A stretch of 64,000 nucleotides of DNA, taken from the NCBI GenBank assembly GCA_965215125.1, contig OZ244052.1, positions 992,001 through 1,056,000 on the forward strand. The letters run 5' to 3'. A program made the position numbers and the translations under genes. The notes beneath the pieces were generated by a model. The model was not told the origin of the DNA. It saw only the letters and a program-made list of their open reading frames with translations, and did no database searches. This document shows, in pieces, positions 1 to 64,000 of this stretch. This stretch comes from an uncultured candidatus Porisulfidus sp. Its GTDB lineage: Bacteria > Pseudomonadota > Gammaproteobacteria > Poriferisulfidales > Oxydemutatoraceae. Positions within the stretch are counted from its first letter, which is position 1. Every line of letters begins with the position of its first letter.

Positions 1-89
1 AGCAATCGGCGTTTCTATTTTCCAATAAACCCATATATAATAACCAGTTTGATATTCGCAATTCTTAACAGCAACGCAAGGAGCATAAA

Positions 90-2060
90 ATGACAGCAGC
101 AGAGAAACAGGAAAGTTTAGAAACACAGGAAGAACAGAAACTAACTTTTAGGCGTTATGAAGACGGCGACCATAAGTGGGATAACTTCTCCAGCCAAATA
201 TTCAGTGCCGACCACTCGCCTAAATGCCCGACCTACGTACATAGAACACCACCGTGCCAAGGTAGCTGCCCCTCGGGCGAGGATATTCGTGGCTGGCTTG
301 CCATTGTCCGCGGCATAGAAAAACCACCCGAAGGCACCTCAATGCAAGAATATGCATTTGAACGCTCGACAACCGCCAACCCCTTCCCGTCGATGATGGG
401 ACGAGTGTGTCCGGCACCGTGCCAAGACGGCTGCAACCGCAACCATGTAGAAGACTTCGTAGGCATCAATGCGGTTGAACAATATATAGGCGACACCGCA
501 ATAGAACAAGACTTTAAGTTTGACTGCGACCTCCCGTTGGGCGACAAAAAAGTCGCAATCATAGGTGGCGGCCCTGCCGGTCTCTCGGCAGCATACCAAC
601 TACGCCGCAGAGGCTACGGTAGCACCATCTTCGACGAACACGAAGAACTCGGCGGCATGATGCGCTACGGCATCCCCGGCTATAGAACCCCTCGCAAACT
701 ATTGGATGCCGAGATCCAACGCATCCTAGATATGGGCGGCATAGACACCCGTATGTCCACCCGAGTCGGCAAAGATGCCAGCGTTGAAGATATAGAAAAA
801 GAGTTTGATGCAATTATCTGGTGCTTGGGTTGCCAAGTCGGTCGCGCCCTGCCGGTGCCGGGTGGCGACGCACCGAACTGCGTTAGCGGTGTGAAGTTTT
901 TGGAAGCCTTTAACGAAGGACGGCTACATGTCACATCCGATAAAGTCATTTGCGTAGGCGGCGGCGATACCTCTATAGATGTAGTCTCGGTGGCACGTCG
1001 TTTGGGCAAAATAGAAAGACTTTCCGGCAAGCAACGCCCCGAACACATCATCGGCGGCTATACCGCACACGACTCCGCCTTTGCCGCAGCACGCGAAGGT
1101 GCCGAAGTGACCCTGACCTCGCTATTCTCCCAAAAGGAAATGACCGCAAGCGAACACGAAGTGGAAGATGCCCTAAAAGAAGGTGTTACTATTCTCGACG
1201 GCGTGATGCCCGTAGAAGTAATCTTGGCGGATAACGGCAAAGCCTCTAAATTGAGAATGGCAAAATGCGAAATGCAAGACGGCAAGCCCACACCGATAGA
1301 AGGCACCGAATTTGAAATAGAATGTGACCTCATCGTCTCGGCAATCGGACAAGGCGGCGACCTCGAAGGCTTGGAAGAATTCGACAACGGGCGCGGACTG
1401 ATGGATGTAGATAAATTCTATGCACTGCCCGACAAAGAAGGACACTTCGCTGCCGGCGACATTATCCGCCCGCACCTGCTGACTACGGCAATCGGACAAG
1501 CCTCTATTGCCGTTGAAGGCGTAGACTACTACCTGCGCCAAGGCGAAATGAAAAAACGACCCAAAGTAGATGTGCATCACTTTGACCTGCTCGCCAAACT
1601 TAGAGAAAACGGCCTTGACCCGACCTCGTTTGAAGGCGGCGAACCCCGCGGCACCGATGCTTCCGATTTCTCGGTGCATAACTACGAAGACCGCTCGGCA
1701 CAAGAAATCGCCTCTTACGAGAAACTATTCCTCGCACACTTCCCCTACACCCCCCGCTACCAACGCAAAACCTGCGGACCCGACGAGGAACAAGTGCTCG
1801 GACACTTCGAGGAACGCGTCATCGGCTTGAACGAGGAAGAAGCAGTCAAAGAAGCCGAACGCTGTATGAGCTGCGGCATGTGCTTTGAATGTGATAACTG
1901 TGTCGTATTCTGCCCCCAAGACGCAGTCTACAGAGTGGACAAAACAAAACAAACCCTCGGCCGCTATGTAGACACCTACTACGACCGCTGCATCGGCTGC
2001 CACATCTGCGCCGATGTCTGCCCCACCGGTTACATTGATATGGCATTGGGGGATCATTAA
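90..2060 (+). CDS. dsrL: DsrL iron-sulfur flavoprotein, NAD(P)H:acceptor oxidoreductase of the reverse dissimilatory sulfite reductase pathway
   Basis: GltD/DPD-like N-terminal Fe-S region (PPCQGSCPSGEDIRGWL, GRVCPAPC), two Rossmann motifs (IIGGGPAG, VGGGDT) and a C-terminal ferredoxin (CMSCGMCFECDNC, CIGCHICADVCP); dsrJOP lie in the same window. Confidence 0.93.
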   Translation: MTAAEKQESLETQEEQKLTFRRYEDGDHKWDNFSSQIFSADHSPKCPTYVHRTPPCQGSCPSGEDIRGWLAIVRGIEKPPEGTSMQEYAFERSTTANPFPSMMGRVCPAPCQDGCNRNHVEDFVGINAVEQYIGDTAIEQDFKFDCDLPLGDKKVAIIGGGPAGLSAAYQLRRRGYGSTIFDEHEELGGMMRYGIPGYRTPRKLLDAEIQRILDMGGIDTRMSTRVGKDASVEDIEKEFDAIIWCLGCQVGRALPVPGGDAPNCVSGVKFLEAFNEGRLHVTSDKVICVGGGDTSIDVVSVARRLGKIERLSGKQRPEHIIGGYTAHDSAFAAAREGAEVTLTSLFSQKEMTASEHEVEDALKEGVTILDGVMPVEVILADNGKASKLRMAKCEMQDGKPTPIEGTEFEIECDLIVSAIGQGGDLEGLEEFDNGRGLMDVDKFYALPDKEGHFAAGDIIRPHLLTTAIGQASIAVEGVDYYLRQGEMKKRPKVDVHHFDLLAKLRENGLDPTSFEGGEPRGTDASDFSVHNYEDRSAQEIASYEKLFLAHFPYTPRYQRKTCGPDEEQVLGHFEERVIGLNEEEAVKEAERCMSCGMCFECDNCVVFCPQDAVYRVDKTKQTLGRYVDTYYDRCIGCHICADVCPTGYIDMALGDH

Positions 2061-2077
2061 ACGAAGGGGTAAAAATA

Positions 2078-2101
2078 CAAACACACCGCTTGGTGTGTTT
2101 G
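2078..2101 (+). terminator. Hairpin after dsrL, possible terminator
   Basis: Perfect 10-bp stem caaacacacc-gctt-ggtgtgtttg, 17 nt after the dsrL stop; no strong U-tract. Confidence 0.45.
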
Positions 2102-2157
2102 GGGATCAGGCGGTAGCGAGTTTATCGGGTGGTGGCATAATATCTGCGTACCAAGCA

Positions 2158-2179
2158 CTGTAGATGTAAACATCTATAG
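2158..2179. promoter_or_regulatory. Palindrome upstream of the adenine MTase, possible operator
   Basis: ctgtagatgt-aa-acatctatag near-perfect inverted repeat about 20 nt before the ATG at 2202. Confidence 0.35.
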
Positions 2180-2201
2180 CTAAAGACTTGAGAATATAGG
2201 T

Positions 2202-3191
2202 ATGGCAAATCAGAATTTGCGAAAAGCAAGAGCTAACAAAAAAGATGAGTTCTACACTCAGCTACCAGATATAGAAAAAGAACTCCAACATTATAAAGAG
2301 CATTTTCAGGGTAAAGTTGTCTATTGCAACTGCGATGATCCGAAAGTAAGTAATTTTTTTCATTATTTCTCATACAACTTTGAGAGTCTTGGTTTGAAAA
2401 AGCTTATTACAACATGTTACAAAAGTAAATATCAGGATATGTTTAGTAAAAACGATTCGGAACAAGCTATCTGGTTAGAATATGAAGGTGATAAGAACAA
2501 AAACAAAATTCCGGATCCGGAAGAGATTGGTATTTTCCCATTAAAAAGTGACGGGGACTTTCGTAGCAAAGAATGCATTGATCTTTTGAAACAAGCTGAC
2601 ATCATTTGCACGAATCCACCTTTTTCGCTGTTTCGGGAATATATTGCCCAGCTGATTGAGTATGATAAGCAGTTCCTTATAATTGGGAATATGAATGCTA
2701 CAATTTATAAGGAAATTTTTCCCTTAATACAAAACAATCAAATCTGGCTTGGGCCGAGCATAAAAAGTGGAGACAGAGAATTTGGGGTTCCTGACTATTA
2801 CCCTCTAAAAGCTGCTTCATCAAGGATTGATAAGAATGGCAATAAGTTTATTCGAGTCAAAGGTGTCCGATGGTTCACTAACCTTGACCATGCACAACGA
2901 CATGAAGAGCTAATTTTATTCAGGAAATATACACTTGAGGAATACCCTCACTATGATAATTACGATGCTATTAATGTTGATAAAACTAAAGACACCCCAT
3001 GTGATTGGGTCGGTATAATGGGCGTACCAATTACATTTCTCGATAAATATAATCCAGATCAGTTTGAACTGTTAGGCATAATGAACACAGGTGAAGAGAA
3101 TGAAGGAATTAGACATAAGGGAACGCCACATGGTAGGCCTCTTGTGAACGGAGTTGAGAAATACCTGCGTATTTTAATTAGAAAAAAGTAA
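2202..3191 (+). CDS. Adenine-specific DNA methyltransferase, EcoRI-methylase family
   Basis: KKDEFYT N-terminus, VYCNCDDP, GDFRS, catalytic NPPF (TNPPFSLFREY) and GIMGVPITFLDKYNP, all typical of this family. Confidence 0.9.
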   Translation: MANQNLRKARANKKDEFYTQLPDIEKELQHYKEHFQGKVVYCNCDDPKVSNFFHYFSYNFESLGLKKLITTCYKSKYQDMFSKNDSEQAIWLEYEGDKNKNKIPDPEEIGIFPLKSDGDFRSKECIDLLKQADIICTNPPFSLFREYIAQLIEYDKQFLIIGNMNATIYKEIFPLIQNNQIWLGPSIKSGDREFGVPDYYPLKAASSRIDKNGNKFIRVKGVRWFTNLDHAQRHEELILFRKYTLEEYPHYDNYDAINVDKTKDTPCDWVGIMGVPITFLDKYNPDQFELLGIMNTGEENEGIRHKGTPHGRPLVNGVEKYLRILIRKK

Positions 3192-3226
3192 AAAGTTAAA
3201 ATTAACCTGAGAGAGGTCAAAAAGCA

Positions 3227-4309
3227 ATGAAAATAGAGCTCAAAGAAATAACGGTGCGAGAACTCGTTGATGGCTATAGCGACAACGGCGAGGAAGGTGT
3301 AGTTGGTTATTCAGGGAAACTTGATATTCGTCCCCCTTACCAAAGGGAGTTTGTGTACGACGACAAGCAAAGAGATGCTGTCATTGATACCATAACCAAA
3401 GATTTTCCTTTGAATGTGATGTATTGGGCAGTCCGAGACAACGACACCTACGAGATTATTGACGGACAGCAACGCACGGTTTCTGTTGCCCGGTATGTGA
3501 ATGGGGATTTTTCATTCAATAAACTATATTTCCATAACCTGCCGGACGACAAGCAAAACCAAATACTTGATTATAAAATCATGGTCTATTTTTGCAGAGG
3601 AACGGATAGTGAAAGACTCGAATGGTTTAAGACTATTAATATTGCAGGCGCACAGTTAACCGATCAAGAATTGCGCAACGCAGTCTATGCAGGCTCATGG
3701 GTCTCGGACGCTAAAAGATATTTTAGTAAAAGCAATTGTCCTGCGCATGGAATGGGAGGAGACTATCTTAGTGGAAGATCTAATAGGCAAGAATATTTAC
3801 AAGCAGTTATTAAGTGGATAAGCAAAGATAACATTGAAGAGTACATGGCGCAACACCACCACAATCCCGATGCCAAAGAATTGTGGGAGTATTTCCAAAA
3901 AGTGATTGATTGGCTCGAAAGCGTTTTCATAAAGAAACGGCGCGAAATGAAATCAGTAGAATGGGGTGACTTGTATAATGAACACAAGAACATAAATGTT
4001 GACCCAGAAAAAGTTGAAGCAGAAGTGGTGAAACTTCTGTGCGATGATGATGTGACCAAGAAATCAGGGATATATCCGTATATTCTTTCTCGTAAAGAAA
4101 AACATCTTAACATCCGAGCTTTTACTCCCGCAATGAAGCGAACAGCATACGAAAAACAAGCCGGCATTTGTGTCACCTGTAAAAAGCATTTTGAATTTTC
4201 TGATATGCAAGGCGACCATATAACCCCATGGATTGAGGGAGGCAAAACCACTCCCGAGAACTGTCAAATGCTATGCAAAGAATGCAACCGCCGCAAATCC
4301 TCAAACTAA
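3227..4309 (+). CDS. DUF262 (GmrSD/ParB-like) domain plus C-terminal HNH endonuclease; probable restriction partner of the upstream MTase
   Basis: PPYQREFVY, IIDGQQR and FKTIN DUF262 motifs; C-terminal CVTC...GDHITPW.EGG...NCQMLCKECN zinc-HNH. Confidence 0.88.
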   Translation: MKIELKEITVRELVDGYSDNGEEGVVGYSGKLDIRPPYQREFVYDDKQRDAVIDTITKDFPLNVMYWAVRDNDTYEIIDGQQRTVSVARYVNGDFSFNKLYFHNLPDDKQNQILDYKIMVYFCRGTDSERLEWFKTINIAGAQLTDQELRNAVYAGSWVSDAKRYFSKSNCPAHGMGGDYLSGRSNRQEYLQAVIKWISKDNIEEYMAQHHHNPDAKELWEYFQKVIDWLESVFIKKRREMKSVEWGDLYNEHKNINVDPEKVEAEVVKLLCDDDVTKKSGIYPYILSRKEKHLNIRAFTPAMKRTAYEKQAGICVTCKKHFEFSDMQGDHITPWIEGGKTTPENCQMLCKECNRRKSSN

Positions 4310-4402
4310 CCCCACAACACCCTCCCTTTGAACAAGAATCTTAAAAAACAGTATGAAAACTCTCTCTGAGTGTGACACTAAAAATGTTGTAAAGTTATAA
4401 AG

Positions 4403-7400
4403 ATGGCAAAAAATAATTTTATTGACAATTTACGTGAAAAGGCCAGAAAAAAATTAGAGAATGTTATTGACGATCCCAATGTAAAACTAACATTTTTTAT
4501 TGGTAATGGTCTCTCTCGTATTTCAGAAATTTTATCTTGGAAAGATTTGGCAGATGAAATGCTTAAAACACTTTCTAAGTATGAGATTATTGACCTGAAC
4601 CAACAATCTTTATTTTCAAAACTACCTGTGAAAACAAAAATATCTATTGCCGATGCTTATTTACGCAACAAGGAGTTACTAAAAAAAACAGTAAAAGATG
4701 AAGGAAAGAGAAAAGAACTTACATATCATGGAATTATTAAAAAAAACTACAAACTCTCCTCTAATGACCCTTATAAAAAACTTGCTGAACTTGCTAAATC
4801 AGATAGGCATACTATAAAAAGTTTTGTGACAACTAATTATGATTTGATGTTGGAAAAATCCCTAGAGCGAGAGGATCTTCTTTTAGATATATTCCCAAAA
4901 TCTTCGCAAGATACACCCTCAATGCTTTCTGACGATGGCAAGTTTTATCCTTTTTACAATCCAGACGAGTTTCTGGAAAAACGATCTCAAATTAACCGAA
5001 AGATTTTATTGTATTTGCACGGCTCAATAAAAAACGAGTCTAAAATGAAAGTATCTATATCAGATTACCTATATTTATATCGTTCATTAGATGGCAAAAA
5101 TCTAATGCAAGACTTACTCAGCAAGGCTTTAAGTAGACAGACAATAATTTTTATGGGTTATTCACTAGACGAGCTAGAAATTTTAGAATTGTTATACCGG
5201 AATGTATTAAATCCTAGTGTTCCTCATTTTCATTTATTTCCTTATTTTTCGCATCAGGTAGAAATACTAAATCAGCTGGTAGAACACTGGAGGGAACTTG
5301 GTATTACAATTGTTCCTTATAATGTTGACAAAAACTGGCATAAAGGAATTAATGAGATTATAGACGAGATAAAAACATGGATTGAGCAGAGAAAAGCTAG
5401 ACCACAATTATCAAGGATTGGGGATCTAGATATGATAGACAATTTAATTAAGATTGTTCTAACTGAAGTAGAAAAATCAGAAAAGATTAAACAACTGCTA
5501 AAACTTCTTCAGAAGAATGAAAGGAACAAAATTTACTTTTTCAAAGAAATCAGAGGGTCAGAATGGTTCTCTTTCTTAAAAAAGTATAGGTTATTTGAAA
5601 TTACAGATAACAATATAAGGAAATCTCACCCATGGCCTCCGATTTTTTATTTAGAACATCTGGCGAATATGGTAAGCGAAAAAAAACTATCAGATCCCGA
5701 TATAATCAAAGATTTGGTGCCGCTTATCACGGATAATTTTAGCAAACTAGAACATATTCCAAATTCTGATCATATTAGACCTACGGTAGTTGAAATTTTA
5801 TTTTCTATGCCTCACCGTTATTTAAGTGTTGACGATGTTATTAAAGCATTTGATTATCTTAAAGGGTTTGCAAAAAGTCGCTCCATCAGTATTTATTTGC
5901 AAAATGCCTTTAAGAAGCTAGCTAATAAACTAGATAACACCGAACATTCAAAAAATATCGTATGCAAATATATAGAGTTAATATTCGGCTACCAAAAAAC
6001 CAAGGACGAAATGTCTAGAGAAGAATACAAACTTTCGTATTTTGAGGGATATAATTTTGAACGGGATAGACTTAAAAAACTTGAAGAACAAATAGATCAG
6101 CTTAGTGAAAAAAATGAAGGATTAATTGCAAGCCTGATTACAATTTTTGATAAGAAGCTGAATACGCTTTTGACTGAAGATGAGGAATTAGATGGATCAA
6201 GTGGTCATTTGAGACCGGCAGTTAAAGAACACTATCAAAACAGACATAACGATAGTGCTTTCTCTTTATTTTTAGGGATATTATTTTTCTTATCGGCACG
6301 ACAATTAGAAAATAAAGATGAACTTAGTAAACTAGATGAATGGGCTACATCCCTCTTTCTAACGTATAAAAGACTTTATCTGGCATTGGTAACAGAATTT
6401 CCGAAAATAATTTCTGTTAACCAATCATTTAAAGTCTTCATGTCCGAAAATTTTAATGGGATGAAGGGTGCTAAGTATGAAAGATATCATTATTTGAGGA
6501 AGTTCTATCCTAAATTCTCCGATGAGCAAAAAGAGAAAATTATAGATGCAATACTGTCTATAAGAAATGGCGAAAGAGAAACTACTATCCTAAAACAGTT
6601 AGGATGGCTTCGTGCGTTAAAAGGTTTGAAAAATGCCCCGGAAATACAGGAAAGACAGGAAAAATTAGAAGAGAAGTATAAAAAAATTACTGGTAGAGAA
6701 ATAACGAGTTGGATACTAGGACATCCCGAATTTTCCGATTCAAGATATTTTTATGGAGTACGAACTGTCCATATTATTTCTCCGTTATCAAAGGACAAGA
6801 TGTTTGCAATGGGACCCGATGAACTTATTGAATATCTAAAAGAACAGAAGTTTGATCCTGTAGAAGAATGGAAAAGACCTCGCAAGGCAGGGCTTGAGGA
6901 AAATCTAAAGCAATACATAAGGCATAAGTATTCTGATGCAACTACTATAGTAAATAATCTATTGGAACTAGATTACTCGTATGTTTCAAGTATCCTTGAT
7001 GGGTTAACGGAATTATGGACAGAAAGAAAGCATATTCCCTACGAACTAGCATTAGAAAAAATCAAAGATCTAGTTGGGAGCGAGACATTTACTAATCAGT
7101 TGAACGATGAAAATTTCAATATATATTCGATCATTTCTTCAATTTCTAAATTTATTGAAGCTGGTGCCAACAAAAATCATTTTTTTGAACATAAAACATA
7201 TAGGACATCTTATGAGATATTAAAAACTCTTTTTGAAAAAGTTAAGCCTGACCCGAATGCTAATTTTCGTGATGCATACATGCAGGCACTAAATGAACCT
7301 AGAGGCAAGATAATAGAAACATTAATCTACCTGACATGGTGGCAACATGAACATGAGGATAAAAAAAATGGGAATGAAAAAGAGGCAAGGCAAAATCTAA

Positions 7401-8335
7401 AAGACCTAATTACTCCTCAAATAGGAAAAGATGGAGAATTTTCTTTGCATGCACTGATAGGTGGGCAATCTGGATGGTTGTCACACATGTATGAAGACTG
7501 GTTTTATGAAAATTTAGACAGATTAGTTCCTTATGATGAAGAACAGAGCGATGAGTCTTCAAGTGCAAAATTATGGAAATCCTTTGTTCACGGTTTTGGT
7601 TATACCAGTCGTTATAATCCTGATGTGTACAAAAAATTAAGTAAAAAAGGTGTATTTAAGGCGTATTTAAGGCAAGAAAGAGAAAGAAAAGGAGCGGACT
7701 GGACGGGAAGTGATAGCCCTGAAAATAGAATTATTGACTTTGGTTTAATTGCTTATGTCGAGGGAGATGGTGAAGAATTGATTAATCTGATTCTTGAGGA
7801 CAAACAAGAGAGTGAATGGTCTTACTTATTTAATACTATTAATATCATTGCAGCTCTTTATGAAAAAAAGGAAGAATCGAGACGAGAGTATCGTATCAAG
7901 ATTGGTAAGCTACTCTGGAAAGTATTTGAGACAATAAAACCAACCGACGATAGCTGGAACAAATATTTTGTGAGTTTAGACTCTATGTTGGAATTATTTG
8001 ATGACCCTTCGGATGAATATGTAAGGACTATCGTTGAAATTGTCTCCAAACATGCCGAAGATGGCTGGCGTTTGTATAGAATTATTGATTATCTGCATGC
8101 ATATAAAGATAAGCATTGTAAACAAGTAGGAGAACTATATTGTGTAATGCTTGATAAAACTTCTTTTGCGCCTGTTTATCCAGAAGACAGAATACAAGAA
8201 ATATGCCAAAGCCTTAAAGAGGCTCAAGAAACAGAATTTCTTGAAACGATTTGTCATTTTTATGGGGAACGGACTGTCGATTGTTTCCCTATTAGAGAAA
8301 TTTGTGAATCATTGTTAGACAATGACCAGAACTAA
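4403..8335 (+). CDS. Large SIR2-domain (sirtuin-like NADase) protein, defence-associated-sirtuin-like
   Basis: N-terminal SIR2_2-type motifs FFIGNGLSR, VTTNYD, YLHGS and FMGYSL, followed by about 1000 aa of predicted helical sequence; AT-rich; defence context. Confidence 0.8.
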   Translation: MAKNNFIDNLREKARKKLENVIDDPNVKLTFFIGNGLSRISEILSWKDLADEMLKTLSKYEIIDLNQQSLFSKLPVKTKISIADAYLRNKELLKKTVKDEGKRKELTYHGIIKKNYKLSSNDPYKKLAELAKSDRHTIKSFVTTNYDLMLEKSLEREDLLLDIFPKSSQDTPSMLSDDGKFYPFYNPDEFLEKRSQINRKILLYLHGSIKNESKMKVSISDYLYLYRSLDGKNLMQDLLSKALSRQTIIFMGYSLDELEILELLYRNVLNPSVPHFHLFPYFSHQVEILNQLVEHWRELGITIVPYNVDKNWHKGINEIIDEIKTWIEQRKARPQLSRIGDLDMIDNLIKIVLTEVEKSEKIKQLLKLLQKNERNKIYFFKEIRGSEWFSFLKKYRLFEITDNNIRKSHPWPPIFYLEHLANMVSEKKLSDPDIIKDLVPLITDNFSKLEHIPNSDHIRPTVVEILFSMPHRYLSVDDVIKAFDYLKGFAKSRSISIYLQNAFKKLANKLDNTEHSKNIVCKYIELIFGYQKTKDEMSREEYKLSYFEGYNFERDRLKKLEEQIDQLSEKNEGLIASLITIFDKKLNTLLTEDEELDGSSGHLRPAVKEHYQNRHNDSAFSLFLGILFFLSARQLENKDELSKLDEWATSLFLTYKRLYLALVTEFPKIISVNQSFKVFMSENFNGMKGAKYERYHYLRKFYPKFSDEQKEKIIDAILSIRNGERETTILKQLGWLRALKGLKNAPEIQERQEKLEEKYKKITGREITSWILGHPEFSDSRYFYGVRTVHIISPLSKDKMFAMGPDELIEYLKEQKFDPVEEWKRPRKAGLEENLKQYIRHKYSDATTIVNNLLELDYSYVSSILDGLTELWTERKHIPYELALEKIKDLVGSETFTNQLNDENFNIYSIISSISKFIEAGANKNHFFEHKTYRTSYEILKTLFEKVKPDPNANFRDAYMQALNEPRGKIIETLIYLTWWQHEHEDKKNGNEKEARQNLKDLITPQIGKDGEFSLHALIGGQSGWLSHMYEDWFYENLDRLVPYDEEQSDESSSAKLWKSFVHGFGYTSRYNPDVYKKLSKKGVFKAYLRQERERKGADWTGSDSPENRIIDFGLIAYVEGDGEELINLILEDKQESEWSYLFNTINIIAALYEKKEESRREYRIKIGKLLWKVFETIKPTDDSWNKYFVSLDSMLELFDDPSDEYVRTIVEIVSKHAEDGWRLYRIIDYLHAYKDKHCKQVGELYCVMLDKTSFAPVYPEDRIQEICQSLKEAQETEFLETICHFYGERTVDCFPIREICESLLDNDQN

Positions 8336-8485
8336 AATGCCACAGAGTTTAACCTACTTGCAAACTGGTGTTTTATTGAAATGGAGACTAGTGGGTGAAA
8401 GAGGTCATAAAACCTTGCGTATTTTGCACGAACAGCAGCATGAAAACTAACTTTGCAGATGAGCCTAAAATGGGGTAACCACAAA

Positions 8486-8896
8486 TCAATTCTTATCTAA
8501 AAACTTGCTTATCTTGCGCCTTAGGCGGTCTATGTTTGATAATTCACATTCCCACACCACGATAGATTTCCAGCCCATGCGCCGTAATTTATCCCTGACC
8601 CGTTTGTCCCGCCGCCTATTACTTTCCAGCTTGGGTTTCCAAAAGCTTCGTCTGGATTTAGGCATTGTTCCTTTCGGGCAGTTCTCGTGTGCGTGCCAGA
8701 AGCATCCGTGAACGAAGATAGCTTTATTGAGTGATTTGAAAACCATGTCGGGACAGCCCGGCAATTCTTTGACATGTAGTCTATAGCGATAACCCATGCG
8801 GTGGGTTAATCTACGGACGGTGATTTCCGGTTTAGTGTCTTGGGTGCGCACTGATGCCATTAATTTACTTCTTTGAATTTTCGTTAGCGTGTCCAT
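8486..8896 (-). CDS. vsr: Very short patch repair endonuclease
   Basis: RSKLMASVRTQDTKPE, LPGCPD, FVHGCFWH and VWEC motifs; adjacent to a C5 MTase; likely start MDTL at 8896 (ORF open to 8932). Confidence 0.93.
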   Translation of the reverse strand: MDTLTKIQRSKLMASVRTQDTKPEITVRRLTHRMGYRYRLHVKELPGCPDMVFKSLNKAIFVHGCFWHAHENCPKGTMPKSRRSFWKPKLESNRRRDKRVRDKLRRMGWKSIVVWECELSNIDRLRRKISKFLDKN

Positions 8897-8967
8897 TGCC
8901 TCTGATGCCGTCATAACGGACGGACTTTTCACAAAACTATAGTGTTCTTACCCGGTAATACTTGATG

Positions 8968-10038
8968 TTAGAGTGGTGTCGACATGTGCTTTATGATTGT
9001 TGTTCCCAAAGCCTTCGCCAGTTTCGGCGGCACTGCGTTTCCGATCATGCGTTGTATGGCGGTACGGTTCGGGATTTCTTCCTGGGGGCAGAATTCGTAA
9101 TTTCTCGGGAAAGATTGTAGGAGCATGGCTTCTCTAAGTGTGATTGACCTGTCCTGTTCGGGATGCCCGAATCGCCCGTTTCCGATACCGGTGCAATGGG
9201 TTGTCATAGTCGGAGACGGCTTATCCCACCACATTCTGCCGTAGTTGCAACAGTAGCTTTGTCCCGAGATTTTCTTATGGCAATCCAATACCAAATTACT
9301 CGGCCAGTCACGTCGTGTGCCGCCGTCATGTTGAGTCATACGCATGCGTTCTAGGTTCAAGGGTGAGAGGTCGGGAGCGCAGTGCATACGATCCGTCGGA
9401 TCTTCTTCGCCTGCCTTCAGAGGTGGCAGCTTTTCTATGGCTCTACGCACCGTTTCCCATTGCTCGTCATTTCGGTATGTTCCGGCGGGAACCGAAATCT
9501 TGCCTAAGCGAGAGGCTAGTAAGACCAGCCGTTTGCGTGATTGCGGGACACCGTATTCGCAACAATTAATAATGTCCCAGTCAACATGATATTTGTTCTT
9601 TGTTAAAGTTGCGAGAAATTGATTAAACACAGCACTCCCTCGGCTCGCTAGTCCCGGAACATTCTCCATAGTAACGAATTCCGGTAATATTCCCTCTATA
9701 TAACGACCGAAATGTTTCAGCAAATCCCAGTCGTCATGAAGTTTTTTTTCTTTGGTGGTAAGTTGTGAAAACGGTTGGCACGGTGCGCAACCGGCTAAGA
9801 GTCTATATTGTCCGGTTGCGAATAGTCCGGCGATATCCGAGTGGTGATTGCGAGTTAAATCCCACTCGTAAAACCGAGATCCCGGATTATTTGTTTCGTA
9901 GGCATAGCGTGCCTGCCTGTCAATATCGATGCCTGCCGCTACTCGGATACCCGCTTTGCGCAACCCGTAGGTTAGACCGCCGGCACCGCAGAAAAGATCT
10001 ACGGCACTGATTCTCTTTGTAATCGTTCTTTTAGACAT
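8968..10038 (-). CDS. DNA (cytosine-5)-methyltransferase
   Basis: Motifs I DLFCGAGG, IV APCQ, VI ENVPG, VIII QSRKR and X IGNAVPP. Confidence 0.95.
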   Translation of the reverse strand: MSKRTITKRISAVDLFCGAGGLTYGLRKAGIRVAAGIDIDRQARYAYETNNPGSRFYEWDLTRNHHSDIAGLFATGQYRLLAGCAPCQPFSQLTTKEKKLHDDWDLLKHFGRYIEGILPEFVTMENVPGLASRGSAVFNQFLATLTKNKYHVDWDIINCCEYGVPQSRKRLVLLASRLGKISVPAGTYRNDEQWETVRRAIEKLPPLKAGEEDPTDRMHCAPDLSPLNLERMRMTQHDGGTRRDWPSNLVLDCHKKISGQSYCCNYGRMWWDKPSPTMTTHCTGIGNGRFGHPEQDRSITLREAMLLQSFPRNYEFCPQEEIPNRTAIQRMIGNAVPPKLAKALGTTIIKHMSTPL

Positions 10039-12019
10039 CGATTGATTTTATAATGGCTTCAATTCTTTGAATTTGCTTGCTTGCCTTTTCTTGAGCCTCT
10101 ATATATTCTTTATATTGTTTCTCGGCTTGAGATATGATTTCTTGATATGTCGTTACTCTAATACCACTTTCTTGAAGAGTTCTTTTACCTGTTTCCATTT
10201 CATCGGGACTCTCCCAACCAATAGGAAATTCTCCTAGAATAATAACACCTTCCACGATGTTATCTTTTCTACCTGAGTCTTTTAATTCTTTGGAAACAGC
10301 ACTCATATATTCGCGGATTTGTTTTGCTAAATCAAAATGGTTGAGTTTTCTTCCGGGTCTCTTAAGTTCTATCACCACATGTTGTTCGGGTGCTTTTTTG
10401 TATTGAATATCAATTCTTAATTCTTTTATCCTCTCTACTTCTTTGCCGGTTTTATCGTCAAGTTCTTTCCAACGTCTTTTTACCCGTTTTTCCAACTTTT
10501 GTTCTGCACAAGCTCGATCCCAGGAGGGGTCTAATAACCACAAATGATCATATATATGTTCTTGAATAATCTTTTCTAGTTGCTTTTCATCTACATACTT
10601 TTGCAACTTATTTATGATTTCTAGACGCCCTTCGGTTATAGTGTAATAACTCATTGCTTCGATTTCATCTTGATTTCTGAACAATTCTGAGAATTGTTCT
10701 AAATTGTCTAAAGAAACATTGCTCAGAGCGTCTAAATTACCCCTCATACGCATTTGTTCTACAGCAGGCACGAAATGGCGAATTATATCTCTTTTCCTAT
10801 CGCTGTCGTCAAGTGTTGCAGTATATTTAAACAATTTGTTGGTTATTTTTTTAGCATCTTGAGAAAGTTCGTCGTACCATTCTTTTATATCTTTATTTTT
10901 GCCAAGAATATCCTCTTTGGCTCTATCAGTTCTTAATTTGTGCCAATCTCCACATATATGTGTAACTAGACTCCTAATGCTTTCTTTAACATTTTGATAA
11001 CGGTCGTCATTCTGATTTAAGTGTTGTCTGCCACTGGTTGCCATATCTTCTTCATCATCCCTGTCAAGATAATTTGCATGGATTTCTCCTATAAGATATT
11101 TTACGGCAACATCTCCCTTACCTAAGCTGTGTAATATATCCTCTTGGGCCAATCTACCGCGCATCATGATAGCGATATTATTAAAATTCTCGCCGCCGTC
11201 ATCCATTAACTGGTTGACTTCGAATACTGAACCAACCCATCCCGACAACCTGCTACCGTTATCTTTAATCAAATTTTTATCAATATGCTTATGCAAAGAA
11301 TTGCAACAGGCTTTCTTAATTTCCGCTGCTTTGTCTTTATCTCCAAAAGTCCAGAGTTTTTGAATTTTAGAGAAATAATTTCTGTCGCTTACGCTCACCT
11401 CGTCATTATTTACAAAAACCTTGAAATGATACTTATCTCCGATTATCGAGAATCTTCTAGATAGACGTTCTCTTAAATACTTATGTAGCCCCCTTGATTT
11501 ATGTCGAAAACTAGTAAGTTCTATTCTAGTGCCACAATCAAAGTTTATTTCACTATTTATTTCACTTTCATCTAGTTCATTCGGATAGTAATCGTTTTTT
11601 CCCTGAATTGCTTTTTTTATCTCGGGATACGACAATTCAAGCCCAATTTTCTTTCCTTCTTTAACCGAATACACCTTAACTTCATTAGCTATTGAGAATA
11701 GTGCCAATCTACCGATTCCTTTTCTCCCCATAACCGGTCGCTCATATTTTGGTGTTTTCTGTTCATTGGCATCCCGCCGCCGATAACCAATGGTGAGATA
11801 TTTTTTTTGGATGTCATCCCTGTTCATACCGTGACCGTCGTCTTTGATTACGATTTTGTCTTCGCTGGTCAGTATATCGACTCGTTCGGCATCGGCATCC
11901 CATGCGTTTGCTACTAATTCTGCGAGAGCAGCCGGAAATCCGCTGTATAGTTTGACACCTAGGTCGTCAATAGTGCCTAGGCTTACTTTCATGTATAAAG
12001 GTTTTTGCTCTTCAGCCAT
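10031..12019 (-). CDS. GHKL/MORC-type ATPase fused to a C-terminal PD-(D/E)xK nuclease; probable restriction endonuclease (HgiDII/BbrUII-like architecture)
   Basis: ELVANAWDADA, DDGHGM, GRKGIGRLA and GT GHKL boxes; C-terminal RIDI...VIELKRP nuclease motif; overlaps the MTase start by 8 nt. Confidence 0.85.
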   Translation of the reverse strand: MAEEQKPLYMKVSLGTIDDLGVKLYSGFPAALAELVANAWDADAERVDILTSEDKIVIKDDGHGMNRDDIQKKYLTIGYRRRDANEQKTPKYERPVMGRKGIGRLALFSIANEVKVYSVKEGKKIGLELSYPEIKKAIQGKNDYYPNELDESEINSEINFDCGTRIELTSFRHKSRGLHKYLRERLSRRFSIIGDKYHFKVFVNNDEVSVSDRNYFSKIQKLWTFGDKDKAAEIKKACCNSLHKHIDKNLIKDNGSRLSGWVGSVFEVNQLMDDGGENFNNIAIMMRGRLAQEDILHSLGKGDVAVKYLIGEIHANYLDRDDEEDMATSGRQHLNQNDDRYQNVKESIRSLVTHICGDWHKLRTDRAKEDILGKNKDIKEWYDELSQDAKKITNKLFKYTATLDDSDRKRDIIRHFVPAVEQMRMRGNLDALSNVSLDNLEQFSELFRNQDEIEAMSYYTITEGRLEIINKLQKYVDEKQLEKIIQEHIYDHLWLLDPSWDRACAEQKLEKRVKRRWKELDDKTGKEVERIKELRIDIQYKKAPEQHVVIELKRPGRKLNHFDLAKQIREYMSAVSKELKDSGRKDNIVEGVIILGEFPIGWESPDEMETGKRTLQESGIRVTTYQEIISQAEKQYKEYIEAQEKASKQIQRIEAIIKSIDV

Positions 12020-12305
12020 AACAAAGTTTTATCCGATTCAAGGGTTCGCCATATTATAGTCTATATATGAGACAACCTTCCGCTAAGCAAGCGTAAGCCA
12101 TAAATTAGGATGTAATCCCAAGTAGATATGTAACTAAAAATGGGGTAATGTCTATGCCATGCAGGGTGCTCTGCTTCTACTGTTCTTTCGCTGTTTAGGA
12201 CGCAATATTTAGATTTTGTAAGAGGTTACGCCACTTGCCCGACTGGAGCAAGTGGCAATTCTATGCAACAAGTGGCAGTGCTATTTGTGCAATGACAACA
12301 CTTTT

Positions 12306-13256
12306 TCAATCGGCGGTTGTATCTTTTAGCTGTTCAATCTCAGTGGTGGATATACCTATCACTTCGGAAATCTCCGAAATCTCGTAACCTTTTTGTAGCA
12401 TGTTCAGAGCGATTTCGTGATTCCTTGCTGTTTTACCTTTGCCCATCCCATCGGCATGCCCTTCTCTCAGGCCTTTCTCATAAAAACCACGCTCTTCCAA
12501 TCTATCATCCAACTTTTGTATCTTTCGCACCATAGAAACTAGGTCTAACCTCCCATCTTTTGATACCTTCTCTAAATGTTCTAGTATCATTTTTGTCTCT
12601 TTGTCTTGTGATAGGTGTGCTACTTCTTCGTCTGTGAGCTCGGACGCTTTCTTCATAATGTAACACCATCTTTCCTGCATATCGACCAGTTCAAAGCAGC
12701 TTTCTTTGAGTTTACTCAATTCCACCATCACCAATCTGGAACGCTGATTGAGCTCGTCATGCGGCTGCCCATCCGAATACCATATCGGTTGGTGTATATA
12801 GTCCGGTGAGTCTTCGAATAAAACGAGATCTTCAAACATCAACACATAGGCTGGTCTCCCTCTGTAAAAAATCCCTCGCTTCGCTAGCACATAGTGAGGC
12901 GGCACTCTATCCAAGAAGTGATCCTCAATAACCGCCGGCATCTCCACATTGACATTTTTGCCACTACTCAATTTCACCTTAAAGTCCAATATGATATGCC
13001 TATTATTCGGTGCCACCGACATTATAAAATCATCTTCCCAGCGTAGTTTGTCGCCCGGTTGATTTTGTTTGATGGTCTTTTGCCTATGGGAGAATATTTT
13101 GTCTAATTCTCTAGGTCTTAGAATGAACACATCCGAGATCTTATCGGTAATAGGCAAGAAACACTCAAACAAGGAGATGAGTACTTGCTTATTGCTCGTA
13201 AAAAACTTTTTGAAAACGGCATCTTGTGTAAGTGATAAATATTTAGTTTGTTCCAT
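12306..13256 (-). CDS. Rpn/PD-(D/E)xK family recombination-promoting nuclease (putative transposase), possibly degenerate
   Basis: D.VFKKFF N-terminus, LDF and NVEM motif, C-terminal EKG..EG repeats then EIALNMLQKG..ISEISEVIGIS; AGGAGA RBS supports the start at 13256. Confidence 0.8.
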   Translation of the reverse strand: MEQTKYLSLTQDAVFKKFFTSNKQVLISLFECFLPITDKISDVFILRPRELDKIFSHRQKTIKQNQPGDKLRWEDDFIMSVAPNNRHIILDFKVKLSSGKNVNVEMPAVIEDHFLDRVPPHYVLAKRGIFYRGRPAYVLMFEDLVLFEDSPDYIHQPIWYSDGQPHDELNQRSRLVMVELSKLKESCFELVDMQERWCYIMKKASELTDEEVAHLSQDKETKMILEHLEKVSKDGRLDLVSMVRKIQKLDDRLEERGFYEKGLREGHADGMGKGKTARNHEIALNMLQKGYEISEISEVIGISTTEIEQLKDTTAD

Positions 13257-13364
13257 GATAAATCTCCTAAGTTTTGATTGAAAACTCATAGTGTGGATCA
13301 ATGCTCAATAACCTGAAAAAACATTCCGATGAACGGTAGTAAATATCCGATAAACGGTGTGAGG

Positions 13365-13535
13365 TGTATGATGCCAGATACATATTGGACTCTTTAGAGC
13401 CTAATTTTCCCGCTAGGAAAAGTGCTTTTTCTAGCGGGAAAATACCCTCTAAATTAAAGTAGCCGACATGCAAAACCAGCACAACAGCTTGCTTCCTTTT
13501 GCCCTCATTTGTCCAATATGTCATGGCATCGTACA
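13365..13535. mobile_element. About 170-bp MITE-like element with TGT...ACA terminal inverted repeats
   Basis: Left tgtatgatgccagatacatattggac (13365-13390) is an imperfect inverse of right gtccaatatgtcatggcatcgtaca (13511-13535); internal hairpin at 13405-13442; no target-site duplication seen. Confidence 0.6.
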
Positions 13536-13540
13536 ATTTA

Positions 13541-13568
13541 TTGACAAATAGAAATTTCCTATTACAAT
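13541..13568 (+). promoter_or_regulatory. Sigma70-type promoter for the DUF378 gene
   Basis: TTGACA-N16-TACAAT, about 57 nt upstream of the ATG at 13626. Confidence 0.6.
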
Positions 13569-13625
13569 TAGTTTCTATGAAAGAGCAGCTATATATGAAA
13601 ATTCTGGAAAAGTAGAGAAAAAATT

Positions 13626-13850
13626 ATGACGAAAACTCCAATACAATGGATAGTGACCATTCTTGTGATAGTTGGTGCCCTTAACTGGGGAATATTGGGT
13701 TTATCCCAATTATTCGGTTCTAGTGGCTGGGACTTAGTAACATGGTTACTTGGATCTATTCCTGTGCTAAAAAGCCTAGTATTTGTGGTTGTTGGTTTAG
13801 CAGGTGTGTTAGCAATTGTTCAAGTTGCACAGTCCTGTAAATCAGATTAA
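13626..13850 (+). CDS. DUF378 family small membrane protein
   Basis: LVIVGALNWGILG...DLV..LLG and VVVGLAG signature, two hydrophobic segments. Confidence 0.85.
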   Translation: MTKTPIQWIVTILVIVGALNWGILGLSQLFGSSGWDLVTWLLGSIPVLKSLVFVVVGLAGVLAIVQVAQSCKSD

Positions 13851-13928
13851 ATGCACGGTTAATTAGACCCTAACTGGTTTATATTCAGGCGGTGCCTTCG
13901 CATCACCGTCCTAGCAAATCGTACTGAT

Positions 13929-14205
13929 TAAACGATCATGAGCGATGGCATGAAAGAAATTGCCGGCGATGGCGTATCCGGCATCATCGCTCTAATCTTC
14001 GGACAAGCCCAGAGTAGCAATGACCATGCCAGTATCAAATTCATGCATCTTGGGTTTGATAAAAGCGGGAGGGCGTTGAGGTAAGTGAACTTTGGACTCA
14101 TTTCATTTTTAGGCTTATTCATCACAATTCTGCCTCTGTGGCTTCGCTGAGTTTTTCCATCCTGATACCCGGCTAGAATCGGTGAACCGGTAAATAGCGT
14201 TTGGG
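13929..14205 (-). pseudogene. Frameshifted internal fragment paralogous to the GHKL ATPase gene at 16334-18205
   Basis: Aligns by eye with about 17415-17690 at roughly 85-90% nt identity (TGSPILAG.QDGKTQRSHRGRIV...PKFTYLN), with a 1-nt indel near 14075. Confidence 0.85.
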
Positions 14206-14218
14206 GTGGTTGTATCGT

Positions 14219-14306
14219 GGGGTTGTTGAAAAGGTATCCACGAACTGTAGTGCCGGTACATTCCCCTCCTTTGGAGGGGTGGCAGGCGCAGCCTGACGGG
14301 GTGGTC
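14219..14306 (-). repeat. Repeat family A, full copy (about 88 bp; cccctcc-N4-ggagggg hairpin core)
   Basis: Near-identical reverse complement of 21303-21389; partial copies at 18377, 35411, 40982, 59378 and 62664. Confidence 0.85.
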
Positions 14307-14329
14307 GCTGGGGTCTTGCACAATGTCAC

Positions 14330-14359
14330 GCTGATTAACCTACTGGCTTAATCGGCAGC
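14330..14359. repeat. Repeat family B variant (gctgattaacc-tact-ggcttaatcggc)
   Basis: Imperfect palindrome related to 28751-28793, 39356-39382 and 41038-41065. Confidence 0.6.
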
Positions 14360-14464
14360 TTTGTTCTGCCCGAAACGCGTCACGCCTGCACAATTTATCC
14401 ATCCAATTTATGGAAACCAAAACCATACGGCGCAAGCGGTTGGTGTCGTGCAGAACGGTACTTT

Positions 14465-14491
14465 AGGGCGGACACACAGGTCCGCCCCTAC
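14465..14491 (-). repeat. GTAG-type REP element
   Basis: Reverse complement reads GTAG-GGGCGGAC-CTGTGT-GTCCGCCC, the canonical REP layout of a GTAG tetranucleotide plus a GC-rich hairpin. Confidence 0.7.
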
Positions 14492-14629
14492 GGCTTGGTG
14501 GTTATTATAAATTCACGGCGCAAGCGGTTACGGTTGCACGCTGACGATACTTTTTCAACAGCCTCACTGACGCGACCACTCCATGGAAAGGCTTTACATT
14601 TTGTATATATGCTAGAGTTCTACACAATG

Positions 14630-15472
14630 TCACAGCCGCTCGGCTATTTTTTCTATTTCTTTTTGGTTGGATTGTGGGGTTTGCACTTCAATCGCTTTCC
14701 ATACGCTCAGGTATCCGATTTGGTCAATGATTTCTGTCAATTTTTCTCTGTTAATTTCTCTGTTGTTCTGGAGAAACAGCAATAGTCCGCCGAATATGTT
14801 TTCCGAACTTATATAGCTTTTCCCGCTGTGCATTTTTTCAGAAAATCTGACATAGTATTTTTGGTCTAGAATTTCTAATATCAGTTTGGGTTCCATAATG
14901 TTGGACATTTTATCTGCCCACCGCCATCGCCAGTAAGCCTTTCCGAGAGGAAAGTCATTGAATACGATTTTTTTGCCGCTCGGTGCCGGATTACATATAG
15001 AGCGTAAAACCCGTCTAACACAACCGCCTATTTTCCCTGCATCATCGGATGTTAGGGCATCGTCAATCATATAAATACCCGTGCGATTCGGATTATTAGA
15101 ATCCGATGCCAAAAAAAGCGGCTTAATTTGATCATTCTCGATCATCTTGATAATCACATAACCCCAGAAACCACACTTGTATGCGATTTCATCGGGTAGC
15201 CTCTTAAACGCTTGCCAGATTTTTTCCTGAATATCATAAGGCGGGCGAATGAATTCTTGCTCGGTAAATTTGCGCGTAAAGTTGACCAGTTCACCATCGC
15301 TAGCACTATCCGGCAACTTCTTATGCTTCAGGTGTCTTAGAAAACCATCTTTCCCCGATTTACAAGCAGCGAGAAATTCTTTTTGTTCCTCTAGGCTTTT
15401 GTCCTTGCCTTTCAACAATTTTCTACCAAATTGCCCCCAAGCACCTTCATCAAGTCTTTTGTATTCATTCAT
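14630..15472 (-). CDS. Uncharacterised protein, third gene of the GHKL-ATPase operon
   Basis: Open frame of about 280 aa; start MNEYK overlaps the upstream stop; no recognisable catalytic motif. Confidence 0.7.
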   Translation of the reverse strand: MNEYKRLDEGAWGQFGRKLLKGKDKSLEEQKEFLAACKSGKDGFLRHLKHKKLPDSASDGELVNFTRKFTEQEFIRPPYDIQEKIWQAFKRLPDEIAYKCGFWGYVIIKMIENDQIKPLFLASDSNNPNRTGIYMIDDALTSDDAGKIGGCVRRVLRSICNPAPSGKKIVFNDFPLGKAYWRWRWADKMSNIMEPKLILEILDQKYYVRFSEKMHSGKSYISSENIFGGLLLFLQNNREINREKLTEIIDQIGYLSVWKAIEVQTPQSNQKEIEKIAERL

Positions 15473-16334
15473 CACCGGTTCCCCCCTTAAATACACCCAA
15501 GACATAAGGTTTCATTTTGGTGGCCGCTAGGCTCGGGGCAAAGTCCTCGTCCTCCCAATTTTCTCCTGTCTGGCTCTCGAGCATTTGCAGATGGCTCAAT
15601 AGCACGCCGCCTACTCTATCTTTATTTTCTGGATCTAGACTATGCATGTACGCATAAGTGGTACACAATGCCTGAGTAGCGATGGCCCAGCTCATTGACT
15701 CGTCGGTATTGCTTGGTTCTGTCGGGCGGGCTTTTCTCAGTTGATCATAGACATCGCTACCGCATAGCAAAGACACGGGGATCTCACCTTCTCCGGCATA
15801 TTCGCTGACTTCGACTTTCATCTCGCCATCGTCAAGGTCTTCGTCATGAATCAATCTCATTAAATGGTTTATATCACCTTTGGAGAAGGTTAATTTCGAA
15901 CCTATGGCAATGCGGGCGTATTTGGGTATGAAGAGGGACTCGCCCGGCCTCCAAAAGTCTGTCAATCCCGATGAAGCGTTTACCGTAATTTTCACATCTT
16001 CCAGAGCGATGATGCTGGGCATAATTTCCGGAGCATAAGAAAAGTCCATCGGTATGGTTTGCGTGATGGTTATGGCTTCCTCTTGCATGGAGGGGATGCT
16101 TGTGTCATACAAGTGATGTTGCCGCTCGGAACTATCCTTGTAAAGCAACCTAACGGAAAACTGTGCTTTGCCTTGTTCCAGTAAGTTTGAAATGAATGAA
16201 CGACCTTTGAGACTATGTCTTAGGTATAGTTTCCCGTCACCTTGTTCGGCTTTGACTTCGTAGGCGATTGATGCCGGGAAATCACTGCTGTCCTTTCTTA
16301 AGATCGGGAAATCGAGTATTAGATTATCCGGCAT
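15465..16334 (-). CDS. Uncharacterised protein, second gene of the GHKL-ATPase operon
   Basis: 289-aa ORF coupled by TAATG overlap to the ATPase gene; N-terminal FPIL...DF; beta-rich N-half. Confidence 0.75.
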   Translation of the reverse strand: MPDNLILDFPILRKDSSDFPASIAYEVKAEQGDGKLYLRHSLKGRSFISNLLEQGKAQFSVRLLYKDSSERQHHLYDTSIPSMQEEAITITQTIPMDFSYAPEIMPSIIALEDVKITVNASSGLTDFWRPGESLFIPKYARIAIGSKLTFSKGDINHLMRLIHDEDLDDGEMKVEVSEYAGEGEIPVSLLCGSDVYDQLRKARPTEPSNTDESMSWAIATQALCTTYAYMHSLDPENKDRVGGVLLSHLQMLESQTGENWEDEDFAPSLAATKMKPYVLGVFKGGTGDE

Positions 16335-18205
16335 TATTGCGATCCTTTAGATTTTTTGCGTTGTTTCAATCCTAGCATTGGCGATAAAGCTACTTTCATG
16401 TTTCCGATATCATTCGGTTTTTCAATTTCGGCAATCAAGTCGTATTTAGTATCCTTGCTTAACGAACCCAATTTAATTTGTTTTTTACTATCATCGGAAA
16501 CCTTGATTGCCGTGCCGTTCAATTCGGCTGTTATGAAGTTGAGGTAGGTGCGTTGTTCTTTATCACTATCTTCTCCTAAACCTATTGACAAGTACGCATC
16601 GTCTTTGGCATTTTCTTGTTGTGTGGGAGTAATTCTCAACCGCACTTGCCATTTGCCGCCTTTGTCTATATATCTAACGGCAGTCTTTGACTCAAGCAAT
16701 CTGGAAATAACGATAGGCAAAGCGTGTCCGCCCCCCTCTATTGAGACTTGCTCCTTTTTGACTTTGGGTGGTCTAGTCAATTCGGGCTTGGGAGATGCCT
16801 CCTCTCCTTGACCGTCCGATTTTTTGACGCTACCGACATTTTCTTGGGCTTCACTAGGCACGGTGAATAACGGCAAATCAAAAGAATCTCGCTCTATCTT
16901 TTTCAAATAATCTGCCTTCATCTTTTCGCTTAATTCCTTCAGTAGTTTTTTAAGTTCTTTCTCGTCTTTTTTAATCAGTCCACCTTTCTGCAATTTATTA
17001 TGGTACGGACCTTCGGCATTTTTCACCAACCAGAATAATTTCGGGGCATCTTGTTTATCAATATCAATAATCGCGGTAAAAGGTTCAAAATCAGGGTCTT
17101 TTCTTAGCTTGTCTATGTCCACGGATAGCATGGAGTCGTGGCGTGCGACGACCATCCCGTTTCTAACCAGTATGATGGCGGAATTGGTGTTTTTGTCGCT
17201 TTTGATACACACATGGACCTTATCGGAATTGCTAAGTGCAATGATTTTTTGTGAGCCTTGTTCTTGGAGCGTCTGCCACGCTTGAAAGACCATTTTGCCG
17301 GATAGTATATTGTCTCCCATTGCTTTTTTAACCTCTTTTTTCCCGCCGATCAGTTGTTCAACTCGGTTATCGGAGATTTCCTTCGCATCACCGTCCTTAT
17401 GAATGGTAATGCCTAAACGATCGTGCGCGATGGCATGAAAGAAGTTACTAACGATGGCGTATTCGGCATCATCGCTCCAATCTTCGGACAAACCCAGAAT
17501 AGCAACGACCGTGCCGGTATCAAATTCGTGCATCTTGGGTTCGATAAAATCGGGGGGGTTGTTGAGATAAGTGAACTTTGGATTCGTTTCATATTTGGGC
17601 TTCTCCTTCACAATCCTGCCTCTGTGGCTTCGCTGAGTTTTTCCATCTTGATGACCGGCTAGAATCGGTGAACCGGTATATAGCGTTTTTGGAGTGCCGT
17701 TGTCCTTATACTTGGTAGCATAAAGCACATAGCGAAGCGATGAGAGCGAATAGCTCGATAAATTACCGACCCCGAAAGAACCGCCTGATTTTTCATCACC
17801 TTTAATACTAACGCCTCCTGTCAGTATGGCATCCAGCCGATTTTGCTTCATTCCTATGCCGTCGTCGGCAAACAGCAAGACCTTTAGCTTTTCTTTCTGT
17901 AATGCCTCTTCAATGAGTGCCACCCTTTGCTTTGAGTTTTCATTATAACTGCCCTGTTTTTCTGCCGTTTCAATGGCTTTATGCAAGACTTCTTTGTATT
18001 CTTCAATGTGCGGAATTTGACTCGCCGAGATTGTTTCAATGTATATATTTACTTTACATTCATTATTATGCGCTTCGTGGGAAGCATCCAGAGCATTTTG
18101 CAACAACTCTCTAATCGGATTCGTGTAGCCTTCTTTTTTATCCGCCAAGTCACTTCCGGTAAATCCTTCCATTGGACCGACCCTGAAATAAAGTTCCGAT
18201 GACAT
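16334..18205 (-). CDS. GHKL (Hsp90/MORC-like) ATPase domain protein
   Basis: RELLQNALDA, DDGIGM, GGSFGVG and DTGT boxes; Pro/Lys-rich linker and a beta-rich C-terminal domain; AGGAGG RBS. Confidence 0.82.
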   Translation of the reverse strand: MSSELYFRVGPMEGFTGSDLADKKEGYTNPIRELLQNALDASHEAHNNECKVNIYIETISASQIPHIEEYKEVLHKAIETAEKQGSYNENSKQRVALIEEALQKEKLKVLLFADDGIGMKQNRLDAILTGGVSIKGDEKSGGSFGVGNLSSYSLSSLRYVLYATKYKDNGTPKTLYTGSPILAGHQDGKTQRSHRGRIVKEKPKYETNPKFTYLNNPPDFIEPKMHEFDTGTVVAILGLSEDWSDDAEYAIVSNFFHAIAHDRLGITIHKDGDAKEISDNRVEQLIGGKKEVKKAMGDNILSGKMVFQAWQTLQEQGSQKIIALSNSDKVHVCIKSDKNTNSAIILVRNGMVVARHDSMLSVDIDKLRKDPDFEPFTAIIDIDKQDAPKLFWLVKNAEGPYHNKLQKGGLIKKDEKELKKLLKELSEKMKADYLKKIERDSFDLPLFTVPSEAQENVGSVKKSDGQGEEASPKPELTRPPKVKKEQVSIEGGGHALPIVISRLLESKTAVRYIDKGGKWQVRLRITPTQQENAKDDAYLSIGLGEDSDKEQRTYLNFITAELNGTAIKVSDDSKKQIKLGSLSKDTKYDLIAEIEKPNDIGNMKVALSPMLGLKQRKKSKGSQ

Positions 18206-18376
18206 ATCTGCCTCCTAACTAGTCTATAAAATCACAAGGGATATAGCTTTCATCCTCCAGATAAAATGATAGTGTAAATGTGCTAATCGTAGCACCTTGT
18301 AATAATGTAGTCAAAGATAAAGTCAATGTGTCCTGTCGGCACACATCGCGTTTACCCATTAATTTATGAAAACCAC

Positions 18377-18417
18377 CATTCCCCTCCTGTGGAGCGCAAA
18401 GCCTGACGGAGTGATTC
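18377..18417 (-). repeat. Repeat family A, partial copy
   Basis: cattcccctcctgtggag...gcctgacggagtg matches 14259-14305 with an internal deletion. Confidence 0.6.
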
Positions 18418-18660
18418 ACAACCGCCTGCACCTCCGCACATGGTTTCCACAAATCAAATAACGAACGACATTAGTGGTATTGGCATGACACATGCGCAGG
18501 GGAGGCAATCCCCCCCTCCCCCCCTACATGTATAAAATGCATTGTGGTTGATTTTCCCTAAATTTCAAACCATAACAAAAAACAACCTTTATACAAATAC
18601 TTGTCGCCCCCACACACTGTATTTTGATTAAAAACTCTCAGTTCATCTCGCATAGGAATC

Positions 18661-18689
18661 TTGACATAGCACTGATAAATCATAATAAT
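18661..18689 (+). promoter_or_regulatory. Sigma70-type promoter of Panacea module 1
   Basis: TTGACA-N17-AATAAT, about 70 nt before the start at 18760. Confidence 0.5.
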
Positions 18690-18759
18690 TTCATATTGGA
18701 AGTGCTAATTCTGTGGGAATTAGATATATATATCCTAGGATGATAGAGGACAAATCGCA

Positions 18760-19227
18760 GTGACTACGACAGTATTTAATGTTGCAAATCATATATTGAA
18801 ACGCGACAAAAGATTTGATTTATTGCAGCTAATAAAGCTGTGCTACCTATCGTATGGGTGGTATTTAGCCTACCATGATAAAGAATTATTTGAAGAAAAG
18901 ATTGAGGCATGGAAGTATGGACCTGTTATTCCTGAACTCTACTATGCGTTAAAACATTTTAAGGGGCAGCTATTGCCCGATAATTGTCTTGAAAGCCTTA
19001 TAGAAAATAAAGGAATGACACCTGTTTTCTCTGAGGAAGCAGAGAGTTTAATTGGAGAAGTAGTGGAGGTTTATGGAGATTATAGCGGATTAGAATTATC
19101 TGCTTTGACCCATAAAAGAGGAACACCTTGGTATAACACCTACCATGGGAAAAGCAAACGTCCATGGGTTTATATTCCACGCAATGTAATAAAAGATTAC
19201 TATGATGAATTGAAAAATCGTACCTAG
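18760..19227 (+). CDS. Panacea-domain (SocA/DUF4065/GepA) antitoxin
   Basis: VANHIL, QLIKLCY, LF...IEAWKYGPV.PELY and LSALTH..GTPW motifs. Confidence 0.88.
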   Translation: MTTTVFNVANHILKRDKRFDLLQLIKLCYLSYGWYLAYHDKELFEEKIEAWKYGPVIPELYYALKHFKGQLLPDNCLESLIENKGMTPVFSEEAESLIGEVVEVYGDYSGLELSALTHKRGTPWYNTYHGKSKRPWVYIPRNVIKDYYDELKNRT

Positions 19228-19231
19228 TTAA

Positions 19232-19504
19232 ATGGCCAAGCAAACAGGAAAAATAATTAGTCCTACTGAGGAAGAAATTCGCCCTGAAGGAATTGCGACT
19301 GCAGAAGCTCAACTTGTTGCAGGCGGCAACTATGATGAAAAACCGAGTATAGAATTGCAAAAAAAAGAGGAGAATTTTGTAGAAAGACTAAAAAGTTTTA
19401 TCTATAAGGAAGGAACTTATAACGAAATCACTCCTCCAGCTAGCGAGCTTATCGAAAAACGAATTGATGATATGAGAAAAGTTCAAAAATTAATCAGTTC
19501 TTAA
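19232..19504 (+). CDS. Small hypothetical protein in the Panacea module
   Basis: 90-aa ORF starting 4 nt after the antitoxin stop, same strand. Confidence 0.55.
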   Translation: MAKQTGKIISPTEEEIRPEGIATAEAQLVAGGNYDEKPSIELQKKEENFVERLKSFIYKEGTYNEITPPASELIEKRIDDMRKVQKLISS

Positions 19505-19577
19505 ATAATCAATATTTGCCACTTTGCCGCTCATTTTAAATTCCTAGCCTTTGAAAATGAGCCCGCCCCTGTGATTT

Positions 19578-20232
19578 TTGATGCTTGATATAGAGAATCT
19601 AATTTGGACTATACCAGGTGCCACCGGCCTTTTGGTCTATAACAAGATTGTAAATTTGAAGTATCATCAAGCGGAAGGCTGGAGGTATCTTTTGGCGGTT
19701 GTATTTTTTGCTACACCATATTATTTTTTCCCTTCAATACTCCAATATATCCTCTCCTTGTTATCTCTACCAATTGACATATCAAAATCCGGTTTAATTA
19801 GATTAGTTGTCTCTGCGGTTCTTTCTGCTTTTTTGGGTTACTTGCTTGCTTTAGCCCGAAATAAAATACCTGATAATCTAAAATCTAGTCCATTCCATGA
19901 CTGTTGTTTTTTCTGGAAGGATAAAATTTGTCTTTATTACTTTAACCAATGGCAAAGTTTATCTTGCGCAGTTGCTTGATTATACAAAAGATTTAGGAAT
20001 TGAAGCCTCAATTAGGGTAGAACCTTTCACTAGTGGTTATAGGACTAAAAAAGGAAAAGTTCGCTGGACTTTTTTTTATCCAGTCGAGGATATTGCATTG
20101 TATAGGAAAATAGAGAGCATTAAAAACCCGGGTCTCATTATTCCATATAAAGAAATAGTAACTTTCTCTCTTTGAGATAATTCTCGGGAATTCACGGATG
20201 TCCCTAAAGTAGAAAAACATGAAAGGAAGTAA
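19578..20232 (+). pseudogene. Disrupted membrane protein (about 3 TM plus a soluble beta domain); candidate inactivated toxin/effector
   Basis: ORFs 19578-19979 and 19897-20175 join into one frame (...FWKDKFVFITLTNGKVY...) if one A is removed from the run at 19923-19926; after the TGA at 20173-20175 the frame stays open to a TAA at 20230-20232. Confidence 0.6.
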
Positions 20233-20401
20233 CTCTTCAATTCTCTCACGCCAAAACAGGTTTCCTGGCAAGCCAGAATCACGAACAGTGTTGCTGACCA
20301 AGCCGCCGGCATAGGTGCTTTGACACCCTACAATACCATGAAATTTTTCCCCCATTGGTGTAAATAATTGCAATATTACACTTTATAATAGCATTGGAAA
20401 T

Positions 20402-20474
20402 GGTAAGCGTGGTTCAATTGGTGGAGCGCACGATTGTGATTCCTGAGATTATGGGTTGCGCTCTATCGCCTATC
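20402..20474 (+). pseudogene. Decayed tRNA-His(GTG)-like sequence
   Basis: Cloverleaf with G-1:C73, acceptor GTAAGCG/CGCCTAT (1 mismatch), D arm GTTC/GAGC with a TGG loop, anticodon loop TTGTGAT and T arm ATGGG/TCTAT; degenerate 6-nt T loop, C:C mismatch in the anticodon stem, no CCA. Confidence 0.6.
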
Positions 20475-20518
20475 TTTTCGGTACTTTTCATTATCAACCA
20501 CGATAAAAGGAGATGTTG

Positions 20519-20570
20519 ATGAAGCGTATACATATCCACGTTGGTGTGGAGAATATAGATAAATTAGTAG
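20519..20570 (+). pseudogene. N-terminal remnant of an ArsI/CadI-like VOC (glyoxalase) gene
   Basis: AAGGAG RBS then MKRIHIHVGVENIDK, resembling the MKRxHxHVxVxxL start of that family; similarity is lost after about 15-17 codons. Confidence 0.45.
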
Positions 20571-20615
20571 AAAATAGTTTTGCCTGCCCTTTACTTTCTA
20601 TTGTGCTTTATCCCA

Positions 20616-21191
20616 CTACTCCTTTGTCGTTTCCATTTGAGAAGCCTCAATAGCTTCTTCCAGTTTCTCTTTTAACTCGGCAATAGCCTGCTTGGTGTTT
20701 GCATGATTTTCCTTGAGTAGTTTGGCATGTTCCAAAAGTGTTTGTTCTGGTGCATCTACGTTTTTCTCTGCTTTTTGATGTGGTTGCAGGAGGTCGTTGT
20801 TGCGATGTAGCAAATCAATCATACACTTTGAAATGACATAAGCATTGATAATCATTTTACGCAATTCGTCATCGGCAAGATAACCGATAGAGGAAGCGTT
20901 ACCGTCGTAGATAGTGAAGAAATTCTTGCCCATCGGATAGTGAATAAGAAAGGGCTGGTTTTCGCCTAGTTTTTCTATTTCCTTCCCGACATTTTCGTAA
21001 TAACCGTCCCATATAATCGTTATCTCACTATGAATGGCTCGGAGTAGGTTGTCAATCAGTCCTTTTTCTTTTTGCTCGGTGGCCTTTCGTTGGCGGGATA
21101 AACTTACTAGTAGTGCTATTATGGTAAGAGCACTCCCGATTACACCGGCAACAATAGCCATGATAGCAATACCATATAATATGAATTCCAT
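20616..21191 (-). CDS. Hypothetical protein with an N-terminal membrane anchor and helical/coiled-coil body
   Basis: 191-aa ORF, AGGAG RBS, about 30-residue hydrophobic N-terminus. Confidence 0.7.
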   Translation of the reverse strand: MEFILYGIAIMAIVAGVIGSALTIIALLVSLSRQRKATEQKEKGLIDNLLRAIHSEITIIWDGYYENVGKEIEKLGENQPFLIHYPMGKNFFTIYDGNASSIGYLADDELRKMIINAYVISKCMIDLLHRNNDLLQPHQKAEKNVDAPEQTLLEHAKLLKENHANTKQAIAELKEKLEEAIEASQMETTKE

Positions 21192-21302
21192 GTTTTACTC
21201 CTGATTAAGATGAAGTTGATGTTCCAATGAGAGTTATTGTATGGTACTTCCGATTTTCCTCAAAGGTAGCGATTTATCCGGAGACAGGCGGTTTAGGTTG
21301 TG

Positions 21303-21389
21303 AACCACCCCGTCAGGCTGCGCCTGCCACCCCTCCGAAGGAGGGGAATGTACCGTCCTACAGTTCGTGGATACTTTTTCAACAGCCCC
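21303..21389 (+). repeat. Repeat family A, full copy
   Basis: accaccccgtcaggctgcgcctgccacccctccgaaggaggggaatgtacc...gatactttttcaacagcccc; inverse of 14219-14306. Confidence 0.85.
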
Positions 21390-21467
21390 ATGTCACCCGA
21401 CGCAATGCAAGGTGGGAAATAATACTTATGGGAATATAATAGATGTTTTACATCTCCCCGCATTTAT

Positions 21468-24400
21468 TTGATACAAGCACAGTTGAATATTTTAGTTTTG
21501 AGAGCTTTAGCAAAAGTTCTTATGATATGGCTTCTAACGGCGGGCATGCAGTCTGTCGTCGCTCAGTCGGAGCAGTCGGATTTCTTTTATGACCGGCAGT
21601 GGCATTTGACCGGTCAGGAAATCATCGGGCGTGTAACTGCGTTTACCATAGATATTAATGTAGAACCGGTATGGGAGAGAACGCTCAAGGATGGACAGAC
21701 GAAAATAAGAGGTCAAGGCACATACATTGCCATAGTAGACGGAGATCTGCCGATTGCACGCCAATCTGCTACAACCCAGACATTGGCTCACCCGGATCTA
21801 ATAGAAAACATATCAACCCAACACAGCGTTGATTATTATCCTTCCGTGATTGATCCTGATGGGCATGCGACCGCCGTAGCGGGTATTGCTGCGGCGCGCG
21901 GTTATAACCGAATAGGCGTTAGAGGGGTGGCACCTTGGGCAAGAGTTTATGGCTTGAATATCTTGGGAATACCCGATGGGGACAGGAGTATTTCGGCAAT
22001 CACTAGAGATATAGCTACCTTAGACGCCATGGTTCGTCATACCACAATAACTGCGGTTTCCAATAACAGTTGGGGAAGCGTGCCTCCTTTTCAACCGTCC
22101 GGTTCTCGTCTTAGGGCATGGGAAATGGCAATAGAAACCGGCATTGAGGACGGATTCCACGGCAAAGGGGTAGTCTACACTTGGGCTGCCGGAAATAACC
22201 GTTGTATTAGCAGAAGAATATCGTCTAACCGCTACGAACAAGTTTGTAACATAGATAATTCAAATTATGACGGCAGGGCAAAGCATTATGCAACCGTTGC
22301 CGTATGTGCGGTGGATTATCGGGGAAGACATGCTACGTATTCGGAACTAGGTGCCAATTTGTGGGTTTGTGCGCCATCACGGGATGCCATTTTCAATCCC
22401 ACATTCGGGATAAACCAATTTACACGAGGGATTACTACAACCTATAGAGGAATCTTTAGAGGGGTCTACGACCATTACTTTTACCGTCCTATTTTCGGCG
22501 GAACCTCTGCGGCAGCTCCGATGGTCAGCGGTGTGGTGGCATTGATGCGGCAGGTCAACCCGAGTCTTAGCTGGCGCGATGTGAAGCTCATTCTGGCTAA
22601 TTCCGCAAGGCAAAACGACTTTACGGACGACGGCTGGGCGCAAGGTGCCGTAAAGTATGGTTCGTCCAGCGATGATGTCGAGGCGCGCTATCATTTTAAC
22701 CACAAATATGGCTTCGGTCTTGTTGACGCAGAAAAAGCGGTTGAAATGGCGGAAGGGTGGATCAATCTTCCCCCCGTAGCACCGTATACGGAAGTAAGCA
22801 CCAGCAATCTGAGCCTTATGTTAAGTGCCGATAATCCGGTTATCAATAGCGATATATCCGTCCAGTCCGATATCAATTTTATAGAATACATGGAGATCCC
22901 TATCAGATTAATACACCCTCTAATTCAAGATTTAAGCGTTGAATTGATCTCGCCGTCAGGTGCTATTTCAAGCCTATTTATACCCTCCACTCATCCCATC
23001 AGTAGTAACAGTTCATACGCAGTCAATACTAGTAGTAGAGGCAGCTCTTGGCGTTTCGGTTCAAGCGTGCATTTAGGCGAAGATCCGTCGGGGATTTGGC
23101 GATTAAGGTTTGAAGACACAAGAGCTACAACCGGCACTTTGATTGCGTGGGGAGTGAGGATACGCGGCTATCGGATAAAAATGGATGCTACTCCTGCTGT
23201 CGGGTTATCGGACGAAAATGTAGCCGAAACCCCGCTGACTTTGTCTTTGATTGGTGCAAGTTGGGAAAAAGATTTGCAGTCTAGCGATTTTAGTTTGAGG
23301 AATGCGCCGGCAGGGTTGCGCATTGCGAGTGTGCGCCGTACTTCTGATACACAAGTTGAACTGAATCTTGCGTTGGATAAAGGCTTTGCGCAGGACTACC
23401 TTTTTCAAGTTGAAGCAACGACCAGTACCGTTCCAAACATTAGAAATCCTCTTATTAGCAACGACATACCAATAGTATGGGAAACGAACGAAGCACCGAT
23501 ACTTGAAATTGTTGCCTCACCGGAGCGTGCGATAGAACTGGGAGGTACCGCAGATGTGGTGGTCTCGGTGGCAGATAATAATTTTGATGTGGGTGATCGC
23601 GTCACATTGACGGCGAAGTCATCGAGCCGAACGATCGTATCGGTGACCACATCGGCGCAAACCGACAATATAACGAATGATGCAAGTATTACCTTTACGC
23701 TAACCGCTGAGCAAAACGGAGAAGCGACGGTTACATTTACTGCAACCGATAACAACGGGTTAAAAGATAGTGAAACCGTGTCGGTGCAGGTCAACGCACC
23801 ACCGACGATTACATCTTTTGACGACACAGTCTCGGTCAAGGAAGGCAGAGAGCAGACTATTGCAGTGTCGGTATCCGATGCCGACACCGACGACAGCTTA
23901 ACTTTATCGCTAACCGCAATGGATGAGAACCAAGATATAGTGGAATTGGTGACCACCAATGTGATAGTAATGACCAACGGCAGTGTTGCAAGAGACGCAC
24001 AAGCTCTAAAGATTAAAGGGTTGAAAGCCGGTGTGGCAACACTCAATATCACCGTGAGCGATGCACACACCGAGTCGGTTGCGGCTTCGGTCTCGGTGAC
24101 GGTGGAGCGGAACACGGCTCCGACGATTATTGGTATTCCCGAACAATCCATCAGATTGTTGGAAGGAACAGAAACTACGCTGAATGTTGTGATAAACGAT
24201 GCCGACGACGATAGCCTTAGTGTAAGAATTGATACCGGCAATAGCCTGATTGCAACCGCAACGATTATTACGACCGATGGTGCTACCCGCACACTTGAAG
24301 TTAGCGGTGTCGGTGCCGGTAGTGCGACGATTATGGTGACGGTAAATGACGGCAGAGGTCTATCAAATTCAAGGATTTTGGAGGAATTTGAAGTGCGAGT

Positions 24401-27400
24401 AGAAGCGAATACGAAACCGACGATTATGATTACACCGCCCACCGTTCCAACGATGCAGTTGAATGACATGACCGATGTCGTTGTCTCGGTGGCGGATGAT
24501 AATTTTGATGTGGGTGATAGTGTCACATTGGAAGCGATGTCGTCGAGCCGAACGATCGTATCGGTGACGACATCTGTAGAAACCGACGATATAACGACCA
24601 ATACGAGTATCACCTTCACACTAACTGCCGAGCAAAGCGGAGAAGCGGTGATTACATTCACCGCAACCGACAGCAACGAGTCAACAAACAGTAAAACCGT
24701 GTCGGTGCGAGTCAATGCCTCTCCGACGATTACATCTTTTGACAATACAGTCTCGGTCAAGGAGGGCAGAGAGCAGACTATTGCAGTGTCGGTATCCGAT
24801 GCCGATACCGACGACAGCTTAACTTTATCGCTAACCGCAATGAATGAGAACCAAGATGTAGTGGAATTGGTGACCACCAGTGTGATGGTAATGACCAACG
24901 GCAGTGTTACAAGAGACGCACAAACTCTAAAGATTAAAGGATTGAAAGCCGGTGTGGCAACACTCAATATCACCGTGAGCGATGCACACACCGAGTCGGT
25001 TTCGGCTTCGGTCTCGGTGACGGTGGAGCGGAACACGGCTCCGACGATTATTGGTATTCCCGAACAACCCATCAAATTGTTGGAAGGAACAGAAACTACG
25101 CTGAATGTTGTGATAAACGATGCCGATGTAGACGATAGCCTTAGTGTAAGAATTGATACCGGCAATAGCCTGATTGCAACCGCAACGATTATTGCGACCG
25201 ATGGTGCTACCCGCACACTTGAAGTTAGCGGTGTCGGTGCCGGTAGTGCGACGATTATGGTGACGGTAAATGACGGCAGAGGTCTATCGAATTCAAGGAT
25301 TTCGGAGGAATTTGAAGTGCGAGTAGAAGCGAATACGAAACCGACAATTATGATTACACCGCCCACCGTTCCAACGATGCAGTTGAATGACATGACCGAT
25401 GTCGTTGTCTCGGTGGCGGATGATAATTTCGATTTGGGTGATAGTGTCACATTGGAAGCGATGTCGTCGAGCCGAACGATCATATCGGTGGCGACATCTG
25501 CAGAAACCGACGATATAACCACTAATACGAGTATCACCTTTACGCTAACCGCCGAGCAGAGCGGAGAAGCGGTGATTACATTCACCGCAACCGACAGCAA
25601 CGAGTCAACAAACAGTAAAACCGTGTCGGTGCGTGTCAACACGCCTCCGACGATTACATCTTTTGACAATACAGTCTCGGTCAAGGAAGGCAGAGAGCAG
25701 GCTATTGCAGTGTCGGTATCCGATGCCGATACCGACGACAGCTTAACTTTATCGCTAACCGCAATGGATGAGAACCAAGATGTAGTGGAATTGGTGACCA
25801 CCAGTGTGATGGTAATGACCAACGGCAGTGTTACAAGAGACGCACAAACTCTAAAGATTAAAGGGTTGAAAGCCGGTGTGGCAACACTCAATATCACCGT
25901 GAGCGATGAACACACCGAGTCGGTTTCGGCTTCGGTCTCGGTGACGGTGGAGCGGAACACGGCTCCGACGATTATTGGTATTCCCGAACAACCCATCAAA
26001 TTGTTGGAAGGAACAGAAACTACGCTGAATGTAACAATAAACGATGCCGACGACGACGATAGCCCTAGTGTAAGCATTGATACCGGCAATAGCCTGATTG
26101 CAACCGCAACGATTATTGCGACCGATGGTGCTACCCGCACACTTGAAGTTAGCGGTGTCGGTGCCGGTAGTGCGACGATTATGGTGACGGTAAATGACGG
26201 CAGAGGTCTATCAAATTCAAGGATTTCGGAGGAATTTGAAGTGCGAGTAGAAGCGAATACGAAACCGACAATTATGATTACACCGTCATTGGATCAAACA
26301 CTATCCCTGAATAGTACGGCTCATATTGTTGTCTCGGTGGCGGATGATAATTTCGATTTGGATGATATCGTCACATTGGAAGCGATGTCGTCGAGCCGAA
26401 CGATCGTATCGGTGACGACATCTGCGGAAACCGACGATATAACGACCAATACGAGTATCACCTTTACACTAACCGCCGAGCAGAGCGGAGAAGCGGTGAT
26501 TACATTCACCGCAACCGACAGCAACGAGTCAACAAACAGTAAAACCGTGTCGGTGCGAGTCAATGCCTCTCCGACGATTACATCTTTTGACAATACAGTC
26601 TCGGTCAAGGAGGGCAGAGAGCAGACTATTGCAGTGTTGGTATCCGATGCCGACACCGACGACAGCTTAACTTTATCGTTAACCGCAATAGATGAGAACC
26701 AAGATGTAGTGGAATTGGTGACCACCAGTGTGATGGTAATGACCAACGGCAGTGTTACAAGAGACGCACAAACTCTAAAGATTAAAGGGTTGAAAGCCGG
26801 TGTGGCAACACTCAATATCACCGTGAGCGATGAACACACCGAGTCGGTTTCGGCTTCGGTCTTGGTGACGGTGGAGCGGAACACGGCTCCGACGATTATT
26901 GGTATTCCCGAACAACCCATCAAATTGTTGGAAGGAACAGAAACTACGCTGAATGTAACAATAAACGATGCCGACGACGACGATAGCCTTAGTGTAAGCA
27001 TTGATACCGGCAATAGCCTGATTGCAACCGCAACGATTATTGCGACCGATGGTGCTACCCGCACACTTGAAGTTAGCGGTGTCGGTGCCGGTAGTGCGAC
27101 GATTATGGTGACGGTAAATGACGGCAGAGGTCTATCGAATTCAAGGATTTCGGAGGAATTTGAAGTGCGAGTAGAAGCGAATACGAAACCGACAATTATG
27201 ATTACACCGTCATTGGATCAAACACTATCCCTGAATAGTACGGCTCATATTGTTGTCTCGGTGGCGGATGATAATTTCAATTTGGGTGATAGTGTCACAT
27301 TGGAAGCGATGTCGTCGAGCCGAACGATTGTATCGGTGACGACATCTGCAGAAACCGACGATATAACGACCAATACGAGTATCACCTTCACACTAACCGC

Positions 27401-28754
27401 CGAGCAAAACGGAGAAGCGGTGATTACATTCACCGCAACCGACAGCAACGAGTCAACAAACAGTAAAACCGTGTCGGTGCGTGTCAACACACCACCGCAA
27501 GTAGTGTTCGAGCGGGTACCTTCAAAACCGATCGTGGCAACGGTAGGAGAAGCATTTAGACTAGAGACTGGCGGCTACTTTAGCGATGCCGACAATGATG
27601 TACTGACATACAGTATCGTAGTAGACCCGAACAACTTAAGTTATAACTTCAGCACCACCGGCACATTGACATTTACACCTGTAAATGCAAGCACAAACAC
27701 AGCAGGTTTTACCGTAATCGTGTCGGCATCCGACGGCAAGGGTGGCACTGCGCAGGCGACCTTCACCTTATTGATAGATGCTAAGCTGGAAGGACGCGTG
27801 ATTATAACACCCGATACCACCGATAAATGGCTACTGAATACGACTTCAACGATAATGGATGCAAACGGCATCGCTGAGACAAATTATCAGTGGTATAGAA
27901 ATGATGCAATGATAAGTGAAGCAACCAATAATACTTATGAGATACCGGACAATAGAAACGGACGAGCCACAGGGACACGCTATAGATTGGATGTGATGAT
28001 TTTGGACAGCTTAGGAAGAAAGGAGACTACTCAATCCAATACGATTACGATCGCAAACGAAGAACCCGTTATTGCCGGGCAGATTACTGTTTTGCCATCT
28101 CCGGTGGAGGAAGGGCAGGAAGCGGTAATTACTGTTCCCGCCAGTGATGCAAACTACGACAGCTTGGCTTATGACTGGCGCGTGACCAGTGCGCATAACG
28201 GAATAACCGTATCCGGAAACCCGGCAACATTAATCACTTCACCCGACTTTGTAGATGCTGCATCCACTAAAACGACGGTGAACTTGGAAGTGGCAGTGGG
28301 TGACGGATCTGCCGCTACGACAGGAATGGTGTCGGTGGTGGTACGTAAGATAAATAATGGTTCTGTGACTTTGGGAATTTCCATAAAGGTGGGAAGTAGC
28401 GCAACGACATTAACAGCGAGGGTATTATCTGACGATCCCGACGGTGGAACGAGTGGGACTGTAGTGTATCAATGGCAAGTATGTGAAGGGAGTGGAGGAC
28501 GTTGTCTGCCGGGGCGGCAATGGCAGAATATCAACGAAGCCACTGAAACAACCTACATAATATCGGGTTCTAGAATTTTAGTAGGAAACGATTCGTTTTC
28601 TTTGGTAGAAGACAGTAGCATATTTCGCATCAAAGCGACCTATAGTGATGGTCAGAGATATAAGGAGAATGTTTATTCGGCAGGACGTATTTATACGACC
28701 CGTCCAGTACTTAGGATTCGCTCCAGAGTATTTTTGGAGAGTCCCCTCCAATAG
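21468..28754 (+). CDS. Giant secreted S8 (kexin/furin-like) serine protease with P-domain and tandem Ig/cadherin-like repeats
   Basis: Signal peptide; catalytic D (IAIVDG), H (GHATAVAG), oxyanion N (WAAGN) and S (GGTSAAAP); HKYGFG; P-domain (LISPSG, GEDPSGIWRL); Thr/Val/Asp-rich repeats with NxxP and DxDxDD motifs. Confidence 0.9.
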   Translation: MIQAQLNILVLRALAKVLMIWLLTAGMQSVVAQSEQSDFFYDRQWHLTGQEIIGRVTAFTIDINVEPVWERTLKDGQTKIRGQGTYIAIVDGDLPIARQSATTQTLAHPDLIENISTQHSVDYYPSVIDPDGHATAVAGIAAARGYNRIGVRGVAPWARVYGLNILGIPDGDRSISAITRDIATLDAMVRHTTITAVSNNSWGSVPPFQPSGSRLRAWEMAIETGIEDGFHGKGVVYTWAAGNNRCISRRISSNRYEQVCNIDNSNYDGRAKHYATVAVCAVDYRGRHATYSELGANLWVCAPSRDAIFNPTFGINQFTRGITTTYRGIFRGVYDHYFYRPIFGGTSAAAPMVSGVVALMRQVNPSLSWRDVKLILANSARQNDFTDDGWAQGAVKYGSSSDDVEARYHFNHKYGFGLVDAEKAVEMAEGWINLPPVAPYTEVSTSNLSLMLSADNPVINSDISVQSDINFIEYMEIPIRLIHPLIQDLSVELISPSGAISSLFIPSTHPISSNSSYAVNTSSRGSSWRFGSSVHLGEDPSGIWRLRFEDTRATTGTLIAWGVRIRGYRIKMDATPAVGLSDENVAETPLTLSLIGASWEKDLQSSDFSLRNAPAGLRIASVRRTSDTQVELNLALDKGFAQDYLFQVEATTSTVPNIRNPLISNDIPIVWETNEAPILEIVASPERAIELGGTADVVVSVADNNFDVGDRVTLTAKSSSRTIVSVTTSAQTDNITNDASITFTLTAEQNGEATVTFTATDNNGLKDSETVSVQVNAPPTITSFDDTVSVKEGREQTIAVSVSDADTDDSLTLSLTAMDENQDIVELVTTNVIVMTNGSVARDAQALKIKGLKAGVATLNITVSDAHTESVAASVSVTVERNTAPTIIGIPEQSIRLLEGTETTLNVVINDADDDSLSVRIDTGNSLIATATIITTDGATRTLEVSGVGAGSATIMVTVNDGRGLSNSRILEEFEVRVEANTKPTIMITPPTVPTMQLNDMTDVVVSVADDNFDVGDSVTLEAMSSSRTIVSVTTSVETDDITTNTSITFTLTAEQSGEAVITFTATDSNESTNSKTVSVRVNASPTITSFDNTVSVKEGREQTIAVSVSDADTDDSLTLSLTAMNENQDVVELVTTSVMVMTNGSVTRDAQTLKIKGLKAGVATLNITVSDAHTESVSASVSVTVERNTAPTIIGIPEQPIKLLEGTETTLNVVINDADVDDSLSVRIDTGNSLIATATIIATDGATRTLEVSGVGAGSATIMVTVNDGRGLSNSRISEEFEVRVEANTKPTIMITPPTVPTMQLNDMTDVVVSVADDNFDLGDSVTLEAMSSSRTIISVATSAETDDITTNTSITFTLTAEQSGEAVITFTATDSNESTNSKTVSVRVNTPPTITSFDNTVSVKEGREQAIAVSVSDADTDDSLTLSLTAMDENQDVVELVTTSVMVMTNGSVTRDAQTLKIKGLKAGVATLNITVSDEHTESVSASVSVTVERNTAPTIIGIPEQPIKLLEGTETTLNVTINDADDDDSPSVSIDTGNSLIATATIIATDGATRTLEVSGVGAGSATIMVTVNDGRGLSNSRISEEFEVRVEANTKPTIMITPSLDQTLSLNSTAHIVVSVADDNFDLDDIVTLEAMSSSRTIVSVTTSAETDDITTNTSITFTLTAEQSGEAVITFTATDSNESTNSKTVSVRVNASPTITSFDNTVSVKEGREQTIAVLVSDADTDDSLTLSLTAIDENQDVVELVTTSVMVMTNGSVTRDAQTLKIKGLKAGVATLNITVSDEHTESVSASVLVTVERNTAPTIIGIPEQPIKLLEGTETTLNVTINDADDDDSLSVSIDTGNSLIATATIIATDGATRTLEVSGVGAGSATIMVTVNDGRGLSNSRISEEFEVRVEANTKPTIMITPSLDQTLSLNSTAHIVVSVADDNFNLGDSVTLEAMSSSRTIVSVTTSAETDDITTNTSITFTLTAEQNGEAVITFTATDSNESTNSKTVSVRVNTPPQVVFERVPSKPIVATVGEAFRLETGGYFSDADNDVLTYSIVVDPNNLSYNFSTTGTLTFTPVNASTNTAGFTVIVSASDGKGGTAQATFTLLIDAKLEGRVIITPDTTDKWLLNTTSTIMDANGIAETNYQWYRNDAMISEATNNTYEIPDNRNGRATGTRYRLDVMILDSLGRKETTQSNTITIANEEPVIAGQITVLPSPVEEGQEAVITVPASDANYDSLAYDWRVTSAHNGITVSGNPATLITSPDFVDAASTKTTVNLEVAVGDGSAATTGMVSVVVRKINNGSVTLGISIKVGSSATTLTARVLSDDPDGGTSGTVVYQWQVCEGSGGRCLPGRQWQNINEATETTYIISGSRILVGNDSFSLVEDSSIFRIKATYSDGQRYKENVYSAGRIYTTRPVLRIRSRVFLESPLQ
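23800..27495 (+). repeat. Four near-identical in-frame tandem units of 921-924 bp (about three Ig-like domains each), preceded by a more diverged partial unit
   Basis: ccgacgattacatcttttgac recurs at 23802, 24723, 25647 and 26571 (spacings 921, 924, 924). Confidence 0.95.
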
Positions 28755-28793
28755 AACCGGCGATTGACCTATCGGTTCAATCGGCCGTTCTAT
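28751..28793. repeat. Repeat family B palindrome containing the protease stop codon
   Basis: atagaaccggcgattgacc-tatc-ggttcaatcggccgttctat; related copies at 1-19, 12306, 14330, 39356 and 41038. Confidence 0.75.
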
Positions 28794-28836
28794 TTGTGCA
28801 ATGACGATACTTTTCTAACAACCCCAACCCGCTTTT

Positions 28837-30033
28837 TTAGTTTTCTTCCGGCATGATTCTTTTCATAAAGCTGTCAAAGAGAGGGACTGTAAACTCTGTA
28901 TCTCCGTGAGAGGGGCTGTAGATCATTCCTTTTTTTATCAGTTTGTTTCTTAGAGGGGCTACACTTTGGGGGCTGGCTGCTAATTTTTCGGCTATATCTC
29001 CTGAACGATGACTTCCGCCACCGAAAGAGGCTAAAGCTCTAAGATATTTCTTTTCTTTGGGCGTAAGTCTGTCAAAGCGCACTCGGAAAAAACCCTCGTC
29101 TAAGCGATTTAACGAATGTTTATTCGCTTTTTTCACAACATCCAAAGTGATTACTTTTGAGTTGGATAAATTCCAGCATTGGTATCCCCACTCTTGTAAA
29201 AAATAAGGGTAGCCTTTCGTTTTGTTAAAGATTTCTTCAAGGGCTTTTTTATCAAAGCGTATGTTAAAGGCTTCGGTGGGTTTTTGAAGGGCTTGAAAGG
29301 CAAGTTCCTTTTCAAGAGGCCCGAGATGAGGAAAGTCAAACATTCTTTCTGCATAAGACTTTGAGGCCCCTATAAGGCTTAGCAGTTGGGGCAGTCCTGC
29401 ACCTATCATCATAAGAGGAAGTTGTTTTTGTACGATTCTATGAAAAGCCATAATAAGCGCGCTGAGTTCTTTTTTTGATAAGTATTGAATTTCATCTAGT
29501 ATAAGGACTAAAACTGCATTGTGTTCTTTTATAGCTTCACCGACATGTTCCAAGAGGATAGGAACATCGATTTCCAAATCACCGCTATCGGCAGAGCCTT
29601 TTTCCGGTTCAATATCTAAATCTAAACTTATTTCAATATTGCCATACTTTAGCTTCAGGGATTTCAAAAAGCTTTTAAGTATACGAAAGGCCTTTTTAAT
29701 TTTTTGACTATTTCCTTTATTTTGAAGGCTGAACAGTAGCTTTTGCAGATGAACGGCTAAGGTTGTAGAAAAGTGTTTTTTCTCGTGAGCTTCTATGTAG
29801 ATGGAGTAGCAGTTGTATTTTTCTACAATGCCGTCAATTTTGTTCAAAAGAACCGTTTTCCCTACCCCTCTTAAGCCTACTAGCAGAAAACTTTTTTCTG
29901 ATTTTCTGCGATGGAGTCGAGCTAGGGCGAGACGGGCTTTTTCTAAAATCTCCGAGCGACCCACTAGTGCCGGCGGAGGGGCTCCTGCGCCTGGGGAAAA
30001 GGGGTTTTCTATCTTGTGTTCTTCATAGTTCAT
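28837..30033 (-). CDS. P-loop AAA ATPase with a C-terminal winged-helix domain
   Basis: NPFSPGAG.PP..LVGR N-terminus, Walker A GLRGVGKT, Walker B ILDEIQ, GYPYFLQ, and C-terminal HTH (SGDIAEKL...LIKKGMIY). Confidence 0.85.
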   Translation of the reverse strand: MNYEEHKIENPFSPGAGAPPPALVGRSEILEKARLALARLHRRKSEKSFLLVGLRGVGKTVLLNKIDGIVEKYNCYSIYIEAHEKKHFSTTLAVHLQKLLFSLQNKGNSQKIKKAFRILKSFLKSLKLKYGNIEISLDLDIEPEKGSADSGDLEIDVPILLEHVGEAIKEHNAVLVLILDEIQYLSKKELSALIMAFHRIVQKQLPLMMIGAGLPQLLSLIGASKSYAERMFDFPHLGPLEKELAFQALQKPTEAFNIRFDKKALEEIFNKTKGYPYFLQEWGYQCWNLSNSKVITLDVVKKANKHSLNRLDEGFFRVRFDRLTPKEKKYLRALASFGGGSHRSGDIAEKLAASPQSVAPLRNKLIKKGMIYSPSHGDTEFTVPLFDSFMKRIMPEEN

Positions 30034-30037
30034 AGGT

Positions 30038-30103
30038 GAAATATACCAAGTTTATCCAAATATATCAAAATTTTAGTATATTTAGGTAAACTTGGTATAT
30101 TTC
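30038..30103. promoter_or_regulatory. 27-bp-arm inverted repeat directly upstream of the AAA-wHTH gene; probable operator
   Basis: gaaatataccaagtttatccaaatata-N12-tatatttaggtaaacttggtatatttc, 25/27 match, 4 nt from the start codon. Confidence 0.6.
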
Positions 30104-30122
30104 GGGACACCAATGACAAGAT

Positions 30123-30148
30123 TGTACGATGCCGGATACATATTGGAC
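30123..30148 (+). mobile_element. Solo terminal inverted repeat matching the 13365-13535 element
   Basis: tgtacgatgccggatacatattggac, 24/26 identical to 13365-13390. Confidence 0.55.
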
Positions 30149-30376
30149 CTTGTAAGTCATTGATGCTCAATGAAAATCATCGCTGATATTAAGGGAAGTT
30201 TCCCGATAATTAGGGCAACTAATATAAAGGAGACACTGATTTTGTATAAATTAATAGAATACTTTTTCGACAATTTCCCATCAGTAATGTCGCCTAATTA
30301 GCAGTTGCAGTATAATGCTCATAATAGTACTATTTATAATATAGTCAAAAAATAAACGTTATACGGAGAAATAAAA

Positions 30377-30838
30377 ATGGCACATGATGCAGGCGTAATT
30401 GCCAATATGTTGATTAAACTGGGAGCTGAGAAAAACAGACCATTTACTCCTATGCAGATTATAAAATTAGTTTATATTTGCCATGGGTTTATGTTGGGGC
30501 TGTACCATAGACCCCTGATTATTCAACCTATAGAAGCATGGAAATATGGACCTGTGATAGAAACATTATATGCAAGCATGAGAAAATACGGTGGTTCACA
30601 TGTCACGAAGGAAATAAGGACAGGGCTCTCGTTTAAGAGCAAGGGTAAGTTAGATGAGTACGAACAAGATATTGTTGAACAAGTATTTAACAAATATAGT
30701 TATCTTTCGGGCATTGAATTATCAACTCTCACACATCAAGAAGGAACTCCTTGGTATATAGTGTGGCATGAAAGAGGCGGGAAAAGAGGGATTATACCTA
30801 ACGATATTATTGAAAGTTACTATTCGGCTTATTGCTAG
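30377..30838 (+). CDS. Panacea-domain (SocA/DUF4065) antitoxin, second copy
   Basis: IAN..I, TPMQIIKLVY..HG, IEAWKYGPVI and LSTLTHQEGTPW motifs; GGAG RBS. Confidence 0.9.
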   Translation: MAHDAGVIANMLIKLGAEKNRPFTPMQIIKLVYICHGFMLGLYHRPLIIQPIEAWKYGPVIETLYASMRKYGGSHVTKEIRTGLSFKSKGKLDEYEQDIVEQVFNKYSYLSGIELSTLTHQEGTPWYIVWHERGGKRGIIPNDIIESYYSAYC

Positions 30839-30840
30839 TA

Positions 30841-31191
30841 ATGGCGCAATTTAATAATAATAAAAAAGAGGTTAAAGATCCGCCTAAAGATTTAAGTTCG
30901 CAAGATGATAAATTAAGTCGGCAAGAATCACTTGAATATGCATCTCATCAAAGCCAACATAATAGACGTGAAGGAATTCTTGATTTAACCCATATAAGTC
31001 TCTCAAGAATTCTAAAAGTTATTGCTTGGTTATTTATAATTGCAATAATTATTATTGCTTACCATCTAATGGCTCCTAGTGAATGGCAGTGGCTTTCAGA
31101 AGAACAACTTGAAACATTACATACAATTTTTTCCAGCGTGTTTGTAAGTATGCTGGCTAGCAATTATTTACATAATTATTTTAAGAAATAG
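30841..31191 (+). CDS. Two-TM small protein, candidate cognate toxin of the Panacea antitoxin
   Basis: ATG 2 nt after the antitoxin stop; hydrophilic N-terminus then two hydrophobic segments separated by a W.WLSEEQL loop. Confidence 0.6.
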   Translation: MAQFNNNKKEVKDPPKDLSSQDDKLSRQESLEYASHQSQHNRREGILDLTHISLSRILKVIAWLFIIAIIIIAYHLMAPSEWQWLSEEQLETLHTIFSSVFVSMLASNYLHNYFKK

Positions 31192-31378
31192 AGATTGCCC
31201 TTCGGCCTCCCCACTCCCCCTATATCTGCGGTTATTCTATGATAAAATCAGCCACAGGAAACGAGTAGCGAGTATAGGACGAGTGATAATTCAAATAAAT
31301 AGGCAGTCGGTTGATAAGGTAATCAGGCGTTGGGCGACACAACGGGTCTATGAAGTAGTGACACGGCAGTCTTAAGAG

Positions 31379-32029
31379 GTGATTTCAAAGTATATGCGTG
31401 AGCATCAAACATGCGGCAAAAGAAGCCGCTTTTTCCAACAAAGGAGTTATGTTAGAGTGCAGCAAGGTGAATCGACACTGTATGCGGTCGTCGCCTCGGT
31501 GTTCCTATTCCTTTCATTGCTTCTCGTGCCGGCATCGGCGTTGTATGCCGACGGACATTCGGGTTTGGGTCCGGTAATCCCCAAGGCTAAGGGTGAGCGG
31601 TGTGTGGAACCGACGGAGGTCATGCGTCGGCGGCATCACGAGTTTATATTGCATCAGCGTGATGATACCGTGATCGAGGGGATACGCACCGAGCAATACC
31701 GATTTACCCGGTGCATAGATTGTCATGTGCAGCCGACTGCGGCGGGCGAGTATCCGCGCCACAGCGACGATACGCATTTCTGCACCGCATGTCATCTTTA
31801 TAGCAGTGTGAGCATAGATTGTTTTCAGTGCCATGCAGATCGCCCCGCGCAAGCCTACACCACTATCAAATCAAAGCCCGAATCGGACTTGAAGGCATTA
31901 TCGGATATGAAACAACCGCAGAGTGGGCTATCATTGCAGTTTATACAAAAGCATTTAAGTGGTGGTGAGAAAACAAACGGCAATGAACGAGTGAGTAGTA
32001 ATGAACAAACAAGTGGCAATGGGCGATAA
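31379..32029 (+). CDS. dsrJ: DsrJ periplasmic triheme cytochrome c
   Basis: Three CxxCH motifs (CIDCH, CTACH, CFQCH), CVEP..MRR.H and HQRD.TV.EGIR; signal anchor; precedes dsrO and dsrP; exact start uncertain. Confidence 0.9.
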   Translation: MISKYMREHQTCGKRSRFFQQRSYVRVQQGESTLYAVVASVFLFLSLLLVPASALYADGHSGLGPVIPKAKGERCVEPTEVMRRRHHEFILHQRDDTVIEGIRTEQYRFTRCIDCHVQPTAAGEYPRHSDDTHFCTACHLYSSVSIDCFQCHADRPAQAYTTIKSKPESDLKALSDMKQPQSGLSLQFIQKHLSGGEKTNGNERVSSNEQTSGNGR

Positions 32030-32795
32030 AAATCTAAATACTTTGGCAGCTTCCGACTTGCCGCTTTCCAAAGGGCGGCGTGAGTTTATCCGCAAGGGGG
32101 GGGCGTTGATGGGTGGATTGACCATTGCGCCGGGTGTTTTTTTATACAGCATGCCGCATGCGAAGCCGGCGGATCAACCGGTAACCGATGCGGTGCGGTG
32201 GGGGATGTTGGTTGATGTCAATGCTTGTGCCGACGGTTGCAGTGCTTGTGTGGAGGCGTGCAACGAGGAGCATGGTTTGCAGGGCTTGGGACGACCGGCG
32301 ACCGATGCGCAATGGATACGCAAGCTCACCGTGCGAGATAAAACAACCGGCAATCAAAAATCGTTTCCGGTGATGTGCCAGCATTGCGAGAAGCCGCCGT
32401 GTGTGGATGTTTGCCCGACGGGTGCATCGTTTCGGCGTGCCGACGGTATCGTATTGGTGAACAAGCATACTTGCATCGGCTGTCGTTATTGCATGATGGC
32501 GTGTCCTTACAAGGCGCGTTCGTTCATACACGAGACACTGACCGATCAACTGCCTCATGCCCCGCGTGGCAAAGGCACCGTCGAGAGCTGTACCTTATGC
32601 GTTCATAAGGTAGACCGTGGCGACGGCACCACTGCTTGTGTAGAAGCCTGCGAAAGAGCGGGACACAATGCGCTGATTTTCGGCGATTTGAACGATCCCG
32701 AGAGCGAGATTTCGCAGCGTTTGGAAAAATATGGAGGGACACAAATCCGAGCCGATTTAGGGCTGAACACCGGCGTGCGTTATCAAGGCATCTAA
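32001..32795 (+). CDS. dsrO: DsrO periplasmic iron-sulfur protein (NrfC-like)
   Basis: Tat motif RREF; Cys clusters CQHCEKPPCVDVCP and CIGCRYCMMACPY. Confidence 0.92.
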   Translation: MNKQVAMGDKNLNTLAASDLPLSKGRREFIRKGGALMGGLTIAPGVFLYSMPHAKPADQPVTDAVRWGMLVDVNACADGCSACVEACNEEHGLQGLGRPATDAQWIRKLTVRDKTTGNQKSFPVMCQHCEKPPCVDVCPTGASFRRADGIVLVNKHTCIGCRYCMMACPYKARSFIHETLTDQLPHAPRGKGTVESCTLCVHKVDRGDGTTACVEACERAGHNALIFGDLNDPESEISQRLEKYGGTQIRADLGLNTGVRYQGI

Positions 32796-32798
32796 GCG

Positions 32799-34031
32799 AT
32801 GGAAAACACCGCGCATAAATTAATCCGTTATAGTTCTATGCCCGCGAATAGTCCGGGCTTTTTTATATTGCTGGGGACTTTCGGGTTGCTGATATTGGCA
32901 GGCATCGGGGCTGCCTATTATATGGAACATCACGGGCATTATGTAACCGGTATGAGCAACCAAGTCGTTTGGGGCATGCCACATGTGTTTGCAATATTTC
33001 TAATCGTCGCAGCATCGGGTGCGTTGAATGTGGCATCGATCGCTTCGGTTTTCGGCAAAGCGGATTACAAACCGTTGGCGCGCTTTTCCGGTTTGCTTGC
33101 GGTTGCGTTGTTGAGTGGTGGGCTTGCGGTGTTGGTGTTGGACTTGGGTCGCCCCGACCGTCTCATCGTTGCGATGACCTATTACAATTTCAAATCCATA
33201 TTTGCATGGAACATATTTCTTTATACCGGTTTCTTTGTAGTCGTTGCTATTTATCTATGGACGATGTTTGAGCGCAAGATGGCACCGTATATCAAATCGG
33301 CCGGTGTATTCGCGTTGTTATGGCGTTTGACATTGACGACCGGCACCGGGGCTATTTTCGGGTTCTTGGTTGCGCGCCAAGCCTACGATGCCGCAGTAAT
33401 GGCACCGATGTTTATTATCATGTCGTTCTCTTACGGGCTTGCGGTTTTTATTTTGGTGCTGACGACGGCATGCTATCTAACGAAGCGTCCGCTCGGCGAC
33501 TATATCTTGTTTAAGCTCAAAGACTTGCTCGGGGTATTCGTTGCGGTCGTGCTGTATTTTGTAATCGCCTATCATTTGTCTAATCTCTATGTTGCCGAAC
33601 ACGAAGGCATACAATCTTTTATATTGGTCAGTGGCGGTATTTATACCTCATTATTTTGGGGGGGGCAGATAGTCCTCGGCAGTTTGGTGCCGTTGTTGTT
33701 ATTTTATAGTCCGCCGACTCGGCAATGCAGGGTTGCCACATCAATCGGTTGTGTTTTAGTACTGCTGGGTGCGATGGCTCAGTTGTATGTAATCATTATA
33801 GGCGGTCAGGCGTATCCGTTGGTGATGTTTCCGGGGATGGTGGAGCAAAGCAGTTTTTACGACGGTGTCGTTGCCGAGTACATTCCGAGTTTGCCCGAAA
33901 TCGTACTCGGTGTAGGCGGCATTGCGCTGGCGTTGGCAATTTTGGTTTTTGCGCTTGCAGTTCTGGATTTTCTGCCCGACGATTTATCCGATAAACAATT
34001 TGGTGTAGACACTACGCCACAACCTAAATAA
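32799..34031 (+). CDS. dsrP: DsrP integral membrane protein (NrfD/PsrC family)
   Basis: About 10 TM segments, TGMSNQVVWGMPH and DLGRPDR motifs; follows dsrJO. Confidence 0.92.
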   Translation: MENTAHKLIRYSSMPANSPGFFILLGTFGLLILAGIGAAYYMEHHGHYVTGMSNQVVWGMPHVFAIFLIVAASGALNVASIASVFGKADYKPLARFSGLLAVALLSGGLAVLVLDLGRPDRLIVAMTYYNFKSIFAWNIFLYTGFFVVVAIYLWTMFERKMAPYIKSAGVFALLWRLTLTTGTGAIFGFLVARQAYDAAVMAPMFIIMSFSYGLAVFILVLTTACYLTKRPLGDYILFKLKDLLGVFVAVVLYFVIAYHLSNLYVAEHEGIQSFILVSGGIYTSLFWGGQIVLGSLVPLLLFYSPPTRQCRVATSIGCVLVLLGAMAQLYVIIIGGQAYPLVMFPGMVEQSSFYDGVVAEYIPSLPEIVLGVGGIALALAILVFALAVLDFLPDDLSDKQFGVDTTPQPK

Positions 34032-34038
34032 AGAAGAT

Positions 34039-35406
34039 GTGATTATGCAGACAATGTCCGATGTAATCGGTTCAATTAACAGCATCGTATGGGGCGCACC
34101 GATGCTGATTATCATCGTAGGGGTCGGGTTATTCCTAACCGTAGGATTGTCTTTATTGCCGTTGAGGAAAATCGGTCGCGGCTTTGTGCTGATGTGGCAG
34201 GGACGAAACTCAAAAGGTAGCGGAGATATCAGTGCCTTTCACGCCTTAATGACTTCGCTTTCGGCAACCATAGGCACCGGAAATATCGCCGGTGTTGCCA
34301 CTGCGATCGTATTAGGTGGTCCGGGTGCGGTTTTCTGGATGTGGATTACTGCGTTGGTCGGTATGGCAACGAAGTATAGCGAAGCCGTTTGTGCGGTGCA
34401 TTTTAGGGAAACCGACAACACCGGCAAACATATAGGCGGTCCTATGTACTATATTAAGAACGGCCTTAGTTCCAAATGGAAATGGCTGGCCGGCGTGTTC
34501 GCAGCGATGGGAGCAATCGCAGCCTTCGGCATAGGCAACATGGTGCAGTCAAACTCAATTGCCGATGCGTTGGACGACCACAATATCTATCCTCTTGTGA
34601 CTTCGGTCATACTATTTATATTGATATCGATGGTGTTGATCGGCGGTATCACTCGCATTGCGGTTTGGGCGGGGAAATTGGTGCCGTTTATGACCATTCT
34701 CTATGTGGCAAGTTGCATGGTCATTTTGATAATCAATTACGATGCGATACCGGCTGCATTTCAGCTGATAGTCACGACCGCATTCACCGGCACTGCTGCG
34801 ACAGGTGGTTTTGCAGGTGCGGCAGTCGCTGCGGCGATTCAGTTCGGAATCGCTAGAGGTGTGTTTTCCAACGAAGCAGGTTTGGGTAGTGCGCCGATCG
34901 CGCACGCTGCGGCAAGAACCAAAGATCCGATTACTCAAGGACATATAGCAATGTTGGGTACCTTTATAGACACTATTATCATATGTTCTATGACAGCACT
35001 TGTGATTATCACCACCGGCGTGTGGTCTAGCGGCGAGACCGGAGTTGACCTAACTGCGATGGCGTTTGACAGCGCATTAATGGGTGGCCATTACATTGTT
35101 ATATTTTCGCTTGTAATATTCGCCTTTACGACGATATTGGGATGGAGCTATTACGGCGAGAAGTGTTGGCAGTATCTATTCGGTGTTAAAGGTGTACCGA
35201 TATACAGATTCGCATGGATTGCAGCGGTTTTCATCGGTCCTTGGGCACTCACTTGGAAAGAAACCGCCCGCGCCGGTATAGATCTGATTTGGTTGATTGC
35301 CGACACATTGAATGCGGCAATGGCACTGCCTAATTTGATTGCGCTGATGTTATTGGCACCCATCGTAATACGCTTGACCCGCGAATATTACGACAAACAA
35401 TCGTAG
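34039..35406 (+). CDS. Alanine/glycine:cation symporter (AGCS family)
   Basis: [29 protein letters not shown] and [14 protein letters not shown] motifs. Confidence 0.93.
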
Positions 35407-35410
35407 CGGT

Positions 35411-35480
35411 ATTCCCCTCCTGTGGCGGGGAATTAACCACCCCGCCACCCCGCCACAAGAGGGGAAATGGTTCGCCCTAC
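35411..35480. repeat. Repeat family A-derived double hairpin
   Basis: ttcccctcctgtggcgggg...ccccgccacaagaggggaa followed by a REP-like cgccctac tail. Confidence 0.6.
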
Positions 35481-35482
35481 AA

Positions 35483-36499
35483 ATGATATATAATATGCTT
35501 TTAGTGAAACAGACGACTAAAAACCTTTCTCCTTCAACCCGCCTACAACTTAATAAACAGGGCGAATTAAGACATTTCATTTGTATAGGGGAACTTTCTC
35601 AAAGTTTATTAAAAAGATTATTCAACACTGCCACTTCGTTCATTCAAGAAAAGAACTCGGTAGTTAAGAAAGTGCCTTTACTACGAGCCAAAACCGTCGC
35701 CAATCTTTTCTTTGAGAGTAGCACCCGCACCCGTTCCACTTTTGAACTTGCCGCAAAACGATTATCTGCCGATGTGCTCAATTTGAATACGAGCGTTGCA
35801 GCCGTTCAAAAAGGCGAGTCGTTATTGGATACCTTAAAAAGTCTGGAAGCCATGAATGTGGATATCTTCGTGGTCCGACACAGCGACAGCGGTGCTGCGC
35901 AATTTATTGCTCGGCACATAAAAAAGGGTGTTGCCGTAATCAATGCCGGCGACGGCAGCCATGCGCACCCCACGCAAGCCTTATTGGATATGTATACCAT
36001 CATGCAACATAAACCGGATTTGGCGTCGCTCAATGTTGCGATCATCGGGGACATAAGACATTCTCGGGTTGCACGCTCGCAAATCTCAATACTCAAAACA
36101 ATGGGGGTTAAAAATATCCGCTTGATCGGTCCCACAACTTTGTTGCCACCGTTTGCCGAAAAACTGGAAGGGCAGGTTTTTCATACCGTAGAAGAGGGTA
36201 TATCAGGTGCCGATGTCATTATCGTATTGCGTCTACAAAAAGAACGTATGCAAGGTGGTTTCCTACCCAGCATGAATGAATATTATCATTGTTACGGAAT
36301 GACTATAGAGCGCCTAAAGCTCGCAGCACCCGATGCTATGGTGATGCACCCGGGACCTATCAACCGCGGGGTTGAAATCAGTTCTTTGGTTGCCGACGGG
36401 CATCAATCGGTAATACTAGAGCAGGTAACCTATGGCATTGCGATTAGGATGGCGGTTATGTCTCATGTGGTCAGCGGACAAATGCAGGAGATTCTTTGA
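35483..36499 (+). CDS. pyrB: Aspartate carbamoyltransferase catalytic subunit
   Basis: [24 protein letters not shown] and MHPGP motifs. Confidence 0.96.
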
Positions 36500-37785
36500 T
36501 GAATCTACTGATAAAAGATACCCGCTTGCTTAGCACGAAGAAAGCACCCGCTTCCCAAACCGATATTGCTATCCGGCAAGGTGCTATAGAAGCCATAGGT
36601 GAAGTGCCTTCGAATTTTGTTGCCGAGCGCACAATTGATGCCAAAGGTTTATCGGCAATTCCCGGCTTAGTTGACTTAAGCGTTTATCTGCGGGACCCCG
36701 GCTTCGAATACAAAGCGACGATTGCATCGGAAACCAAAGCGGCGGCAGCGGGTGGCGTTACCACATTGTGCTGTATGCCCGACACCGAACCTAGAATAGA
36801 CTCGGCATCCACCGTTGAACTGATACAAAAACGGGCGCACGATGCGGATTTCTGCAAGGTTTTGACTATAGGGGCGATGACGAAGAAGCTGGCAGGGTTA
36901 GAGCTCAGTGAGATGGCTGCGCTCAAAGAGGCGGGTTGCGTTGCAGTGAGTCATTGCCACTACCCGTTTGCCAATGCTTTAGTATTGCGGCGTGCGCTGG
37001 AGTATGCGTCCGGGCTGGGCTTAAAGATATTCATACAACCTTTTGATAAGTCTCTGGCGATGAATGGTTGCGCCCACGAAGGTGCTTTAGCACTGCGTTT
37101 GGGGTTGGCAGGCATTCCCGCGGCATCCGAAACCGCGATTTTAAGCCAATGTATAGAAATTGCCGAAGACTTGCATGTGGCGGTGCATTTCTGTCGTCTT
37201 TCGTGTGCGCGCTCGGTAGAACTAGTTGCCACTGCACAAGCGCGCGGCTTGGCAATCAGTGCCGATGTGAGTGCACATCAACTCTTTCTAGACGAGGAGG
37301 TGCTAATACACTTTGACCCTAATTACCATGTATTGCCACCGTTGCGTAGCGAGCAAGATCGCAACGCATTGCGCGCAGCGATTCAAGACGGTACCATTTC
37401 TGTGATATGTTCCGACCACCAGCCGCACGATATCAGTGCCAAATTAGTGCCTTTCCCGTCCAGCGAACCGGGCATCTCTGCAATAGAAACTTTACTCCCT
37501 TTAACACTTCGCTTAGTCGAAGAAAATGTCGTTGATTTGACAAAAGCGATTGACTTGCTAACCCGAGGTCCGGCGGCTGTGCTTAATTGGGGTTGTGGCA
37601 CATTGCAAAAAGGTGGGGTTGCGGATCTTTGTCTGGTTGATTTAGATAAGAAGTGGACTTTGTCGGCACAGCATCTGTATAGTAGTGGCACCAATTCACC
37701 TTTTGTCGGTGAGACATTCAAGGGACGTATACATTACACAATATGCAACGGCAAAGTAAGTTATGAGTCCAAGTCATCCCGATAA
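36496..37785 (+). CDS. pyrC: Dihydroorotase-like protein, probably the inactive PyrC' structural subunit of ATCase
   Basis: Amidohydrolase fold ([20 protein letters not shown]), but the metal-binding HxH reads [10 protein letters not shown]; overlaps pyrB. Confidence 0.85.
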
Positions 37786-38650
37786 ACGTGCGACCATCTT
37801 TGTTGAACAAGCAGAGGTGCTTAATCATATCGCATATCCTGCACAACAATATCGCATGATTTTACACGCGCCGCGTTGTGCGGAAACTGCGCGTCCTGCC
37901 AATTTCGTACATCTGCGCTGTAGTAAGACATTGGCAATGAGGCGACCGTATTCAATTATGTCGGTATCAAAGCAACAAGGTCATATAGAACTGCTATACA
38001 AAGTGGTTGGTAAAGGCGGGCAGGCACTGTCGCAAAAACAAATCGGCGACGAGGTCAATCTTTTAGGACCCATAGGTAATTGCTTTACACCGCATCGACA
38101 GCGTCCCGAATTATTATTGCTGGGCGGCGGGGTCGGCATCCCGCCGATATTTTTCTTGGCACGACAAATCAAACAGGATAATATTTATAAACCCTTGGTC
38201 ATGGTCGCTTCGGAGGTTCCTTTTCCCTTTGAGTTAAAACCCTCACAGTTGCAGGTGCCGGAAATAAGCTCCGATTGTCATCTTGCTTTGGCGGAACTTG
38301 AGGTGTTGGGTATTGCGTCACGGCTTGCAAGCGGGCGCAGAAAACAAGGGCGCTTTGACGGCTATATAGATGCCTTTGCGCACACCTATTTAGAAAAAAT
38401 CTCTCCTCCAAGACTAGCGCGCACCGAGATATTTGCTTGCGGTCCCGAAGCTATGCTAAAAAGCATCGTCAAACTTTCTGTCGAGTTCAAGGTGCCATGC
38501 CAACTTGCGGTGGAAGAGTATATGGCATGCGGTGTAGGCGGATGCGCCGGCTGTACGATTGCAGTTCGGCAAAACGGTAAAACCGAGATGAAGCGCGTAT
38601 GTGTGGACGGACCGGTATTTAACGCGAACCAATTAGTGGACTTTGTCTGA
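37763..38650 (+). CDS. pyrK: Dihydroorotate dehydrogenase electron transfer subunit
   Basis: RRPYS FAD motif, GGGVGIPP, ACGP and the 2Fe-2S motif MACGVGGCAGC...RVCVDGPVF. Confidence 0.88.
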   Translation: MSPSHPDKRATIFVEQAEVLNHIAYPAQQYRMILHAPRCAETARPANFVHLRCSKTLAMRRPYSIMSVSKQQGHIELLYKVVGKGGQALSQKQIGDEVNLLGPIGNCFTPHRQRPELLLLGGGVGIPPIFFLARQIKQDNIYKPLVMVASEVPFPFELKPSQLQVPEISSDCHLALAELEVLGIASRLASGRRKQGRFDGYIDAFAHTYLEKISPPRLARTEIFACGPEAMLKSIVKLSVEFKVPCQLAVEEYMACGVGGCAGCTIAVRQNGKTEMKRVCVDGPVFNANQLVDFV

Positions 38651-39335
38651 ACATCAATATATCCGCACCAATCTGTTGCTCATGCGGGCGGCGATAGCAC
38701 AAGCCGAAGCAAGAGCATGCCGTCCTCAAGGTAGCGTGCGCTTGCTCGCAGTCAGCAAAACCAAAAGCGTCTCCGAGATTCGCACCGCACTGGATGCCGG
38801 ACAGTACGATTTCGGGGAAAACTACTTGCAAGAAGCACTAAGCAAAATTGAACAACTTAAAGATGAGAAAATTCGTTGGCATTTTATAGGTTCTATACAA
38901 AGCAATAAAGCCCGAGATATTGCCCGGTATTTTGATTGGGTGCATAGCATAGAAAAAATCTCTATCGCGCAACGCATAGCTCGTCTACGCCCGGCGACAT
39001 TACCGCCGCTTAACGTATGTCTACAAGTGAATATAGACCGAGAACAGAGTAAGTCGGGTTGTAGCATTGCACAAGTGCATGCCTTAGCAAGTCAAATCGC
39101 ACAACTGCCACAGCTTGAACTACGCGGTCTAATGGCTATTCCCAAACCCACCTCGGATACGCAACGTCAATATGAGATATTTGCAGAATTGCATACCTTA
39201 TTTGAACAAATGAAACCCCGATATAAAAATTTTGACACACTCTCCGCCGGTATGAGCGGTGATTTTGAACAGGCGATTAAAGCAGGGGCTACACTTATCC
39301 GTATCGGTACCGCAATCTTCGGACCTCGCAAATAA
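38643..39335 (+). CDS. yggS: PLP homeostasis protein, YggS family
   Basis: LLAVSKT, FGENYLQE, WHFIG.IQSNK, GMSGD and IRIGTAIFG motifs. Confidence 0.95.
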   Translation: MSEHQYIRTNLLLMRAAIAQAEARACRPQGSVRLLAVSKTKSVSEIRTALDAGQYDFGENYLQEALSKIEQLKDEKIRWHFIGSIQSNKARDIARYFDWVHSIEKISIAQRIARLRPATLPPLNVCLQVNIDREQSKSGCSIAQVHALASQIAQLPQLELRGLMAIPKPTSDTQRQYEIFAELHTLFEQMKPRYKNFDTLSAGMSGDFEQAIKAGATLIRIGTAIFGPRK

Positions 39336-39355
39336 GATGCGCAAACTATAAAAGA

Positions 39356-39382
39356 GGCGATTGAGCCGGTAGGTCAATCGGG
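39356..39382. repeat. Repeat family B copy between convergent yggS and dsbA
   Basis: ggcgattgagccggtaggtcaatcggg imperfect palindrome. Confidence 0.6.
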
Positions 39383-39543
39383 CGTGACGCTGTGCAGAAC
39401 CTCAGCACATTAGGTGTCATATACATCACGAAATGCAAAATTCTCCGATAATGCGGCGTGCCCACACAAAGAAAATTTTACATCGGTTAATTCTTGTAAA
39501 TTAAAACCATACGACGCAAAAGCGTCGAAGGTTGGCACAAAAC

Positions 39544-40191
39544 CTAAGACTTTTCTCGTTCAAGATTTATCAAATAATCCAAAGCACTAATAAGACGTTG
39601 GGAACTGCCTACCATACTCGGCGAAGTAAGATAGCGACCGTTGACTATAAAAGTCGGTACACTCTTGATTGCGTATTCCCGAACCAAGCGATCGGCTTTT
39701 TGGGTTTTGGTATTAACAATGAAGGAATTGTAGGCTTTACTAAATTTATCTTCGGGAATACCGGAACTAAAAGAGGCAAAGAACTCGGCTATTCTGTCCT
39801 CGCGAACCAAATCACGTCTTTGCTGCCTGCCGTGTATTGCATTAAAAAACACTTCGTGCAAATCAAGCCGGTCTAGACTTTCTAAGGCGTAGTACACCTT
39901 GGCGTGGATAATCCAAGGTTTGCTGAATGTGGCTGGTATGCGTACAAGCTCCACATCCTCCGGTATCTTCCAGTTTTTGATATAAGGTTCTACAGTGTAG
40001 CAATGCGGGCAACCGTACCAGAAAAATTCTATGACTTCAATTTTGTCTTCGCCGACAGCGGTTTCCATACGCGGAGAAATAACGGTATAGTTGCTACCTT
40101 CGGCGAACTCTTCGGCAAGTGTCGCATGGCTTAACAACGCAAAAATAAGGGCGATGCCCGATGCGTAGAGGATTCTATATATATAAGTCAT
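39544..40191 (-). CDS. dsbA: Thiol:disulfide interchange protein DsbA
   Basis: Signal peptide, EFFWYGCPHCY active site, cis-Pro loop VPTFIVNG. Confidence 0.93.
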   Translation of the reverse strand: MTYIYRILYASGIALIFALLSHATLAEEFAEGSNYTVISPRMETAVGEDKIEVIEFFWYGCPHCYTVEPYIKNWKIPEDVELVRIPATFSKPWIIHAKVYYALESLDRLDLHEVFFNAIHGRQQRRDLVREDRIAEFFASFSSGIPEDKFSKAYNSFIVNTKTQKADRLVREYAIKSVPTFIVNGRYLTSPSMVGSSQRLISALDYLINLEREKS

Positions 40192-40214
40192 TGGACCGGA
40201 CAGCGAGGTTATCG

Positions 40215-40817
40215 TTAATGCAAGCCTTGCATATATGACGCAACCGCCTCTATTTCTTCGTCGGTCAATTTAGCGGCAATACCGTTCATAATCTCCACGC
40301 CGGCATAAGTTTCGGCGGCACTACGATATTTTTTGAGGCGTTCAATCGAATACGCGGCGTGTTGATACGAAATGTTGGGGAAACCTGCCGCCGGATTGCC
40401 TTTACCGTTAGGACCATGGCACGAGATACACGCAGGAATGCCGCTCTCGGCATTACCACCTCTATACAGCTTCTCACCTGCTTCGACCAATTTTTCATCA
40501 GCGGCACCAGGACTACGCTCGATGGATTCATAATAGGCAGCCAAATGCTTTATATCGTCATCGGATAGCGCAGCTGCTTGTGGGTTCATCAACGGGTTGA
40601 CACGCTCGTTATTTTTGAAATGTTGCAACTGCTTGATGATATATTGTGTCGACTGACCGGCGATTTTAGGCCACTGTGGATTAACGCTATTGCCGTCGGG
40701 GCCGTGGCAAGCAGCACAAGACATGGATTTTGATTTGCCGAGTTCCACATCACTTTGCGCATTGCCCATGCCACTTAATAAAAAGCTCAAAACAATTAAG
40801 CATATTTTGTATCTCAT
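40215..40817 (-). CDS. Diheme cytochrome c4
   Basis: Signal peptide, CAACHG and CISCHG, P.IAGQ...YI.KQL; usual c4-dsbA synteny. Confidence 0.92.
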   Translation of the reverse strand: MRYKICLIVLSFLLSGMGNAQSDVELGKSKSMSCAACHGPDGNSVNPQWPKIAGQSTQYIIKQLQHFKNNERVNPLMNPQAAALSDDDIKHLAAYYESIERSPGAADEKLVEAGEKLYRGGNAESGIPACISCHGPNGKGNPAAGFPNISYQHAAYSIERLKKYRSAAETYAGVEIMNGIAAKLTDEEIEAVASYMQGLH

Positions 40818-40981
40818 ATTTAACTTCTCTTTCCTTTGATTAGCAAACTATCGTGGGTTTAATGACAAGAAAAAATGAAAATATTAATATTTCATTCGTT
40901 TGTTAGTGTTAATTATACTCTACTCCGGCGAGATTGACACATTTTGATTTGTGGCAATCATTAATTGTCGACCTGCGAGCG

Positions 40982-41065
40982 CATTCCCCTCCACAGGAGG
41001 GGAATGGACCGGCACTATACTTGCGCAGACACACCACGACCTACCGGCTCAATCGGCGGTTCTAT
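40982..41065. repeat. Repeat A core (40982-41020) plus repeat B half (41038-41065) overlapping the sctP stop
   Basis: cattcccctccacaggaggggaatg perfect hairpin; gacctaccggctcaatcggcggttctat. Confidence 0.65.
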
Positions 41066-42047
41066 CTGTGTCATCATCTAAGTCGGGGGTTACATATTGC
41101 TGGCGGGAGCGACCTTCTCCTTGACCACCGCGTGTTTGTTGACTGTCTTGTACCGATACGTTGACGGTTTCGTTCGCCAGTCGCTCGCCTAATATTTTTT
41201 GTATATCCGGCTGCCTTTGTTCTATGAACATTTGACTATCTTTAGATCCGGTTAGGAATTCAACTTGCAGGCTACCGGCGTGGCGATAGATACGAACTTC
41301 GGTATTAGGCAGCACGGATTCTTTTAAGTGGATACGGATCTCTTGCATACCGGCAGGGTTGTCGGCAGGGGAAGACACCAGTATGCGGTCGGCAATTTCG
41401 CCGACAATTTTACTTAGATCCACAGGAGGGGCAGGCGCAGCTTCCGCAACAGTCGGAGCACTCTGAAGTGGGGCATGGTTTTGAGCAATCAAAGAGGCAA
41501 TATCAAATGCATCCAGACTTTGCGGCAGTGCTTCTTGATCGTCTGACTTTTGCTTAGCGGTAAACAATTCGTTTTTACCCACCGGTGCTTGTCGGTGGGT
41601 CGTTGCTTCTTGATCGTCCGACTTTTGCTTAGCGACAGACGATTCGTTTTTACCCACCGGTGCTTGTCGGTGGGTCGTTGCTTCTTGATCGTCCGACTTT
41701 TGCTTAGCGACAGACGATTCGTTTTTACCCACCGGTGTTTGTCGGCGGGTTGTTGCTTCTTGATCGTCCGACTTTTGCTTAGCGACAGACGATTCGTTTT
41801 TACCCACCGGTGTTTGTCGGTGAGTCGCTTTAGCTTGCCCAACTTGTTTTGTTAACTTATTCTCTATCTTGTCTAAAGATTTATTAAGTTTTTGGGGTTT
41901 GGAAACCCCTTTTAGCATGGTGCTTTTTTTATGAACTAAGGACGAAAACTGCTCGGCTACTTCATTAGACACGTTGCGTGCATCGGGCTTATCGGACTCG
42001 TTGGTCGGAGCCGTATTTTTTTCACCTGAAGAGATGTTTTTTATCAT
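41049..42047 (-). CDS. sctP: T3SS needle-length control protein (SctP/YscP-like)
   Basis: Disordered repetitive N-half; C-terminal T3S4-like domain (IADRILVS...EIRIHLK..VLP.TEV.I...G.LQVEF...L.ERL, GRSRQ); follows sctN-sctO. Confidence 0.8.
   Translation of the reverse strand: MIKNISSGEKNTAPTNESDKPDARNVSNEVAEQFSSLVHKKSTMLKGVSKPQKLNKSLDKIENKLTKQVGQAKATHRQTPVGKNESSVAKQKSDDQEATTRRQTPVGKNESSVAKQKSDDQEATTHRQAPVGKNESSVAKQKSDDQEATTHRQAPVGKNELFTAKQKSDDQEALPQSLDAFDIASLIAQNHAPLQSAPTVAEAAPAPPVDLSKIVGEIADRILVSSPADNPAGMQEIRIHLKESVLPNTEVRIYRHAGSLQVEFLTGSKDSQMFIEQRQPDIQKILGERLANETVNVSVQDSQQTRGGQGEGRSRQQYVTPDLDDDTDRTAD
41530..41830 (-). repeat. Four in-frame 75-bp tandem repeats in sctP
   Basis: Unit HRQ(T/A)PVGKNESSVAKQKSDDQEATT; cttcttgatcgtc recurs at 75-nt spacing from 41531. 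Confidence 0.95.
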
Positions 42048-42049
42048 CG

Positions 42050-42520
42050 TTAGTGTGCAGGGCGGATATTAAATTCTTCGGCTTCAAGTTCTTCACGCCT
42101 TTCGGTTTCCCGATTTTCAATGGTTTGCATGATATCTCTATATTCTTCGTATTTCTTGACCGTTTTGTAGGCATCCATACGCGCCTGTCTAGCTTCCTTC
42201 AAATGCTTTGTCGCATCGGTCATTGCAACCTGCGCTTTTTCTATCTCCTCTTTAAGTTGTTGCTGCTTCTCTTTGAAGAATGTAATTTGATCTCTCATAA
42301 CATTGAGGTTGTATGCGCGGACTTCTTTGTCTAAAACTTCTTGGTATAAGCGTTTTTCTTCTTTTCTGCGCCATGCCGCATAATCGTCGTGGTCGGCGAT
42401 TTTGGTATTCAGAGTTTTTTGACACTGTTCAAGTTGCAGTTGCTTTTCCTTCATTACTTTTATCGCTTCGTCCTCTCGCAGACGCTTAACATGGAGCAAC
42501 TCGTCTAACAACAGCGTCAT
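42050..42520 (-). CDS. sctO: T3SS stalk protein SctO/YscO
   Basis: Coiled-coil, LL.VK.LRED.A start and E...REE.E.EE end; directly downstream of sctN. Confidence 0.85.
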   Translation of the reverse strand: MTLLLDELLHVKRLREDEAIKVMKEKQLQLEQCQKTLNTKIADHDDYAAWRRKEEKRLYQEVLDKEVRAYNLNVMRDQITFFKEKQQQLKEEIEKAQVAMTDATKHLKEARQARMDAYKTVKKYEEYRDIMQTIENRETERREELEAEEFNIRPAH

Positions 42521-42524
42521 TTGT

Positions 42525-43850
42525 TCAATCCTCTATCACCGCTTGCATCGTATCCAAAACTTCTTGCATGGAAAACACCTCGTCCACTCCTTGCCTTAAA
42601 AATTCGTTGATAGCCTCTACTTTAGCTACCGCCTCATCTGCCACTTCATCGCTTCCTTCTTTGTATTCGCCTATCTTGATCAACAGTTCCACCTCTTTAT
42701 ATTTAGCAAGAAGCTCGCGCATCCGCCCTGCCAGACGCACGTGTTCCTTGTTCACGATGGCACTCATCACGCGACTAACGCTTGCCAACACATCAACTGC
42801 AGGGTAATGGTTTGCGCTTGCTAGCTGACGCGATAGTATAATATGCCCGTCCAATATAGAGCGAGTTTCATCGGCAACGGGCTCGGTCATATCGTCGCCT
42901 TCTACGAGCACCGTGTACAGTGCCGTAATGGAGCCTTTGTCGGATTGCCCGGCACGCTCCATCAGTTGCGGCAAGGTCGCAAAAACCGAAGGCGGGAAGC
43001 CTCGCCGCGTCGGTGGTTCACCGGCAGCCAATCCGATCTCGCGTTGGGCGCGGGCAAACCGCGTAACCGAATCCATCAAGAATAAAACCCGCTTACCTTG
43101 ATCCCTAAAATACTCGGCAATCGCAGTCGCAACATAAGCTGCTTTGACGCGCTCCATAGAAGGACGATCCGAGGTTGCCACCACCACCACGGAGTGTTTT
43201 AGATTTTCTGCACCGATGTCGCGTTCTATAAATTCCCGCACTTCTCGTCCGCGTTCTCCTATCAATGCAAGTACGGTCACATCGGCATCGGCACTTCTGA
43301 CAAGCATCGACAGCAAAGTGCTTTTACCGCCGCCGGCAGCAGCGAATATACCCATTCTTTGTCCTTCACCGCAGGTCAACAAACCATCTAAGACCTTCAA
43401 CCCCATAGGCAATGGTTTATCAATGATTTTTCTTTTCATCGGTTCCGGCGGGTCGGCATAGACCGGATAAAAGGTAGTGGTTTCCAAAGCGGGGCCTCCG
43501 TCGAAAGGATGTCCTAAACCGTTTAATACCCTCCCTAGAATCTGCGAACCAACCGGCACTCTATGGGAATGGCCGGTCGGTAAAACTTGGGTGCTGTTGG
43601 AAATACCGAGCATCTCACCCATCGGTGTCAGCAAAACACGGCGGTCTTCAAAACCTACAACCTCCGCCATCAACGAACCTTTTTCGCCGGGGTTACGTAG
43701 CGTGCAAAGCTCGCCTATTTTGACGCCCGGCACGACAGCACGGATCAAGGTGCCGGTGACTTCCAAAACGAAACCGCACACTTCAAGTAGCTCGGCACGC
43801 TCAATCGTATCTTCCAGAGCTTCGGTAATATAGTTAAAACTAGTACTCAC
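42525..43850 (-). CDS. sctN: T3SS ATPase SctN
   Basis: [19 protein letters not shown] Walker [12 protein letters not shown] and [11 protein letters not shown] motifs; non-flagellar T3SS neighbours. Confidence 0.95.
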
Positions 43851-43868
43851 ATTGCCTCCGTATCGCTG

Positions 43869-46268
43869 CTATATCTTCTTTTCTATCACTAAGATATTTC
43901 TGCCGTCGGTGTGGATATACGAACTATAATCGATTAGTTGCTGACCGATGTAAATGCCTAATCCTCCCAAGCGTCGTTCGCGCCAATCTCCGTGTATATC
44001 AAGCGAGAGCGGTTGCAACGGATCAAAAGATTTTCCTTCATACTCTAATACCAAGAACAAAGTACTTCCTTTTTTAGCGAGTTGTGTTTTGACCAATTCG
44101 GTATCCCGACGCGCCTCGTTATGGCGGATGATATTTGATATAAACTCGTCCGCCGCAACGCACAGGTCGGTAGCCACCTCTTTTTCAACACGATAATCGT
44201 TACAAAAGGTATCGATCAAATCAATAATTTTACCAATTTCTTGTATGTCATAACGAATACTTATTTGATGCTTGAATTGGAGGTCGCGTAATTCGGAGAT
44301 GCCCACTTTAAGGTCATCGGTTGACGACCCGGTGCCGACGCTCGACAAGCCGTCACTAGTTTCTTGTCTCACTGCACATAATAAAGTCATATCGTCAAAC
44401 TGCACGGAGCCTCGTATAAACCGAGCGACACGCTTGATGATATTTTGTACACAACGCCTTGCCGGTTGTGTGCCGGCAATTTCTTCATGCCGAGTGATAC
44501 ATTCAATTAATCTTTGCTCTCCGAATTCTTGCTCTTCCATATCGTGCGCTTCGGTAATACCGTCGGTATAGAGCAATAACATATCACCGTAGTCCAACCA
44601 TTGCGTGCAAATCTCATAGCGAGGATTCTCGGAAACCGCTAATGCAATACCGTGTTTTTGATCTAAGAACTCTATAGAACCGGACTTTCTCACTATCAGC
44701 GGCGGGTTATGTCCCGCATTCGCATAGCTTAATTCTCCGTTGGATGTGTCAAATATCGCGTAGAACAAAGTCACGAAGGCACATTGCTCGGCATCCTCCT
44801 GCATTAAAAAGTGGTTGATTTTACGAAGACATGCATCGGGTTGCGGCGTGTTGGCACTTTGTGCTTTAAACAGGCTAAGACAAACCGCCATCATAATCGC
44901 CGCCGGCATACCTTTACCCGATACATCCCCGATAACCAAAGCCGTACGATCTTCATCTATTTTGAGAAAATAGTAAAAATCCCCCCCGACTTCTTTGGCC
45001 GGCAAGGTGCATCCGTATATATCCAGATCGTTGATTTCATCGCCGGCTTTGTGGTGCGGTAACAGCGACATTTGCACATCGTGAGAAATATTGATCTCGC
45101 TATTGATTCTCTCGTTTTGTGCGGTAACTCGTTTGAGGTCGGAAAAATAATTTTTCAAACGCATAACCGTTTGATTCAGGTTGACGGACAAGCTACTGAG
45201 CTCCTTACAAGAATCGGTTGCCGGAAATTTGATATTCAAATTGCCCGCCGCCAAAATTTCCACTCTTTGGGTCAGGGTAGAAATTGGTCTTGATATAGAC
45301 TTTGAAATCAGCAATATCAACAACACCAAACCCCAAAAGGCTATCAATACGGTTGCCGACTCTATAAGTTTTGCACGATAGATATACAAAAACACCTTTT
45401 CTTTAGGCAACAGTACGATAAGTTGCACATTGGAACTAAAGCTGGCTGGCAGTTGCGCAACAAATGTTTTGCCGGTGCCGTCTATAGGGTCGTCTATTTG
45501 GATGATATTTTTTGAAAATCTAAGCGTCGGCACTACATCATCGACGTTATCGGTCATATCCGGTAAATTAAGATGCAGTTGTACAATTTTATCGTTTGCC
45601 GAAGTACTCAATATAAGCGTCTTCTGCTCACCGTTGTCTAAACGTACCGAAAATAATATCGTGGCATCCTCGAATATTTGTATATTAAAAAGTCTAGTGA
45701 CTAGCTCGGACAACAAAACATCAACGACTACAATACCGCCGCTATGGTCGGATGCTGTCTTAAAAGGAACGATATAGCTGGTTTTCCAGTTGTCGTCCTC
45801 CGATACGAGTCGACTCCATACATCGCGTTGACGGGCAAGCTCAAAATAATGTCGGTAGCGAGATGCATCGGCATTGTCAAAGTCTCGCTGCCGGATCTTT
45901 GACCGATTGTTGCCTTGTATATAACCCTCTATCACCAGAGGTCTACGAACAACAAAAATGTCGTATTTTTCATCGGTATCCAGAAGATTGTCGAGTAATG
46001 TCCGAACGCGTGCTTTGTCTACACGAATATCCTGTTTTAGATAGGCGGCGAGAACATTCGCCAATTCTTCGATTTCTCTTACCTGCATGCCGAGTTTATT
46101 ATCGACTTCAAGAGCCATGCTGTTGACATAAGAATCGGTCAATTCTCTTATTTGATAGTCAACATAAAAAAAGTTCGCAATCAATAATACAATCACGAAT
46201 AAAATGACCGGAAAACCCAAACCCCATAATATTTTTGTGTGTAGCGTCTTCATCAAACTAAAAATCAA
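43869..46268 (-). CDS. Membrane sensor: TM, periplasmic (Cache-like) domain, TM, HAMP, SpoIIE/PP2C phosphatase and RsbW-like anti-sigma ATPase domain
   Basis: Two TM segments; HAMP (ISRPI..L...GNL...DSC.EL); PP2C motifs VGGDFY, GDVSGKG, NAGH.PP, YTDGITEA and DDMT; C-terminal DEFISNII.H...FDPL...GGLGI. Confidence 0.88.
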   Translation of the reverse strand: MIFSLMKTLHTKILWGLGFPVILFVIVLLIANFFYVDYQIRELTDSYVNSMALEVDNKLGMQVREIEELANVLAAYLKQDIRVDKARVRTLLDNLLDTDEKYDIFVVRRPLVIEGYIQGNNRSKIRQRDFDNADASRYRHYFELARQRDVWSRLVSEDDNWKTSYIVPFKTASDHSGGIVVVDVLLSELVTRLFNIQIFEDATILFSVRLDNGEQKTLILSTSANDKIVQLHLNLPDMTDNVDDVVPTLRFSKNIIQIDDPIDGTGKTFVAQLPASFSSNVQLIVLLPKEKVFLYIYRAKLIESATVLIAFWGLVLLILLISKSISRPISTLTQRVEILAAGNLNIKFPATDSCKELSSLSVNLNQTVMRLKNYFSDLKRVTAQNERINSEINISHDVQMSLLPHHKAGDEINDLDIYGCTLPAKEVGGDFYYFLKIDEDRTALVIGDVSGKGMPAAIMMAVCLSLFKAQSANTPQPDACLRKINHFLMQEDAEQCAFVTLFYAIFDTSNGELSYANAGHNPPLIVRKSGSIEFLDQKHGIALAVSENPRYEICTQWLDYGDMLLLYTDGITEAHDMEEQEFGEQRLIECITRHEEIAGTQPARRCVQNIIKRVARFIRGSVQFDDMTLLCAVRQETSDGLSSVGTGSSTDDLKVGISELRDLQFKHQISIRYDIQEIGKIIDLIDTFCNDYRVEKEVATDLCVAADEFISNIIRHNEARRDTELVKTQLAKKGSTLFLVLEYEGKSFDPLQPLSLDIHGDWRERRLGGLGIYIGQQLIDYSSYIHTDGRNILVIEKKI

Positions 46269-46298
46269 GGCTACTTGTGCAAACCATGCGGATAACCG

Positions 46299-46730
46299 TT
46301 AAGGCGTAATAATCATCGTGTCGTTAGAGAGGTAGTCGGTAGACTCGGCAACTACAAAGTGCCGATATTCTTCTAAAGCATTGACGAATCTCTCGAGTCT
46401 GTCCGAGAAATCGTATAGATTCATCGCATCCATATCAAATCTTTCAAACAAGATTAAATTGTTATCGGCATCCAAACCCAAACCGGATGTCTGAGATTTA
46501 ATTCTTGCCAACGAATGGTTCATCAAATTTTTTAACATAGTCGGCATCATATCCTTTTGCGCCGACAAAGTCGTCAACTTTGAATAAAAATAGCCTTTGC
46601 CTAATTTCTCAAAACACGCGACTTCCATATCGTCAATGGTTAAACGATAGATACTTTTTTGATCCGGGATTGGTTCGTCCAAGTGGTGTTGCTTGGCAAA
46701 TTCTTTCAACAACAAATTGAGTTTAACCAT
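46299..46730 (-). CDS. T3SS class I chaperone (YscB/CesT-like)
   Basis: 143-aa protein with Y.L.ID, L.LD..N.L.L and C-terminal F...LE.FVNALE helix; inside the T3SS operon. Confidence 0.75.
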   Translation of the reverse strand: MVKLNLLLKEFAKQHHLDEPIPDQKSIYRLTIDDMEVACFEKLGKGYFYSKLTTLSAQKDMMPTMLKNLMNHSLARIKSQTSGLGLDADNNLILFERFDMDAMNLYDFSDRLERFVNALEEYRHFVVAESTDYLSNDTMIITP

Positions 46731-46761
46731 CGTATTAACCGAGTGATTTCAAAATTGGCTG

Positions 46762-47397
46762 TCATTCGGGCAGTGCTACTTGAGAATCAAAATTATTCGA
46801 TAACGCAGTGCGCAAAGCTCGCAGTTGCAAATCTACGCTGGTGTCAACCGACCCCATCTCGGTTTCTACCTTGCATGCGGTCTCGTGAATGTGGCTGTCG
46901 GCAACCACATCTATAAAGCCGATGTTGGCGTAATTTGCAGTAATTTCTTTGAGTTTTGTTCGCACTGCATCGGCATGCTCGGGATAAACTCGCAAGGTGA
47001 TCTTACTCTCGTTGCGAACCTTATCGAGGGCTTGCCTCACTATGCCCTTAGTAAGCTCTACATCGTCGAAGCTACTCAAAATTTTCTTGGTTGACGATAT
47101 TACAATATCAACCAATTTATCTTCCACTTCGGAAAAATAATGTACCGACTCTATCATTGCACTCATCATTTTTTCCGATTGCTTAGCCTTTCCTTCTTCG
47201 GAGCCGTCTTCATAGCCACGTGCTTTTTCGCTCTCGTAGGCAGCTTTCGCATCGTCAACTATTCTCTGCGCTTCTTTTTCGGCTTGTTTCACCAAATCTG
47301 CGGCTTTCAAAACTATCGTATAGTCTTCGGCTTTCAACACTCGGCTGTGAGACCGAATCTTGATGTTTTTATTCTTAACTAGGGTAAATCCACTCAT
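46762..47397 (-). CDS. sctL: T3SS stator SctL
   Basis: AYE.EK.RGYEDG..EG, LRV.P and C..ETE.GSVD.S...QL motifs. Confidence 0.9.
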   Translation of the reverse strand: MSGFTLVKNKNIKIRSHSRVLKAEDYTIVLKAADLVKQAEKEAQRIVDDAKAAYESEKARGYEDGSEEGKAKQSEKMMSAMIESVHYFSEVEDKLVDIVISSTKKILSSFDDVELTKGIVRQALDKVRNESKITLRVYPEHADAVRTKLKEITANYANIGFIDVVADSHIHETACKVETEMGSVDTSVDLQLRALRTALSNNFDSQVALPE

Positions 47398-48053
47398 ACC
47401 GCATTTATCTCCTTCAATAGGCGCGGCAAATAAGTTCTGATTGCTCCATAATCGTCTTTATTGCCACGCGAAATCTCGCTCCATGGTTTGGGGAGCTTGA
47501 ATAGTAACCGCTGAATAAATCCCCGCGGCATATCGTCAAGTAGACCGAGTAGACAACGCAAACCGCTTTGATGTACATAACTCTTGAAATCCGTGGTATC
47601 GCGTTTCTGCTTAACCGAGAGCAGCACCTTATTTGGGACACGCGAATAATCCATAGAAATTCTATTCTTCAATGCGTATAAATAGTCTGTTTCTCCCAAA
47701 GATTTTTTTATCGCTTGCTGTGCTTTTTTTTCAATCACACTCGCTATTGTGTTTGATTCTATGACCAAACCTATTTTGTAGAGTAAAGTCTTTAAGTCTA
47801 CGCTGCTCAACAAAGCCGCTTGTCGTTCATAGCTCCCGAAGTCAAAATAATTTTCTCGCTTCATTCGGTAGCTCTCCAGAATAAAATCGGACAACTTGCG
47901 ATGGGCGGCTTTGACGATTCTAACCCGAGCAACCAAAGGCGTAGCCAACCAGTCCGATTCCCACCAACTATCATCCATTTCCAATGAAGGAAAAAAATTA
48001 AAATCAATCACACGGCGCAAAGTGTCGTCCGACATTGTGGTGTCATCGCTCAT
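47394..48053 (-). CDS. sctK: T3SS sorting platform protein SctK
   Basis: Between sctJ and sctL with 4-nt overlaps; N-terminal FNF.P and C-terminal RLLFKLP. Confidence 0.75.
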   Translation of the reverse strand: MSDDTTMSDDTLRRVIDFNFFPSLEMDDSWWESDWLATPLVARVRIVKAAHRKLSDFILESYRMKRENYFDFGSYERQAALLSSVDLKTLLYKIGLVIESNTIASVIEKKAQQAIKKSLGETDYLYALKNRISMDYSRVPNKVLLSVKQKRDTTDFKSYVHQSGLRCLLGLLDDMPRGFIQRLLFKLPKPWSEISRGNKDDYGAIRTYLPRLLKEINAV

Positions 48054-48919
48054 GTAGCACTCTCTTGCTTGTCGGCGATGGGTTCGGATTTCTCAATACC
48101 CCTTTCTTGCATACTCACTCTATTCCTTCGCTCCATATATAAATAGATATTGCCGGAAAAAACCGCAAAAATTAAAGTAATTAGTACGGTCAGCAAAATA
48201 TATAAATGCCCGATTGAATCAGGACTCACTTTTAAGCCTAAAACCGAACGATACTCAACCGGATAAAAGTCGGAACGGGCTTCATTCTCTGCCGGAAACA
48301 GAGAAACACTTACTTGGTCATAAGAGAGTCCTTCTATGGCATTCGCAACAATAGACTTTATTTGCGGTATATACGAGTTTAAGTCGTAATCCGAGTTATA
48401 TTTGATAAAAACCGACGCAGAAGCGGGAAAATCAACTTTCTTATTGCCGATGCCCGATGACGGTTCGGTAGGTAACACAATATGAACACGTGCAACCAAT
48501 ACGCCATCTATCTTAGACAAAGTCTCGGAAACCTCCTGCGATAAACCGTAGATATAACGGGTTCGCTCCTCAAAAGGCGTAGACACCAAACCATCATCGC
48601 TGAAAACATCGTTAATCGTTGAAAATCTGGTTTTGGGATAGCCGTGTCTACTCAGTATTTCAACAGCTCGCGCCGTTTGATCTTCCTCTATGAATAGACT
48701 AACCATATTGTCCTTGCCCGGCTGTTTTTCGCTTTGTATGCCGTGCTTGAGCAAAAGTGCCAACATCTCGTTACCTTCTTGTTCTTGCAAGCCCGTATAA
48801 AGTTCTACTTTACAACCACCGAGCAACAACAATAATGCTAAGAATGTCAGTCTCAGTATGGAGTTATGCCATATCAACCGGTGCCTAGGTTTATGTTCCC
48901 TATATGTTTCGGTATGCAT
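48050..48919 (-). CDS. sctJ: T3SS inner-membrane ring lipoprotein SctJ
   Basis: Lipobox LGGC, LY.GL.E.EGNEM.A.L, IDGVLVARVHIVLP, SASVFIK and a C-terminal TM. Confidence 0.95.
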   Translation of the reverse strand: MHTETYREHKPRHRLIWHNSILRLTFLALLLLLGGCKVELYTGLQEQEGNEMLALLLKHGIQSEKQPGKDNMVSLFIEEDQTARAVEILSRHGYPKTRFSTINDVFSDDGLVSTPFEERTRYIYGLSQEVSETLSKIDGVLVARVHIVLPTEPSSGIGNKKVDFPASASVFIKYNSDYDLNSYIPQIKSIVANAIEGLSYDQVSVSLFPAENEARSDFYPVEYRSVLGLKVSPDSIGHLYILLTVLITLIFAVFSGNIYLYMERRNRVSMQERGIEKSEPIADKQESAT

Positions 48920-48959
48920 TAAGCCCCTCCTTTCGCCTTTGCATAAAAGCCGAACGGCT

Positions 48960-49373
48960 CTAATAGCCTGTCGTAGTTTCCGTAGAAGCGGTGCCGTCTA
49001 TTTGTTTGACACTTTTACTCATCTCTGCCAGCGTCTCCAAAATCTGATCACCGGGAGACTTATAAGACGAACTGCCGGAATCTTCACCGGCATCAATCTC
49101 GGAACTTTTCTGCAAATTGCGGTTGTCTTGCATAACCGATGCTTGCCTAGCCTCTATTGAAGAGTCTCTATTAGACTCTATGGACAATGAATTCATTCCT
49201 TGGTCACGGTTGTCTTTCACGGTATACCGATCCCTATCGCCCATCTGAGCCCTAAACGTTGTTATATCTTCCGGACTTGCTTCTCTTTTGGTGCTTGCCT
49301 TCCGGTTAAGCTGATCCTGGACTTTTTTTATAACACGCTGTTGTAGAGAGGTATTGCCAAATCTTATGGCCAC
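48960..49373 (-). CDS. sctI: SctI-like inner rod protein, apparently lacking the conserved C-terminal helix
   Basis: Position upstream of sctJ; ASPEDI..F...M and SPGD.IL..L..MS segments. Confidence 0.5.
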   Translation of the reverse strand: MAIRFGNTSLQQRVIKKVQDQLNRKASTKREASPEDITTFRAQMGDRDRYTVKDNRDQGMNSLSIESNRDSSIEARQASVMQDNRNLQKSSEIDAGEDSGSSSYKSPGDQILETLAEMSKSVKQIDGTASTETTTGY

Positions 49374-49772
49374 CTACTTTCCTCTGAGTTCCTCTAACAG
49401 TGTGTTGGCTAAATCCATGGCATCGGGATCGTCACCATCGCCCGCCTCCATCATTTCCTTGAGTACTTGCTCGCTTTCCGATCGCCGTTTTGCAAGATAT
49501 AGGCATAAGCCTAGAAAAGATCGGCAAACCAGCGCGCCCGAACTGCCCGATATATTATTTTTTCTAAGAAAAGCGACCGCGCCTTCGGGGTCGTTGTCGC
49601 AATTCAAGTAAACCATAGTCTTGCCTATAAGACCTACCGGGCTCTCGGGACGAGCAATGCAAACCGCATGAAAAATGGCTAAAGTATGTTCTTTCAGAGC
49701 TGGCCATCTACACGCAATGAAACCCAGTTGCGTGGCATCAACCAGTGCCTCCCTATTAAAGTTAAAAGTCAT
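49374..49772 (-). CDS. T3SS needle co-chaperone-like TPR protein (SctG/EscG/HrpB1-like)
   Basis: Helical 132 aa with IF.A....RP.S...LIG; directly after the needle gene. Confidence 0.6.
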   Translation of the reverse strand: MTFNFNREALVDATQLGFIACRWPALKEHTLAIFHAVCIARPESPVGLIGKTMVYLNCDNDPEGAVAFLRKNNISGSSGALVCRSFLGLCLYLAKRRSESEQVLKEMMEAGDGDDPDAMDLANTLLEELRGK

Positions 49773-49790
49773 GATCTTATTAACCCTGCG

Positions 49791-50012
49791 CTACATGCGC
49801 TGGGTTATGTTATCAATCATTTTTTTTACCGAAGATACTAACGCAGCCACCGTTTCCTCCTCCATAGAATACTTGCTGTATTCCATCTGTAATTGCATTA
49901 CATCTTGTACATTTGAAGGATCCATGTTCTTAGACATGTCGGCGATTTTGCTTTCTTCCTTATTTACCTGAGAGGTGATACCCCCTATTGCACTATCTAT
50001 ATTTATACCCAT
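49791..50012 (-). CDS. sctF: T3SS needle filament protein (SctF/EscF/YscF family)
   Basis: 73 aa; DPSN turn, ..LQ...SKYS and K.M...I.Q.M C-terminus; perfect AAGGAGGT SD at 50018-50025; first gene of the operon. Confidence 0.82.
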   Translation of the reverse strand: MGINIDSAIGGITSQVNKEESKIADMSKNMDPSNVQDVMQLQMEYSKYSMEEETVAALVSSVKKMIDNITQRM

Positions 50013-50354
50013 TTTATACCTCCTTAAGTTATAGTTAGTCTGTAGGAACTACATTAACACAAATTAGTGAATAAAACAAACAAAATCGTGAATTGTGTAA
50101 GCGCAAAGTAGTAATGGCAGGCTAAAACAGAACTGCCTCTTGTTGCAGTAACACAAATGGTATGACTTTGCACAGAACCTTGACGCATTGAGTAAAATTA
50201 GAATATTCCAACAACATGGGATGGAGCGCAACAAAAGTTTAGCTAAACATTCGTTAAAGAAAGTCTTTTCATACTTTCCGCACACTATAGGACGTATCGT
50301 GGTTAATCTGTTGCATAGTATAGCTTTAGATTAGAACATGTAAATCTTGCAAGC

Positions 50355-50363
50355 TGATATAAT
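50355..50363 (+). promoter_or_regulatory. Extended -10 element before hslV
   Basis: TGATATAAT ends 9 nt before the ATG and no SD is visible, suggesting a nearly leaderless mRNA. Confidence 0.4.
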
Positions 50364-50372
50364 ACACTTTCA

Positions 50373-50906
50373 ATGGAAATGTTTCACGGAACCACAATTT
50401 TATCGGTACGCAAAGAAGGTTGCTTGGTCATGGGCGGTGACGGTCAAGTCACAATGGGCAATACAATCGTCAAACATCGTGCACGCAAGGTACGGCGTTT
50501 GAACAACAATCAGGTTTTGGCAGGGTTTGCCGGCAGTACCGCCGATGCTTTCACCTTGTTTGAGCGTTTTGAAGGCAAATTGCAGGAGCACGGCGGTCAA
50601 TTACTGCGGGCCGCCGTTGAATTAGCCAAAGACTGGCGTATGGATCGTAATCTAAGACAACTGCAAGCCCTGCTTGCGGTTGCCGACAAGCATACCTCGT
50701 TGCTGGTATCGGGTACCGGAGATGTCATAGAGCCCGAGTACGATTTGATTGCCATCGGGTCGGGAGGGGATTACGCGCGCGCTGCCGCACTTGCTCTGCT
50801 TGAACATTCATCGCTGGATGCACGAACTTTAGTTGAGCAGGCATTGACAATCGCAAGCGAGATTTGCGTGTTCACAAACCGAGAACTTGTTCTAGAAACC
50901 TTATAA
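50373..50906 (+). CDS. hslV: ATP-dependent protease peptidase subunit HslV
   Basis: [25 protein letters not shown] and IGSGG motifs. Confidence 0.96.
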
Positions 50907-50937
50907 CACGGCTTTTTATATATAACGAGGAGATTTT

Positions 50938-52281
50938 ATGTCCGATATGACACCCAAAGAAATAGTTGCCCAGTTAGACAAATTTATCATAGGGCAAGAT
51001 AACGCAAAGCGCGCGGTTGCCATCGCTTTGCGCAATCGCTGGCGACGGATGCAAGTTGCCGAACCGTTGCGTAGCGAGATTACGCCCAAGAATATTTTGA
51101 TGATAGGTCCGACCGGGGTTGGCAAAACCGAAATTGCAAAACGTCTTTCGGATATAGAAGAAGCACCTTTTTTGAAAGTGGAAGCGACCAAGTTCACCGA
51201 AGTCGGATATGTAGGACGCGATGTGGAATCAATCGTGCGCGATCTAGCCCAGATCGCTTTCAACAAGGTACGCGAACGAGAATTTGCAAAACACGATAGC
51301 CTCGCACAAAAATTAGCGGTAGATAAGGTTATAGAAGGCTTGGTGGATAACTTAAAAGAAACATACCACGAACGAGAGGGGTTGGATGAAAATCAACTGC
51401 GTGAAGATATGCGTAGATCGGTGGAACAAGGGAGCTTAGACGATCAAAAGATTAAAATTGCCGTCTCTAAACCCCAGGTCAATCTCGGCGTCATGTCGGT
51501 GCCGGGGCTGGAGAGCATCGGTGAGCAAATGCAAGATATGTTCAAAAATCTAGGTAATCTAGGCTTGGGCGCACACAAGGAACACAGAACGATGACCGTA
51601 AAACACGCGCTGAAAATGTTAAAGCAGGAAGAATTGGAAAAAATGATAGACCAAGAAGGCTTGCATACCTTGGTCGTAGAAGAAACCGAGCAGCACGGCA
51701 TCGTTTTTATAGACGAAATAGATAAGTTGGCGCGTCGCGCGCAAGGAACGACCCAAGGCGAAGTCTCCCGCGAGGGCGTACAACGAGATCTACTGCCTTT
51801 GATAGAAGGGTCTACCGTCAGCACTCGCTACGGGATGATCAAAACCAACCATATACTGTTCATCGCTGCCGGTGCCTTTCACTTCTCTAAGCCCTCGGAA
51901 CTGATACCCGAATTGCAGGGTCGGTTGCCGATACGGGTTGAACTTGAACCGTTGGATGTAGAGGCGTTTATTAAAATTTTGAGAGACACCGGTAATTCTT
52001 TGATCAAACAGTATCAAGCACTGCTCGCCCAAGAGGGCTTGAATGTGACATTCAGCGAAGGTGCAATTAAGCGCATCGCAACGATTGCCTACGACATCAA
52101 TAAAAACACCGAGAATATAGGCGCACGGCGGTTACAGACGGTGATGGAGCGACTGTTGGAAGACATTTCTTTTACTGCACCCGAGTCAAGCAAAAAGAAA
52201 ATAAGCATCAGCGAGAAAGTCGTAGACAAGCAGTTAGCCGATATCGCTAAGGATCAAGACCTCAGTTCGTACATTCTCTAA
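50938..52281 (+). CDS. hslU: ATP-dependent protease ATPase subunit HslU
   Basis: GPTGVGKTE, KFTEVGYVG, FIDEIDK, ELQGRLP and C-terminal DLS.YIL. Confidence 0.97.
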   Translation: MSDMTPKEIVAQLDKFIIGQDNAKRAVAIALRNRWRRMQVAEPLRSEITPKNILMIGPTGVGKTEIAKRLSDIEEAPFLKVEATKFTEVGYVGRDVESIVRDLAQIAFNKVREREFAKHDSLAQKLAVDKVIEGLVDNLKETYHEREGLDENQLREDMRRSVEQGSLDDQKIKIAVSKPQVNLGVMSVPGLESIGEQMQDMFKNLGNLGLGAHKEHRTMTVKHALKMLKQEELEKMIDQEGLHTLVVEETEQHGIVFIDEIDKLARRAQGTTQGEVSREGVQRDLLPLIEGSTVSTRYGMIKTNHILFIAAGAFHFSKPSELIPELQGRLPIRVELEPLDVEAFIKILRDTGNSLIKQYQALLAQEGLNVTFSEGAIKRIATIAYDINKNTENIGARRLQTVMERLLEDISFTAPESSKKKISISEKVVDKQLADIAKDQDLSSYIL

Positions 52282-52284
52282 GCG

Positions 52285-52656
52285 ATGTCGGATACCCAAC
52301 TCAGCGAAATTCATCTGCACCAAACCTCTAGAGTGTTAGAGCTGGTGTTCAACGACGGCAAGAAGTTCAACTTAAGCTGCGAATATTTGCGTGTATATTC
52401 ACCCTCGGCGGAAGTTGCCGGGCACGGTCCCGGCCAGGAAGTATTACAGGTCGGCAAAGAGGATGTCAATATCTCGGCACTGGAGCCGGTCGGCAACTAC
52501 GCAGTTAAGATAATATTTGACGATGGACATAGTACCGGTATCTACACTTGGGACTATTTATACGATTTGGGGGCGAATTACGAGCCCAAATGGCGTAACT
52601 ATTTGCAAAGGCTTGAAGCGGCCGGCTTTGAGCGCAAAGAAAATCGCCTGGCTTAA
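52285..52656 (+). CDS. DUF971 / gamma-butyrobetaine hydroxylase-like N-terminal domain protein
   Basis: EYLRVYSPSAEV.GHG, VGNYAV...FDDGH.TGIY.W.YL. Confidence 0.9.
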   Translation: MSDTQLSEIHLHQTSRVLELVFNDGKKFNLSCEYLRVYSPSAEVAGHGPGQEVLQVGKEDVNISALEPVGNYAVKIIFDDGHSTGIYTWDYLYDLGANYEPKWRNYLQRLEAAGFERKENRLA

Positions 52657-52724
52657 ATATATGTTGAATGTATAGAGAAAAATACGAATAATTTGCCACA
52701 TCCTCAATCCGATAAATCCAAGCT

Positions 52725-53465
52725 ATGAGAGACTCAAAGACGCATTTCGGTTTTCGCAAAGTCAACCTTGCCGATAAACCTAAACTGGTCGACGAAGTGT
52801 TTAGTTCGGTGGCAAATCGCTACGACTTGATGAACGACCTGATGTCTTTGGGGTTACATCGGTTATGGAAATGGATTGCAACGACGGCTTGCGGCATCAG
52901 ACCCGATATGCGTGTTTTAGACCTTGCCGGTGGTACTGCCGATATGGCAATACGCATCAAACCTTTTATGCAAGCCCAAGGGTTGCTGACGGTTGCCGAT
53001 ATCAACCAGGCGATGTTATCGGAAGGACAAGACCGTCTATTCGATCTCGGTTATGCCGATGTGCCTTTTGTTCGTTGCGATGCCGAAAACCTACCCTTCC
53101 CCGACCATACTTTTGATTGCATCGTAGTCGCCTTCGGGTTGAGAAATATGAGTTCTAAACAAAGCGCATTGCGTTCTATGCTGCGGGTGCTCAAACCTGC
53201 CGGTCGGTTGGTGGTGCTGGAGTTTTCCGAACCCCACAGATGGTTGCGGCGTCTGTACCATTGGTATTCTTTTAATGTGATACCCAAACTGGGGGATTGT
53301 GTGACGGGAGACGAAGGCAGTTATCGTTATTTGGTCGAATCGATTCGCGTCCACCCGAATCAGCAAGCACTACGCGAGATGATTATCCAAAGCGGGTTTG
53401 TGCGTTGCGAAATCTATAATCTATCGGGTGGTATCGTTGCGATACACCGTGCGTATAAACCATGA
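52725..53465 (+). CDS. ubiE: Ubiquinone/menaquinone C-methyltransferase UbiE
   Basis: YDLMNDLMSLGLHRLWK, LDLAGGT.D, FGLRN and YRYLVESI motifs. Confidence 0.95.
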   Translation: MRDSKTHFGFRKVNLADKPKLVDEVFSSVANRYDLMNDLMSLGLHRLWKWIATTACGIRPDMRVLDLAGGTADMAIRIKPFMQAQGLLTVADINQAMLSEGQDRLFDLGYADVPFVRCDAENLPFPDHTFDCIVVAFGLRNMSSKQSALRSMLRVLKPAGRLVVLEFSEPHRWLRRLYHWYSFNVIPKLGDCVTGDEGSYRYLVESIRVHPNQQALREMIIQSGFVRCEIYNLSGGIVAIHRAYKP

Positions 53466-54073
53466 CGATGAATCTGAGTTCCCAAAAACTAGCCCCGCTG
53501 CTCGATTATGCAATCACCCGTTATCTGCAAGCGGATCCGTTACTCGTTGCATCGTCGTTAAAGAAAATGGCAGGCAAGACGGTCGGAGTATCTCTCAAGG
53601 CTCCGGAGCTAGAATTTTTTTTGCTAATCAAAGAAGATACGATTCGCATTTGTGCCGATTTTTCGGAGCAACCGGATACTTGGATACGCGGCAGTCTTTT
53701 TGATTTGGTCAAGCTGGGCTTGGATAAAGACGGCAACACATCGGCAATGCATCTGGAAATTATAGGCGACGTACAGTTGGGACAAAGGCTACAGCAGTTG
53801 TTCTCCGAGATAGAGTTTGACTGGGAAGAATTGCTTGCCCCGATAATCGGCGATATCGCAACAAATCAGTTCGGTGAGGGCGTACGCGCGGCAAACGATT
53901 TTATCGCTCGCTGTATAGACTCTTTGGCTTATAGCAGTGGCGAGTTTCTGCGCGAAGAGCTGAAAATAACACCGACGAAGCAAGAAATCGCTTATTTTAT
54001 AGACCATGTAGAAAAGCTACGAGATACCGTAGAACGCTTGGATGCAAGACTACATCGTATCGTGCGCACATAA
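53462..54073 (+). CDS. ubiJ: Ubiquinone biosynthesis accessory factor UbiJ
   Basis: SCP2-like region, DWEE.LA..IGD and a C-terminal coiled coil; between ubiE and ubiB. Confidence 0.88.
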
Positions 54074-55617
54074 TGTTTATCTTAAAATTGTGGCGGTTGC
54101 TCGCGATCAATCTAGTGCTGGTTCGACACGGCTTGGACGAGATTGTATTGGCTATTCATTTGTTCAGACCGATCCACTTTATCTTTTATTTACTGCCGTG
54201 GAATTGGCTGGGTAAGAAGAAAAAACCCCTTGCGGTCAGAATAAGATTGGCATTGGAAGACCTCGGCCCGATATTCGTTAAATTCGGGCAAGCCCTTTCT
54301 ACCAGACCGGATTTATTGTCGCCCGAACTGATTACCGAATTGGAGAAACTGCAAGATAAGGTGCCGCCTTTTGCGGGCGATATCGCCCGCGCGAAGGTTG
54401 AGGAGGTCATGGAAGCACCCATAAACAAAGTGTTCGCATATTTTGATACCACACCACTGGCTTCGGCATCTATCGCGCAAGTGCATGCGGCGCGATTGGA
54501 CGACGGTAGCGAGGTGGTCGTGAAAATCCTGCGCCCGAATGTTCAAAAGCGAATCAAACGCGACCTTGAATTGCTTCACACTATGGCGCGTCTCGCCGAG
54601 CGTTATTGGTCCGAAGGCAGACGCTTGCATGCGGTCGATGTGGTGCACGAATATGAAAAAACCATCACCGATGAACTGGATTTATTGCGCGAAGCGGCGA
54701 ATGCCGGACAACTACGGAGAAACTTCGAGGGTTCCGATTTGCTTTATGTGCCTAAAATCTATTGGGATTATTGTCGGCGCGAAGTCATCGTGATGGAGCG
54801 CATATACGGTGTGCCGGTCAACGATATAGAGGAATTAAAACGCCATGATACCGATTTACGGAAGCTCGCACATTGCGGTGTGGAAATTTTCTTCACCCAA
54901 GTATTCGACCATAATTTTTTTCACGCCGACATGCACCCCGGCAATATATTCGTGTCGATAGAGAACCCGCTGGAACCTTATTATATGGGTGTTGACTTCG
55001 GCATCGTCGGTAGCTTGGACTTGAGTGATCAACGTTATCTTGCGGAAAATTTTTTGGCGTTCTTCAATCGCGACTATCGGCGCGTTGCCGAACTTCATAT
55101 AGAGTCCGGATGGATACCGGCGGATGTCCGCCTAGACGAGTTTGAATCGGCAATTCGGACGGTATGCGAACCCATTTTTCAGCGACCTTTGAACGAAATA
55201 TCCTTCGGTGCTTTGCTATTGCGCCTATTCCAAACCGCCCGACGCTTTAATATGGAGGTTCAACCGCAACTGATTTTATTGCAAAAAACCTTGCTAAACA
55301 TAGAAGGTTTAGGGCGACAGCTATACCCGCAACTGGATTTGTGGGAAACCGCAAAACCCTTTTTGGAGCGTTGGATGCGGCAGCGCAGACACCCGACGAC
55401 GTTGTTGAAGCGATTGCTTAAACAACTACCGGCGTTGATCGAGAAAGGTGCCGATATGATAGAGGCGGGTGGCAATCCACCGACCGCCGATACCGAACGC
55501 GCGCAACTGCGCGAAGAAATCTCCCGCTTGAGTAGCGAACTGAAACGATGGCGCATCGCCTTGGTTGCTATCGTGATTGCCGGTGCGGTGGCATTCGTTA
55601 TAACATGGTGGACTTGA
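54073..55617 (+). CDS. ubiB: Ubiquinone biosynthesis kinase-like protein UbiB
   Basis: [35 protein letters not shown] and DFG motifs. Confidence 0.96.
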
Positions 55618-55620
55618 ACA

Positions 55621-57825
55621 GTGTCCGATAATACCGATATCAAAGCACAGATCTTAGCCGATTTGAACGACGAACAACAATCGGCAGTCGCCGCACCGCC
55701 GTGTTCGGCATTGGTATTGGCAGGTGCCGGTAGCGGCAAGACCCGAGTATTGGTTCATCGCATTGCTTGGTTATGCGCTGCAGAGGGAATCCCGGAATAT
55801 GCAATCATGGCGGTTACATTCACCAATAAAGCAGCGAACGAAATGCGCGCACGCATCGCATCACTCAACGGCAGATCGCCGAGCAACATGTGGGTCGGCA
55901 CCTTTCACGGTCTGTGCCACCGATTTTTACGCCTTCACGGCGAACAGATCGGTTTGCCTAAAACATTTCAGGTAATTGACGCAGCCGATCAACTGAGGCT
56001 GGTTAAACGGATTACTCGAAGCCTCGAAATCGACGAAGACAGATGCGCACCGAAGAACACCCGATACATGATAAACCAGTGCAAAGAAGAGGGTCTGAGG
56101 GCAGATGCCGTTCCGTCCGACTACAGCGCACATCCCATGTTCAAGCACGCCTTAAGAATTTATCGCAACTATGAAAACCTTTGTGCGGAAATGCATTTGG
56201 TCGACTTCAGTGAATTGCTGCTCGCAACCCACGAACTGCTTCGCGACCACGATGCGTTGAGGCAACAATATCAAAGCCGTTTTAAGCATATTTTGGTCGA
56301 TGAGTTTCAAGACACGAACCGATTGCAATACGCATGGTTGCGAGTATTGGCAGGCGAGCAAATCCCGGTGTTTGCAGTCGGCGACGACGACCAATCCATA
56401 TACGGGTGGCGGGGTGCATGTGTCGGGAACCTCTACAGTTTTGAAAAAGATTTTAAGGATGTGCATATCTACCGTCTGGAGCGCAACTATCGCTCTACCG
56501 CAGTCATACTCGCCGCCGCCAATGCCCTGATAAAAAACAACGACGGACGCGTGGGCAAGCAGTTGTGGACAGCCGAAAAAGGTGGCAACAAAATAAAGCT
56601 ATACACCGCATTCAATGAAGAAGAGGAAGCGAACTATGTCGTAGAAACCGCCAATCAATGGCAAACACAGCGGCGCGCATTATCCGAAATCGCAGTGTGC
56701 TATCGTGCGAACGCACAATCACGCATCATAGAAAGTGCTTTGGCAGGTGCCGGCATTCCTTATCGCGTCTACGGCGGGCTTAGATTTTTTGAACGCGCGA
56801 TTATCAAGCACGCACTGGCGTATCTGAGGTTAACTGCCAACCCTAACGACGATCCCTCTTTTGAACGCATCGTCAATTATCCGCCACGCGGCATCGGCAC
56901 TCGCACCGTGGGAATAATCACCGAACACGCCGGCACTACAAATGCGAGCTTGTGGAAAACCGCACTACAGCTGATGAAAACCAAAACCTTGAGTGCGCGG
57001 GCAGGCATGGCAATGCAGGCTTTCTTTGATTTGATTAAGAACCTCGGTGCCGATTTCAAAGTTCAACCGCTTCCTCAAAAGGTGGAAAAAGTGATACGGT
57101 TAATCATTCCATATCTTGAAAAACAACATAGCGAAAGTGCCCAATCCGATATAGAAAATCTCGAGGAATTGGTCAAGGCTGCCGAGCAATTCGCCAACCA
57201 ATGGCAAAAAATCGGGGATACCGATATGGACGAACTCGATGCCTTTTTATCGCATGTCGCTCTGGAGGCGGGCGACAACGAAGCCGAAAGCGACGAAGAC
57301 AGCGTACAGCTGATGACTTTACATTCGTCTAAAGGACTGGAATTTCCGTTGGTTATTATCACCGGCATGGAAGAGGGTTTATTTCCGCACAGCCGTTCTT
57401 TGAGCGACGAAAGTGGCTCGGAGGGTTTAGAAGAAGAACGCAGACTATGCTATGTCGGCATCACCCGCGCCCGTGAGCAACTGATTTTATGTCATGCACA
57501 ATTGCGCAACCTATCGTACGGCACACCCACATACAACCAACCCTCTCGCTTTTTGGACGAATTGCCTGTCGACTTGACTGAAGCGGTGCGACCGCAAAGT
57601 AATGGCGCATCGTACTATCGATCGTCCAATTCGGATGATGCGGCAAGACCTATTCCGGATATCGGCGGGCTTGTTGCAGGGCAACGCGTGACACACCCTA
57701 TTTTCGGCGACGGTGTGGTGCTTGATTTTGAAGGCACCGACAAAAACACTCGTATCCAAGTCCGCTTTGATAAGGCAGGTACTAAATGGATGGTATCGGA
57801 ATATACCAAACTGCAAAAAATCTAG
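55621..57825 (+). CDS. uvrD: DNA helicase II UvrD
   Basis: AGAGSGKT, VDEFQD, GDDDQSIY, HSSKGLEF, EERRLCYVG.TRA and a C-terminal Tudor-like domain. Confidence 0.93.
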   Translation: MSDNTDIKAQILADLNDEQQSAVAAPPCSALVLAGAGSGKTRVLVHRIAWLCAAEGIPEYAIMAVTFTNKAANEMRARIASLNGRSPSNMWVGTFHGLCHRFLRLHGEQIGLPKTFQVIDAADQLRLVKRITRSLEIDEDRCAPKNTRYMINQCKEEGLRADAVPSDYSAHPMFKHALRIYRNYENLCAEMHLVDFSELLLATHELLRDHDALRQQYQSRFKHILVDEFQDTNRLQYAWLRVLAGEQIPVFAVGDDDQSIYGWRGACVGNLYSFEKDFKDVHIYRLERNYRSTAVILAAANALIKNNDGRVGKQLWTAEKGGNKIKLYTAFNEEEEANYVVETANQWQTQRRALSEIAVCYRANAQSRIIESALAGAGIPYRVYGGLRFFERAIIKHALAYLRLTANPNDDPSFERIVNYPPRGIGTRTVGIITEHAGTTNASLWKTALQLMKTKTLSARAGMAMQAFFDLIKNLGADFKVQPLPQKVEKVIRLIIPYLEKQHSESAQSDIENLEELVKAAEQFANQWQKIGDTDMDELDAFLSHVALEAGDNEAESDEDSVQLMTLHSSKGLEFPLVIITGMEEGLFPHSRSLSDESGSEGLEEERRLCYVGITRAREQLILCHAQLRNLSYGTPTYNQPSRFLDELPVDLTEAVRPQSNGASYYRSSNSDDAARPIPDIGGLVAGQRVTHPIFGDGVVLDFEGTDKNTRIQVRFDKAGTKWMVSEYTKLQKI

Positions 57826-57950
57826 CGGTCTATGGCTATAGTGTAGAATATACAAACATGTATCCCGATTGGTTGCATACCTACCAACCCCAACAGGTAC
57901 GACTAGTTAAAACATAACCGCAAAACACCGGGAAGTAGGCTAAGAAAATT

Positions 57951-59054
57951 ATGAAAAGAAGAGACTTTATCAATAAAGCAACAGGGGCACTTTTAGCGAC
58001 ACCGCTCGTCGGGTGTACTCAAAACGAGCAAACAGCCGCCAAGCAGATCAGCGATAACAAAACATATCGCTGGAAGATGGTGACTTGCTGGCCCAAAAAC
58101 TATCCGGGATTGGGCACCAGTGCCGAGCGTATCGCCGAGAGCATCAATAGAATGTCAAACGGTCGTTTGCAAGTTACGGTCTACGGTGCAGGCGAATTGG
58201 TTTCGGCATTCGAGGTCTTTGATACGGTGCGCAGCGGCGCAGTTGCTATGGGACATTCCGCTGCTTATTACTGGCAAGGCAAAAATCGCGCATTTAATTT
58301 CTTCAGCTCGGTGCCGTTCGGTATGAACATCGTTGAAATGACCGCATGGTTCAATCATGGCGGTGGCCAAGCACTATGGGACGAAGGCTATGGCGAGTTC
58401 GGCTTGATACCGATTGCGGTTGGCGGTACCGGTATACAAATGGGTGGCTGGTTTAATCGCGAGATCAATGGCATTGAAGACCTAAAGGGAATAAAGATAA
58501 GAATACCGGGGCTTGCCAGTCAAATTTATGAACGATTGGGCATGATCCCGGTTAATCTACCGGGTGGCGAATTGTTCACCGCACTACAAACAGGGATGAT
58601 CGATGCGGTAGAGTGGGTCTCACCGTATAACGATTTGACTTTAGGTTTTTATAAAATTGCTAAATACTATTATTATCCGGGTTGGCAAGAACCGGGGGTC
58701 CTCCTAGAGTGCATACTCAACAAGGAAATGTTTATGGAATTGCCGGAAGATTTACAAGCCATCGTGCGCAATGCCTGCAATGCCGAAAGCATGCGTGTGC
58801 TTACCGAATATTTGGCACTGAACCCCGAATCGTTAAGGATATTGCAAGATAAGCACGGGGTACGGTTGCGCAAATTCCCCAACCCGGTGATTAATCGGAT
58901 ACGAGAAGTCGCCGGCGATGTCCTTCAAGAAGTAGCCTCCGAAAGTGATTATGCCCGACGAGTATACCGGTCATTCAACGATTTTCTGGGAAAAATGACA
59001 ATGTGGTCGCAATATTCCGAGAAAATGGTATATGATATACGCAACGCTAAGTAA
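57951..59054 (+). CDS. dctP: TRAP transporter substrate-binding protein (TakP-like)
   Basis: Tat signal KRRDF, WKMVT.WP, QMGGWF..EI and YYYPGW.EPG motifs. Confidence 0.9.
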   Translation: MKRRDFINKATGALLATPLVGCTQNEQTAAKQISDNKTYRWKMVTCWPKNYPGLGTSAERIAESINRMSNGRLQVTVYGAGELVSAFEVFDTVRSGAVAMGHSAAYYWQGKNRAFNFFSSVPFGMNIVEMTAWFNHGGGQALWDEGYGEFGLIPIAVGGTGIQMGGWFNREINGIEDLKGIKIRIPGLASQIYERLGMIPVNLPGGELFTALQTGMIDAVEWVSPYNDLTLGFYKIAKYYYYPGWQEPGVLLECILNKEMFMELPEDLQAIVRNACNAESMRVLTEYLALNPESLRILQDKHGVRLRKFPNPVINRIREVAGDVLQEVASESDYARRVYRSFNDFLGKMTMWSQYSEKMVYDIRNAK

Positions 59055-59089
59055 TAAAATGGGAACAGACAAATTTACGGGAGAAAAAA

Positions 59090-59377
59090 ATGGAAGTATT
59101 CGGTTATGACATAGGAACTTTTACTTTTTTTGCATTTAGCTTTTTAGCGGCACTTTTTATTTTTCTGTCTGCCATATTCGGCTGCAAAGAAGAAACCAAC
59201 ATGCATCGCTGGGTGCGGGGTGTCTTAGGATTCGCCTATTTGTTTGTGACCTTCGTTGCCGTCGTACAGTTGGAGAGCGCAGATTTTCAATATCAGCAAC
59301 AACTGCTACCGTTCATAATGATGTTTGCAAGCAAAAGTGCGGCTACCGGCAAATTATCCGACCCGAAAATTTTATAG
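59090..59377 (+). CDS. Small hypothetical membrane protein
   Basis: 95 aa, GGAG RBS, two hydrophobic segments. Confidence 0.55.
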   Translation: MEVFGYDIGTFTFFAFSFLAALFIFLSAIFGCKEETNMHRWVRGVLGFAYLFVTFVAVVQLESADFQYQQQLLPFIMMFASKSAATGKLSDPKIL

Positions 59378-59458
59378 CCTGCCACCCCTCCAGAGGAGGG
59401 GAATGATCCGCCCCTACATTTCGTGGTTTACATTGCAGTTCTATTTTTCAACACCCTC
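59378..59458 (+). repeat. Repeat family A copy between convergent genes
   Basis: cctgccacccctccagaggaggggaatg...cgcccctac...tttttcaacaccctc. Confidence 0.7.
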
Positions 59459-59469
59459 TCGTGCGCCTT

Positions 59470-60840
59470 TTAGTTCAGTAAAACCTTGGGTAGCCAAGTT
59501 GCCAATTCCGGCCATAGTGCCAATATCAACAAGGCAAATAATTGCAAACCCACAAACGGAATAACCCCTTTATAGATCTGTTTAGTGTGTATTTTTTGAC
59601 TAACGACACCACGCAAATAGAACAGCGAAAAACCGAAAGGTGGAGTCATAAAGGAAGTCTGCAAATTGACCGCAATCATAATCGCAAGCCAGATAGGATC
59701 TGCCCCCATAATAATTAAGGTAGGTGCCACCACCGGAACGACAACAAACATAATCTCTATGAAATCTAATACGAAACCCAGTATAAACATCGCCAACATG
59801 ACGACGACCATCGTTACCCATAAATCGCCGGGGAGTGCGACCAACATCTCGTGTATGAGGTGATCACCTTCCAGTCCTCTGAATACCAAAGAAAATGTGG
59901 TAGCACCTATTAGGATCATAAAAACCATGCAGCTGATTTTGACAGTCTCTCGAGTGGCTTCTCTTATCTTCGGTATAGAGAATTCGCGTCGCAACACGGC
60001 GAGCAACACGGCACCGATTGCGCCGACCGATGCCGCTTCGGTCGGCGATGCCGCGCCGCTCAATATAGATCCCAAGACGACTAAAATTAGAACTAAGGGC
60101 AATAGCAATGTGTAGAGTTGCGGCTTAGATCGACATTGCGATCGTTCTTCGGCGGTATCGGCAATATAGTCCGGCATCCATTGCGGCTTAAAGAGACCTG
60201 CCGCATAAATATAGATTACATAAAAAACGACCAGCAACAGTCCCGGTAGCAAAGCACCGGCAAATAGGTCACTCACCGAAACCGCATCGGAAGCAAACAG
60301 TCCTTGTTTATAATGCGCTTGCTGATAACTTGCGGAAATAACATCTCCCAGCATTATCAACATAATCGAGGGAGGAATGATCTGCCCGAGCGTACCCGAC
60401 GCACAGACCGTGCCGCACGCCAAGCCGGGATGGTATCGGCGTTTTAGCATGGCAGGCACCGATAGCAACCCCATCGTTGTCACGGTTGCGCCGACAATTC
60501 CGGTGCTCGCTGCAAACAATGCACCGACCAAGATGATGGAGATACCCAAACCGCTACGCAGCCGATGCATCATCTCGGCACTGGCGAGCAGTAGCTCTTC
60601 GGCAAGTCTGGTTTTTTGCAAAGTCACCCCCATAAAGACAAACATCGGAATTGCAATCAGCGTGCTATTTGTCAAAATACTAAATAGCCTGTTCGGCAAT
60701 GCATGCAAGATATTGGCATCAAAAATACCCAAAGCGGTACAAATTGCGGCAAACAATAACGATACACCGGCAAGCGTAAAGGCAACCGGATAGCCGGCGA
60801 GTATCACCAGAATAACGAGAAAAAATAGTACTAATGCCAT
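59470..60840 (-). CDS. dctM: TRAP transporter large permease
   Basis: GYPVAF.L, AASTGIVGA, GTLGQIIPPS and NLQTSF.TPPFG motifs. Confidence 0.93.
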   Translation of the reverse strand: MALVLFFLVILVILAGYPVAFTLAGVSLLFAAICTALGIFDANILHALPNRLFSILTNSTLIAIPMFVFMGVTLQKTRLAEELLLASAEMMHRLRSGLGISIILVGALFAASTGIVGATVTTMGLLSVPAMLKRRYHPGLACGTVCASGTLGQIIPPSIMLIMLGDVISASYQQAHYKQGLFASDAVSVSDLFAGALLPGLLLVVFYVIYIYAAGLFKPQWMPDYIADTAEERSQCRSKPQLYTLLLPLVLILVVLGSILSGAASPTEAASVGAIGAVLLAVLRREFSIPKIREATRETVKISCMVFMILIGATTFSLVFRGLEGDHLIHEMLVALPGDLWVTMVVVMLAMFILGFVLDFIEIMFVVVPVVAPTLIIMGADPIWLAIMIAVNLQTSFMTPPFGFSLFYLRGVVSQKIHTKQIYKGVIPFVGLQLFALLILALWPELATWLPKVLLN

Positions 60841-60856
60841 GTTGTCCGATTAATGC

Positions 60857-61360
60857 CTAAGCGATGCCTCGCAAAATCAAATGAGCCTGACGCATGACCC
60901 CAATCATTCCTTGCCAAAAAAGTAGCCCTGCCATTACCGGGATCAACGTTTTCAACACGAAGATTAGCGGCAACCCGGCGGCTTCCTGCGACCGTTCCAA
61001 CAAATGCCAAGAGGTTGCGACATAATCGCTACTATAGAAAATGATCGTCGCACAAGTCGGCAACAGAAGTAAAATATCGCCGATTAGGTTGATTCTTGTT
61101 TTAGTCTTTGCCCGCATCTTACTGTAAAAGACATCAACGCGCACATGCCCCCCGAGGCACATCGTATAACCCATGCACAAACACAATATAAAAACATGCA
61201 GATAAACCACACCCTCCTGCATATCTACTCGGCCGTAATTAAAACCGTAGCGCAATACGACGATTGCAAAAGCGAGGCAAATCATCAGTGGCAGCAACCA
61301 CATCGCAGCTTGTCCGACCCGTTTATTAACCTGATCGAGATGGGTTAATAGCTTAGGCAT
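60857..61360 (-). CDS. dctQ: TRAP transporter small permease
   Basis: Four TM segments, VVLRY.F and HVRVDVFY motifs. Confidence 0.9.
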   Translation of the reverse strand: MPKLLTHLDQVNKRVGQAAMWLLPLMICLAFAIVVLRYGFNYGRVDMQEGVVYLHVFILCLCMGYTMCLGGHVRVDVFYSKMRAKTKTRINLIGDILLLLPTCATIIFYSSDYVATSWHLLERSQEAAGLPLIFVLKTLIPVMAGLLFWQGMIGVMRQAHLILRGIA

Positions 61361-61388
61361 TGCATAGATTGTTCAGTATATGGATCGT

Positions 61389-62327
61389 TTAGCAGAGCTC
61401 GCAGTCCTCTTCCCTGCAAAGTAGCAGTATGTTCTTAAAAACATCCGGATCTTTGATGTGTGTGATAGCACCGTCTTTGGGAAAAAGTTTATCACGTAGC
61501 CGCGACAACCAAAAACGTAGTGCCGCCCGGCGCAGAATATTCCGCCATTCGTCTCTCTCGGGCGGTTCAAAAGGACGTCTTAGATGATACGCGTTAATCA
61601 ATTCTTCGTAGTGCGGGCGCGACAAATGTTGATCCGCCGAGCGACACCAATCGTTAACCGCAACCGCAACATCGTACAAAAGTTTGGCATGACAGGCATA
61701 GTAAAAATCTATCACGCCGCTCAATCGCTCGCCTTCAAACAACACATTGTCTTTGAATAGGTCGGCATGAACGGTGCCGGCGGGCAATGCATCCGATAAC
61801 TGCTTGCTTTGATGTTTGATTTCATCGTTTAATAGTATTTTATCCTCCTTATCCAATTTTGATTGTATTTTGTCGGATTGCATCTTGAACCAACCGATAT
61901 CCCTAATGTTCTCGCTATGACCATCAAAATCACGCATTACCAAATGCATCTTTGCCAAAATATCACCGACCTGTTGACATTGTGCCACACCGGGTGCTTT
62001 GATAGTGTGCCCCGGCAAGCGCGTAATCAGTGCGGCAGGTTTGCCCTTTAACTCATGCAAAGTGCGACCTTGCCGGTCGGCAACGGGGTGCGGACACGGC
62101 AAACCGGCATCTGCGACATGGCACATCAAATCGATAAAATAAGGCAACTGATCCGCCTCCAACCACTCAAACAAGGTCAGCACATAGTCCCCTCGCTCGG
62201 TGTCGACAAAATAATTGGTATTTTCTATGCCTTCGTCTATACCTCGGTATGAAAGCAAAGAACCTATTTCAAACCCCTGTATGAACCGCCCCAACTCCTG
62301 TTCAGAAATAACCGTATAAACCGACAT
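61389..62327 (-). CDS. thrB: Homoserine kinase, type II (APH fold)
   Basis: MSVYT, GIENTNY, HADLF.DN.LF, IDFY and RFWLSRL motifs. Confidence 0.93.
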   Translation of the reverse strand: MSVYTVISEQELGRFIQGFEIGSLLSYRGIDEGIENTNYFVDTERGDYVLTLFEWLEADQLPYFIDLMCHVADAGLPCPHPVADRQGRTLHELKGKPAALITRLPGHTIKAPGVAQCQQVGDILAKMHLVMRDFDGHSENIRDIGWFKMQSDKIQSKLDKEDKILLNDEIKHQSKQLSDALPAGTVHADLFKDNVLFEGERLSGVIDFYYACHAKLLYDVAVAVNDWCRSADQHLSRPHYEELINAYHLRRPFEPPERDEWRNILRRAALRFWLSRLRDKLFPKDGAITHIKDPDVFKNILLLCREEDCELC

Positions 62328-62663
62328 GCCGTGTAGAAATCCAATATCAAAAAAGGATAATTATAAAGGATTATTATTCCTACACATATAACCCGACTAA
62401 AAGCGAACTTTTATGATGAACCAAAGATACCTCTTTGAAGAAAAGGTTAATTTTCACAATAGAGATATGAATACTAAAAAAGAATACGGTGGAATAGCGT
62501 TAGATTTTGTAGATTGCCACCTAATAATATTTACCGTGCGTAAAATTTGGTCGTATGCGGCAACCCTTTGCCTGTTTCCCTAAAAAGCACAAGCCACTGC
62601 CGAAGCGGTGGCCTGCACCCGCCAAATCGAAGTCAGGCGAAGGACATCTGCAGACACGACGCG

Positions 62664-62687
62664 ACTACCCCGTCAGGCTACGCCTGT
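62664..62687 (+). repeat. Repeat family A fragment downstream of atpC
   Basis: gactaccccgtcaggctacgcctg matches 21303-21326. Confidence 0.5.
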
Positions 62688-62694
62688 ATGCGGG

Positions 62695-63114
62695 TTAGCG
62701 GCCGCGTTTGCGCAGGCGTTCTATCATACGAAGCTGGGCAGCCACTTCGGCAAGTTCGGTCATTGCTTTGGCAGTTTCTATATCGGTGAGTTGGCTTTGT
62801 AGCAGTTCTTCGGCACGTTGTTTGGCTTCCAGTGCTCTGGCTTCGTCCAGATCCTCGCCGCGCAAGGCGGTGTCGGTTAGGACGGTGACCATGTGCGGTT
62901 GTACTTCTATCACGCCGCCGGAGACATAGAAGTGGCGGTCGTCTTGACCTTCCATGCGCACCCGCACCTCGCCGGGGCGCAAGGTTGATAGAAAGGGTGC
63001 ATGCTGCGGATAGATGCCGACTTCGCCCATTTCGGCTTCGGCAAAAACCGCATTCACCTCGCCGTTGAAGATCTCCTCTTCGGCACTAACAATATAAGTA
63101 CGTATCGTGTTCAT
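62695..63114 (-). CDS. atpC: F1Fo ATP synthase epsilon subunit
   Basis: IVSAE..IF.G, GE.GI.P.HAP and VSGG..EVQP motifs; follows atpD. Confidence 0.96.
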   Translation of the reverse strand: MNTIRTYIVSAEEEIFNGEVNAVFAEAEMGEVGIYPQHAPFLSTLRPGEVRVRMEGQDDRHFYVSGGVIEVQPHMVTVLTDTALRGEDLDEARALEAKQRAEELLQSQLTDIETAKAMTELAEVAAQLRMIERLRKRGR

Positions 63115-63135
63115 CTGTAGCGGCGTAGGGTTGGC

Positions 63136-64000
<865 letters not shown>

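Follow-up and report, generated by a model that had tools for sequence, protein, structure and literature searches.

A GHKL ATPase operon related to candidate PDC-M33, without its PP-loop partner gene: possible core of a modification-based self/non-self cassette

The window, a 64,000-nt stretch of DNA from an uncultured Candidatus Porisulfidus sp., contains three co-oriented genes on the minus strand, named here A, B, and C after their order. Gene A (16334-18205) encodes a 623-aa GHKL ATPase of the paraMORC-like kind, gene B (15465-16334) a 289-aa protein homologous to PDC-M33B-like proteins, and gene C (14630-15472) a 280-aa, apparently all-helical protein that matches no known family. The longest ORF for gene C (14630-15505) spans 291 aa; homologues favour the second ATG, at 15472, and the start at 15505 is probably not used. 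The resulting 280 aa agrees with the size of about 280 aa given in a preliminary description of this DNA. A and B overlap by 1 nt (TAATG) and B and C by 8 nt (ATGAATGA, with gene C starting at 15472), which confirms the three-gene GHKL operon with stop/start overlaps described there; the overlapping junctions are also conserved among homologous loci. This arrangement is recovered in contigs of four runs from two studies, with 0-3 differences per long piece, and the three ORFs are all intact and identical in these contigs.

The Bergerat fold is recognised by motifs I-IV, namely an N box (ExxxNxxD), the G1 (DxGxG) and G2 (GxxGxG) boxes, and a motif IV with Thr/Gly. A carries all four, as noted earlier, and so belongs to the GHKL superfamily: RELLQNALDA (residues 32-41), DDGIGM (114-119), GGSFGVG (141-147), and DTGT (229-232), within which E33, N37, D40, D114, G116, G118, G142, G145, G147, and G231 show no variation across the alignment (32 of 32 homologues). 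The score against Pfam HATPase_c_3 is 21.4 bits, under the cut-off of 25. After the N-terminal Bergerat fold come a conserved middle part reaching roughly to residue 440, a linker rich in K, E, and P, and a putative C-terminal domain of about 125 aa. MORC/paraMORC proteins (GHKL+S5) have an S5-fold transducer domain behind the ATPase domain; in A the S5 domain is putative, and the conserved part up to residue 440 is common to PDC-M33A. Searches of A, B, and C with Pfam, NCBIfam, and PADLOC revealed no nuclease family and neither a nuclease nor a DNA-binding domain, and fold comparison revealed none in B and C, in line with the earlier remark that the GHKL protein has no nuclease motif.

B is predicted to combine an FN3/Ig-like β-sandwich in its front half with a helical C-terminal part (pLDDT 83, pTM 0.59), and fold comparison of the model gives generic β-sandwich matches only (Z up to 8.1). 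The model of C is all-helical (pLDDT 88, pTM 0.87), with no fold match. Complex prediction joins B and C in a heterodimer, with a score of 0.70 in three runs, compared to 0.00 for the best of three controls. Among solved complexes 116 of 157 attain this mark, among mismatched pairs 2 of 215. At least 69% of the contacts agree between runs, the partner pLDDT is at least 84, and the predicted interface includes invariant residues of both B (R71, P137, R141) and C (M214, N225, W258, A260, E262).

The preliminary description had left the operon unmatched to any named system, which no longer holds, as A matches the candidate PDC-M33A and B is homologous to PDC-M33B-like proteins. A matches the PADLOC PDC-M33A model with an E value of 5.3e-27 (A residues 31-441, profile positions 35-413 of 627), compared to 2.2e-91 over profile positions 24-621 for a true member, and hhalign aligns A with a true PDC-M33A at a probability of 99.4 and an E value of 7e-22. 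B does not match the PDC-M33B model at E values up to 10, nor does any protein of the genome at values up to 1. Its homology to PDC-M33B-like proteins is established through intermediates (hhalign E value 1.7e-48 over 272 columns) from a profile search that yielded 230 cluster representatives; 28 of 34 sampled distant homologues of B match PDC-M33B. The assignment of C to DUF6339/PDC-M33C was rejected, since HMM (E values up to 10), hmmsearch, and hhalign comparisons were all negative. The proposed check with PADLOC thus gives a match for A and none with the B and C models, and A and B, not C, are homologous across both branches. PDC-M33 resembles the window operon in having three co-oriented genes A-B-C, encoding about 620, 285, and 250-280 aa, and differs from the window's family in its DUF6339-type C and in its linked modification enzyme, or writer, which is Dcm instead of a PP-loop enzyme. 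According to the preprint, PDC-M33 is one of 145 candidates predicted by 'guilt-by-embedding', and was chosen for its occurrence inside BREX, DISARM, or type I RM loci (bioRxiv 10.1101/2024.01.29.577857). We found no mention of 'PDC-M33' or 'DUF6339' in the literature searched, although the supplements of the PADLOC preprint may describe PDC-M33.

In the window's own family, 24 of 28 related loci share the gene order A-B-C, the four exceptions being contig ends or fragments, so that the three-gene conservation put forward for checking is borne out as strict co-occurrence. By database labels, these loci span at least four phyla, and their hosts are mostly marine-symbiont MAGs (sponge and mussel symbionts) and other marine MAGs. 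Directly upstream of A, about 12 nt away, 26 of the 28 loci carry a PP-loop gene (DndC/SspD/BrxP-like), which is one full-length match in 22 of 28. The encoded protein has a FSGGRSS PP-loop and invariant Cys residues 132, 318, 321, 413, and 415; PADLOC matches it to SspD (20/20, best 1.5e-9), BrxP (19/20), and DndC (9/20), although these matches are weak, local (36-66 residues), and under every curated cut-off. Its substrate could be RNA or a base instead of the DNA backbone. An intermediate clade of deeper relatives (L050, L052, L053, and L055) shows the same four genes, with the PP-loop gene upstream or downstream. Here an IscS-like cysteine desulfurase follows in two of four loci (PDB 5usr, 1.4e-110; DndA 3vax, 4.6e-68; SspA 6m4j, 3e-59), and a DUF262-type protein with an HNH-like C-terminal motif is present in all four (profile against 7p9k, E value 1.5e-12).

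The 28 family loci and the intermediate clade yielded no C5-MTase, whereas in the PDC-M33 branch a C5-MTase (Dcm) homologue is present in 13/13 loci, Vsr in 7/13, and a PP-loop gene in 0/13. Sister-branch loci L042-L044, and only these, also contain Z1 (MzaC-like) and DUF4420 (MzaD-like) genes. The link to DNA modification that had been raised as a possibility is therefore backed by comparative context, the PP-loop gene in relatives and Dcm in the PDC-M33 branch. The split in C type and writer type may go back to a single ancient event, in which case it counts as one observation and not many. As for the three-subunit complex suggested earlier, the binding of B and C is predicted, and the natural family unit comprises at least four genes.

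From the window copy the PP-loop gene is gone, except for its final 14 codons and the stop (18219-18263, minus strand), which lie 13 nt upstream of the ATG of A and were identified by tblastn with residues 404-417 of the L003 protein (78.6% identity) and by DNA alignment with L003 and L004; in this relic the conserved C-terminal CNCTD is altered to CDFID. A profile search of the 99%-complete genome revealed no PP-loop homologue elsewhere, and the window copy is thus a triad core without its writer. The segment replacing the PP-loop gene shares its DNA with locus L002 and contains a promoter-like site, TTGACT-17-TACGAT with TG (18286-18314, minus strand), which serves as a lead only, such sites being no commoner in the region (11) than in shuffles (mean 9.9).

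Three loci are writer-less, the window, L001, and L002. For A, B, and C respectively, dN/dS is 0.03, 0.015, and 0.22 between the writer-less L001 and L002, 0.17, 0.15, and 0.28 between the window and L001, and 0.21, 0.20, and 0.30 between the writer-bearing L003 and L004. The tree shows the window, L003, and (L001, L002) as a trichotomy, and the short branch joining L001 and L002 (dS ~0.1) is the only one that is certain to be younger than a loss. These data bear on whether the window triad is a functionless remnant, which formerly only delivered the PP-loop enzyme to DNA, as SspB and SspC do for SspD, and is now inert though not yet decayed. The truncated writer would fit this explanation, as would the statement in section 6 of PMC12914056 that the known phosphorothioation (PT) systems all need an NTPase beside the PAPS-reductase protein. 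Decay is also visible in the family, in L017 (an IS inside A), L020 (B spread over two frames), L011 (C and the PP-loop gene likewise spread over two frames), and L008 (an IS inside the PP-loop gene), and the window operon is itself flanked by a degraded gene A fragment and REP-like repeats. The fragment, a second copy covering A residues 168-276, lies directly downstream of C (13893-14216, minus strand), forms direct repeats with A (13895-14202 against 17380-17688, 85-88% identical), and contains five stops; the same relic occurs in L003 at 12131-12344. Nevertheless, the three window ORFs are intact and identical across the four runs, dN/dS is 0.015-0.22 between two writer-less copies, and the triads of the sister branch adjoin Dcm enzymes, which need no delivery machine. 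We therefore regard an inert remnant as quite unlikely.

A repeat of about 90 nt, dispersed and REP/MITE-like, lies at 14218-14305, outside the system. The earlier view that copies of this repeat ('repeat A') bracket the operon does not hold: it has 55 matches throughout the 2.2-Mb genome, the clean inverted partner of this copy is at 21304-21390, and near 18377 only a degenerate piece is present. The described surroundings are, on the other hand, as stated, with an EcoRI-like MTase and GmrSD_N/HNH REase, Dsr1 (SIR2), a cassette of Vsr, C5-MTase, and GHKL-type REase, a PDDEXK_2 (Rpn-like) gene, and Panacea genes. The C5-MTase/Vsr cassette, which had been connected with the operon, has its own GHKL-type REase, and the window's type of C goes with PP-loop genes and not with Dcm, so that this cassette is not the expected partner.

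The placement of the operon in a defence island is correct for the window and does not extend to the family, which lies mostly between housekeeping genes: among the six nearest neighbours at 24 family loci, clear defence or modification genes were seen in about four loci. This distribution, together with the marine-symbiont and other marine hosts, could indicate a module outside defence, with an epigenetic, regulatory, or repair role (for example as a MutL-like helper of very-short-patch repair) or a role in RNA thiolation; such a module would spread among marine symbionts as a unit that is either selfish or niche-adaptive. PP-loop Fe-S enzymes do include tRNA thiolases (PMC12914056, section 6), a functional link between MutL and Vsr is cited in PMC2292703, and Vsr is found in 7/13 sister-branch loci. 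However, the cassette is inserted at differing places in different genomes and phyla, like RM-like mobile units, its relatives are linked with DUF262-HNH, DUF4420, and Z1 proteins, PDC-M33 was picked for its embedding in BREX, DISARM, and type I RM loci (bioRxiv 10.1101/2024.01.29.577857), and the window copy sits in a defence island. A role outside defence thus seems rather improbable. Searches of plasmid, phage, and viral collections yielded no relatives.

If the triad does belong to defence, it might be a stand-alone restriction or abortive-infection complex, the reading closest to the anti-phage or anti-plasmid complex of the preliminary description. The triad would then be the effector that attacks or blocks unmarked DNA, with the PP-loop or Dcm enzyme only protecting the host as in classical RM. 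It is the sole part common to all branches, PADLOC defines PDC-M33 as A, B, and C alone, the triad persists without a writer under purifying selection, and the window copy is surrounded by defence genes; DndFGH has likewise been argued to work by itself, uncoupled from its modification genes (PMC10853773). Against this, the searches revealed neither a nuclease nor any other effector domain in A, B, or C, and some relatives encode nucleases apart from the triad (DUF4420 together with a Z1 ATPase, or else DUF262-HNH), which suggests that the triad has none. Moreover, loss of the writer should be lethal if unmarked self DNA were attacked, and the window genome has no writer. We consider a stand-alone effector unlikely.

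Our preferred reading, which from this comparative analysis stands about an equal chance of being right or wrong, is that the triad is the ATP-driven DNA-scanning and recognition core of a horizontally mobile, modification-based self/non-self cassette, present here without its writer. By analogy with DndD-DndE and SspC-SspB, an ATP-gated GHKL dimer together with B-C would load onto and scan DNA, recognise sites or their modification state, and pass self DNA to the writer, with C as the subunit matched to that enzyme. The window type of C would pair with a PP-loop Fe-S enzyme, joined in deeper relatives by an IscS-like desulfurase and a DUF262-HNH nuclease, and the unrelated DUF6339-type C of PDC-M33 would pair with the cytosine methyltransferase Dcm. 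As the window triad is intact and writer-less relatives are under purifying selection, we infer that the window copy keeps a writer-independent activity, which may be DNA exclusion or signalling to nucleases encoded elsewhere. The window and the two related writer-less loci are natural forms that allow a direct test of the core acting alone, and the family offers a compact four-to-six-gene cassette for testing how such cores read marks. The family also places the candidate PDC-M33 as one branch within a broader superfamily linked to modification, which turned up in 18 of 400 genomes sampled from the class.

Among known systems, Ssp (SspABCD with SspE) resembles the family in several respects, since the relatives encode an SspD-like PP-loop protein, an IscS/SspA-like cysteine desulfurase (2/4 intermediate loci), and an SspE-like DUF262-type protein with an HNH-like C-terminal motif (4/4), and the writer is accompanied by an ATPase and a recognition component. 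SspE itself combines DUF262 with an HNH-like C-terminal motif. DUF262 is named for SspE in PMC12914056. Nevertheless, there are no SspB or SspC homologues, a GHKL ATPase takes the place of the AAA+ ATPase, the match to SspD is local and weak, and the window has no Ssp-like gene at all.

Similarly, as in Dnd (DndD-DndE with DndA/DndC), an ATPase and a small recognition partner accompany PP-loop and desulfurase genes, the same kind of core occurs with cytosine methylases in other lineages, and modification genes are often decoupled. Section 24 of PMC10853773 describes cores made of an ATPase and a recognition part; these scan DNA, set off DndA/DndC, and occur coupled to cytosine methylases as well. 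The Dnd ATPase is, however, ABC/SMC-like and not GHKL, B and C are unrelated to DndE, and no DndB, DndD, or DndE was detected. BREX type 4, in which the PAPS-reductase protein BrxP replaces the PglX methylase (PMC12914056, section 6), also has a constant multi-protein core without evident nuclease and a writer that is a methyltransferase or PAPS-reductase-type enzyme, and 19/20 PP-loop proteins match BrxP weakly, but the core proteins are unrelated and no BrxC, BrxZ, or BrxL was found. The same section makes a P-loop NTPase partner (DndD, SspC, or BrxC) a requirement of PT systems, whereas PADLOC matches none of these among A, B, and C and the ATPase of the cassette is a GHKL protein. Of the PP-loop enzyme that Dnd, Ssp, and BREX type 4 loci contain, the window holds only the 14-codon relic.

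The intact-motif GHKL ATPase of the family and the links of its sister branch to Dcm, Vsr, Z1, and DUF4420 recall the MORC/paraMORC and Mza systems. In Mza (MzaA-E), Z1 (MzaC), DUF4420 (MzaD), and AIPR (MzaE) are encoded beside a GHKL gene. The window operon has no Z1, DUF4420, or AIPR gene, and no helicase or nuclease either. MORC/paraMORC GHKL proteins occur in RM operons with Dcm and Vsr, with a proposed role in ATP-driven manipulation or looping of DNA (Iyer, Abhiman, and Aravind 2008, PMC2292703); A differs in falling below the HATPase_c_3 cut-off, and partners like B and C are absent from the passages of that paper on which we draw. Among the best 20 of 25 and the best 15 of 28 matches, no paper combined GHKL, MORC, or HATPase with PAPS reductase or DndC in the setting of defence.

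The family as a whole appears to represent a type of modification-based self/non-self system that has yet to be described. A bolder and rather unlikely reading is that the window's branch has an additional, so far undescribed architecture for sulfur-based DNA modification (backbone phosphorothioation or thiolation of bases). In this reading the GHKL protein and the B-C heterodimer would stand where Dnd, Ssp, and BREX type 4 have their P-loop ATPase and recognition pair, and the core alone, as in the window, would still act on foreign DNA without a nuclease of its own. If the preferred reading is true, GHKL/MORC-type ATPases would join the ABC (Dnd), AAA+ (Ssp), and BrxC (BREX) ATPases as a further motor, one that links the scanning of DNA to an exchangeable writer, which may be a PP-loop sulfur enzyme or a Dcm methylase.

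The three coupled genes, encoding a GHKL ATPase (A) and two partners (B and C), all lie on the minus strand: A at 16334-18205 (623 aa, the ORF with the GHKL boxes), B at 15465-16334 (289 aa), and C at 14630-15505, where the ORF has 291 codons. The boxes of A occupy residues 32-41, 114-119, 141-147, and 229-232, and their key residues are invariant in 32/32 aligned homologues. At the A/B junction, TAATG, the stop of A and the start of B overlap by one base. Alignment with 23 homologues places the start of C at the second ATG (15472), which gives 280 aa, the size estimated in the preliminary description, and an 8-nt overlap with B, ATGAATGA. Four public sequencing runs, belonging to two studies, yielded contigs that match segments 14583-17645 and 17618-19300, each long piece showing 0-3 differences. 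Since four runs reproduce the arrangement, it is not an assembly artefact, and together with the ORFs, boxes, and overlaps they confirm the three-gene operon of the preliminary description. No RNA data occur among the sequencing runs listed as holding the locus, and neither promoter-like sites (11 versus 9.9 in shuffles) nor terminator-like sites (4 versus 5.0) are enriched in the region.

The operon had not been matched to any named system. This still holds for B and C in that neither matches a Pfam, NCBIfam, or PADLOC model, even at E up to 10, but A and B can be related to PDC-M33, a PADLOC phage-defence candidate made of A (GHKL), B, and C (DUF6339), whose three models are 627, 289, and about 250 positions long. 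A stays below the Pfam cut-off for HATPase_c_3 (21.4 bits, cut-off 25) and below the curated cut-offs of NCBIfam; it matches PDC-M33A (E 5.3e-27, residues 31-441), and hhalign aligns its family with true PDC-M33A (prob 99.4, E 7e-22). Its profile retrieved nothing significant from the PDB sequences. The profile of B retrieved 230 cluster representatives at E up to 0.001, 33 of them at E up to 1e-30. B is a homologue of PDC-M33B, because 28 of the 34 distant relatives sampled hit that model and the two groups align in hhalign with E 1.7e-48 over 272 columns. For C, the profile search returned close family members only (a Pfam family in 0 of the 120 matches listed), and neither hmmsearch nor hhalign relates it to the DUF6339-type C of PDC-M33. 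No nuclease was recognised in A, B, or C with Pfam, NCBIfam, or PADLOC. We regard the anatomy and homology described here with high confidence.

The predicted structure of B (pLDDT 83, pTM 0.59) combines a beta-sandwich in its first half with a helical end, and the fold search (Foldseek against the PDB; VIA-align wide) returned only generic FN3/Ig sandwiches (best Z 8.1). C is predicted to be all-helical (pLDDT 88, pTM 0.87), and the same searches gave no fold match, the best Z of 5.5 covering the last 80 residues only; in the ESM Atlas no cluster reached a score of 0.9 for C or for the C-terminal domain of A. Prediction of the B-C complex scored 0.70, 0.70, and 0.71 in three runs, versus 0.00 for the best of three controls, a mark of 0.70 being reached by 116/157 solved complexes and 2/215 mismatched pairs. 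Between runs, at least 69% of contacts agree, the partner's pLDDT is at least 84, and the predicted interface holds invariant residues of both proteins (R71, P137, and R141 of B; M214, N225, W258, A260, and E262 of C). The modelling supports a B-C heterodimer.

Among 7997 candidates scored, 197 homologues of A were found at E up to 0.001, all nameless or 'hypothetical'. Taking one genome per species gave 28 family loci, mostly in MAGs that the record titles assign to symbionts of sponges or mussels or to other marine bacteria (Gammaproteobacteria, Alphaproteobacteria, Nitrospirota, Nitrospinota). No relatives of A were found in plasmids, phages, or IMG/VR contigs. B and C accompany the ATPase as expected of a three-gene unit: the order A-B-C occurs in 24/28 loci, the other four being two contig ends and two fragments. 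A gene is visibly broken in 3 of these 24, namely A by an IS (L017), B in two frames (L020), and C in two frames (L011); decay of the cassette is also seen as an IS in the PP-loop gene described below (L008) and as truncation (L027, L028). Some copies have further neighbours. In L023 (5527-16143), the four-gene cassette and an N6/N4 DNA methylase gene after it interrupt a run of NADH dehydrogenase subunit genes, with chains 6 and 4L on one side and chain 5 on the other. In L009 (11667-14841), a cysteine desulfurase and a radical-SAM gene directly follow C, and in L012 (11652-12884) C is followed by a GmrSD_N+HNH gene, with 25% identity (E 1e-20) to the window REase at 3227-4309.

Clustering of flanking ORFs revealed a fourth conserved gene, which ends about 12 nt before A and encodes a PP-loop protein of about 420 aa. 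By tblastn it is present in 26/28 loci (a single full-length match in 22) and absent only in L001 and L002. Its product is conserved better than any other protein of the cassette (mean column identity 61%); the PP-loop reads FSGGRSS, and Cys 132, 318, 321, 413, and 415 are invariant. In PADLOC it gives weak, local matches to SspD (20/20, best 1.5e-9), BrxP (19/20), and DndC (9/20); its profile found no relative among the PDB sequences. A profile search of the window's genome, a single contig estimated to be 99% complete, found no homologue. Directly upstream of A, 18219-18263 retains the last 14 codons and stop of this gene, reading YLEDESYIPCDFID in the window versus YLEDESYIPCNCTD in the related locus L003, with the conserved C-terminal cysteine motif spoiled. 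The DNA upstream of this relic is unrelated to the PP-loop gene; it is shared with L002 and runs into a Panacea-type segment. L003 has the order AAA ATPase, 191-aa ORF, PP-loop gene, A-B-C, fragment of A, and synteny with it places the Panacea-type segment of the window where the PP-loop gene would be. Two Panacea-domain (SocA-like antitoxin) genes are present in the window (18760-19227 and 30377-30838, +), each followed by a small ORF without family; the first pair stands at the site of the loss and has a 63%-identical homologue upstream of A in L002.

The window triad is intact despite the loss of the PP-loop gene, whose product is the putative DNA-modifying enzyme, or writer, of the cassette. 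The dN/dS values for A, B, and C are 0.03, 0.015, and 0.22 between the writer-less L001 and L002, 0.17, 0.15, and 0.28 between the window and L001, and 0.21, 0.20, and 0.30 between the writer-bearing L003 and L004. The trees of A, B, and C show a trichotomy of the window, L003, and (L001, L002), which gives neither the number of writer losses nor the age of the one in the window.

The defence island around the operon is as the preliminary description had it, with RM, Dsr1 (SIR2), PDDEXK_2, and Panacea genes. An EcoRI-like adenine methylase with a GmrSD_N+HNH nuclease (2202-4309, +; PADLOC REase_II, E 4e-139) and a Dsr1-type SIR2 protein of 1310 aa (4403-8335, +; PADLOC E 1e-89) both fall within a low-GC stretch (31-40% GC). 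Vsr, a C5-MTase, and a 662-aa HATPase_c_3 protein form a separate cassette (8486-12019, -). This last protein (10031-12019), a type II REase by PADLOC (E 3e-80), was considered as kin of A and rejected, the similarity being confined to the G1/G2 boxes of the GHKL domain (best E 0.6). The neighbouring C5-MTase might itself be the writer of the triad; this is unlikely, because it has its own REase in the cassette and a window-type C never stands beside Dcm in the loci examined. The bracket of 'repeat A' copies proposed around the operon was likewise rejected as a system boundary and carries no information on its borders: the copy at 14218-14305 belongs to a dispersed repeat of about 90 nt with 55 matches across the 2.2-Mb genome. 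With 21304-21390 it forms REP/MITE-like inverted arms (94-98% complementary) enclosing a 7-kb segment with the operon, a Panacea pair, and small ORFs. Just downstream of C, at 13893-14216 (-), lies a degraded piece of a second gene A (residues 168-276, five stops), and L003 has the same relic (12131-12344), a hint of either an old tandem duplicate or an exchange of cassettes. Further along, a subtilase with repeated Big_9/PKD-like modules has 2428 aa in the window (21468-28754, +) and only 1086 aa in L003 (13276-16536), so its repeat region has expanded or contracted.

PDC-M33A matches were found in 8/401 genomes sampled from the phylum and 18/400 from the class, and the superfamily loci were fetched and typed with local profiles. 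Branch I, made up of the window's family together with an intermediate clade (L050, L052-L055), carries a window-type C (E 1e-20 to 1e-47) as well as the PP-loop gene, and no C5-MTase is present in its loci. In L050 and L055 the PP-loop gene is downstream of C, in L053 it is upstream of A, and in L052 it is also upstream but separated by one gene; L054 is too short to place it. All four of these intermediate loci encode a protein of about 530-612 aa whose profile matches the DUF262 protein 7p9k (E 1.5e-12), and whose consensus includes a DGQQR box and, towards the C-terminus, an HH..N..N box; two of the four have an IscS-like cysteine desulfurase gene after the PP-loop gene (5usr 1.4e-110, DndA 3vax 4.6e-68, SspA 6m4j 3e-59). 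Branch II, PDC-M33 proper and its kin, has 13 loci: a C5-MTase homologue lies within the fetched stretch in 13/13, Vsr in 7/13, and the PP-loop gene in 0/13. Its C is of the DUF6339 type in all 11 loci that could be typed, and three loci also carry Z1 (MzaC-like) and DUF4420 (MzaD-like) genes. The counts exclude L062 (weak A hit, 5.4e-4, nothing else), G698 and G503:C511 (both unfetched), G637 (unscored), and L045, L056, L057, L058, and L063, which duplicate the genomes of L013, L004, L015, L021, and L022.

A and B are thus common to both branches, and the type of C changes along with the kind of writer. This pairing may reflect a single ancient split and then counts as one observation. In the genome of L002, a distant PP-loop homologue (L064, 8787-11153; profile E 1.6e-90) follows, after 37 nt, a C5-MTase 85% identical to that of the window, with no A, B, or C nearby; since it adjoins a C5-MTase, PP-loop proteins of this kind may also pair with Dcm. 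What the analysis chiefly adds is that the PP-loop gene was lost here, that the natural unit has four to six genes, and that the type of C goes with the type of writer.

The preliminary description read the operon as a three-subunit complex that might sense modified DNA. This is partly supported, and the reading shifts to a writer-less core of a modification system. A-B-C would be its ATP-driven scanning and recognition core, C the subunit matched to the writer, and the window copy a core stripped of its writer; some relatives bring separate nucleases. Such a core may also block foreign DNA, may only signal to nucleases encoded elsewhere, or may be idle. We give this role about an even chance, based on the Dnd/Ssp model, the writer swap of BREX type 4, and MORC/paraMORC proteins in RM operons. 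In the Dnd/Ssp model, an ATPase and a recognition partner (DndD-DndE, SspC-SspB) scan DNA and trigger DndA/DndC, such cores occur with cytosine methylases too, and modification and restriction modules are often decoupled (PMC10853773, which mentions no GHKL, MutL, or Hsp90); in BREX type 4 the PglX methylase is swapped for the PAPS-reductase protein BrxP and phosphorothioate is made (PMC12914056); and MORC/paraMORC GHKLs have long been assigned to RM operons alongside Dcm and Vsr, with DNA looping proposed (PMC2292703). Our literature search, with preprint supplements outside its scope, found nothing on 'PDC-M33' or 'DUF6339', and among the best-ranked matches, the top 20 of 25 and the top 15 of 28, none links a GHKL, MORC, or HATPase term to PAPS reductase or DndC in a defence setting. 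In its working, the window core may be closest to those of Dnd, Ssp, and BREX type 4, but it has none of their core proteins. PDC-M33, one of 145 predicted candidates that were picked out from within BREX, DISARM, or type I RM loci (10.1101/2024.01.29.577857), is the sister of the window operon, which is not a member of it: two of the three PADLOC models fail, and the window's branch has a different kind of C and a different writer.
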